Below, piece by piece: positions 1-56,150 of a DNA stretch of 56,150 nt (position 1 is its first letter; every line of letters begins with the position of its first letter). This DNA is from Vitrella brassicaformis CCMP3155 (Eukaryota > Protista > Chromerida). The notes below the pieces were generated by a model. It searched no databases, was not told the origin of the DNA, and saw only the letters and a list, made by a program, of their open reading frames with translations. The translations under genes were made by a program, and so were the position numbers. Location: contig CDMY01000536.1 of assembly GCA_001179505.1 (NCBI GenBank), positions 1 through 56,150 on the forward strand, read 5' to 3'.

Positions 1-598
1 GGTGACGAGAGGAGCCGACGCCATCACTCTCAGCAACGATGGGCTGACGACTGAGCCTGAGAGGCAGAAGAGAAAGCGTCAGACATCAAAGAGTGATAGG
101 ACAAAGAGGCGCAAGGTGGACTAAGGAAGCAGAGAGTCCCACAGTGTTGTGTGTTGTGTGTGACTGACCCATCGGTTGGGAGAGTACACATGAGGCACCG
201 CTCCTGCTTCCAGATGGAACCGTTCATTGGTGGGTTGGCTCGGTTGCCGTCCTCCGACTGTCCAACAGACGCACACGTTTGGAAGAGTGAAGCTGAATCC
301 AACCCCTGGGTTTGAGGTTCAGGGTTTGACTAGGGCTTCGTGGTTCCTAGTGCTGTGTGCGAAGAGGGGTGTTGCGGAATGATACGCCCACAGGTTGGAG
401 AACAGTTATACGCGCCCTAGAGCCATGCGAATGCGAATGCGAAATGGCGGATAGATAGATGGACGGTTAGCGCCCGCTCTCCTTCTGTCTACCTGTCCCT
501 CCTTGCATCGGACAAAAGACTCTTGCGTGTTCCGTGAAGGCTCTTTGTGCTTGGTGTGCGTTAGCCGATACCTCGCTTGACCACTGTGTTACGCAACT
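1..598 (+). repeat. Copy A of a ~600-bp direct duplication (may extend left of the window)
   Basis: Matches 1747-2344 at offset 1746; about 17 substitutions and no indels by eye; similarity ends after ...GTTACGCAACT. Confidence 0.95.
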
Positions 599-798
599 AG
601 GGCGATGGCCGCCAGCGTGCAGACACATCGATGTATCAGACATGCTTGCATCGAATGAATGAGAGTCCCGAGAGAAATCAGCAGAAAACGCCGAATTCCG
701 TGTATCGGACACCAATGTTCGGCAATTGCAATTGGAGAAAAGCGACGGCCGCTTGCGTGCTGAACAGAGCGTAGAGCAGTGTGCCGTGAATAATCAGT

Positions 799-1404
799 GC
801 CTTCACCCTCACCCATGCCCTGGACTGCGCGAAGGGCGGGCTGGTGATACAGCGGCACAACGAGCTGCGGGACGTGATCGGCGACGTCGGCAGGATGGCC
901 TTTGGGGCAGGGAGCGTCCACAAGGAGGTGGTGTTGAAGGAGGGGGATGGGCAGGGGAGGGAGGGGGTCAGGACGGACCTGGTGATCCGAGGTGTGTGGG
1001 ACCGCCAGAGGGATGCATCGTTCGACGTGTGCGTTACTAACGCTGATGCTCCCTCTTACGGCAACCGCCCCACGCGATCCATCCTGGCGACGCACGAGCG
1101 CAGTAAGAAGAACAAGCATGTGCGCGTCTGCGAGGACCTGTCCATGACCTTCACCCCTCTGGTCGTCACCGTCGATGGGGTGTGGGGGAGGGAGGCGGAG
1201 CACTTCTTCACCCGCTTGACTGAGCAGCTGTTGACGAGGCAGGGGTGGTCAGATAGGGGGCGAGGGCGGGTGCATGGGTGGCTGCGTGCTCGTTTGTCTG
1301 TTGCATTGGTGCGGGCTGCTAGCCTGTGTTTGAGGGGCGGGAGGCAGTCATGGCGTGGTGTTGGGGCGATGGACGGGGCTGGGGTGTTCTCATCGGATGA
1401 GTGA
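799..1404 (+). mobile_element. 5'-truncated 3' fragment of an RLE-type (CRE-like) non-LTR retrotransposon ORF
   Basis: Frame 802-1404 reads FTLTHALDCAKGGLVIQRHNELRD (end of zinc knuckle), then RTDLVIRG..FDVCVT..HERSKKNKH (PD-(D/E)xK-like endonuclease), then FTPLVVTVDG and WLRARLSVALVR. In-frame TGA at 787-789 and no RT domain upstream. Confidence 0.8.
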
Positions 1405-1417
1405 GCGTGCCCTTTGT

Positions 1418-1717
1418 NNNNNNNNNNNNNNNNNNNNNNNNNNNNNNNNNNNNNNNNNNNNNNNNNNNNNNNNNNNNNNNNNNNNNNNNNNNNNNNNNNN
1501 NNNNNNNNNNNNNNNNNNNNNNNNNNNNNNNNNNNNNNNNNNNNNNNNNNNNNNNNNNNNNNNNNNNNNNNNNNNNNNNNNNNNNNNNNNNNNNNNNNNN
1601 NNNNNNNNNNNNNNNNNNNNNNNNNNNNNNNNNNNNNNNNNNNNNNNNNNNNNNNNNNNNNNNNNNNNNNNNNNNNNNNNNNNNNNNNNNNNNNNNNNNN
1701 NNNNNNNNNNNNNNNNN
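1418..1717. other. Assembly gap (300 N)
   Basis: Run of N. Confidence 1.
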
Positions 1718-1870
1718 GCCTCACAGCACGCGAAGTTGACGTGCATGGTGACGAGAGGAGCCGACGCCATCACTCTCAGCAACGATGGGCTGACGACTGA
1801 GCCTGAGAGGCAGAAGAGAAAGCGTCAGACATCAAAGAGTGATAGGACAAAGAGGCGCAAGGTGGACTAA
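1718..1870 (+). CDS. Possible 3' end of an unknown gene with a basic NLS-like tail (copy A equivalent ends at 124)
   Basis: Open frame ending ...RQKRKRQTSKSDRTKRRKVD-TAA, kept open in both copies; 5' part lies in the gap. Confidence 0.35.
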   Translation, partial: ASQHAKLTCMVTRGADAITLSNDGLTTEPERQKRKRQTSKSDRTKRRKVD

Positions 1871-2344
1871 GGAAGCAGAGAGTCCCACAGTGCTGTGTAG
1901 TGTGTGTGACTGACCCATCGGTTGGGAGAGTACACGTGAGGCACCGCTCCTGCTTCCAGATGGAACCGTTCATTGGTGGGTTGGCTCGGTTGCCGTCCTC
2001 CGACTGTCCAACAGACGCACACGCTTGGAAGAGTGAAGCAGGATCCAACCCCTGGGTTTGAGGTTCAGGGCTTGGCTAGGGCTTCGTGATTCCTAGTGCT
2101 GTATGCGAAGAGGGGTGTTGCGGACTGATACGCCCACAGGTTGGAGAACAGTTATACGCGCCCTAGAGCCATGCGAATGCGAATGCGAAATGGCGGATAG
2201 ATAGATGGACGGTTGGCGCCCGCTCTCCTTCTGTCTGCCTGTCCCTCCTTGCACCGGACAAAAGACTCTTGCGTGTTCCGTGAAGGCTCTTTGTGCTTGG
2301 TGTGCGTTGGCCGATAACTCGCTTGACCACTGTGTTACGCAACT
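1747..2344 (+). repeat. Copy B of the ~600-bp direct duplication
   Basis: Direct match to 1-598. Confidence 0.95.
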
Positions 2345-2529
2345 TCAGCGACGTTCTCTTGCGCGCTCTTGGCCGGTCGCGGACGAATGAACAAAGGGAT
2401 TTGATTCATTGCACAGGTCATCTTTGGGCGCATCGATGTCACAGAATCACTGTTCTGCCCAATCAATCAGGCCCCTTGATCAAAACTGCCCCACACTTCC
2501 ATTGCTCATGTGTGCTTGCAAGCCATGCA

Positions 2530-5500
2530 TCAGCCGGCCTGTTCAAGGGCATCCTGCAAGTGTTGCGCAGTGTGGGACACAGGGAGGGCATCGCACAGGC
2601 GAACGATGTACTCGCATTCATGGATGGCCATGGTGGCAAGTGTGTGTGTGTGTGTGTGCGTACCTGCATGACCTTGACGCGTTTGAGCACCACGAGCGCC
2701 TCCGGCTTGCGGCCGGCACGGCTCAACGAGGCAGCAACCTGATTGAGTTAACCCCACACACACAAGGCAGGAGGAGCAGCGCCAACCGATGGATGCTACG
2801 GCCATCCTTGTGTGAGTGTGTGTGTGTGTGTGTGTTGGGCCTACGTGTTTGTCTCGTGTGACGGCCTGTCTGTTGGCCTCGACGTACTGGTCGAAGGTGA
2901 GGTCCCCCTCCTGTATGGCGTTCATGAGCTTCTCCATCCGGGCCTGCGTGGCCTCCAGCAGCGACGCCAACGCATCAGCGTCCGACACGACACCCGTATA
3001 CCACTTGTTGTCCAGCAGGTCCTCACACACCTGCACATATACCCAGAACACACACACACGATCGGCATTAATTGTGCAGATGTGGGTGTGGGTGTGGTGT
3101 GGTTGGCTGACCTCCACGCTGACGATGTGGTGGCTTGCGAAAGGCTCGTTCATCACGTCTGACGCGTCGGCGAGTTGCAGCAGATTTGGGAGGGCGGCGG
3201 TTGCAGGTTCTTCGGGCTGATGCTGGGCGGGCGGCTGGGCCGCTGGGGTGCCGTTGACGGGAGCTGACGGGCCTTGCTGCGATGGGACTGGCTGAGCCGC
3301 AACAGGCTCAGGCGCCTCAGCTGCAGAAATGGGGACGAACACATCCACAAACCACCACCCACCATGAGGTCACATGACCTTCCCCCTCCCTCACCATACC
3401 TTGCTCCTTGTCGTCCTCTGCGGCGGCCATGGCCAGCCTGCCGTTGTCCCCCACCTGCACACGGAACTGCCTCAGCGACACGGGCAGGGGCTCCACACAC
3501 GTCGTCCAGGTGAGGGTGGTAGGCCGGACGTCCCGCCCGCAGAGAGGCTTGCGCATGGCGAATGAGACGCGGCAGGGCAGGTAGAGGCGCTCCTGGCCCG
3601 CCGCTGGATGTGAGGGGACCAGCCAGCACTGGTAGGACACCTCGCACCGGCTCTTGAGGCTGTCGAACTTGAGGTCACGGGGGCGGTGCATCTTGGCGTA
3701 GCCCTTGTACCTGCACACAGTCACGGCTCCGTGACAGACAGTGGAACACCACACCCTCGATAATGCTCGTTGGCAAGCTGACTCTCACCCTCTGAGTGCG
3801 GTCAGGAATCGCGGCCTGCGGATCTCCACTGTGGCCCTGCTGCGCGCCACGTACCTCTCGAGCATGGAGTCCTTGACGTCACCCACGGCGAAGTCACACA
3901 CACCCACCCACACGTCGTCGCCTGGCTTGTCCTGTCCGCCCCAGCAGCTGTCGACGGGCCGCGTCTTCTGCCGCTCGATCACTGACCTGTCCTCCGTCAT
4001 GTCCACCTCAACCTCCATCGGCTGCGAGGGCGGGAACCCCAGGTTGACCACCAAATGGCCGCCACTGGGGGGTGCGAGGAAGTCGTCGTCTTTGGGGCGG
4101 TCGAAGACGGAAGATGGCGCAATTTCCTCTGTCTCCTGCTCCCTCTCTGCGTCAGGGTCCCGAAGCAGATGCAGTTTGCCGACCTTGACGGTGACGCGCA
4201 TGGTCTCGTCGGGGATGTCCTCCAGCTGCACTTCCTGGGTGACGGTGAGGTTGATGGTGGTCGTCTGGGGCGGCGGCTGCAGCGAGTCCTTGACGGCCTT
4301 CTCACACCACCTGACGCACACACGATAAGAATAATGGGCATGGGTGGGCGTGTGTGTGTGAGTGTGTGGTTATCCATCCATTACTTTGCGAATTCGTCGA
4401 ACTTGAGTCGGTATGTGTTGTGCAGCCTTGCCTCGTCCTCGCGCTTGGGATCAGACCGCAGACATGACAGCGCCCTGAATACAACACACCACACCACACC
4501 ACAACACACCACTCAGCCACCCCCCTCAGCAGCCCTCTCTTCCCCTGTCCTCGCCTCGCCCCCTCACCCACTCACCTCTCTCGGGCGTCCAGCCTCTGCT
4601 GATCAAACGTCTTGGCCAGCCCCCTGAGCTGTTGTTGCCTCTCCTCTTCACTCTGGCCCATGAGGATCTCCACCGAGGGAGACGGCGGGATCTCAGACAG
4701 GGGGGGCGCCTTGACGGCAGGGTCGGCGAGCCGGCTCCGCAGGTCCCTCAGCTGCTTGGCCACGCGCAGCAGCTCCACCGCCCGATGAGTGGCCAAGAAG
4801 TGACCTGTCTTCTGCCAGATGGAGGCCGCGTGCTGATACAGCGTCTGCACGCACACAGAGAAGCAGCGATGGATGGATGGAGGACTGCGTGGGTGCGGGG
4901 TGGGCGTCTGGTGTCTGTCGTGCCTGTCGTTTCTCAAGGCGGCTGAGCAGCTTGCGCCGGTCGGCGGTCATCTCCACTGCCACAGACTCCCCCTCATCCT
5001 GATCCATAGCATCGCCAGGAGCCCCAGCAGCAGATGAAGGCTGTGCCTGTGGCTGTGGGGGTGGCTGTTCGAACTCCTTGAGCTCGCTCTTCATGATCTG
5101 TACGCGACCCACCACCCGCTTGGCCTCCTCCAGCCGATCCATCTTCTTCAGCTGAACCGCGAGCTTCACGTCGGCCGACACCCGCCGCTTCACCTTAGCA
5201 ACGTACTCCTCTGGGCGCATCTGGCCGAACTGCGCGGCGTTCTGCAGCAGGGAGATCTTGAGCTTCGCCGCGCTGATCTCGTCCTCCAGGTCCTCCTTGG
5301 TCATGCCGGGAGGGGCATCCTTGTTGCCCTGCAGCAGGGCCGAATAGTCCACAACGGTCTTGTCGAGGACGGCGAGTGACTCCATGAGCCTAACGCTGCA
5401 GGGGAAGTCGAGCTCCATCTCAAGCTGCACACCCAGACCCTCTGACGACTGCGTCTTGGTGCGCTTGACTTGGGGATGGCCCTCCTGCACCGCGGGGGTG

Positions 5501-6072
5501 GCCTCCGGCTGCCCTTGCCCGTGGTCCTTCTCATGCTGGTGGTCGTGGCCAGGCTCAGTCGCCTCCGGTGTCTCCTCGCCTGCCCCTTCGCCAGCCATCT
5601 CTCTCCACTCGTCGAGCAGGTCTTCATCTTCCAGATCGTCTGCAGTCAACGTGGCCACCTGGTCGGCACTGCCGCTCGCTCCCTGCGATGTGATCCTGTT
5701 GGCGAGTGCTCCAGCCGAGTCGATCTGCTTCTGCAGCGCCGCCAGAGCGCCCTCGGGGCTGTGCTCGATGTCATGCACGTCTTCCATGTCCTCGTCTGCC
5801 CATCCCATCGCTCGCTGATCGAAGTGAACAAGTCAAGGTGGGAAGCAAAACGCACACACGATGATGACATCGATGCGCAAGTGCGCCGTCGTATGTGTGG
5901 TTGCTATGCTGTGCTGTGTTGTGTCGTGTTGCCTTACGAGTTCTCGTTCGAGCTCTGTTTCGTCCGCCTTGACTTGCTGTTGCTTGAGCAGGTGCGCCGG
6001 GTCTTTGGTGAAAGGCGCCAGATCTTCAGGCGCCCTCTTGGCCTTTGGCCGCGATGCTGTCGCCGTCGCCAT
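2530..6072 (-). CDS. Multi-exon coiled-coil/C2-domain protein, CC2D1/Lgd-like
   Basis: Spliced GT-AG exons from MATATASRPK to DALEQAG-TGA. Contains an LTADDLEDEDLLDE motif, C2-like beta region (MRVTVKVGKL..., LKFDSLKSRCEV, RVSFAMRKPL) and two helical G-x6-YV modules. Confidence 0.7.
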
Positions 6073-6429
6073 CGCCGTGCTTCACACAGAAACAAAGATC
6101 CGCTCCTCTCCTTCCTCCCTGCCACCCGAGCTCGCAAACAGAGGAAGATCGTTTCGATAAGCACGCCTCTGTGAGGACTGTTGAGTGGGCATACGAACAG
6201 GTACACGGCTCATAGTGACTCGACATATTGTGAAAGAAGCATTTCGTGGAGGACAGACAATCCCGCAGTCTCTTCGTCATCAACAGCCGTCAATCCAGTG
6301 CATTGCAAGGGACACGAGATCAGGCGCCATCCACCCACATACCCATAGTCTCATCCGTCACGCACACACACACACACACTCCCTGTCTCGTTCTCTGTCA
6401 GGCAGGCTGTCGGTCTTTGTGTGTCGGTC

Positions 6430-6631
6430 TGTCCGTCTGTCTGTGAGCCCCCCGTGTGTGACGGATGCATCGACGAGAGATCAGACACTCTCGAGAGCAA
6501 ACGTCAGACCCCGGCTACCAACGGACAGACGGCAGCCCAAACACCGCACCACACAGCGGCTCTCTGTGCAGCCAATCAGCCAATCGTCCCCCCCTCTCTC
6601 TCTCTGGCTGTCTGTCTGTCTGTGTCTGTCT
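6430..6631 (-). repeat. Left arm of an inverted repeat pair (runs into the gap)
   Basis: Reverse complement of ~9440-9625; 56-bp core 6454-6509 matches 9542-9597 with one mismatch. Confidence 0.9.
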
Positions 6632-6931
6632 NNNNNNNNNNNNNNNNNNNNNNNNNNNNNNNNNNNNNNNNNNNNNNNNNNNNNNNNNNNNNNNNNNNNN
6701 NNNNNNNNNNNNNNNNNNNNNNNNNNNNNNNNNNNNNNNNNNNNNNNNNNNNNNNNNNNNNNNNNNNNNNNNNNNNNNNNNNNNNNNNNNNNNNNNNNNN
6801 NNNNNNNNNNNNNNNNNNNNNNNNNNNNNNNNNNNNNNNNNNNNNNNNNNNNNNNNNNNNNNNNNNNNNNNNNNNNNNNNNNNNNNNNNNNNNNNNNNNN
6901 NNNNNNNNNNNNNNNNNNNNNNNNNNNNNNN
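6632..6931. other. Assembly gap (300 N), followed by a poly-C run
   Basis: Run of N. Confidence 1.
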
Positions 6932-6974
6932 CCCCCCCCCCCCCCCCCCCCCCAAACACACTCAGATCAGTGAG

Positions 6975-7482
6975 TCACGATCCTTGAACCAAAGAACTCT
7001 GGACAGCCTCTGTCGACAGCCCGTCAGTCTGCCTTTCAGACGCCACACGGAAGACGGCCCCCACGGGCAGATGGTCGCTCCCATACTTCCAGTTGGGCAG
7101 CAGCCAGTCCCTAACGTCCTTCATGTCAGCTTCACATATCCTGTACACGCGCACCTGCACCAAACACAAACACAACACACCAGCCAAAACGGTGTGTGAG
7201 TGTGTGTGTGTGTGTGTGCCAGTGGTCAGGTGCTTTTTGTCACCTTCTCGAGGGCGTTGGTGTGGAAGACGAAGTCCACGGGGCCGATGTAGCGCCGCGA
7301 CCTGTAGGTGGGCGGGCAGTCCTGCTCGGTGGCACCGTAGGCATTGCTGAAGCGATAGGGGGAGTGGAAGTCCTCCTCGTCGTTGATGCACTCATCGCCG
7401 CTCTGCCACGGCTCACGCGCACCCTGGAACACACCACAGGCACACACACAGACAGAAACACGGACGTGGATGCGATTCTCTG

Positions 7483-7520
<38 letters not shown>

Positions 7521-8555
7521 TGTGTGTGTGTGTGTGTGATGTGTGGTTTGCTGCCCGCACTCACCTTTTGCATGATTCCGTTTCTGAGCAGGCCGAATAG
7601 AGCGCTGCTGGGCGAGCTGTTGAAGTCGCCCGTGATGATGATGCTCGCCTCGCTCTCCGATAGAGTGGGCTGCAGCTTGCCCACGAGCGGATGCATCTGC
7701 TTGATCAGTGACCGACACTGCTGAAACCGCTCCTTGGACTTGGCGGGATCTGCCCGCACACACACACACACACACACAGCGTGGTGTGCTGTGTGGTGGG
7801 TGCCGTCTGGTTTAGTCTACTCACCCCCTTCTAAGTGGACGTTGGCGAGCAGGACAAGTGGGCCATCTCCGGCGGTTTTCAGCCTGAGAGCGAGCAGCAT
7901 GGCCCGTGACCGACTCGTCACATCCAACACCTCCACCCTATCAGGCTTGTAGAACACCGCATTGGCAGTGGGAAACCGTTTCCTGCACACACACACACAC
8001 ACGCACAGAGAGAGAGAGAGAGAGAGAGAGATTCACATCAGCCCTCTTCTAGCACACGGTAGTTTCCCCCACCCACCCACCCACTCACCTGTTCTTGCCG
8101 TTGCCCTGCAGAATGCCGACATAGCCGTTGTCCTCGAAGAACGGGGCGATCTCGTCGTCATACTTGTCAAGATCCACCTCTTGCAGACACAACACATCAG
8201 CGCCGCTCGACACAGCCAGCTCCCTCAGCCGCCTCCAGCGGTAGTCCCAGGCCAGATACTCACGAGGTACCCACCGATAGATCCCATTCTTGTTGAAGTT
8301 GCGGCGCGTATACGAGTCGGCCAAGAGGTTCTGCGACAGGACAGAGATCTCACCGTGGCCAGCCTGCAGGACATCGGCAGCACCAGCGCCTGTGTCCTCG
8401 CCCATCCGCCGCTGGATCCGTGCCTGCTGTCCCCGTAAGCTGAGGAACCGCATCGTCCGGGCGAAGAGCTCAGCGGGCAGCCCCCAGACCCTTGACAACA
8501 GAGAGTGCCGCCGGTTGGGTGGCTCTTGAGCTCGTCTCGACAGCAGCAGTCCCAT
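6975..8555 (-). CDS. CCR4/nocturnin/Angel-like endonuclease-exonuclease-phosphatase (EEP), about 5 exons
   Basis: EEP motifs SQNLLAD, ADVLCLQEVD, LANVHLEG, IITGDFNSSP, VDFVF, YGSDHLPVGAVF; ATG at 8555 (MGLLLSRR) is the likely start; TGA at 6975. Confidence 0.88.
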
Positions 8556-8729
8556 AGATGAGCCTCGATGAAAGGTAATGTGACGTGAGATGCCTCGTCG
8601 TTGAAGGTGAAAGATGGAGCGTCGGTGATCTCGGTGTGGCACGACAGATCGCAGAGCGTTGCAGATAAGACAGGGAAAGAGGAGAGAGGGGAGAAATAGC
8701 TGAGCGTTCTGTCGCCCCATCTCTCCCGC

Positions 8730-8752
8730 AGGGTTTTTCGGGTCCAGGGTTT
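8730..8752 (-). promoter_or_regulatory. Two AAACCCT telo-box-like motifs about 175-200 bp upstream of the EEP gene
   Basis: AGGGTTT at 8730-8736 and 8746-8752; regulatory role is inferred. Confidence 0.3.
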
Positions 8753-9000
8753 GGCTGACTCCCGTAAGCCTCGAAGAGTGATCCTGTTAGCGCTGGATCT
8801 GCCACCGAGTGCCGCGCAAGACGACCCGCGTCAAGAGGCGGCGTGCGGAGGAGGGTAAGTGTCACAGATGAGGAGGCAACGGACGCGCTTGCGTCCCTGG
8901 CGGGAGGGCAGATGCTCGCTTCCTTCTTCAACAAACTCTCAGTGGCCATGCAGAGCGAAGGTCAGGTGCTGCACAGCGAACTCTTCGAACAGTCCACGAA

Positions 9001-9120
9001 CGGTGTGCGGCGGTCTGATGATGGACTTATGTGTCTGCGAGCAATGGTACACCGACAGACACAGAGAGAGAGAGGGACACACAGACGGACGGAGAGGGCA
9101 GGGCGATGACGTCTGTGTGT
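9001..9120 (+). repeat. 120-bp direct repeat, copy 1
   Basis: Matches 10132-10251 with one mismatch. Confidence 0.95.
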
Positions 9121-9439
9121 CTGTGTCAGGTGTGACTGGTGTGCTGATTCACTCGCTGGAACAAAGCCAGACGACGGCCGAGTGGCTGCCGCTGTGAGAT
9201 CGGCCGATGAGTCGACGAGCTGATGTGAGTGAACTGACTGTCTCTCTCTCCGCATGGACGGCATGGATGGACTGGCGGCTGTCGTGTTTATGAGAGTGTA
9301 TTGCATTGTGTTGTGTTGTGTTGTGGGGCTTTGCGTGTCGGTCGGTCTGGCTGTCATTGTCATATCTCGTCTGTGCCACACTCCTCAGCCGTCAGCTGCC
9401 ATGAGTGTGTCGGCCGATGAGTGGGGGGCGGGGGAGAGA

Positions 9440-9625
9440 TGACAGACAGACAGACAGACAGAGAGGGATGAGTGGCTGGCTGGCTGCACAAAGGAATCGC
9501 TGTGTGGGGTGGCGGGGGCCGTCTGTCCGTCAGTCAGCTCAGTCTGACGTTTGCTCGCGAGAGTGTCTGATCTCTCGTCGATGCATCCGTCACACACCGC
9601 CGGCTCACAGACAGACAGACAGACA
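9440..9625 (+). repeat. Right arm of the inverted repeat pair
   Basis: Reverse complement of 6430-6631; core 9542-9597. Confidence 0.9.
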
Positions 9626-9821
9626 CACAAATAGTCTGCCTGGCTGAGAGAGAGAGAGCGAGAGAGAGTATCTTGTATCCTGTTGTGAGTCCCCCCCTCC
9701 TCTCTCTGTGGGCCATCTTTAGCGTCTGGGCGACCGCAGAGCGTCAGCCCACGAAGGGTGTTGGTGCTTTAGGGTTGCCGGGCGGCGATAAAGATGCGCG
9801 GGAGAGGGAATGGACAGACAG

Positions 9822-9856
<35 letters not shown>

Positions 9857-10131
9857 TCTGTCTGTTTGCCTGTCTGTCTGCCTGCCTGCGTGTCATGTGT
9901 GGCACACACACGAGTGTTTTGTCTGTTTGGTGGCGATGATGTGTGCTGAAGAGAGAAAGATCGGCCGATGCGCCGACTCCTGCTGCCCAATACGGACTGA
10001 CTGACTGGCTGGCTGGGCTGAATCTCTCTCTCTGCCTGGCCCTTTGTCTCTCTCTCGTGGCCCTTTGGCGTGTGGGTGTCGGTCGTCGACTGACGGTCGA
10101 CAGCAGGGCAACACGAGAGCTCATAATGCGG

Positions 10132-10251
10132 CGGTGTGCGGCGGTCTGATGATGGACTTATGTGTCTGCGAACAATGGTACACCGACAGACACAGAGAGA
10201 GAGAGGGACACACAGACGGACGGAGAGGGCAGGGCGATGACGTCTGTGTGT
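10132..10251 (+). repeat. 120-bp direct repeat, copy 2
   Basis: Matches 9001-9120. Confidence 0.95.
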
Positions 10252-10945
10252 GTCTGTGTCTCTGTGTGTGTGCTGTGTCTGCATTTGGTGTGCAGTGTTG
10301 CTGGCCGGCTTCAACGCACAGGACAGAGCGGTGCAGGCGCTGATTTTGTCGATCCTTTTTCCGTCCAAGGAGGCCTTCGATGCCGCTGTTGATGAGGCCA
10401 GTATCAGCCTGCAGCCCGCCCCGTCACCAGACCCACCTGCCCAGCTGATGCCGACGCCCGGCGAGCTACCCATCCCCCGCGACGCGCCGCGCCGCTCCAA
10501 GCGCAGCACCAGGGGCGAGAGGAAGGCGATACCGGGAGGAGGTCCAGGGGTCTGAAGGAGATAGAGGCAGGGATGGAGGAAGGAGGCTGGTGGGGGAGAC
10601 GATGCCCTCATTCATCGAAGCTGATGAAACAGACAGCGAATGTTGGCAGTCTGAGTGATTGGACACTTTCGTGTAGATGTGTGCGTGGCTTTGTTGCAAA
10701 GATTCGTCCTTCCATACTTGAGGCAGTCAGTGGGGAGGCAGGGAGAAGGACGAGTGGAAGCGGCCTTATGCGATGGTAAGATGCTTGTCGTTGACACGCT
10801 TGGAAAAGCACAGCTTAATAGCCTCGCGGCTTGGAGTGGTGCCGTCAGGTTACGCTGCTGTGCGATACAGACAGACAGCCAGCCACAAATGCACAGAAGC
10901 GTGTCCACATCTGGGGTGGACGGGCACAGTGCGTGAAGGGGGACA

Positions 10946-10983
<38 letters not shown>

Positions 10984-11434
10984 TGTGGTGCTGACTTGTG
11001 TGGGGAGTAGTTGCAGTTGGAGTAGTTGATGGAACTGCATCAGCTGCTGGTGCTTCATCTGCTGCTGGAAAGAAGAGTGACTGAGATGTATGCGTGGCTA
11101 CTGCAGTGTGTTGACTGCTGATGTTATGACCGGGCGGCTCTGCCTGTGCAGGCCTGTGTGAATATATTGTGCTACAACATGGATTTGGATCAGTCAGTCA
11201 GCTGCTCTGTACAAAATCCGCCACGATCCATTCTCCAATCTACCGACACACACACGTCATCTCATCCCATGCAAGCGATACACATCCATCCATCCATCAG
11301 TCTTTCTCACACACACACTCAGGCTCTCAATCTGTCGGCCCACCGCACTCTCACCACCCCACACCAGACCACACCAAACCACCCCGCCCGTCGATATACC
11401 CACCGACCGACCGACCGACCATCCCCTTGTTAAT

Positions 11435-14400
11435 TCAGAAGAATGGCGGCAGGTCCCTGCGCTGCTGCAGCCACGCCTGCATCAGCGTCAGAGGCTTCGC
11501 CACTGCCAACTCCCCTCCGCCACCCTCCTCCCCATCCCCACTATCTGCCGCCTTGGCCTCGCCCCTCCTCTGCCGCTTCACACGGGGCGCAGCGGCCGGC
11601 TCGTCAGATTCGTCATCCACACACGACGCACCTCTTGCACCACCACCACCACCGGCTGCTGCCGCTGCCGCCGATGAAGCAGCAGCTGCGGGGGCACCGC
11701 CGGCCTTGTCGTCTTGGAACTGGACGGCCCGTTTGCGTTTGCCAAGGATGTCTTGGCGGGCCTTCATGAGAAGCATGGGCTCTTTGATGGCCGGCCTGGG
11801 TGGCGAGGCGGGGTGGGGGCGGTTGGCGTGCTGTTGGTCGAGGGTGCGGTCGCTGAAGAGGTCGAGCTCCTTGTCGTCATGCGGGTTGTAGTCGGGCGGC
11901 GGCGCGTCCGCACGGGCCGCATCCATCTCAGGCTCCACCTCTATGTCTATGTCCATCTCTATCCCGCCACCCCTGTCCCTCTTCCTCTCCCCCTCCCCCT
12001 GTCCCTGCCCCCCAGCCGCCGCCTCCTTCTTGTCATGTTGCTCAGCCACGCCCATGGACTCCTCCTCCTTCCGTCTGCCCGGCCCCTGCCGCTCCGTCGT
12101 CTCCCCGCTGTCCACATCCATCGGCTGCTGCTCGGGCGTCTCCTCACGACCACGCTCTTGCTCTTGCTGTTGCTGGTGGTGCTGGTTGTGGTCTTGGATG
12201 GCGAGATGCTTGTCCTCGGCTATGCACTGGGAGGCGTTGAACATGGGTCTGGGTGGCGACGGGTCACGCTTGCTGCTCGTGCCGTGTGGGTGCTGCCCGT
12301 GGAGGGGCGGCGGGGCGTCTTCGAGCGTGTCTGGGAGGCCGCCACCTGAACCGGACTGAGACCGGGCAGCGGGGGGCTTCGGAGGACTGACAGAGACAGA
12401 GGCAGAGGCATCGGTCCATCAAATGGCCGTCTCAATGTATGTATCTTACCGTTTGTCCATGTTGCTGCCTGAGGTCGTGGTGTCTTGCTTCTTCTGCTTG
12501 TCGTCTTGACTCTGGCCGCTGCACACACACACACACACACACACGACAATTGATAAACCAACGAACAGCTTCGGCCCTCTCCCTTATCTCACCCGCTGGC
12601 CGGCTTGTCTCTGTCGTCGGACTTGCGCGTCTCCTCCGAGTCTTCCACACCGCCGTCGCCCCCCTGAACTTGCACGCCAATCTCTACGCCACCGCCCCTG
12701 CTCCCTTCCTCCCTCCCCTCTCTTTTGTCCCCACCCGACTTGACACACTTGTCCCTCTGACTGTCCGACAGGTTCTGCGGCTCACGCAATCCTCGGCGCG
12801 CCTTGGCCAGCTCGCCGACGACACGTGGCGCCTCAGGCATCTTCTCGCCGTCCTCCCGCTGGTCCTCTGTTGGCGGCAGGGCAGCGGCCGATTTCTCGGC
12901 GCTGGCATGACTCGCACCTCCACGGCGTGGGGGGGAGGACACGCCCGGCTCTAGGAAGGACGGCTCCTTCCTCAGCTGCTCGAGCTCGCGGTTGAGCTGC
13001 GACGATATGGCGAAAAGCGGGGCGGCCTTGCGGTTGGGAATGGCGGATGTCTGGCCCTGACTGATGGCCTGCTGTGGGAGTGCGAGTGCGGGTGCCTGCA
13101 GGACCTCCTCCGTCGCACCCATTCCATCGATAGCGCAGGAGGGCGGGGCATGCCGACGCATCGCCTCAGGGCGGCCACTGCCGGACTCGGCGGATGGCTC
13201 GCAGAGTGGCGGGGCGGGCCGCATGGCGACGATGTCGACATCGGCGGGGTCGTCCTTGTGTTGCTGCTCCTTGTCCTTGTCATGGCCTTGGTGTGAGTGC
13301 CCCGAGCCACTGTCGCCCGAGCCTCCGCGACGGAAACGCTTCAAGCTGATGGATTGACAAGGCAGACACAGAAATGGGTGGAGGGAAGGAGAGTCTGTGC
13401 ATATGGTGTGTGTGTGTGTGTGTACCTGGATGGTGCCCTTCCAGGGTCGGTCATCGGTAGGTTGAGGACGGTGTTTCCCCCCCTGGCTGCGGCGGCCCTC
13501 AGTGCCCGCGGGATGCGGGCATGCGCTCGCTGACTCTGACCCGAATCGGGCGTCAGCTGAGGCGCCTTCTGACTCGGCAAAGACGCTATAGACGCTGCTG
13601 CAGGTGACACAGCCATCTTCTCCTCCTCCTCGCCACCATCACCATCACCGGCACCACCACCAACAGCCCCGCTACGCTCCCCCTCCCCCTCGCGCTCGCC
13701 CTCATCACGAGCTACCTGACTGCCGCCTCCCGTCATCCCGTCATCTCCCTTCTTATCGTCAGCCGCACCCTTCTCCCCGTCAAGCATCACTTGGTCCTCC
13801 TCCTGCTGCTGTTGGTCGCCGTCCTTCATCTCCTCGTTCGCGTCATCCAGACGCTCTGCGCCTGGTCGACTGGGCCGTGCAGGGGACTCAGCGGCAAGCG
13901 CTGCAGCAGTGACCTCGCCGAGCATGGCGTCGGTCATGAGTGGGGCAGGTGCGTGTGGGGGTGGGACAGGTGGAGGGAGGGGGTCAGATCGGTCGGATGC
14001 TGTCTTGGATGCACCGTCGGGCTGCGATTCGGGCGACTCCCGGACGGTGGGCGGCAGCTCCATCGACGGGGGGTGGTCGGCCTGGTCTGAGTGGTCCGAT
14101 TGGGCCTGGGGCATGGCCGCGTCATCGCTGGCGTCGTTGCCCTCCCCCGCCCCCTCGCCGCCACCAATCATGTCCACCTCGTCTTGTGGCACCGTCTGCT
14201 CGTGCGGGTGGTCAGAGCCCTCCCCCTCCACCTCGCCATTCTGCCCAGCACCACAGCTCTCCATTTCGTGCTTGTCTTGCTCGGGCTGTTGCTGTTGCTG
14301 TTGCTGCTGGTGCAGGGGGGGCTCTCCGGGAGGTGCCATCTCCATGTCATGGTCTGGCAGCGTCCCATGGTCGGGCAGAGTGGCCTCGCAACCTCTCTGC

Positions 14401-16207
14401 AGAGACGGCGACGGAGGGGACGGGACGGCGCCGTTCTCGTTCTCGTCAACACTATCAACACCAGCAGCAGCGGCCCCCTGGCCATGGCCATGCTCGTCCT
14501 TGTTCGTCTGATCTTCCTTGGCCCCATCTCGGCCGAGGGGTGAGGGTGAGGGTGGGCGGGGGCGGCGGCGGACCGACTTCCCTGACTGCGGGGTCAGGAA
14601 CTCGTCATCGGCCAGCGGCTGGGTGGCCAACATCTGCCGTCCGCCCGGCGAATAGACGGGAGGGGGCTCGCTCTTCGGTGAGCCCCGAGCAGGTGATGCA
14701 CACTCTTGCTCCTGATCTTGGTCTGGGGCCTTCTGGCCGCCCTCTTCTCCGCCCCCCTCCCCTCCCTTGTCTTCCTCCTCGTCGGTGTCACGAATCGTCT
14801 CGATCTGCTCCGGCTCGCCTTGCCCACTTGCCGGCGCTGGGATCTCCTCTCCGTTGTTCTCCATCGGACGATCCTCGGCGACCCCCTCGCCATGCTGGGC
14901 GTCCCCAACATCCTCTTTGGGTCCGTCGTGGTTGCTCTGGTCCTGGTCGAGAGTGGGTGGCAGTCGTCTCGGGACGAAGGGTATCTGTGCGGTCTCAGCG
15001 GCACCCTGCAGCAGGGGGTGGGGGTGGGGGCGCTGCTGCTGCTGCTGCTCGTCCGGCTCCGACGGTTGTGAGCTGCGCCGCCGCTGTGCGAGCAGCAACT
15101 GCAGGCTGCCGGCTGACGGTCGCAGTGGGTTCCCGAAGGATGACTTTTTGCTCAACGCGGCCGACAGACGGGGCGGGGGGGCGTCAACCGTACCTGCCAT
15201 GGGAGGACAACATGAATGTGGGTAGACAGACATATGTGCAGGTGGGGCACGTGTCAGTAATGGTTGGGCTGACCAGCGATCATGTCTAGGAGGTCGTCAT
15301 CGTCCTCGACGCCGCCGCTCGACCTGCGGGGCGGCCTCTCGTCGCTGAGCCTCTCCTCCTTGACACGCGCACCGGGGCTGTCGCCATCTGAGTCCTCCTC
15401 TCCCTCTCCCTCTCCCTCACCCTTGGAGAGCAGGACAGCAAACGACACAGTCGTGTGTGTACGTGTGTGTGAATGGATGGATGGATGGATGGATGGCTGC
15501 ATGGCCCCAGGTGGTTGTGTGTGCGGCTAGGTGTGGGTGTGGTGCAGTGTACCTCTTCCAGTTTGCCGAGGGCGGTTCTGAAATTGGTGAACGGATCGTT
15601 GCCAGCGACCGGATCGCCGCCACCGACAGGATCGCCGCCACCGACAGGATCTTCGTCATCGACAGGTGCGCCCCTGACCATCAATCCCACCACAGCCACA
15701 CATGCGGGCGACACGTGTCACTGCTGGCCAGCTGGTCGGCTCTCTGTCCCTCTGACCCACTCACTCCAGCTGGCGAGCCTGCGATGCTGTTATGTCAACG
15801 TTGTCAATCTCGAGAAACGCATCCGCCTTGCTCTCGTTGGCCTGACAGACACCAAAGACAGACAGACAGACAGACGCACCCTCACACACACACTCGAAAG
15901 ATGGTAGGACCAGCACCACCACACCCTCCCTCGCCCCCCCTCCCTCTCCCCCGCCCCCCCCCCCTCTCTGCTGACTGACCTTGCTTTGTATGTGTGTGAA
16001 GTGTGCGATGAGGTTCGGGAGTTTGCCCTGTTTGACGGCGAGAGAGGCGGGCTTTGGGAATTCGCCGACCATGTCGTGTGGGACCATGATCTTGACTGAG
16101 TGGATGACGGCCCTGACGCTGCGGCCCTCCACGCCGTCCGCATCGTCATCGAACCACTGCAGGAATACCCTGGCGTCCACTATCGAATCTACACATCAAC
16201 CATACAT

Positions 16208-16240
<33 letters not shown>

Positions 16241-16555
16241 CGCTGCCGTCCTGACCCGTCCTTGGTGTGTGTGTGGTGTGTTCCAAGTGCTGACAGACAT
16301 ACTGTTGAGCCCATCGATGTCTGGTTCGTCGCAGAGTGAGTCGCTCATCATGTTACTCTTGCAGGATCCCGTCACGATGGCCTTGACACACGCTCGGTTG
16401 TCATGCAGCACACACGTCGCTATGGCATCACAGCCCTGGCAGTCCACCGTCTTCGACAACTTGACCAGCCGGCACGGTTGGTTGATACCTGCACGGACCA
16501 GACGGAGGATGCGATGCATCCATCGCAATTGCTCCTGGGCTGCAATGCCATCCAT
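11435..16555 (-). CDS. Large multi-exon protein: N-terminal OB-fold-like domain (TPP1/Est3-like) plus a long acidic, low-complexity tail
   Basis: Exons join in frame (DGLN|NSIVDARVF); long ORFs 13341-15233, 12589-13344 and 11435-12244 have coding-like composition; stop TGA at 11435. The domain call is by motif pattern only. Confidence 0.7.
15593..15664 (-). repeat. Four 18-bp coding tandem units (VDDEDP-VGGGDP-VGGGDP-VAGNDP)
   Basis: GGATCGCCGCCACCGACA occurs twice exactly, with degenerate copies on each side. Confidence 0.9.
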
Positions 16556-16899
16556 CTCAAGCCTTACTGAGATCGATGCGCCGGAGGGGTTTTGGCGTTG
16601 ACCTATCGAGGTTGTGTATCTCCCTGCGCACGAAGTCCTCCACAGCCGACGCCACCCATGCCCGCTTCTTCACGTACTCCGTCATTTCTTACACGCAAAC
16701 CTTCTCCTCATTACAGCAGCCCTCACAGGCCACACGCTGGCCGAAAAGGCCCTTCAACCCCACACACATGGCTTGACACATGGTGCAACTGCAACTCTCA
16801 GCGCGAGCTTTTGGGATCCCCTCGTAAACACCGTGACGCAGCGCTCCAGGCCTGTCAGGAGGCCCAGACCACACACGCACATCCGAGTAGCTGCCCACC

Positions 16900-18337
16900 A
16901 TGTTCTTTTCTGCTGGCCGCCCGTCTCCCTCCTCACTGGTGGGTGAACTCGCCTCGCTGAAGGAGAACCCCGCGACATTCAGCCTATTGTCACAGCACGG
17001 CCTGGAGGTGGCACAGCCATCCGCGTCGAGCATCTTCGGGGCACATCAAGCGAGCATCACCCTCTCTGTGGAGGGAACCGACATGCCCATCATCCGCTGC
17101 TCGCAGGCCGCCTCACTCGAGGTCCCTGCACCTTCGCTCGGTACACAAAGTGCACACCAGCCACCATTGAGTGTCACAATTTCATTCATTCAGGCATCTT
17201 CTGACCCATTTCTGTGTCTGCCTGTGCGTGTGTTTTGTGTTTGTGTGTGTGCGCAGCGATTCTGACAGGCAACGAGAATGGCCGGTACCCTCTGTCGAAG
17301 AAGCATATCGATGAGTTCCTGCAGTCATTCGGCGACTACCAATCGCGGCAGCTCGTGTCGGACAACTGGAAGGGGAGCCTCTCAGCGACCAGCAGAGGCG
17401 AGGTGGCCAACGTCCACGTGGCGGGACAGGCGTGCTTCCTGCCTGTGGCCGAGACCTCCCCCCTGTTTGGCGGCCACGACGCCGTGCCTTTCCGCATCAC
17501 CTACTTCAACTCCAAGAGCCATCCCAGCAGCCCCGCTGCTATGGTGGTCGTCGCCTCGGCATTCGGGGCGTCGTCACAAGCACCCACCTCCAGGAGGCAA
17601 CACCTGTTTCACAACAGTGACGGCAAGAGGTGAGGTGGGTGACAGGCCAGACGGCATGGGCTGTCTTAATGCTCCATTTCCTTTTTCTCGTCGTCAGGTG
17701 TCCCTTTCTGGTCGAGAGGACGTCGGCCAGTCGCATGCGTGAGGGCCAGCACCAGCAGCAGCAGGAGGAAGCGGCCCCCGCGGCCCTATCTGCGCAGGAG
17801 GAGGCCAAGAACTGCCTGCTCGTCATCGAGGTTCCCTTGAAGACGACCCCCCAGCCCCTGTTCGGCACGCCACACGCTCTCTTGGCTTCTGGCGGAGGGA
17901 TATTCGGCTCGCCGGCGATCACACAACCTGGCACGGCAGCGGGGGCCATTCCCACACAACAATTCGGAGGTGGTGAGGCCGATGAGAGAGAGGGTCGATC
18001 CATCGGATGCTTACCTATCCTGTCTGTCTGCCTGCGTCTTTCTTGGTGTCAGGTGGTTTTGGAGGTGGCGGTGGTTTGTTCGGCAGCTCTTCGGGTCAGG
18101 TCGGAGGGGGCCTGTTTGGCAGCAGCGGCGCGGCGGAGCCACCATCTGCATCTGCATCTGCTGGTGCCCCGACCGGCACTCAGGAGGCGGCCGTTATCTC
18201 CCTGGGGGAGGAGGGGGGACTGTGGCCTTACGACCCCTCAATCAAGATCGAACGCGATCAAGTGGTCAGTTGGGGGGGCACCGAGCAAACACACCTGGGA
18301 CGGGCACACAAACCCCTCTCCTCATTGTGTCTGACAC

Positions 18338-18374
<37 letters not shown>

Positions 18375-19431
18375 TGTGTGCGTGTGCCGTGCAGGCGCCT
18401 CTGAAGGTTACCATCCTGTTCTACTACGGTGCGTCGTCGTCGTACCTCGACTCATCGACGGTGCAAAGGGTCAAGGCGCAGCTCGAGGCGGCCCGCGCAC
18501 AGGACTTCTTGACGCAGCTGGTGCAGCAGTGGGAGGCGTTGGGCTATGACGGTGCGCCTCGGGGTGCCCCCACGGCCGGCAGCAAGGTCGGCGGGGTGCA
18601 GCTGTCGCCCCAGGAAGCCGAGGAGATGCGAATGCGCCAGAGGGACGAGCCGCTCTTCACTGCAGCCGTCAGGTGGGGGCGACAGGGAGGGAGGGAGGGT
18701 GACAGCATGAGTGAGGCGATGGTACACATCCATGTGTGTGTCGTGTTGGATGGATGGGCGCAGGCGCGACATCTACCGTGTGTTGAGCGACAAGAGCCGT
18801 GCAGCGGCTGGCGTGACGGCCAAAGCGCCCCGTGACCGCCTCACACAAGAGGAGGCCACAGCGTCCGCCGACGACTCACCACTCGCCACCATCCTCGCTG
18901 TCAAGAAAGGCATGTACACCTGCGACCATCAACGCCCATCCTATGCCATCCCCTCATTCCCTCCTCTGCGGCCATACGTCAGATGGTCCCGAGTTCTTCT
19001 TCACGAGGCAGCACAAGCCGGCCACCCTGCCGGCGGGCTTCGAGCCGGTCTCGTCGACGGAGCTGGTGGAGGCCATCTCGTTTATCGGCAAGGCCTCCAC
19101 CGTGGCCACTCGGCTGACCAAGGCGTTTGAGGAGTATCTTGTTCGTGAGCTGGTGCCCAACTGGACCACTGCTGACGACCTGACTATCCACTTCCTGACC
19201 GCCTTTGCCGCAGAGGTGAGACAAGACAAGGCGCACAGCTGAGGTCGTGGCATCTATCTGCGCGCTTGTGTGTGTGTGTGTGTGTGTGTGCTTGTGCAGT
19301 TGTCTCCTCGTTTCGGTTTGGCTGACCGCGTGTGCCGTGTAGGGCTGTCGGCTGATGACGTGGCCTTTGTCAATTCGTCGCCGCAGGTGGATCCCAAGGT
19401 CAAGACACTCATGCAGACCTTCCAGTCATAG
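16900..19431 (+). CDS. Uncharacterised multi-exon protein with MPIIR and QACFLP motifs and an FG/GLFG-rich insert; 3' end uncertain (19431 or 19524)
   Basis: CCACCATG start at 16900; GT-AG exons encode TDMPIIR, GNENG, AGQACFLPV, RITYFN, EEAKNCLLVIEVPLK, PLKVTILFYY. Confidence 0.72.
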
Positions 19432-20014
19432 AGAGATGGCCACGATAGATGCGCAACAATTTGCCCGAAGGGGCTCAGGGAGGCGTGGGACGCGGCGTAC
19501 AACGAGAGAAAGCAGCTGAAGTGATAGATAACTCCCTGCCTCCCTCTCTCTGTGTATGTGTCTTGGTGGGGGCGAAGGTGTTTATCATTGTTGCTTAGGA
19601 GGGCTTTTCTTACTTGTCATGTCATTCACTGGCTGGCGATTAGATCTGTGTGGCGTCATGGCTGACTGCATTTGTCGATCGACGTGGGTCGGTGGGTGGG
19701 TCGCTGGCTGATGGCCGTCATGGCCCGCTCGGACGGTATGTATCTTTCGACACAGCTCTGCATGTTCGGTGTATGTAAATGCTCTTACGCCCGGCAGAAT
19801 TCACTCGCACACACGACGCAGCGGCGGCCATCGCGTTTGTCAGGAGAGGAACAGGGAGACAAACGATACCGCGTTCTGCGCGGCGCATGCCAAACGCACC
19901 AACATATCTCATCCGCACGAAGGGGATCAGTAGCCTGTGTGTCAGTCACGTATGTGCATCCTGTCTGTGGGGCGGCCGCCACACCGAGGGTCTTGCGGTT
20001 GTCAACAGCTAGCA

Positions 20015-20054
20015 GGGTTTGGGGGTTACAGGGTAGGGTGTCAAACCCTAAACC
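20015..20054. promoter_or_regulatory. G-quadruplex-type motif next to a telomere-like C-strand motif
   Basis: GGGTTTGGGGGTTACAGGGTAGGG (20015-20038) followed by AAACCCTAAACC (20043-20054), about 290 bp upstream of the RING-TLDc ATG. Confidence 0.45.
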
Positions 20055-20338
20055 ATTGAATTGAGAGATTTGGTAGAACTAGTCCAGGCTGAGAAGAATA
20101 GAGCTCCGCCAGACTGCTGCTGACGTGTCTACGGTGGAAACACGTCACCGAACTACCACAGCGAACTCATAGCAGGTATGCCCACTGCACAGAGAGAGCG
20201 AGGCCGGGCACTGCACTCGTCATTCATCGCATTTGCCCTGCTGCGTGTTGCCAGGCGCCTCGCCCTGCTGCTGCGGCAAGTCGCCTCTGACCTGACGGCA
20301 TAGCATAGCACAGAGTAGACAGAACACAGCCTACCGTC

Positions 20339-21840
20339 ATGGCAGGCCTGATTCGCTGCCTGAAGCGCAAGGAGCCGCCCTGCAGCTCGGCTGATGACGA
20401 CGGCAACACATGCGTCGTGTGTTTCAGAAAGTGGGAGATCGAGGGCGACCAGATGCCGATGAACCTCGGCAAATGCGGTGAGAGGGCGGACACACACGTC
20501 AGTCAACACAGATACATGCTGTGCAATGCGTTTCCTCTCCTCTTCGTTTGTCTGTTGATGTGATGGATGCAGGTCACGCACTGTGCAACGAGGTGAGGCC
20601 ACACCACACATACGGTGTGAGGCCGCCAGTGCAGTGCGGGTGTGTGCGCTTGTGCAGTGTGTGCGACGATGCGAGCAACCCAATGGAAGCGTCAAATGCC
20701 CTACCTGCAGGTAGCCGAAGTGACTGACACACGAATGACATATGCTCACTCACAGCCACTTCCTCACTCTCTCTGTCTGTGTCATGCGACGCAGGGTGGT
20801 TTGCACGGCGGCCTGCATCACCAAGTCCTGGAGCATGATCAAGCTGCTCGAGTATCAGCAGAAGAAGGAAGCATCCACACGCATCAACAAGCTACTGGTG
20901 CGCACACACGCTTTCACACACACACACGAGCCGGCCGATGGATGGGTACTGTCGGTCACTGCGACTGGCGGCGGGAGTCTGCCACACACAGAGTAGTCTT
21001 GCTGCTGCAGGACCTCCTGCCGGTTCTGAGGCGATACCTCAACGACGCCACGGCCCTCCTATGCGACACTGCCATCACATTCCTCGTTCCAAAGGTGGAC
21101 AAGTTGGAGGGGCGGGGACCATTAGGCATGGATGGATGGATGATCTCTGGTGCATGTGGTGCAATTGGTTGTGTGCAGGTGTGTGTGCCTCTGGGCAGCT
21201 CGCTGACCGAGTCCGAGTTCAAGGGTCTCCGCGGCCTGATCGGCGGCCAGGTCAAGCTCAAGTCCATCTACCGGTACGCAGAGCACACACATTCCATACG
21301 TCCACTGCACCACCGGATGTGTGTCGTTTGTGGTGCAGCACGTCTCTCCACGGCTCGGCGCATCGCAATGTGCTGCGGTGTGTGGGCGACAAGAGGGGCC
21401 TGGCGTTCGTCATCCGCAAGAACCAGTACGTCTTCGGCGCCTTCATCAGTGACGGCCTTCAGGAGCCCACACGTCCCGAGTAGTGGCCGACCAGATGGTA
21501 CAGGTGTGACGTGTGGGATTTCTCGCTGGCCGGCCACTTCCCCCAGCCGACCAAGATCGAGATCAGCCGAGGGGATCAGTGGGTGGAGGTGGCGGGGAGG
21601 GAGGGGTGTGCGTGGCGTGCGAAAGTGGCGATCGGTGGGTTCCTGTTGTTGGGCTACGATGGCCGTGGCAGTGGCCGCCCGGCTGCCGACATCCGCAGCT
21701 GTGCCCAATTCATCCCCTACAGCGGCTATCTGCCTGAGGGCTATGTGGGAGTGAGAGATAGCGATGGCCATGCAGTGCTGGGCGGGTCGTATAAGTTCGA
21801 TGCGGATGAGATAGAGGTGCTGCACGTGGGCGGGGAGTGA
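20339..21840 (+). pseudogene. C3HC4 RING finger plus TLDc domain gene with an in-frame TAG at 21481-21483
   Basis: Spliced RING CVVC...CGHALCNECVRRC...CPTCR. TLDc motifs LKSIYR, FVIRKNQYVFGAFIS, CDVWDFSLAGHF, FDADEIEVLHV. The frame is continuous across the stop. Confidence 0.78.
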
Positions 21841-22662
21841 GTGTCTGTTTGAGGTGCATCCGGTTCTCGACGTGGGCGGGGCATGAGGGCGGTAGATAGG
21901 TCAGTGACAGAGGGAGGGGGAGGATGTGTCTGTGTGTGTGAGGCGGCTGTTATGTGATTGCTCTCTTCTCCCCATCCCACGCTGCACAGCCATTCCCATG
22001 TGCAGGAGGGCTCTGTGGATGTGATGTGTACATGCCCCACGAGCTGTCTGTCTGCACAGCTTATTACGTATATTCATTCCATCGCTTCTGAGACCCAAAG
22101 AGACTGACTCACTGATGTGATCGACTCAATGCACCTGCTGCATCTGTCGTGCTGTCCTGACGTGTCATGGCCAATGAATAGCTTGACACAGACACATCGA
22201 TGTCAATTCATTGTCTCTCTCTCTCTCTTTGTGTGCTCTCTGGGCCTGGGTGGTATGCCTGCCTGAGTGTCTTTCGCTCGTGTCCCTGCCTGTCTGTCTG
22301 CCTGTTCTCTGTCTGTCTGTCTGTCTGCCTGTGGATGTGTGCGCGGCCTTATTTCCTTCCTTCCACCGATGTGTGCAGACAAACAAAGATGAGCAATGGA
22401 CGAATGAATGGTGTGGCTGTCGGATTGCTTTATTGCGTTCATTGTGCACCTACATGGCCTGACAGCTGTGGTGTGGCGGATGGACACCCTGGCTGTGTGC
22501 GCATGGGACCGACCGATTGTGGGTGTGGTGTGCAGCTTAGTTGAATGCACTCGTGTGCTGTGCCTTCAATCATTCACACATCGAACAAATATCACTCACA
22601 CGAGTCACCGACACGCACAGATGCGCAGCGTCCAATAAAGACACCCACCCCCCCACACAGAG

Positions 22663-23234
22663 CTAGCAGGTGGTGAGTACGAGTTTGGGCATGATGCACA
22701 TGGCCATGAGCTCCTGGAAGAGCAGCTTGCAGGCGTAGGGCAGGCAGATCTGGCTGATGTCGGTCTTCTTCTGACACGCGCGGCACTCGTAATGGTGACG
22801 GTGCAAAGTCGCCACTGCAAAAGCCCCACACTGACACACACACACACACACACACACAGAGAAAGAGAGCGGTGGATGGTGGGTGGGATGCTTCTGAGGA
22901 ACTGACTGGGCTCACTCACCTCGTCGCGTACGTGGACTCGGTAAGCATCGCTCATGTCGAAGAGTCACTCCTTGACCATCTTGGCCGCCCGTGGGAAATC
23001 ATGCAGTCCCTCTCCATCTCACCAAACCTACCCAGACACAGGCACACGGAACGGACACACACACACACACAGGGTGGAGTGGGGTGTGCGATGGATGCGA
23101 GCGTCTGTGTGCTTGTTGCCAGCCGGCTTACCGAAGGCCGCCCTCTCTCGCCCGGCCCTCCATCGGCTGGCGCGACAGCATCACCTGCAAGTGTGTGTAG
23201 TGAGTGGATCACAGACCTGTTTGTCTGGATGTCC

Positions 23235-23268
<34 letters not shown>

Positions 23269-24094
23269 ACCACCGGCCCCCTAACTCGCGAGTGGATCTT
23301 GTCGTCGACCATATGCTTGAGCCGCTGGTAGTAGGTGGGCACGATGAAGACGCGCGCATTCAGCCGACGGCCCGTGTAGCCATTGAACAAGACCTGAAGG
23401 CACACACACGGAGGGAGACGCACGTAGAGTAGATGGATGTCTGTCTGTCTGTCTCTGTGTGTGCGTGCGATTGGGTGTGACTGACCTCCATCCCATGCTT
23501 CTGGTAGCCAAGTGCGTAGTAGGTGGGCCTCCTGAATCCTGCACCCACACACACACCACACACCACACCACACCACTCACAGATAACTGCGAAGCGCTCT
23601 CTCTGTCTGTGTGTGTGTTTTTGTGTGTGTGTGTGTGGTGGGTGGGTGGGTGTGTGTGGTGTGTGTGTGTGTGTGTGGTGTGTGTGTGTGTTGCGGTGTG
23701 TGTGTGTGTGTGGTGGGTGTGGGTGTGTGTGGTGTGTGTGTGGTGTGTGTGTGGTGTGTGTGTGTGTGTGTGTGTTGTGGTGTGTGTGTGTGTGGTGGGT
23801 GTGTGTGTGGTGGGTGTGTGTGTGTGTGGTGTGTGTGTGTGGTGGGTGGGTGGGTGTGTGTGTGTGGGTGTGTGTGGGTGTGGTGTGTGTGTGTGTTGTG
23901 GTGTGTGTGTGTGTTGTGGTGTGTGTGTGTGTGTGTGTGTGTGTGCCTACCGTACGAGTCGCCCCAGGAGCATCCTGTGGACCATGTAGCCGATGTAGTA
24001 GGCCGTCCGGGCCAGCGAGTTGGCGTCAATGCCGAGGTGCGGCAGAAGCTCCTTGCACAGCAGCTCTCCTCCTTCGTCACCGTCGTGGCTGGGC
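22663..24094 (-). pseudogene. RPB2: Unprocessed RPB2 (RNA polymerase II second-largest subunit) pseudogene fragment
   Basis: [74 protein letters not shown] are present. 1-nt frameshift near 22990, TGA at 22965-22967, N-terminus and central part absent. Confidence 0.92.
23585..23945 (+). repeat. ~360-bp degenerate (GT)n/(GGT)n tract in an RPB2 pseudogene intron
   Basis: Directly visible. Confidence 0.97.
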
Positions 24095-24561
24095 CTACAC
24101 ACACCAGCCCAGGGACAGACACGGGCGCATCGCATCGATAAGGGTGTGGTGTAGATGTGTGTGTGGGGGGGGGATGGAGGGCGACGCTACGCCATTCACC
24201 AAAGTGAGCAAACAGATGCCTGCCGTCACAACACAAGGATGCACATTCAATTGGCGAAATTGTGCGTGTACTGTATCTCCTCACCGGGTCTGTCAATGAA
24301 TGAAGTGCTCTTCAGGGACACGCCACACGTGATTTCAAACAATAGAAAGCGAAGATCCAAGGGTGTACTGTACCTCCTCAAACATCACAGGCTCACATCT
24401 TTCCTGCCTCTGATCTGCATCCAAGCTCGCAGTTGGCGATCGTTCCAGGGGCAAGAAAATCCACTGGCAGACAAGCGACGACTGGCAGACAGATTCTGGA
24501 AGCAATTTATTGAGGTGATCATTGCCAGAACCTCCAAAGGCCTTTTGTGGCAACCTGGCCG

Positions 24562-27500
24562 ATGCAGGTGTGCTGGAAGACGGATCTATCACTCCGCAGC
24601 CACCTCCCTGTGTTGGTGTGCTTTGTGCTTGATTGATCGGGTCTTTCAGAGCGCTTCTGAGAGTGCGCTGGGCAAGCGGACGGCCGCTGAGGCGCTGCTG
24701 AGTGATCTGCCCGAAAATCTCACAGATCAGCAAGTCCAGCAGCTCCTCAATGACGCAGACCAGGTCACACCACACACCCACACTCATCTAGTACCTCCCT
24801 AAAGTCAATGAGCATTCACTCTTGTCTGTCTGTCTGTCTGTCTGGCTGATGGTGTGTGTTCACTCTCAGCTTCCAGTGGAGAGCATCACGGCGTCCAACA
24901 TTCGCCGGGTGGTGGCGCAGTTCGACAAGAAGATCAAGAAAAATGCCGAGATGCGAATCAAGTTCGATGGAGACCCTGAAAAGTGAGTCGACGAGCGGGA
25001 GGGAGGGAGAGAGAGAGGGAGGGAGGGAAGCGACCAAACCACAACCTCTCACACGGACAGACAGACACACAGGCAGACAGGCGCACACCACACGGTGTGT
25101 CGACTTACAGGTTTCTGAAGAGCGAGGTAGATTTGGATGAGGAGGTCAAGAAGCTGGAGCAGCTGTCGTCCATGCCCGAGCTGTATCCGGAGTTCATCCA
25201 GCTGGGGGGAGCCCCCATGCTCGTCGGGCTGCTCAGCCATGCCAACACAGGCAAGCCAAGCCGGGAGGGGGAAGAGGGCGCTGATGTGATGTGGGGGAGG
25301 CACACGGGGGGGTCTGTCTGCGTGTATTGATTGCTTGGTGTGCGGACTGCAGACATTGCTGTGGAGGTGATGAATGTGTTGAACGAGCTGACGGACCCCG
25401 ACACCGTCCTCGACGCCTCAGAGCCTCAGGCATTCATCGACGCACTCGTAGGCCAACGCATACGATACGTGTCATGATCCTTGCATGCAGGTCGAGTGTG
25501 CTTCTTTGTCCGTGTTCTGCCTCCCTCCCCTCCCAGATAGCGTGTCAGCTGCCAGAATTGTCCGTAGAGCTGCTCACCAGGATCAAAGAAGGTATGCTGG
25601 TGCAATGGACAGAGAGATGGATGGATGGATGGATGGAATGCGCCAAGCCAACACATGCATGTGTGTATCAAGCGCCGATTCCTCTTGTTCCCCCTGTCTG
25701 TCCATGCGCATTGCATTCCTTGCAGACGACAGCGATGAGGATTTCCAGGCGGTGTCGAGCACACTCAGTGTCATCGAGAACCTCTGTGGTAGGGCTGGCT
25801 GGCTGTGGCGCTGTCACTGATTGATGGGCGGCAGAGCATCTGCCATGTTTGTTTCAGACCTGCAGCCCGAGACGGCGATATCGCGGTATTTCAACGTGCC
25901 CAAGTGAGTGAGTGAGCATGAGAGTCCACCACAGCCAAGCCACTGCCTGCTCGGCTCGCGTGCATCAGGTTCATTCCGTGGCTCCTGAAGCGCATTCGGT
26001 CGCCGGACAAGGCCGACAAAATCGACTACAACCGCGTGTAAGCAAACACGCCTCTCACACCGTCAGCACAAAGTGCAGCCCTGTCTGTCTGTCCGTCCGT
26101 CCGTCCGTCCGTGTGTGTGGGTGGCATGACATGGCAGTTACTCTGCGGAGATTCTGAGTATATTTCTGCAGCAGTCGCGTGAGTGCCGTGAGATGGTGGG
26201 CCGCACGGAGGCCCACCTCGACGGCGTCGACAAGCTGCTGAGGTGCATCTCCGCCTACAGGAAGACAGACCCGGACAGCAGCGAAGAGGTAGCCCAGGCA
26301 GCTGGGCGGACGGATGGGAGCAATGGCCATGCCACCCGCCATGCGCGTGTGTGCAGGAGGAGTACGTGTCGAACCTGTTCTCGTGCCTGTGCAGCCTGAT
26401 GATGGTGTAAGCACCCGCCCACCTCAGCCTTCGTCCCTCCATCCATCCATCCATCCATCCATCTGTGCTGGGCTGTGTTGTATTGTATTGTGCTACATGC
26501 ATGTATCCTTCCTTTGGTTTGATCAGTTCGGAGCACCAGGTCAGGTTTGGGCAGATCCAGGGCATCGATTTGGCGATTCGCATGATGAAGTGAGAGGGCA
26601 GTACAGACAGACAGACACACTGGCGGGCGAGGGTGTGCCGTGTGCTGTGCTGTGCTGCCATCACTGTTCTGTTCAGGGAGCGTAAGTTCGCGTGCCGCCT
26701 GGCGCTGCGTCTGCTCAACTACGCCCTGCAGGGATGCGCACCCAACTGCCAAGTCTTTGTGGAGAAGTGAGCAGACAGAGAGGCGCACATAGGTCACTCA
26801 GCCCGCATCTCGATAAATGGAATGTCCTCGTCCGTCAGGGCTGGTCTGAAGACCATGTTTTCGATGTTCATGAGGAAGGGCGTCAAGGGCAAGAGAGCAT
26901 CCACCGAAGAGAGGGAAGACGACGGTAGGTAAACCTGACAGGCAGACAGACAGACAGACAGGCAGGCAGGGAGCCAACTGGGCAGCCGACGGGGGAGAGC
27001 CTCACTGTGTGTGTGGATCGGTCCATGTGCCTGCCTGTGTCCATCCATCCATCCATCCATCCATGTGGTTGGTTCAGAGCACTGCTGCGCCTGCATCCAC
27101 TCGCTCTGCCGCTTCTGCACCGGCACTGAAACAGGTGAGTGAATGCCGATCGGCACCAGACAGACCACCCGACCCCACCCGACCCACAAGACATCTCCCC
27201 CGCTCTGTTGCGATGAATGCACGTGTGTGTGTGTGCAGCCCGTGTGCTCAACAAGTTCACGGAGAACACCTTTGAGAAGCTGGAGCGGCTGCTGGAGCTC
27301 CACGACACCTACAAAACACGGGTGCGGCACCGGTGGAGAGAGGAAGGGAGGGAGGGGGGGACAATCCATCCATCCCTGTCTATAATGGGTGTGTGTTGGT
27401 GTGTGCAGGTCGAGGAGGCAGAGGAGCGGTTCAAAACACGCGAAAGGGACGATGAGGAACTCAAAGAGGTACATAGCTCTCGGGGTGTGTGCAAGCAGGC

Positions 27501-28015
27501 GGGCTGCAGCGGATTCCCTCGACTCTGTGTGTGTGTGTGTGTGTGTCTGTGTGAGTGCTTGTACAGCTCGAGGTTGACGAGAATGAGCAGCGGTTTCTCG
27601 ACAGGTGTGAGAACGGCCTCTTCACTCTACAGCAGATCGACCTCATCATTCTGCGACTCGCTAACATGGGCAACGAAGCGGTCAGTGCCAGTCCATCCCA
27701 TTCACTGCTGCACACTGGGTGTGTGTGGCACCTGCACATGGGTTGGTGGCCTCAGGTGCGGAGTCGTTTGCTGGCTCTCCTGGGCGTCAAGGGCATTGCC
27801 ACCAAGGAGGTAGTTGACGTCGTCACCGAATATGCACAGAACCTGGGCCAAGACGCTAAGGTGTGTTCGCACACAACCTCACTGCCTGCGGTGGCACCGC
27901 ACAGACGTTTGTGTGTGCGTGTGTGTGTGTGCGTGCGTGTGTGTGTGTGCAGGCGGAGAAGGATGAGCTGCCGGGTCTGTTCGGTGCGTTGCAGGACCAG
28001 CCAGCCCAAACATAA
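24562..28015 (+). CDS. CTNNBL1: Beta-catenin-like protein 1 (Prp19/NTC spliceosome component), many exons; start tentative
   Basis: KKNAEMRIKFDGDPEKFLKSEVDLDEE, LLSHANTDIA, YSAEILSIFLQ, EEYVSNLFSCLC, GLKTMFSMFM, RCENGLFTLQQID motifs; ends LQDQPAQT-TAA. Confidence 0.93.
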
Positions 28016-28517
28016 GTGAGGGGGTCAAAAGGGCTGGGGAGGGAGGGAGGGAGGGAGGGAGGGAGGGCAGGCACAAGACAGACCCGGGATGCGTGTGTGT
28101 GTAAGTGTGACTTGCCATGTAGTATGGACGAGGTCGTAAGACTGAGATTTGATCTGATTGCATGTCTGAAGCTAGCTGGATAAAGGGTCTCGGCAGACGT
28201 GCTGGCTGGACTCACTCACTCACTAATCGCACATCACATAACATCAAGGCTTTAAGTATCTGTCTGTCTGTTTAGGTCCTCTCCCATATAAAGCCACAGA
28301 CACAGCACACGGCCTACCTACCTTCACATAAGCTTCACAGCCACACATAGATACCGACACGAGGGCACACACCACACCACACATCAGTCAGTCAGACTGC
28401 CAGTGACTGAGTGAGTGAGTGAGTGAGTCAGGGGGCGGGTCAGTCTCTCGCTATACACACACATGCACACTGATTGACACACATACATACATCGTCCGAG
28501 CAGCACTGTTGCCCCGA

Positions 28518-28578
28518 GCAAGGCAAGGCAAGGCAAGGCATTCACGCAAGGCAAGGCATTCACGCCTTGCCTTGCCTT
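28518..28578. repeat. (GCAAG)n / (CCTTG)n inverted microsatellite hairpin downstream of the VPS13-like stop
   Basis: CAAGGCAAGGC-ATTCAC-GCCTTGCCTTG perfect stem; the left arm is duplicated. Confidence 0.8.
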
Positions 28579-28705
28579 CGTTCCTTGATGCGTTCGTTCC
28601 ATCGATGGTCATACTGTACACCGACCGAGACGACAGATAGATACAGGCCTGCCTGCCTGCCTGCCTGCCTGCCCGCATAAGACACCCCCACCGCACCACA
28701 CCCAC

Positions 28706-31700
28706 TCACAGTGCTTGTGGCCGCGACGGGTCTTGCATCGACCCCTCAGCCGGCGACCCCCCACCATCCTCATCCCTCTCCCGGTCCCCAATGCGCTGCG
28801 GCGCTGCTGCTGCTGCATCCGACAACCTGCCGTCAAGCAGCCCCGAGGCCAGCTCATCCAAACGGAGGGGCGTCGGGGTCAGGTTGCGCTGGTGTGACGG
28901 CGTTCCCACGGGACTCGGGGCGGGGGCGACAGCCGCCAGACGCTGCTGCTGTGAACTCCCTGACACAACTGAGTGTGCCGCAGGTGTGGCCAGGGGATGG
29001 TAAGGGACGGGGGGATGATTGGGGGACAGCAACAACCCCGGAGCAGCCACGGGGAATGCACTTGGACTGGGCGTCCGCATGCCGCCCAGACGTTGCGGAT
29101 CGACAATCGAGTCGGCAGGCTCCCGCTCCCGCTCCCGCCCGACGGAGTGCTGTGAGTGCGACGATACCTGGCGGAAGGGCAATGGGGCTGACGGCAGCCG
29201 GTCCACCTGCATAAACATCGAGTCGGTCGACCCGCGAGGCCGCCGCGATGACGTTGACGGGCGTGAGGTCATGGGGGAGCCACGGATGCGGTCTTGGCTC
29301 GGCCGGGAGCGTCTTCGGAAGGTTTCGGCTGGCCGCAGTGGGTGACGATACTGCTGCTGGCTTGATGAAGAGGAGCCTGTGGCAGTGCTGCCCTTCCAGC
29401 CGAGGACCGACTGGACAGTCCGGTTAGCGGTGCGCACGGACGCGGTTAAGAGGGAGCCGACGCCAAATGGGTCGACGGCCAGGGCGTCGTTGGGCGCGAG
29501 CATGTCCTCCAAGGCCACCAGACCGAGCAGACGGCGGAGAGCCTGCATGACAGCCAAGCAGTCGATCGGTTCAGGACAGGAGATGATCTCAGTTTCTTGT
29601 CTGGCTCAGCTCAATGACCGACCTGATATCCGATGCTCTTTATGCGCGAGAGCGGCGTCCCCATGACGTCAATCGAAAACACAAACCGATGCCTGCAGAG
29701 ACACACACAGACACACACGGACACAGACACACTCAGGAGTAGGTGTATGGTGTGGTTTATGGTGGGGGGGATGGTGTGTACTGACCATTGTTTGTATAGT
29801 TGGCTGAGGAAGTGTGTCCTGATGAGCCCCCGGATGTCAGCTGTGGTGAACAGCCGACTGTTGTGCTGGATCGGGTCCCACCGGAAGTCCGCCTCACGAA
29901 GCACCAGGAACTGACAATACACACGCACATGGACACACACGCACACACAGCCAGCCGGCCGTTTTGCAGATGCAGACGAGCCCGCCCCAGCACCCCACCC
30001 CACCTGTGTGTTGTGCTCACCTTGATGACTTTGTAGATTGAGATGTTGATCTGGAGGCTCTGCACCCACACGAAGTCGACATAGATGTACGGCCCGCCGC
30101 GCAATGCTCCCTCCGGCGGCGGCTCAACAATGGCCACCATGCCCACGTTGGCCGCGCCCCCAGTGGTGCCGTCATCGGGCTGCAGCGCCTCGAGCATCGC
30201 GCGGAAGGCCTTGCCGAGGGGCTTGAGCACCGAGTCGACCAAACCGAAGTCGAGCTGCACTGCCAGTGGGGCGCAGTGGACCGTCAGTTGGTTGATGTGG
30301 AGGTGCACCTCCTTCCTTCCCGCCTCCTTGCCGCCCACTGACAGTTGGTGCAGCCACTCATCCTTCAGCTGGATGTCCAGCCGCAGCAGGAAGGTCGGCA
30401 GTGCCACTGACGACGGATACGGATGTGTGTCAGATGACACGGGCACGTCGGGCGCTTCGGGGGCGTCTTCGGCGAGTGACGGCAGCCCGGGCTGGCGGGG
30501 TGGGCGTCGCCACCTGCCGTGGCTGGTGCTGTGGGGTGGGCTGCTGTGGGGTGGGATGCCGAAGGAAGGGCTGGACGGTGCCTCCGCCCCCTCGCCACCT
30601 CGTGCTGCGCGTGGTCGCAGGATGTGGGGCATGGGGGTGACGGCCGAAAGGTTGAAGAGGTCGATCGACCCCACAGACACCGTCAGCCGCTGCAACTGCA
30701 CTCGCTGCGCGTCGCCCGTCACTTTCTTGGTGGACACTGCCACGTTCCTCAGGAGCAGCTCCAGAGGCACCAGCAGCGCCCTCCCGCGGCTCGTGTAGCC
30801 GATGCCACCTCGGGGATGTGTCGTGGGGCCACCGCGTGTACAGGGCAGGGACTTGTCGATGGCGACCACCACCTCACGAATGGTCAGGCTCAGTGTCATC
30901 GGCAGCTGGCGGCCTCCACTGGCATGTGCGGACATGGCTGCATGCGGCCCGACCGCCGACCCTTGGAGGCTTTTCCTCTCACTCGGCCAGGTCATGCCGC
31001 CCATGGCCTCGGAGGGAGGGAGGGGCGACTCGACGGCAGCAGCAGCACCTGCAGCACCAGCAGCCATTGTGGACTCCGACACCATCTCGCCCTCAATGGA
31101 CACCATCGTGGTGGGCCCATGGCGGCGCACGCTCACGGCAGCCAAATACCGACAGTGCCGGGCCTGCAGCCCGTCTCTCCTGAACTGCATCAGCAGCGTC
31201 TCGACGGCGTGATGCAGCTGGCCCTCACACCCACACAGCGCCGCACTCACGATGCTCCCCCCCGCCGTGCGCGCAAGGGTGCGGGCGTGAACACTCTCGA
31301 TTGGGCTGGGGGCCATCGGTGGCAGAACTCGCCGCTGCTGCTGTGGCGGCACAGCAGCAGGGGTGTCGCAGGGAGGCGGTGCATCGGGCTGGGGCGGCTC
31401 ACGCGATGGCGTTGGTGGGTGCGGGGCCTCAGCTGCCTCCGTGCGTCGGCTGCCATCCGGGGTGGGGGATGGTTGGAATCGCCAGACGGAGAAGGAGATG
31501 TGATCGGTGCCAGGCTTGTCCAGGTCAACGGTGAGTGCCACCTCGGGCAGCCCTCTCTCGCCGGCCTCGCCTTGCGACGTGTCGAAGTGGAGCGGCCGTA
31601 TGGCTATGCCGATGTGCCGCTGGCCCCAGGGGTCATCCAAACCGAACGCCGTCTCGACGTCGGGCGGGATGCACAAAGGGTGCCGCGAGCCGCGCTGGAT

Positions 31701-34700
31701 GACGTACACTCGAAGGGGCAGCTGGTGACGGAACAGCAGCAGGGGAGCCGGGCCGTCGTGGGTCGGCGGTCTTGGGACAAAGCCAGGTCGCTGGAAGGGC
31801 GTGTCCACAATGATAAAGGTGATCCCGGCGTGTTCGAGGATCTGCAGGTGGACCAGGTCGGTCCGCACGGCGTCTGGATCAAGCAGCCGTGAGCCCGCAC
31901 TCGCACTCCTGGCCCCCTTGCCACTCGTCTGCATGATGGAGTGCAAGTTGAGGTAGGCCGACTGCGGGCGGTTGCAATCGATGGCCGGCGACCACACGGC
32001 GTTGTAAGTCGACCACGTGGGGGCGTCCTGATGGGCTGCCCTGGCGCGGGAACGCCGGCCCTCTCTCGCCCTGCCGCCATCTCCTGCATCGTGTCCACCC
32101 AGTGACGCGTCGCCATAGTGTCGTCGGATGAGAAGGCACTTGTGCTTGTTGGCGTCCCGCCACGATAAGGCGAACAGCTGGCCCGAGGCGAGGGTCGCCC
32201 TGGCCCGCCCGGCAGTTGGGGGGTCTGGTTGGTGTGACCTGGGAGGGCTGAGGCTGAGGGAGCCCTCACTCTGCCCGATGGCCTGCTGCTGCTGGAACTC
32301 CAGCAGGAAGGGACAACGGTTCAGCAGCACGTGCTTGGGCTTGAAGCTTATCACTATCGCCTGAGGGAGGGAAGGGAATGAACGAACCAGCCAGCACTGA
32401 CTCATGCCATGCTGTAGATGGGAGCGTGTGTATGTCTTGGCTCACTCACCTCATCGAACTCTGGCCCCTTCATCTCACAGTCGAATGAGACCTCCTTGCC
32501 CCCAGCCAGCGTGATGTCGTACGGCCCGCTCTCCGAAAAAGACGCCCCCAGCTTCCGCACAGCGCCTTTCTTGTGAGTCAGGACGATCGACTGCAGCCTC
32601 GACGACCGCAATCCATCACCCCTCAGTGCGAACGACATGTGCCGGCTCGACAGCAGTGCGGGCTGACACGCCGCAATCTCACAGCCGCTCTCCACTGGCT
32701 GCTGCAAGTCCTCCTGTAGCTCGGCAGCTGCGTCCGTGAGGAAGGTCAGGAGAGATGGGGGTGCGGGGGGTTTGCCGTCCTTGTCGCCTCGCGGGCTGGC
32801 CCATGACTTGCCGTTGAGCCCCCACAGCCCCCCTCTCTGCTTAGACGTCGGGGCGCCCGGGGCGTCTCTGTCCCTCAGCTGTCGGGCGAAGGAGGGGCAT
32901 GGCGGCAGGTTGACGGCCGCCCCGAATCCATCGGTGGCCGTGGGGCTGAAGGCCGGGAGGTACTCGAGGTGCAGCGGGGTGTAGTTGAGGAGCCAGAAAT
33001 GGCAGCTGGTTCGGATGCACAGCACGTCGCCGTCGAAACTCACCTTGACCTGCACATCGATTGTCCCGCCGTCGGTCACGCCGCACCCCACCATGTGCGT
33101 CACGTGATACAGGAGGCCACCGTGCCGCCGACCCCGACCCCGGCCCCGACCGCTGCTGCCCGCAGACGAGTCCATCAAACTCTGGCTGCTCCGGCTGTCC
33201 ACATCGCCAGCTGGGGCCGAGTCGGCCGTGAACGTGCTGCCGACGCTCTGGTGCAGCCCCTGCTGCTGGAAGTTCGCGTCAGATGCCGCGCTCTGCTTGC
33301 CGTGTGGCGACTCCTGCGGAGCCGACACAGACCGGAGAGACGATTGGGGCAGCAGGTCCGTTGCGATGGGCATGGGATGGGGGCGTGTGGGGGCCATCTC
33401 AGGCCACATGTCCACTGAAGCATCGTCCCGTCGTGACGTCGGCGACCTGATCGGCAGGATCGCGCCAGAGGGTTGGCCGGCCATGGTGCTAACGCCACCC
33501 AGGTGAACCGGTGACGGCAATGGCGACGTGACCTTGACGCGCGGCCGCGCCCCCTCCTGCTGCGCCATGGGTGTCTGCGTCACCCGATGTGGTCTGCGGG
33601 GTGGGGAGGGTGGCGGCTGGCCAGTGAGGGCAGGGAGTGCAATCTCGAGTGGGTCGCTCCAGTCGCCTCCCGGGAAGCGGAGGCTGAGCAGGAGGGGCTT
33701 GTTCCAGTCGAACAGCGTCAGGCCCTCGTCATGGCCCGGCGGGAGGCAGCGCGTGATGTCCCTGTGTGGGATCTCTTGAGACACAGACCACCAAAGCGAC
33801 CTGTGAAATGAATGACGACCAAAGCCACACATGCACATGAGGAGGGAGGGAGGGAGATTGCTGAATATTCTTGCGTCGCTAGACCCTGACCTGGGGAGGC
33901 AGTTCCTGAGCCGGACTGGCTCAAAGAAGGTGAGCAGTAGGGCCGTGTCGTGGTCGACGCTCTCCGTCTTGAGGCCGCAGACGAAGGTGCGCTGTGCGGA
34001 GACGACTGCCGTGAGGATGGAGCAGCGGCTGATGGCGGCCTCCTGTGCAGCGGCATTGGTGGTCTTGAAGTTGCATGAGGCCGTCCAGACGGGGCCTGTC
34101 TCGGACCGCAGCTTGACAATGAGGCTGACGCAGTACGCACACACGCTCAGGGGGACGGGCTTCAGCTGCTGCGGCAGCAGCTCGCACTGCCAGTCCTGCA
34201 GGCACACAAGAAGGCAAGGCTTGAGTGGATCAATGCGCACCACTGTGTTCTCTGTCTGGTGATGTCTCGGCTCACCGCACTAGCGTTCGATTCGGCAAGG
34301 AAGAGTATTTCGATGGGGTATGTCAGGTTGCTCTGCACCCGCACCGGGCTGCCCAGCTGCAGCACCCGCCGGCCCATCAAGGCTGTCTCGAGAATCGTCA
34401 GCTGCCCGAACCGCCCACTCTGCGACGCCCGCGTGTTGCTACCCGTGTCATACACGGGGGCGAAGTCCCTCAAAACCTGAAAAAGTTCAAGAGATTCGCG
34501 ACGCGAAACAGTGGAGAACACATGGGTGTGTGTATGGGGCGGGGCACTGACTGACCTGCAGAGGAAGAACCCGATTCGCCATGGGGAAGTCGGGTACGTC
34601 GAGGTGCAGCGACGAGGCCTTGTGGAAGTCGAAGAGCAGGGCCTCCTCGCCAGGGTACAGCTCACCACACCGCGGGGGGCCGTCCGGTTCGCCCCCGGGC

Positions 34701-37700
34701 AGCTCGTCGCGGTACCGCAGCAGATGGCACGTGCTATTCTTCAACCAGTACGTGTCCTGAGCAGACAGACCAGAAGACCAACCAGCATAAATCAGATGCA
34801 CCTTCCCCCCTCCCTCCCTCCCCCCTCTCTGGCTGGCTGGCGGGCGTACCTCCCGTTCGTTTCTGGAAAGGAATCGCGGTATCTGCCTCAGGTCGTGGTA
34901 GCACGGCTCGTCCTGCCGGATGCGACGAGGCGTCTCGATCCGCTGATACTCCAACCCTGGCCACACGGGGGCCTCCCTCGCACCAGTGGCGCTGCTGCTG
35001 CCTGCCATCACGTTGGTCGACGGCAGGGATGTGACCCGCATGAGGGACTTGGTGAGCAGGCCACGGAGGACCAGCGGGGGGGTCGTGGCGCGCTCGGGAG
35101 TGGCGATATGGTGGTGATCCGCATAGCCACGCGGCCCACCCGGTTGTAGCCGCCTCAGTGACACGGCGAGGGAGTCCTCTTCGACGGCGGTTCCTCCGCT
35201 CTCGTACCGACTTTGTGTGCTGATGGCCATTGCTTTGGCGAAGTGGCGGCTCTCCTTGGCGGCATACCACAGGCCCGGCAGGACTTCCGGCACGACGCAG
35301 AGACGCACACCCTCGGGCAGATCGACAGACAGACTAGGATGGCGCAGGTCTTCTGCTTGTGGCTGGGCCGGTGGAGCGGTGCGGCGGCCGCGGCCCGTCT
35401 GGGGTGGTGTGGAGGGAGCCTTGAGGGGCACCACGGTGGCGGTGTGGAGTGGGAATGGCGCCACCACTTGCAGCAGGCTGGCAGAGGTGAGCACCATGGG
35501 GACATCGCGGGACGGGGGAGGCCGCTGACACACGTACACGGACACCTGAACGTTCAACACACATTACATACATTGGCAGGTGACATGACGTCGTCACTGC
35601 ATGGCATGGCATGGCTGCATGCGATCCGTGGTGGTCACACACAATTGTACACACCTGCTCGATGTCTGCGTCCAGCCGGAGGCCCGGGTCGTCGGCCACG
35701 AAGGACGTCGTGTGTGTCGCCTTGGCGAAGCACGTGCTGGCCGACAGCTGCACCAAAGGCGTCAAGTAGGGGTGAGCCGCGAACACGTAGCTGAAACTCT
35801 CGACGCTCCACTGCACCTTGATGACCAGGTGCGGCACCCGCCGCCTCGCCTTCCTGTTTGGCCTCCCCAGTCCGCCCCGCGACATACCGATGCCCAGCTT
35901 GGAATGGGCACCCACATGGTTCCACGCTCGCCGATGCGGTGGCTGGCGGCCCGACAACTGAACCCTCTCCCCGGACGAGGCAAAGCCGGCGGAGGGACGC
36001 AAGTCGGCCACCACTTCGGGATCGAGCAGGTGGTCCTCTGCGTAGGTTGCGGCCGACATCTCGCTCTCGCTGTAGGCGTCGTCCGACTCGTCAGTGTGGT
36101 CGGAATCCGTCACGGTGCCCACCGTGGCCGCACACGGCTCCGCCTCCCTTGTCGGCTGGCCGGGCGGCTCGCTGGTTGAGCCCCCTCGCGCAGTGAATCG
36201 TCTGACGGATGCCTCCATGTCTTGGACCACTTTGATGATCGGCACTAGGTCGGCGGCGGTCATGAGGAAGCGCAGGGGCGTGATGAAGCCCTGTGTCTTG
36301 AGCTGGATGACCTGCCGCCCCTTGAAGTGCTTGAGCCTGCTCTCGGCCGACACAGTGGCGTCCCAGGGGCTCTCCACCAGCGGCCGCATTGAGAAGTCAC
36401 ACAGAGGGAGACTGACGCACTCCACAGCGTGGCCCACGGCATCACCAACGTCAGCGTCGTCTTCATGGCCGCCGGGAGTGATGGACAGCAGCGAGTCCTG
36501 ACACTCCTTGGTCAGCGCCCGCCCCTCACACACATCCCTGGACGTCGACGCGAGCAGGCACTGGGCGAACCGCGGAAAGCAGAACACCGGCACTGCGGGT
36601 AAGCCGCCACCGTCAGGGGGTCTCGCCGTGAGACCACCGACATATGGCTGGCAGGCCGAGAGATCCATCCGTATCTTAGGGAGGTACTCGCACAGGAACC
36701 TGCGCATCTCCAGCTCCGCCTGTTGCCGTTTCTCGCTCCGTCCAGCCGCCTTCTTCGCCCCCGTGTGGTCGTCGCCCAGCCAGCTCAGCGCCCCGCTCCT
36801 CGTGCCGTCCTCGCCATGCATCTTGACGCTGAAGTCCTGACACCGAAACATCACCGCCTCGACCAGCACCTCCTGCACGACGTCACTCGCCGACCGGCGG
36901 AGGGTCTGTTTCCTCGGGCCCGAGGCACCCCACAGGACCAGGCTGCCGATGTCGAGCACGGCGGACACCACGGGGGGCCGCTTCTTCCCCTGTCCATCTG
37001 GGGGCTGCGACTGGCTCCACGCCCTGGGCGAGTCGGATCGGTCCAGGGACAGCGTCACATCCAAGGGGCTGACGCGCCGCTCCTGGGCCTTCTTGGGAAG
37101 GGCCGCCTGAGAGCCCACTCGCTCGGCGTACTTCTGTGCGTCGTCGCCCATCTCCATCTCGACCGTGACGAATGAGGGCGTGCGGTGCAGCGTGGACGCC
37201 CCGTCATACACCGATGCGCTGTCCCTCGACATTCGGACGTCCGTCGTCGACTGCCGTGGCCTTGCGGCCTGGTGTTCCTGGTCTCCGGTGACAGTGTCTT
37301 GGTGGTGGGGTCGGTCTGACGAGTATCTCCTCTTCGTGGCGGTGGCTGCGTCGTGCAACGACGCGAAGACGGCCTGGAAGTCGCTGACGAGCAGCATGAC
37401 CGGATGCATGTCTACGGGCAGGAGTGAGAGCTGCAGCTCGGGGCTGTGGCACTCGACGTGCGCCGCCATTCGGCCATGGCGGCCGGGATGGCTGATCTGG
37501 ATCGAGAGGGACGTCCCGTCATGCCGCTGCTGAAGCCCGGGCTGAACCACTGCGGCAGCATCGGATATCGCTCCCACGCCGGTCACAGGAGGGGCCTCCC
37601 ATTGAGACCTTTCCACGTTCAGCAGCGGCATCAACAGCCGGGCCTCTTCCCTCTCGTCGAGCCGCCTCGCTCCCACTGACAGGAGCTGGAATGCCGGCAC

Positions 37701-40700
37701 AGCGTCCTTCTGCCCCACGGCCTTGTTCGAGGAGGCCATGACGAATGTGTCCCCTCCCTCCACGTAGGCGTCGACCATCCCCTCCGTCGGCCGCGCCTTG
37801 ACCATCATCTGCAGCCGCTCCGCTGTTGTGGTCACCACTGCAGACACCGGGCACTGCAATGACGCACCAGCGGGCATACCGAAAGACCCGTGCGGCGGGG
37901 ACCCTCCGTGTCGACACCTGTCGATCCAGTCGTCACCGTGGATTTGCAGCACCGGCCGGTAGAGGGTCAGCTCCATGTCGAACAAGGCCGGGGCCTGCAG
38001 CGCTGTGAGGGCGAAGAGGTCCATCGAGGCGGCCGCCGCGTCCAGTGTCGAGGCAGACGACTCACCCGGTTGGCCGCCGGCCCTAAGGGCCTCGAAGAAG
38101 AGCAGCGACGTCTCGGCCATGAAGCCACCGAGGGAGCCGATCTCTTGTGCGGCGCGAGGCATCACGGATAGAAGTATCAGACCGGCAGATGCGTCGATGG
38201 GGGAGCATTGTGGAAGCCTCCCGAGGGTCGCTTTGACGAGTGTGGGTCGCCTTCTCACGCTCTGGGGTGTCACCTCGACGCTCATGCCCGATGTGCTCCA
38301 GCAGCTGACTGCATCGTCGGGAACGGAAGCGGGCGCCGCCTCGCCAGTGGTAAGATCGAGCGACAGAAGACCGGAGTCGAAGCTCACGCTGTCGCCCTCG
38401 CAGGACAGCTGACACCGGGAGAGCTTCAGCACCATGCCTTTCCTCACCGCCCTGCCGTTGTGTGTGGCGGTCGGATCGGTGCACGACATCCCAAGCGAGC
38501 AGTTCTCGATCGTCAGGGACACATCGGGGGGCTCCGTGGCCTGATGCGACGGCATCGCACTGCTGGCATCTCCGCTCTCATCCACGAGCTGCGCTGACGG
38601 TGAGGGTGCGCGGCCGCCCTTGACACGGGCGGATGCGTCGATAGGCGTCGCAGCAGTCTGCTGGCCTCTGTCGGCTTTGCTCTTGGCAATCATCTTCTCA
38701 ATGGGGGCCACTCCACACTGGCGGGCGGCGCGCAACATCCACCAGCCTGCATTCATGGCATGGCCCACAGTGGTGTGTGGTGGGTGCGACAAAGGAGGGA
38801 GGCTTGGCTTGCGTCGGACCGGACACACCCACCTGTTTTGAGGAAGAAGCCCCATGGGACATCGATTGCCCCGCCCTTGAATGCCACTTTCACCTCCTTG
38901 ACCAGCGGCCTCGACCCACGAGCGCTGACAGAGGAATGAAGCAAGATGCCCACTCAATCTTTCCATCGCGTCGTCCCATCCATCCATCAGCTCACCTCAT
39001 CTGCGTGACAGCAGAGATGCAGACAGGAAATCTCTCGGCAGGGGGCGGGATGAATCGCACCACCGTGGCACGGACAGACGAGCCGTCATCACCAGCACTC
39101 TCCAATACGGCCTCCTCAATGCCAAGCTCCAACGCATAAGAGGTCGGACGGGCGGTGCCGCCAGGGCTCGCTGCCTCTGGGCGGATCGACAGCTGCACAT
39201 TGTCGAACGTCGTTGTGCACAGGACGGCCTCAGGTGAGTCACTCTCCTCGCCCTGGTCGGTGTCAACTGCCGGCCAATCGTCCCTCACTCCTCCCCTACA
39301 CTCGTCCGGTGCCGTCCGCGGTTTGACTATGGGCGGCTGCCGAGATGACACCACCCTTGTCTCAAGACGATGCAGCACCATCTCTGCCAACTCCAGCCTA
39401 GTGCCATCTCGATCGCTTGCACCCACAGCTCGCGACTCCCTCCGCTGCTGCGGAAGTGCAATCGTATCCACCCAGGAGGCGAGCCAGCGCAGAGTCCTTA
39501 TCGACGCATCATGGACCTCCAGCACAGCCCCGCCCAGCCGCACTGCCACACGGACAAGATGTACCATCGTGACGGGGGGCAGACGCTCCTCGTCTCCACG
39601 CCTGCTCCCGCCCGTCGAAAAGGGGGAGACCACCAGGGCAGATGGGGACCTCCTGGCCACCATCGATGGGGGGCTCTCGACGGCTGCCGAAGCGGGCAGC
39701 GCCCAGTTGGGGCTGTGGCTGTCCTGTGCTGCCTCGGAGGTCACGGGCGAGAAGCAGCAGGCGATGTGGAGAGAGAGCCGGTCAGCCCTGTCGGCTGCAG
39801 GCTTCGGGTCTTGCAACCACGGGGGCGCGGCCGCCTTGTTGGCGAGCCACCTGGACTGGACCAGCACCCGCACCACCGGCATGAAACTGGAGAAGACCGC
39901 ATCGTCGGATTCGGGAGACACCAGCAGGCCATTACCGACGGCATCCACCGATCTGAGAGACACCGAGACGCTTTCGGGGATGCTGCGGGTCTTCTGCGTG
40001 ACGGGCACCGGCGGCCCCCTGCCGAAGCTGGAGAAGAGCGGCATCACTAGACCGCCCTGGTCGCGGCAATCGCCCGCATCAGACTCCCGCGTCGCAGGCC
40101 GTCGGTCGCGCACCACGATCCGCTGGCGAGCAGTGGGGGACAACTGGGGGGACCTCGGGAGGCTGCTTGTCACATGGCCGTGCTCGCAGAGAGTAAAAGT
40201 GCAGACGTCGACAGCGAAAGATGAGGGCTCATCGTGTGTGTGGTGGCCAGATCTGTAGGTGATGGCGATGTCTTCTACAGAGGCTGACAGCTGGAAAGGA
40301 TCCTCCTCCCCAGCAGCCGTGAGCAGAGCGAACACCTGCCGGAGGCGGAATTGCTGCTGCAGCGCCACTTTGAGTGGGAAGCCTCTGGTCACCATGACCA
40401 TGGCTCTGCTTGCCCTGCTGCCCGGCGTCATGACCTTGGTGACGACTGGCTCCACGGCGTCGTAGAAGACGTCCTCCGTCGCCTCAGGACTGGCGTCACC
40501 AGCACACTCTCCCGTGTCGGCAGCAGCCGCATCATCCGCTTCCACGAAGAAACTGGGGGCCAGTGGCTGGGCAAGGGGCGACTCGCTGTCAGTCGACATG
40601 AGCGCCGCCACCTTGTGTGCCACGGCAGAGAGGTCTGCTACGGTCGCCGTGGTGACCCCCACTGCCAGGGGGCTCACACACCACTGCGCACTACCCCTCA

Positions 40701-43700
40701 GCAGGCCATCGTCCCGCTGCACACACAAAGACAGACAAATGAGAAGAGACACCAGGTGCAGGCAAAACAAAATCGACACGCTGGTCTGGTCTTGTCTATC
40801 CAATATATTGGACCTACCTGTGTCGGACCGCCCTGAATGTCGACCACTCCTAAGATGCGAAGCGGCTCGACAACAGTGAATCGACGAAGCGTCTGGACCG
40901 ACGGCACCTGCACCCCCTCCTCCACCATGTGCACTCTCGTCCCGGCTGCTTCCCGCAGCCCCTTGTGAGGCAGATACACCACCACGCTCACACCATGCAC
41001 CTCAGGCCGCACCTCAACCAGCCTCTCGTCCGCAAAAGAATCATCGCGCCGACGAGCCGTGCCCACAGCGATCCTCTCGTACGTGACTTCAGCGCAGGCA
41101 AGGACAGCATCTTGGGGGTGGTCGACGCCGCGCAGGAACGTCTTGGCAGAGGCGCCCAGGGAGACGACGTCCACATCGATCGATGACGCCCATGACGGGT
41201 CGACCTGACTGCCTCGCGTGACGGCCTTGCCTCGACCTAATGGCTTCCCGTTCAGCAGGCCAGTGATGGCGGCAAACTCCGCAAAGGCTCTCCTGGCTGC
41301 GGGAAGCTCCAGGCCGACCTCGAATGGCTGTATCCTTGCGAACACGTGTGCCGAAGGGCCCTTGGGTGAGGGGGGCGGTGCGGGCGGTTGTGCCGGCTGC
41401 CGACCATCGTGGTCAAGCGCAGCAGCTGCCTCATCTGCCTCGCCGCTCCCGCCTCCCGCTGGTGGTGCAGGCTGACGTCGATGGAAGACCAGGCAGAAGA
41501 AGTGCGACACCGCCTCTTGCTCAAGCACATCCCTCCCAGGCGCCTCCTCCAGCTCAGCCACAAGTCGGTCCTCAATCGAGGGCTTCGCGTCGCTCTCAGC
41601 CTCGAAGAACTCGCTGTCCTCAGCCGCATCGTCGTGCGGCGCATTGGAGGCCGACGAGGGTGCGACGAGCGATCGCGGGGTCTCCTCGCCGCCAGCCAGG
41701 AGGGCGTCCACCTCGGTCAGCGTGCCGGCCGACCTCTCGCTGAAGCTCCGGCGCTTCATGCTGCCGGTGGTGCGTGAGCGGTCCTTGTCGCCCTCGAGCC
41801 GCTTGAGGAACTCCAGGCCACTCTGCCGCTGAACTGACTGCGTCCGAGGCTCACGCTGAGACGCCGAATTGACCTCACTGCTGTCCTCCCGTGCGCTCAC
41901 ACTCCCGCTCTGCCCGTCAGAGGGAACCTGGCCTGCCGCAGCACTCGCAACCTCGCTGCTGGCATAACTGACCGCATCCTCCCGCTCCATAGGGCCGCTA
42001 ACATCGCCGTCACGCCGCCTGAAGTCTCTTTGATAGCCAGCCCACAGCCTGGTCGGCCTCCCTTTGACGGCGTCGTAGGCAGCGAATGACGCGCTCTTGA
42101 CCACAAAGGCTGAGACACCATAGCGGTGCACTGCCACGCTGTCCGGACGCCCTGCCGTTTCATCAGCCGAGGGAGCGTTCTCGTTGCTGCCTTCGTCTGC
42201 GTGTGGCGTCCCTCCCTCTGCTTGGGTCCTCTCGAGCGTTGCCGCCTGCTGCAGCTGCAGAAAGACGCTGAAGGTAGACAGCGACGCAACTGTCATGGCG
42301 TGCTGGTCTGGCTGCTCGGCTGATGACTGCAGCTGTCTCTTGAGCCGCCCCGTGACAGTCCCCACCCGCAGGCGGAGGCTAATGGCCGTGATGATTGGAG
42401 GGGCGCTGCCGTGAGACTGGAGCCGACGGTCTTCAGAGAAAGATGACCCACGGCTATCCAGCTGCACCACCGGAGCTGAAGGGTCCCCACGGGCGTCTCG
42501 CGGTGGGCCACCAGGGTGTCGGGGCGGCTTCGGCGCACGTACAGGGGGCTCCGTTGCAGCGGGAGAGGGAACTGACGGTGAGTCCTGCAGGCAAGCAGGC
42601 AGGCAGGCAGGCAGACACACAGGGTCAGCCCAGCCAGCCCCATTGTCTAGCTAGCTAAGAAACCGTGTCGTGTGGCATCTATCGTGCTTACCGGTTTGGT
42701 GACACTTTCTCGCCCTCCATCTCTCTGCTCGACAGCAGCGGCATCCCCAGGTCGGTGTGCAGGGGTGTCCCATACGGGCGGGGGGAGGGAGTAGGGCGAG
42801 GGCGGCCCCGAGTGGTGGTCAGATAGATGCACACCACGGCCAGTGGACATATCCACGCCGCCCACCGCCCCCTGCTCTCTCTGCGGACTCTGCATGGCGT
42901 CGAGCAGCGCCGCCAGGGCGCTCAACTGGTTGATGCTCATCTGCCACTGCACTTGCTGCACGTCCATCGCACAGTCGAGACAATAGGACGCCCTGGATGG
43001 CGGCTGCGATGCATCACACGCCGGATCAGCTGCAGACGACCCACCCTCCGTCTTCGACCCCACCTTCTCTGGCCGGTGGGCGAGGTCGACAAAAGCCGAG
43101 GCATCCAGAGGCACAAGAATGTACCGATTGCGTGGAGCCCTGTCGGCGACGAGGCCGATCCTGGACCGCATGAGCCGTTGATAGCGCCTGGAGGACGGCA
43201 GCAGGTCGGTGGTGCTGATAAGGTCACACGCACCGGGGTTGACATACACAGAGAGGTCGCTCAGACGAGTGATCTTCTGCAAGCCCCTTCTTCTCTTGGC
43301 GGCGCCAGCAGCTGGTGCGGCCACCGCGGACAGGGTGAGCTGAGAGAAGCTGGCGCCAGCTCTGACGGGGCGACTGGGTGAGGTCACGCTGTCCTCCAGG
43401 ACCACATGCACCGACGACACCGACACGTGCAGCAGCCGCAGCAGACCCAGCCAGATGCGCGGAAACACATCGCTGAACGGATTCTCGGTGGCAAACACAC
43501 TGTCACCACCACGGGCAGCACCCTCCCTGGCCGGTGGCTGCAGCATGGAGCTGCTGCCGTCATCGCCTGCAGCCTCGCGTGTGGGGTCTTGCCGGACCAA
43601 GACGAGGAAGACGCTGTCGACCTTGAGGGTCAGATTTGCTGTGCGCCAGAGCAGGTTCCAGGGGATGGACACCTCCAGCCGGCCGACATAGCCCGAGTCG

Positions 43701-43999
43701 AGCCGCAGAGCTGCCGACTGACCGATGGGCTGGCGCTTGACGGTCAGGTTTTCCAGCACGATTGGCTCATGCCAGCCATCCCATGTGACGCGCAGGTTGT
43801 CGAGATCGGCGATGAAGGCGCGAAGGACCCTCGATAGCATGTACCTGACAGACAAGACACCACATGATATGATATGGACACACAAAAGTAAGTGCTGCAG
43901 GCTGGCTGCAGCACTGCATGTAGCGGGCAGAATCCGTCCTTTGATGACATCCTACTGACTGTACGCCGGTGAGCACCTGAGTAAGGAACGCAGCACCAT
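28706..43999 (-). CDS. VPS13: VPS13-like bridge-type lipid transfer protein, several thousand aa, multi-exon
   Basis: Chorein-N pattern MVLRSLLR|YMLSRVL..LENLTVK..GYVGRLEVSIPW..LKVDSVFLVL. VAB/SHR-BD-like repeats (YWLKNST, VRVQSNLTYPIEI, FWLLNYTPLHLEY, KHVLLNRCPFLLEF). VPS13_C-like SIDVMGTP. Long ORFs are linked by GT-AG introns. Confidence 0.82.
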
Positions 44000-44203
44000 G
44001 GTCCTGTTTGTTCTTCCACAATCAATCAATGATCTCGATACACAACAGAAGCTACCCCATAGGTGCGCTGCATGACCACGACGATTGCTGCTGAAAGGGA
44101 AGAAAGTCTTGAAGCTAAGCTCGCAAATGGATCGCCCTCAGCCGCAAGCGGCAAAGCTGTTCCCATTCCGCCAAAGAGAAGGGTGCAAGGAGGAAGTTTC
44201 AAG

Positions 44204-46501
44204 ATGCGATGGATAACGAGGCCGCTGCTGCCACTCATCGTGTGCTCAGCAGTTGTGTTGGCAGTCAGGCACTCATCCAGATCTGACTCGCACCTGGCAC
44301 CCGAGGCAGATGACGCATCGCAGGCAAGCTTACTGAGCACGGACCGCTCGCAATCATTGATTTTGCGTTTGCCTGCGGATGGGATGAGTCCTCTGCAGTT
44401 TCAAGGCATGGGCGGCCTCTTTGACCACACGGATGCAGGTGGGGTGGGAGGAAGCTGTGGTGGATCCGATCCCTGCTTGTCCTTCTCTCCACATGTATGT
44501 GGATTGGTGTGGGCTGTGCTGCAGGGACGAGAGAGGGAGTGGGTCTGTGGGGCGCGTCGTCGCTCTGGCAGATCTTCCATCTCGCCGACGGCAACAGCAG
44601 CAGCAGCAACGGGACAGCACCGGTGGACACGGCTGCCAACGCCACTCGGAAGGAGGCGGAGAGGCCGCCCTCTGAGTATGAGATGGAGAACATACTCGTG
44701 GTCAGTTCTCCAGACAGACAGAGAGACAGACAGACAGACACACACGACCCGGTGGTTGGTATGTCTGTGTGTGTGTGTGTGTGTTTGTTGTCAGATAGCG
44801 AAGAAGGCCGCAATCCTCGGCGGCAATACGTACGTCCGGCATACATGCACATAAGACAGACAGACAGACAGGGCTGGCTGTCTGGCATCTCCCTCCTCCT
44901 TGTTTTGTCAGGTTGACCAAGGCCCAGCGGGACCATGCCAATGTGGAGTACCACCAGAAGACCAAGTAAGTGAACGCGCAAACCGAAGCGGATGACTGAC
45001 TCACCGACCCAGTGACCGTTCCATCACTCTTGGTCTTGGTGCGTGTGCGTGGGTGTTCTGCAGTCCTCAGGATTTGGTCAGCGAGGTGGATCGGCTGGTG
45101 CAGAGGAAGATCAGAGGACTCATCAAACGCAAGTAGGTGAGGGAGGGAGCGAGGGAGGGAGGGAGTGGCCTACCTGCATGATGGAATGCACACGCACAGA
45201 GAGGGATGGCGTGTGTGCTGTGTGTGTGAATGCAGTTTCCCCAAGCACGCCTTCCTGGGTGAGGAGGAGGACTTCTCTGCCGCCGAGGGCAGCAGGGGTG
45301 CCCTCGATCGAAGGGTGGGTATCCAAAGTACCGACACACACGAACCACCCCACATGACCGAACATCCTCTGCCTGCCTGGCTGCCTGGCTGGCTGCAGCT
45401 GCACGAGCGGCTGTTGTGGGTCGTCGACCCTGTGGACGGGACGGTGCGCGATGATGCAGCGAACATCTGATCTGATTGGTAGTGTGCCGCCGTCGTCTCT
45501 GTCTGGCACTTGATTCATTGCAGGTCAACTTCCTGCACGGCTTCCCCTACAGCGTGGTCTCAATCGCTGTCATTCACAAGTGAGTAAGACTCGCCCACCG
45601 GACCGGACCCACACACACAGACACACGCAACGCTCACTGCAGTCAGTCCCATGGCTTACTTCGCGATGTATGTCGTGTGTTGTGTGTCTGGTGTGGTGTG
45701 GTGTCAGGGAGGAGCCGATAGTGGGTGTGATATACGACCCTTCTCGGATGGAGCTCTTCTGGGCGGTGAAAGGCAAGGGCACGTACATCAACAACAGGAA
45801 GCAGCTGACTGTGAGTGCGAAGAGCAACTTCACCGAGAGCCTCCTGGCCTGCGGGCTGGGCACCACACCGCACCAGAGGGAACCCACTCTCAGGGCAATG
45901 ATCGGCGTCGCTGGCGAAGCCCAGAGGTGCGGAAGCAACCCGTGAAGCAAGGCAGCGTGTCAAGCCCAGAGATGAGTGGGTCGTTCTGTGGCCGTCATCT
46001 CTCTGTGGTGTCTTGTGTTGTGGTGTGTTGTGTTGTGTTGTGTTGTGTTTCTGTCAGTGTGCGTTGCATGGGCAGTGCGTCTCTGTCTCTGGCCTGGGTG
46101 GCGGCGGGGCGGCTCGACGGCTACTGGGAGCTCGACATGGACGTCTGGGACTCGGCCGCCGGCAGCCTCATGGTCACACACACACACTGAACATCAACTC
46201 AACGACACACACACTGTTGGTTGATGCCTGTGTTGTGTGCACGTCTGCAGGTGACTGAGGCGCAGGGGACAGTCACCGACACCAAGGGGAAGCCATACGC
46301 TCTGAGATCAAGGTGATCGAATGGGCGGCGAGCGAAAGACAGCAACACACCACCCCACCTCTCCCCTTTGTGTCTTCTTATTGTACCTGTCTGTGTGGTG
46401 TCAGGAACGTGGCTGCGACGACGGGCGGTGTGATCCACGACAGGCTGCTGCACCTGCTGCAGGAGACGGTGGCCACCGAGCCCGCCTTCGATGTCACATG
46501 A
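44204..46501 (+). CDS. Inositol monophosphatase (IMPase/SuhB family) with a signal-peptide-like N-terminal extension
   Basis: DLVSEVD, FLGEE, WVVDPVDGT|VNFLHG, VGVIYDP, GSASLSLAWVAAGRLDGYWE, WDSAAG; N-terminus MRWITRPLLPLIVCSAVVLAV. Confidence 0.92.
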
Positions 46502-46923
46502 GCTGGACAGGCAGTGCATGTGTGTACGGACGGATCAGCAATGGGCAAGCTGTGTGCATCTGTGCTACGAAATAGCCAGAGGGAGAGATAAAGGGACAGA
46601 CGAGAACAGACGGGCAGGTTATGGTGTACAGTGGTGGGGTGGGTGGGCTGGGCGAGTATCTATGGAGTGAGTCGGTGCTAGAGCTTAGTGTCCGTAGTAG
46701 CTGTCGGTTTAATTGTGGTGTGTCTGTCTGTCGTCAGAGAGGCGAGGGAGACGCTACTGTGATTGTGACTGTGTGTGTGTGTGTGTGTATGGGTCAGGAT
46801 CATGTGACCAGACGAAGGGAGCCCACGAAATTGAACAGTGGAAGAGTTCGATGCAGGGCATGCACACGGACAAACGACGTCTCCCTGCAGGCAGCCGGGC
46901 AGCCAGGCAGGGAGTCATCTCAG

Positions 46924-46996
46924 TCAGCACTTGAACACGAGGATAGCCAGGTTCCCCTGGTAGAAGCAGTACATCAGAGAACCATCCTACACACAT

Positions 46997-47027
<31 letters not shown>

Positions 47028-47543
47028 TCGAGAGATCGATGTCGGCCAGCACCAATCAATCAGATGCCTATGCTATCCCCCCCCCCCGCACCTGTGCGGT
47101 GATGTCAAAGCTGAAGCCCTCCCCCAAGACGCAGTGCCATTGTGCGCCGTACTGCTTGTCCAATGTGTCCTTTATCAACCGGGACGCATTCTGTGGCACA
47201 CAGGGAGGGAGGGAGGGAAGACAATCTCACAGATACATGTAGACACCATGCAACCCAGCCATCCACCCTTCCTTCCCTTTGTTTCTGCCTCAGGGCGCAC
47301 CTCACCTCCAGGTTGACGCCTGAGGCCCCGGCGTGTTTATCGATGCCCCCAATGACCACATCCACAACCTCGGTCTGCAGCTCTGAGTTCATGTCCGTGT
47401 GCTGATGACGTCGACAGACAGACAGAGAGCCGGTGACTGACGGAGAGGGAGACCCATGTATGCTGCGTGTTGAGCCCATTTACCTTGATCACGGCTCTCT
47501 GCATTTGCTTCTTGAGCTCATTGGGGATGGGCCGCACCGCCAT
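46924..47543 (-). CDS. DNAL4: Dynein axonemal light chain 4 (LC8 family), 4 exons
   Basis: MAVRPIPNELKKQMQRAVIK|HTDMNSELQ...|NASRLIKDTLDKQYGAQWHCVLGEGFSFDITAQ|DGSLMYCFYQGNLAILVFKC-TGA. Confidence 0.9.
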
Positions 47544-47947
47544 GCTGCTCCTGAGCTCAGCCCTCCTGGTGGAGGTTTTCTCTTGCAGTGCAGTGCAGAG
47601 AGGGAAACAAACCACCGAAATGGACGAAAATGACGCCAGGCGACGAGCCAAAGCCCCTTTTTTCCCACTTCGCTCTATTTCTTTTCCCACGCTCCGATCG
47701 AGCTGAGGCTCGCACTGGCACGAACGAGGGGCGAAAGAGGCAGGAGGCATAGCGTGTTGTCGAATCGGGTTGGCATTGCCCATCATCCATCCTCATCAGT
47801 CGTCCCGTGGTCATCGGCAAGCAGGACTGAACGCTTCACCAGTGTGTGTAATAGGGCGGCGTCGGGCCCTCCTCGTGCCGTTCTTGCTTCAGCCCATCCC
47901 CACCAGTCGCTCTCGCCCCTCTCTGTTCACCACGCGTCGCGCCGGCC

Positions 47948-50900
47948 ATGTCATCCTCTTCATCGGAGGGCAATGGGTCCTTTCTGCTGGAGGTGTGCGG
48001 ACCTGGTGGAGCGGTTGGTGCCCAGCCCACAGCCACCTGGAGCCTGGACCTTATACCAGGTGGGTCACAGGCCGCGGGATGGATGGATGGATGGGGTGGT
48101 GGGCAAAGGAACGAGCCTGACGATGCAATCAATGCTTCAGTTGAACCACTCTGGCTGTGTGTGTGTGTGTGTGTATGCTGTTGGGTCTCAGCGGACTGCG
48201 CCAACCTGCTGGTGCAGTATACCGATACCAAGTCGCTCAGCAAACTGACCCTTGTCAATCGGTGGGCACGCGGCACCATTATTTGTGTGGCGACTGTGTG
48301 TGTGTGTATGTGGATATACTTCTCTTCTTTTCTCTTGTCTTGTCTACCCTGCCTGCCTGTCGGACCGTATGCATGGTGCCTGCAGTGTGATGCGAGACCA
48401 TGCCCTGGACGATGTGCTGTGGGAGCGAGCCTTCAATCGCAAGTTCAGGAACGCCACGCCCGCGCCCATTACAGGTGAAGGGCAGGAGCGGGTGCCACCC
48501 GAACGGCTCGGCTGGTTCAACTGCTTTATACGCAAGAGCGTTGAAATGGTGAGAGAGAATGGCGAGGACGCAGGGGATGTCGAATGATAATGGTGGTTGG
48601 TTGGTTGGTGTGGATGGCCCAGACTGTGAGGGGCAAGACTTTGCAGACGGTAGATCGGAATGATGCGTTGAATGAGAACGAGTCTGTGCGGTGAGCGACG
48701 GAGCACAAAACACAAAAGACGTACAGGCTCGACACGTGCGCACTGGTTCCGGTCTGTGCGTGTGTGTCTGTCTGTCCGTATTTCTTTCTTTCTGTCTGTC
48801 TTCAGCCACCTGACTGCGCTGCCTTCGGGCATGATTCTTAGCGTTTCGTCCAATGGCATGATCCGCCTCTGGTGAGAGCTGAGCAACCGACATGATGTAC
48901 TTGACGCCTGGCGCTGAGGTGATTGTCGATGCGCATGTGTGTGTGCCATGTTTGTTCACAGGGGGTATGACGATATCGTCGAGGAGACGGTTGCGCTCAC
49001 GACCCACCACATGGCCCCGATCGCCACCCCTGCCCCAAGCCCCTCCCCCCCAGACCAGACACACCCCGCCCCCGCCCCCGTCCCCGAGAGCAGCCCCGGC
49101 TCTCAGCACATGCCAGACCCATCCAGCCCACCCCTGCCCGCTTCATCGCCGCCCACGCCACTCACACACGAGTGCCCACACTCCGATGCAGAGTTCGTCC
49201 CAACAGATGTGCAGAGTCCCGCCCGCATTGCCGGCGACTCGCCGCCGCAGCTGGCCGTGTCGCATCCGCAGGGCGGCATCATGATGCAGAGGATGAGCAA
49301 GGAGGAGCCGGTCTCCATGGGCAAGCGCGCCAAGAGGAGACAGCGGTTGGAGAGCAAGAGGGAGCGGGAGGGGGAGATGGCCAGCCTCGCCTCGCCGTCG
49401 GATGCCGACGCGGCCGCCGACATGCGGCCGGTCTCGGCGGACCCTCGGGTGCATCATCAGAAGGGTGGTCGACGCTCGTCCAAGTCCGGCAAGCATGCGA
49501 TGGCCATAGCGATGCACTCAGATCTGGAGGGTGAGACGGCCAAGGGGTCGGGCCTGCTGCCGTCGCTGCAAGTATCGCCCCCATGGGCCAACAGCTGTGC
49601 GAGTGATGCGAGTGTGGAGTCGTGTGGGCCTCTGGAGGAGCTGCCCGAGAACGCATTGCTGGCCCTCGACATCCAGGAGGGGTCTCCCGTGGCCCAGCTG
49701 CAGCTGTCGACCGATGACATGACTTTGAAGGTGCCTCCATCGGCGTCGGCGTCCAAGCAAACCAGGGGAACGGGCCAGAAGACGCTCCTCGAGATGGTGC
49801 AGGAGTCGACTAAGAAGGGCGGCATCAGCGACACCAGCCGCACTTCGTCAATGGAGGCAGACGACGCACCACGCGTCGGACACGACACGCCGCAGCAAGA
49901 CCCTGCCCGATCCTCCCAATCCCCCTGCCCGTCACCAGCACCAGATGCCTCCCCATCTCAATCTGCGCTGCCCCTTCCCCCTCCCCCCGGCCCCAATACC
50001 TCGTCGGCCAAGCCCGGCGGGCGCAAAGAGAAGAAGGCGGCCAAACGCGCGGCGATGGAGGAGAAGAAGGCATGGAGGGCCGAGATGGTCAAAAAGAACA
50101 AGGCGAAAAAGGGCGGTGTCCTCGAGGCGCCCTCTCCCATCAGCGCGCCGCCAACCACTAGCAGCAGCCCGGCGGACAACAGGGAGGCGTCTGTCGGCCT
50201 GTCAGCCGAGTTCCTGCCGTCGCTTGTGCACATCCAGTCGGTCACTGAGCGCCACCCCGGCTACGCGGCCAACGTTAGCGCGGCGATGCTGGCGGGGAAG
50301 CTGATCGACCCGTGTGACGGCAAGGGGCCGCTGCTGTGCGCGTCGATCGCCGCCGACACCAGGAAGATGATGAGTTGCATGATGCAGAAGGTGCCGCTGT
50401 TCGCCAACCGGCACCCGTCTTCGGCTCCGACCTTCGACCTAGAGCTGCCGGCCCTGCAGCTGGACATCGTGCCACAGGAGCCGCGCGCTGTCGAGCTGGC
50501 GGAAGTGGATGTGGGTGTGGGTGTGACGGCGGCGCTGTTTAAGAGACTTGGTGAGGAGGAGGAGGGCGGAGATGAGGTCGAGGATTCGTCACAGCCGCGG
50601 ATCGTTCTCCGCAGGGACGGATCCTCTGACAGGTGCGTGTGCATTCAGACACGTCTCGCATCGCATATGGCGGTTTCTCCCTTTCACTTGTCTGTCTGCC
50701 TGCCTGACTGCGTTGATATGATGCAGCACGGATGAGCCGCCACACGCCAGCACCCGAGGCTGGTCGACCGAGACGCTCGGCTCCACCCAACCACCACCCA
50801 TCGAACCCCTCTCGCCCAGAGACACCCAAGAGCCTCCCCGCCAAGTCAGTGGCGATTCGACGACATCCGCGTCAGCGGATCTGCGCGTGACGGCAGTGGC

Positions 50901-53356
50901 CTTGTCTGGAAACGGGTGTCTGATGCTGATCGGTCTCGAGAGTGGCGACGTGCAGCTTTGGGAGGTGGCGCCCGGGCGCTGGGTTTCGGGGCTGGGTCAG
51001 AAGGGCGGGGGCAAGGGGGTGCCGGGGGGCTCTGTCATGTGGGCAGAGGACGCTACTGGGCTGATGGCCTGCGGATTTTGTGACACGTCGGCTATGAGTG
51101 CTGCCGCATGTCAGTGAGATACATACTATCTAGCTACACCGACACGACACACGAGAATCGAACCGATCTTTGTGCATTCCTGGCTGGCTGCTTGTTTCTC
51201 TCTCTCTCTCTCTCTGTTCGCCTTTCCTTCCCTTGTCTGTCAGTTTGCAGCGAGCCTTCGACTGGGGTTCCTCTCGGTTTTTCGCAGATGCGCGCCGCCG
51301 CATCGGATCTGGCCGCCAGCCTCACACAGCCCGGCCCGAGACGCAGCTCACTGCCAGGCACACACACCACACAGAAACCACAGCTCTTACTCGGCTCCCC
51401 GCGGCTCACAGCCGCCAGCCCGCCCTCACCGCTGCTCGGCCCAGTGCCGGCAAACACTCCCTCGTCGTTCCCCATCGCTGTGGGGGCTCTCATCACGGGC
51501 GAGATGGTCGTGTGGACTCTCAAGAAAGCCATGACGGAGGACAGCATGGCGCCGCCCATGACGCTTCATTGGCAAGTGGTGCCACCGAGCCCGAAGGCCA
51601 GCAAGGGGCTCTCCCCGAGCCTCCTGCCGTCACCATCACCCCCAGCACCCCCTGCAGCATCTGCATCAGCGTCAGCTCCCCAGGCCTCCCCACAGCCCAG
51701 CCCTCTGCTGCGGCCTGAGGCGTCCCCCGAGCGGCCACTGCTGCACCTGCTCAGCGTGGTACCTTGGACACCTCAGACCGAGCAGCAGATCGAGAACACA
51801 CCCAGAGGGTCGCTGGGGCGGCTGCGTGTGTGGGTCGGCGTGGCTGGCGGGGTGGGGGGCGCCAGGGTGTGCAGTGTGCAGGCCATGGCCGGTGCTGGTG
51901 CTGGGAGAGAGAGGGAGAGGGAGAGGGATGGTCCTGGCCGGGTGGTGTCGCCGAGGAGTGCTCGCGGGCCGTTGTCGTCTGTGGGGGCGTTAGGGTCGTC
52001 GGAGGAGAGGTGGGTGGTAGAGGAGCTGGTGCAGGGCTCCGCTGCTCTGGCCTCGCTGGCCGTATTCACCTGCAACCTGGGGAGGGAGAAATTGTGCTCC
52101 TACTGTGTGGGAAGAGGTGGGTATGGACAGAGACACAACAGGCACGCACACACGGCGACATGCACAGGGCCATGCCATGGGTGTGTGTGTGCGCGTATGT
52201 GTTCAGTTGACGGCTCCATCTGCCGCTACGACATCAAGGCCGTCACCCTGTCGGGTAAGATGACCACCGACCTCATCACACACGAGGGCCTCCAGAGAGC
52301 GCCGCCCACTCCTACACCCACACCCACGCCCACACCACCCGCACCAGACCAACCAGACCAGCCGGCCCAAGAAGGCACCACACACACACGGGAGGAGACG
52401 GAGCATAAGGACGCCAACACGTCCGGCGGCAAGAGACAGTCCCTGACGATCGCCGTGCCGCCCCGCGGCGGCGAGGAGGTGCTGGGGATGTCTCGGTGGA
52501 CGGTGGTGTGCGAGCGGCGGTGGAAGGTGAAGCGGCAGGGCAAGAAGGCCGTCTCGGCCATGGCCGCCTGCCCCATGCTGCACATACTCATTACTGGCTG
52601 CGAAGACGGAGCCTTCCGCTTCTTCGTAAGCACCAAATATTATCACCTGAGCATCACATCACTGTGGGCGGATTGGGGGTGCGCTTCACGTGTTCAGGAC
52701 CTGTGGTCGGGGGAGTGTTACCGGTCTGTGTGGCCCCACGGGCAGGGCGTGGGGATCCGTGCGCTCGCCTTCAGCACGTACAGAGGGGTGGCCGTCAGTG
52801 CAGGCGCACAAGACAAGACACTCAAGGTGCGCTGCCCAACGGAACACCTCGTCAACCAACCGTCCTGCCTCCATCCATCCATCCATCATTCTATTTGTCT
52901 GTCTGTGTGTGTGTGTGTGTGTGCAGTTCATGCGCTTCTTGGGCGGCCGCGATTCGTTTGACGTGGCCCGGCCACACGTGGGGCGCAAGGGCAACCAACG
53001 GCGTGGAAGCGGACACCCCACAGCCAAGCTGGGAACCGGCAAGGTGAGTGAGATCATACCCACACACACACGGATGCGTTGATGCGGCGAAGGACGCAAT
53101 GGTGTGTGTGCATCCCCTATCTAATCAGGGGTATCTGCAGGGCGACTGGCGGGGAGTTGTCTGCGACTCGCGACGGGGCCTAAGAGGTTAGTGAGGAGAC
53201 CAACACTCCACACCACCCCACACCCACACAAATGCAGCTGCCGCACGGGCGTGTCTGCACTGGCTTGTTTGCTCAGATTTGGAGGCCCGCATCAAGTCGC
53301 TGGATGTTGACAATGACGATTTTGATTTCTTCGAGGGCAAACACAAGAGATTCTGA
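47948..53356 (+). CDS. F-box-like / WD40-repeat protein with long Pro/Ser-rich inserts
   Basis: F-box-like segment (LLVQYTDTKSLSKLTLVN..DDVLWERAF). WD-like repeats: ILSVSSNGMIRLW, VTAVALSGNGCLMLIGLESGDVQLWE, LITGCEDGAFRFF, VSAGAQDKTLK. Ends FEGKHKRF-TGA; exon model partial. Confidence 0.68.
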
Positions 53357-54825
53357 TTGACCATGAGTGCCACTCACTCACAGATGCATGCTATGAGTTC
53401 ATCTCTACTAGAGAGAGAAAGAGGCAGCCGTTTCGCTCTTTCTTCGCCGCCTGTGCCTTTCTCGTACATAGCTGTCTGTAGCCTTGCGTAAGTGTTCGTT
53501 GTCGTCATATTGGTTGCCTGCCTGCCTGCCTCCCTCCCTAGGCTACAGCAGAGCAGTCCCACCCCTCCCCACCCACCATCCGCTCTTCAGCCAGGCACCC
53601 CACCCCCCACACACAGAGCAGGTCATGCTGATAGATTTCATGTGTAGGGACCACTCGGTCGGCAGCTGAAGCCGCGACGTACCACGTCGCGGCTGTTTTC
53701 TCTCTCGTGCGCATGGCATGGCTATCTCGCTAGCTATGACTGGCTGGTGGCTGTGGCCGCTGGGGTGGTCGAGAGGGAGGGCGATGCCCACCCACATCCA
53801 TCTCTCGTTGATCTGACCTCACTGACTGACTGACTGACTGGCTGACGTTTTTGCGCCGGGCCCGCCTGCCTGCCTCTCGTCATGTGTGTAAGTGAATGTA
53901 CAGCCCCCTCCCCCCCCTTCCCCCCTCTCTGCCTCCCCTCTCATGTCCTTCCTTCGTATGCGTCGGTGGGACCCTTGGCCATTTTTGCGCTGTGTGAGTC
54001 GGTCGAGTCAGTCAGCTGGATGCAGACAGCACAGACAGACAGCCAGCGGATTTCTCTCTGATCGAGTGGGAAGGGCTGAGGAAGACACAGCCCGTGTGCT
54101 GTGCTATCGATGAAGCCCTCGCTCCTCTTCTACCTATGTCCATGCATTGACAAACGGCTGGCTGCAGTGCTGCCTTCTCTTTAACTGGCCGGGCCGCACA
54201 TGTGTCTGAGCGTCGCTGCCCCTTGTTGGCTATGGATCCTAGTAGCCAACGATGCGGTGTGCTACTCTCCGTTCAACGATCGGAGAGCGGTATCCCGTGT
54301 CCGAAGCTGCAAGAATCCACGACGAGCCGAGCCGGGCCGATGACGCAACCCTATTTCAAAGCAGTGTGTGTGGCACTTGCTTGTTTCAAGTCACTCAAAA
54401 CACTTGAATAGGCCCGAGCTCTCATGTCTGTCGGTATTTGTATATTGTGTCGTCAACCAAGATGACGAGTCAGTCAGTCAGTGATCCATTGTACAGTCAG
54501 TACACATCCAGTCACAGAATACACTGCTCGTTCTCTCTCCTTCGTTCCCCCTCCGGATGCACCACTACTCAACGTGACTGTGTTGAGGCGGCGTGCATCC
54601 GGATGGGGAACTCAGAAAAGGCAACGAAGCAATCCGCAGACAAGGGGTCAACTCACGTCACCACGACGCGTCAGTCATGTCGCCTCGCCAACCCGTCGAC
54701 CGACCAGCTGAAAGCCATCCGGCCATCTCACTGACTGGAGCCACAGCCAACCGTCTCCCTCCCTCTCTCTCTCTCTCCCCTCCGAGCCCTCCCTCCCTCC
54801 CCTTGGCACCTGCCTGCCTGCCTGC

Positions 54826-55959
54826 CTATCGCGCTGCGTTCCTCTTCCTGCACTGCGCCCAGTATGCACTCCGGTCGCCCCGCCCGCCCGCAATGCCATA
54901 TCGCATGTTGAGCCGGCCACACAGGGGGCGCCGCACAATGAGCGACGACGGCCGCTTGGGGCACCTGGTCTTCTCCCATATGCACACGCCCCACAGGCTC
55001 TTGCGCGGCTTGTGGTTCTCGGCCCCATTGCCGCCGCCGTGGGGGTGGTTGGATGGGTTCATGGCCACCCCCCGAACCTCTGGCCTTCGACCCAGGTGGC
55101 GGTTGGTGCCTGCCTTGCCGAGGATGGTCATGCTGCGGAGGACATTGGAGACCTGGCCGACGGTCGCCCAGCAGTCCAGGGGGAACTTGCGGATCTCCGT
55201 CGACATGAGCTTGATGGTGGCGTGCTGGTCGTCCTTGCTCAAAATGGTCGCGCACGCACCCGCCGCGCGGATGAACTGCCCCCCGCAGCCCGGCCTGATC
55301 TCCAGGTTGTGGATGATAGTCCCCACGGGGATCTTCCTCAGCGGCAGGCAGTTGCCCGGGCCGATGTTGGCGTTCTCGGACGACAGCAGCCGGTCGCCGG
55401 GACGGATGGCTCGGGGGGCGATGATGTAGGACAGGACGCCGTCCTCGTACTGCACCAGAGCCACGTGCGCGCCTCGGTCGGGCGAGTGCTCGATGCGCAG
55501 CACGGTGCAGTAGATGTCCCGACGGGCTCGCTTGAAGTCGACGAAGCGGATGCGCATGGGATGTCCGCCGCCGCGGTGCCTCGTGGTGATCTGGCCTGTC
55601 TCATTCCGCCCCGAGTGCTTGAGCCGCCGCCACGACAGCTTCTCCATCACACGGCCCTGAAAGAGCCTCTGAGGGTTGCCCTCGAGCAGGCGCAAGATCT
55701 TGGTCTGCTTGGCCATCGTGAAGGCGTTGACCACGTGTGGCTGCGGGAGGGGCTTCTTGGGGAAGCCCGTCTCGAAGTCAATGAAGGGGGCGTGGTTGCG
55801 CTTGATGTTGGGCGCGTAGATGTGCGCATGGCGAACGGAATGGCACCTCCACGCAGCTGAGGGGCACGGCGCAGGGAGGGAGGCAGATGAAGGGGTGAGA
55901 AGGGACGCTGCAGCCCTTGCGGACGTGCCGGCTAGCCGAAAAGAGCGGGACGTCAGCAT
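54826..55959 (-). CDS. rplB: Ribosomal protein uL2, probably mitochondrial, intronless
   Basis: SGRNETGQITTRHRGGGH, IEHSPDRGAHVALV, IHNLEIRPGCGGQFIRAAG, GRRPEVRGVAMNPSNHPHGGG; Arg/Ser/Ala-rich N-terminus lacking acidic residues resembles a presequence. Confidence 0.96.
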   Translation of the reverse strand: MLTSRSFRLAGTSARAAASLLTPSSASLPAPCPSAAWRCHSVRHAHIYAPNIKRNHAPFIDFETGFPKKPLPQPHVVNAFTMAKQTKILRLLEGNPQRLFQGRVMEKLSWRRLKHSGRNETGQITTRHRGGGHPMRIRFVDFKRARRDIYCTVLRIEHSPDRGAHVALVQYEDGVLSYIIAPRAIRPGDRLLSSENANIGPGNCLPLRKIPVGTIIHNLEIRPGCGGQFIRAAGACATILSKDDQHATIKLMSTEIRKFPLDCWATVGQVSNVLRSMTILGKAGTNRHLGRRPEVRGVAMNPSNHPHGGGNGAENHKPRKSLWGVCIWEKTRCPKRPSSLIVRRPLCGRLNMRYGIAGGRGDRSAYWAQCRKRNAAR

Positions 55960-56150
55960 TTTTTGCCTCGGCTCAGCTCAGAGCTTCTTTGAGCTTTTTG
56001 GCTTTAAGGTAACGGAAAGCGACCAGATCGTCTGATCTCGAGTCTACTGTAAGAATAGGTGGGAGAGAGTCGGGGAGAATGGTGAAGAGAGGATCTGCCG
56101 GGCGGTCAGTCCCGGATAAAGGATTAAGTCAACGCAACGTAAGGTCTGTG

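Follow-up and report, generated by a model that had tools for sequence, protein, structure and literature searches.

A transcribed gene of Vitrella brassicaformis encodes a candidate TPP1-like protein with a putative Ku80-type peptide in its tail

Results

Gene structure and transcription

The window, which is the whole stretch of 56,150 nucleotides analysed here (contig CDMY01000536.1 of Vitrella brassicaformis CCMP3155), contains a minus-strand gene that consists of 10 exons and encodes a protein of 1,466 aa, as determined from spliced transcript contigs of public runs. The gene is real and transcribed. The transcript contigs cover positions 11000 to 16815, all nine introns are of the GT..AG type, and the reading frame is open throughout the 1,466 aa, while the longest stop-free stretch of the gene is 651 aa. 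The coding region (11435..16685, minus strand) starts at the ATG at 16685 and ends with the stop codon at 11435-11437, and a TAA is found in frame at 16689-16691, just 5' of this ATG. Exon 1 (16568-16815; coding part 16568..16685) encodes aa 1-39 and the first base of codon 40, exon 2 (16303..16488) encodes aa 40-102 with codons split at both ends, and exon 3 (15980..16188) encodes aa 102-171. Exons 4 and 5 (15765-15841 and 15553-15673) encode aa 172-237. Exons 6-10 are located at 15274-15421, 13426-15193, 12593-13345, 12450-12518, and 11435-12386, all likewise on the minus strand.

The position of intron 1 (16489..16567, minus strand; 79 nt, GTAAGG...GTGCAG) affects the reading of the N-terminus. 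An earlier note on this DNA had described an ORF at 16196-16555 on the minus strand, which exists, and had taken its ATG at 16555 as the start codon. It had also quoted five peptides as counterparts of OB elements in human TPP1. Since the joint from the exon at 16568-16815 to 16488 is present in transcript contigs of three runs, both the ATG at 16555 and one of the five peptides, QLRWMHRIL (16505-16531), are intronic, and the true start is the ATG at 16685. The other four peptides, CRLVKL, ATCVLHDNRACVKAIVT, GLNNSIVDA, and VRAVIHSVKIM, are found in the mature protein. GLNNSIVDA spans the 16303|16188 splice, a joint that had been proposed previously and is confirmed by transcript contigs of two runs. 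Intron 2, which is removed at this joint, carries an in-frame stop.

N-terminal domain

The protein has one order-prone domain, which comprises about aa 1-171 and is encoded by exons 1-3; the domain length is thus corrected from 140-154 aa to approximately 171 aa. Exon 1, the true N-terminus, is helix-prone and contains KRAWVASAVE. Exon 2 shows alternating hydrophobic runs with a strand-like character (CRLVKL, IATCVLH, and ACVKAIVT). The exon 2 piece alone gave no usable AlphaFold model (pLDDT 53.5). A zinc ribbon was considered for the seven cysteines of this exon and rejected, as only a single CxxC is present. The exon 3 piece alone, predicted by AlphaFold from the single sequence (pLDDT 67.3), forms a long β-hairpin (16085-16183, minus strand), whose strands consist of 13 and 15 residues (residues 2-14 and 20-34 of the piece), followed by a short helix and a pair of short strands. 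Ribosomal uS3 and secretins were rejected as fold relatives of the exon 3 fragment, the Foldseek/VIA-align matches being at noise level.

The separate exon pieces were scanned against 24,736 Pfam models with matches considered up to an E-value of 10. The only family matched by the exon pieces of the domain is TPP1/ACD (PF10341). The match is to the exon 2 piece, with 11.9-12 bits and an E-value of 0.19-0.2, far under the gathering cut-off of 26.5 bits. The aligned stretch (16343..16474, minus strand) places aa 45-88 on profile positions 42-83 of 158, so that the full profile would cover approximately aa 4-163, the whole globular part. By our own arithmetic, an E-value of 0.2 over 24,736 models corresponds to a per-model p of about 8e-06, at which a genome with on the order of 1e5 exon-sized pieces would, by our own estimate, give about one match by chance. 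No Pfam match, TPP1 included, was obtained with the piece of exon 1 or that of exon 3. The Est3 and TEBP_beta families are not matched by any exon piece, and the kinship with Est3 and TEBP-beta suggested previously is not borne out at this level. RPA, Stn1, Ten1, RMI1_N, SSB, tRNA_anti-codon, and Telo_bind also gave no exon-piece match at E-values up to 10, though HMMER filters drop most matches above an E-value of about 0.1 and could hide weak similarity to other OB families. The strand-2/strand-3 pattern h-h-h-x-D-x-x-x-h-x-h-h is common to many OB families, and the PF10341 match may therefore reflect OB folds in general.

When PF10341 is mapped collinearly onto the protein, the predicted exon 3 hairpin would fall at the place of the last two OB strands, which we take to be GRLLLLQ and FYLQVDRFSLL in TPP1. 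The five human fragments quoted in the earlier note, chained in order on the real domain, reach a score of 62 against 31.4 ± 8.1 for shuffled sequences (z 3.8; 0.1% of the shuffles reach 62), a score that is biased upward because the fragments were picked after the sequence had been seen. Exon 1 alone is free of this bias, as it did not enter the reading of the earlier note; its KRAWVASAVE scores 14 against LRPWIRELIL, the N-terminal TPP1 fragment, while the intronic peptide scores 8 (p about 0.03-0.10). The intronic position of one of the five motifs further indicates that short matches of this kind arise easily by chance. The most likely, but putative, fold of aa ~1-170 is an OB-type β-barrel of the TPP1/ACD class.

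Disordered tail

The long disordered tail described in the earlier note is present: aa 172-1466 (approximately 1,295 aa) are acidic (net charge −104) and of low complexity, and hydrophobic residues make up a fraction of 0.15. Two short helix-prone segments, separated by a DPVGGG repeat, are located directly after the domain (aa 172-237). This position is that of the POT1-binding helices in TPP1 (PMC8653790), and the segments, if helical, could play the same role. NFRTALGK is found at aa 227-234, approximately 50 aa before the peptide EDDDDLLDMI described below. The remaining linker (11498..15421, minus strand; exons 6-10) is acidic, rich in G/A/P/E/D/S/Q, and approximately 1,200 aa long, and no Pfam family was matched by the large pieces of exons 6-10. 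Two basic clusters with NLS-like patterns, KRKR at 11726-11740 (aa 1366-1370) and RVKRQRR at 11552-11578 (aa 1420-1428), both on the minus strand, suggest that the protein may be targeted to the nucleus.

The only order-prone stretch besides the N-terminal domain is the hydrophobic peptide at the C-terminus (11438..11497, minus strand; aa 1447-1466), which ends with ...LTLMQAWLQQRRDLPPFF and is a candidate partner-docking peptide. In the order analysis, the two order-prone stretches extend over aa 1-157 and aa 1450-1466. A resemblance of LM.AW in this peptide to the TIN2-binding helix of human TPP1 was considered and set aside, a PDB sequence search with the C-terminal 40 aa giving no match. 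An acidic peptide, ELDLF, is found at aa 1323-1327. The protein terminates in LPPFF, where the canonical PIP pattern Q-x-x-h-x-x-a-a is absent. SQ/TQ sites are not enriched (13 vs 10 ± 3).

Ku80-type peptide

EDDDDLLDMI (15278..15307, minus strand; aa 276-285) is encoded at the 3' end of exon 6. Its DDLLDMI is identical at 7 of 7 residues to the core of the C-terminal DNA-PKcs-binding motif of human Ku80, a match for which 1.1e-06 occurrences are expected from the composition of the tail. The DNA-PKcs interaction motif at the C-terminus of Ku80 is EEGGDVDDLLDMI (PMC8549938), and NBS1 and ATRIP use related sequences to recruit ATM and ATR (PMC6990542). The Vitrella protein shares with Ku80 the preceding glycines and acidic residues, and an acidic run followed by a putative DDLLDMI-type helix is present in a flexible region. 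Contrarily, the extreme C-terminal position is absent, as the peptide is internal (aa 276-285 of 1,466), and there is no Ku core. EDDDDLLDMI is also compatible with a SUMO-interaction motif of the acidic type. Retention of intron 6 would end the frame at 15254-15256, seven codons after EDDDDLLDMI, and so place the peptide near a C-terminus; intron 6 is removed in the spliced contigs listed. To our knowledge, no Ku80-type peptide has been described in TPP1, and the putative Ku80-type peptide in the tail, as recognized from its residues, is a new observation here.

Searches for relatives

An exhaustive HMMER search with exon 3 against 1.84 billion representatives gave no true relative. The sole match, which comprises 10 matched stretches, is the translation of a tandem repeat and was judged spurious. 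Among proteins of 324-1031 aa, a word search with exon 7 (588 aa) gave no relative, and a word search with exon 2 (within a stop-free stretch of 157 aa) gave no candidate. These protein word searches are limited by length, and the gene product of 1,466 aa, which is outside their reach, was likewise not found. Scans of JGI metagenomes with exons 3 and 2 returned pattern matches but no tblastn relative. No usable match was obtained from the ESM Atlas for exons 2 and 3, with recognition scores of 1349 and 1412; a score of 2300 is usual for known families, and exon-sized queries are expected to score low. PDB sequence searches with exons 1, 2, 3, and 6 and the C-terminal 40 aa gave no relevant match; a phosphatase match with an E-value of 0.93 was dismissed as irrelevant. 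NCBIfam gave no match.

Discussion

Comparison with known systems

TPP1 consists of an N-terminal OB domain, adjacent POT1-binding helices, a disordered linker, and a C-terminal partner-binding helix (Myler et al. 2021, PMC8653790). The Vitrella protein shows the same layout, with a folded N-terminus, helix-prone segments directly after the domain, a linker that is long and disordered, and, at the C-terminus, a short hydrophobic peptide. The domain of approximately 171 aa is comparable in size to the 158 positions of the TPP1/ACD profile, the sole Pfam family matched. The linkers differ, being approximately 1,200 aa and acidic in Vitrella but 50-700 aa and Ser/Pro-rich in animal TPP1 (PMC8653790). 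According to the same study, the TEL patch and NOB residues of TPP1 lack conservation already in vertebrates other than mammals. TIN2 and the TIN2-binding motif of TPP1 have been traced in animals only, and the motif is absent from most invertebrates (PMC8653790), so that a C-terminal partner in Vitrella would be something else.

Ciliate TEBP-beta, Tpt1, and p50, as well as fission yeast Tpz1, also combine an N-terminal OB domain with a tail that binds a Pot1-type protein. The three ciliate proteins are functional counterparts of TPP1 in the same supergroup as Vitrella. Ciliate Tpt1 was found by co-purification with Pot1a, not by similarity to a known protein (PMC6562869), which suggests that a weak sequence signal is to be expected in the lineage of Vitrella. 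The Vitrella exon pieces differ from TEBP-beta in that they do not match the Pfam TEBP_beta family. Budding-yeast Est3 is reported to be a protein-binding telomerase subunit with one OB fold, which is of the TPP1 class (PMC7338525). No Est3-family match was found in the Vitrella protein. Unlike the Vitrella protein, Est3 is small and has no tail. Damage sensors of the hSSB1/SOSS-B1 and RPA70N types carry a single N-terminal OB domain in front of a disordered tail and are linked to PIKK signalling. Contrarily, no tRNA_anti-codon or RPA-family Pfam match is found in the Vitrella protein, and its tail is approximately ten times longer.

Interpretation and alternatives

These features make a TPP1-like adaptor a plausible but unproven identity for the protein, one that we hold tentatively and at somewhat less than even confidence. 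The gene structure, transcription, domain layout, and weak match to the TPP1 profile are observed, and the OB fold, the telomere role, and all partners are inferred. The identity put forward in the earlier note survives in the layout and in PF10341 as the only Pfam family matched, while it is weakened by a score of 11.9 bits against the required 26.5 and by the intronic position of one motif. As in TPP1, Tpz1, and Tpt1, the OB domain would serve as a protein-binding platform for telomerase rather than as a DNA binder. The segments after the OB domain could hold a POT1-type binder of single-stranded telomeres, and the C-terminal peptide might link the complex to a bridging partner. At chromosome ends, the acidic peptide of the Ku80 type may serve as a docking site for a PIKK kinase (ATM, ATR, or DNA-PKcs) or for a different reader of acidic-hydrophobic motifs. 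It is quite improbable, in our estimation, that all of this holds together, i.e., that the protein is an undescribed TPP1-type end protein of chromerids and apicomplexans carrying its own Ku80/NBS1-type PIKK-docking peptide, with recruitment of telomerase and of the kinase in one polypeptide. In other organisms, the link between telomerase and kinase is divided among separate proteins; fission yeast, for example, uses Tpz1-Ccq1 together with Tel1/Rad3, and budding yeast uses Xrs2 together with Tel1.

The short peptides can be read differently. Another OB-type adaptor of genome maintenance, with a single OB fold and acting in DNA damage or replication in the manner of hSSB1/SOSS-B, RPA70N, or RMI1, would use a PIKK-type peptide and a PCNA-box-like LPPFF for docking with no specific telomere role, a reading that is possible but rather unlikely. 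The seven-residue identity of EDDDDLLDMI to the Ku80 core, with its relatives in NBS1 and ATRIP that recruit ATM and ATR (PMC6990542), is consistent with this reading, as are the second acidic peptide ELDLF and the terminal LPPFF. The PIKK-type peptide is, however, internal in Vitrella, whereas it is C-terminal in Ku80, NBS1, and ATRIP; the PIP pattern is not formed, and the SQ/TQ count stays within the range given above. The exon 2 pattern, which we take to be generic for OB strands 2 and 3, suits any such adaptor; against this, no Pfam OB family but TPP1 was matched at E-values up to 10, though HMMER filters hide weak scores, and EDDDDLLDMI also agrees with an acidic SUMO-interaction motif. 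A very divergent subunit of the Nbs1/Xrs2 type, with an FHA-like, phosphopeptide-binding β-sandwich at the N-terminus, an Mre11-binding peptide of the NFK type (NFRTALGK), and then a PIKK-binding acidic peptide, is highly improbable. The order of NF[KR] and a DDL-type peptide at a spacing of about 50 aa presumably recalls the C-terminus of NBS1, and retention of intron 6 would bring EDDDDLLDMI near a C-terminus as well. Nevertheless, the contigs listed remove intron 6, the second phenylalanine of NFKxFxK is missing, and the pieces of exons 1-6 gave no match to FHA, BRCT, or Nbs1_C. Residues that mark an FHA domain (GR, SxxH, and NG) are not in place, and the exon 3 strands of 13-15 residues are, as we assume, too long for an FHA sandwich. 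FHA/Nbs1 was rejected as the main reading on the absence of FHA/BRCT/Nbs1_C signals and the wrong strand lengths.

The remaining alternative questions the domain itself. A lineage-restricted orphan, whose β-rich domain is unrelated to OB folds or TPP1 and matches Pfam by chance, and whose function lies in the acidic scaffold and its peptides, is on balance unlikely. Every homology search was blank, a sub-threshold Pfam match is expected about once per genome by chance by our own estimate, and one of the five motifs is intronic, all of which agree with an orphan. The low ESM Atlas scores agree as well, but such scores are expected for exon-sized queries. A chance match would, however, have to fall on exactly the family that the earlier note had already named, and do so with the correct offset, within an N-terminal domain of suitable size and ahead of the layout known from TPP1. 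The exon 3 hairpin, as predicted, also fits the last two OB strands. The TPP1-like gene is a reasonable candidate, not a discovery.

Biological implications

A TPP1 homologue in an alveolate would be unsurprising to a specialist, because ciliates have TPP1 homologues. No description of such a homologue in apicomplexans or chromerids was found in the literature searched, and a 2023 review of Plasmodium telomere proteins gives only PfTRZ, PfAP2Tel, and PfGBP2 (PMC10704157). The protection of single-stranded telomeres and the recruitment of telomerase are essentially uncharted in the lineage of the malaria parasite and Toxoplasma. If the TPP1-like protein were confirmed in this free-living relative, it would be a starting point for a structure-guided search for the counterpart in the parasites. 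The Ku80-type peptide would further suggest that the protection of chromosome ends is directly connected with signalling by damage kinases.

Gene model and transcription

Contigs from four public sequencing runs (X1, X2, X6, and X7) were aligned to positions 11000–16900 of the window (5,901 letters). One X6 contig (record 16, 3,947 nt) and two X7 contigs (records 17 and 18) align piecewise without mismatches and skip nine short segments, and are therefore spliced transcripts. Two of the nine joints are also found in smaller X1 and X2 contigs. With each joint set to the nearest GT..AG, the spliced contigs define ten exons on the minus strand: 16685–16568 (exon 1, from the ATG), 16488–16303, 16188–15980, 15841–15765, 15673–15553, 15421–15274 (exon 6), 15193–13426, 13345–12593, 12518–12450, and 12386–11435 (exon 10). 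Joined together, they give an open frame over 1,466 codons. The window is GC-rich (0.49–0.67), and its introns are short, with GT..AG borders and CA/GA microsatellites inside. Intron 1 changes the frame and intron 2 carries an in-frame TGA, so that no stop-free stretch spans the whole N-terminal domain encoded by exons 1–3. The transcript contigs reach 16815 at the 5′ side, and an in-frame TAA (16689–16691) shuts the frame upstream of the ATG at 16685. The 5′ leader (16686–16815, minus strand) holds three small upstream ORFs, two in the main frame ended by this TAA (ATG 16781 and ATG 16769, 30 and 26 aa) and one of 9 aa (ATG 16711).

The earlier note had proposed a TPP1/Est3/TEBP-β OB-fold protein from an ORF at 16196–16555, which is present and whose splice to 16188 is correct. 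The start codon chosen there and the first of five peptides likened to human TPP1, QLRWMHRIL (16505–16531), lie inside an intron (16489–16567), since three runs join 16568 to 16488, whereas the other four peptides are retained in the mature protein. Exon 1 is the true N-terminus, where an R-x-W-hydrophobic helix start also occurs coincidentally (KRAWVASAVE). That the intronic peptide looked as convincing as the real one is a warning on short-motif matching. When the five human TPP1 fragments cited there are chained in order on the real 171-aa domain, the score is 62 against 31.4 ± 8.1 in shuffles, a value inflated because the fragments were chosen after the sequence was seen. Exon 1, the sole out-of-sample element, scores 14 (p 0.03–0.10).

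Several neighbouring features should be noted. A head-to-head gene (16821–18550, plus strand, ATG 16900) has GLFG-like repeats near 18040–18130 and possibly encodes a nucleoporin-like protein; three of its exon pieces have no Pfam match. Its transcript contigs and those of the subject gene end ~6 nt apart (16821 and 16815). Downstream, an open stretch at 8088–8786 (minus strand) weakly matches the endonuclease/exonuclease/phosphatase family PF03372 (E 0.0018, below the cut-off). Very long ORFs in a row at 29757–43885 (minus strand; 882, 613, 357, 1217, 603, 640, and 412 aa) are probably one giant gene; neither of its two largest pieces has a Pfam match at E ≤ 0.01. A 617-aa ORF (51108–52961, plus strand) shows a weak WD40 repeat match (E 0.0024).

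N-terminal domain and protein layout

Composition analysis of the 1,466 aa identifies aa 1–20 and 22–157 and the final 17 residues as order-prone. The N-terminal domain ends at ~aa 171 and has a hydrophobic fraction of 0.36. The region between the order-prone stretches is rich in G/A/P/E/D/S/Q; its hydrophobic fraction is only 0.15, and it carries a net charge of −104.

The TPP1/ACD family, PF10341, is the only one found in Pfam scans of the exon pieces. Exon 2 matches it with 11.9 bits (E 0.2), below the cut-off of 26.5 bits, so that the pieces scanned are not assigned to the family by sequence. The alignment pairs aa 45–88 with profile positions 42–83 of 158, and the mapping is collinear: the profile ends would land at ~aa 4 and ~163, exactly the globular part. 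Exons 1 and 3 have no Pfam match; HMMER filters conceal matches above ~E 0.25, and exon 3 therefore adds less than ~11 bits. Neither an NCBIfam search nor PDB sequence searches of the domain pieces gave a match.

Folding was done on single exon pieces of the domain. For exon 3 (69 aa, single sequence), the prediction has a pLDDT of 67.3: residues 2–14 and 20–34 of the piece are the strands of a long hairpin, and one short helix and a further pair of short strands are also present. The exon 2 prediction (pLDDT 53.5) is unusable. By the collinear Pfam mapping, we infer that the predicted hairpin may sit where the last two strands of a TPP1-type OB barrel would be.

Two short helix-prone segments (aa 172–197 and 223–237), with a DPVGGG repeat between them, directly follow the domain. 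The C-terminal peptide ...LTLMQAWLQQRRDLPPFF (aa 1447–1466; 11438–11497, minus strand) is the sole order-prone stretch outside the domain. Its end, LPPFF, is near a PCNA-binding box but does not match it, the glutamine being one residue out of register. NLS-like basic clusters are found at aa 1366–1370 (KRKR) and 1420–1428 (RVKRQRR). TPP1 proteins consist of an OB domain, adjacent POT1-binding helices, a disordered linker of 50–700 aa, and a C-terminal helical docking motif (Myler et al., PMC8653790), a layout matched here by the domain, helix-prone segments, disordered linker, and C-terminal peptide.

Ku80-type peptide in the linker

The disordered linker contains EDDDDLLDMI (aa 276–285) at the 3′ end of exon 6 (15278–15307, minus strand), the last seven residues of which agree at every position with the core of the peptide at the C-terminus of human Ku80 (EEGGDVDDLLDMI). 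The occurrences expected from tail composition are 1.1e-06, and a chance origin is unlikely, even with after-the-fact recognition allowed for. The segment also fits an acidic SUMO-interaction motif and may be one. Pfam and PDB searches of exon 6 gave no match. In Ku80, this peptide binds DNA-PKcs as a short helix that is flexibly tethered (PMC8549938); NBS1 and ATRIP have related sequences, through which ATM and ATR are recruited (PMC6990542). The peptide is C-terminal in Ku80, whereas it is internal here. If intron 6 (15194–15273, minus strand, 80 nt) were retained, the frame would end seven codons past the peptide (15254–15256; ...DMIAGQPNHY), and the resulting isoform of 292 aa would carry the peptide close to its C-terminus, the position that such peptides have in Ku80, NBS1, and ATRIP; the intron is spliced out in the spliced contigs listed. 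A second acidic peptide, ELDLF, is located at aa 1323–1327. SQ/TQ sites are not enriched in the protein (13 versus 10 ± 3).

Search for relatives

No relatives were found, and the gene's own product was likewise missing from the searches. Word searches gave no candidate with exon 2 and none among proteins of 324–1031 aa with exon 7, and neither metagenome scans nor the Atlas contained a relative. An exhaustive search of 1.84 billion representatives with exon 3 returned one match, P0001 (979 aa), which was rejected because it is a translated tandem repeat. Its E of 3e-11 was reached by adding up ten weakly matching stretches; repeat proteins can mimic significance for short queries in this way. 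The absence of relatives across the searches is suggestive, the exhaustive search having covered exon 3 only and exon-sized queries being weak. Fast divergence is normal for the TPP1 class; it was by co-purifying with Pot1a, and not through its sequence, that Tetrahymena Tpt1 was discovered (PMC6562869).

Interpretation

A TPP1-like adaptor for end protection and telomerase recruitment is the best reading, though a tentative one. The E of 0.2 over 24,736 models corresponds to a per-model p of ~8e-06, which is striking for a family named beforehand. However, the proposal itself grew out of that local similarity, and by our estimate the ~1e5 exon-sized pieces of a genome would give ~1 match of this kind by chance. 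The context lifts the match over this background: the domain is N-terminal, of the right size and at the right offset, and the TPP1 layout follows. An orphan domain whose TPP1 signal arose by chance is a rather unlikely rival.

The Ku80-type peptide also fits a different kind of OB-fold adaptor, one that acts in DNA damage or replication and brings in a PIKK kinase, which we likewise consider somewhat improbable. This reading and the TPP1-like one are compatible in mechanism; combined, they would give an OB adaptor at telomeres that has its own docking peptide for a kinase, a possible but improbable reading. A divergent Nbs1-type protein, which could carry such a peptide, is very improbable, as no FHA, BRCT, or Nbs1_C signal is found in the pieces of exons 1–6.

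Among the papers searched, none describes a homologue of TPP1 from either apicomplexans or chromerids, and the telomere proteins of Plasmodium in a 2023 review are unrelated ones only (PMC10704157). The surprise would be modest, because ciliates already possess TPP1 counterparts. If the TPP1-like reading is true, the protein would be a very divergent new member of the TPP1 family, set apart by the unusual length of its acidic linker and by the additional peptide of the Ku80 type.
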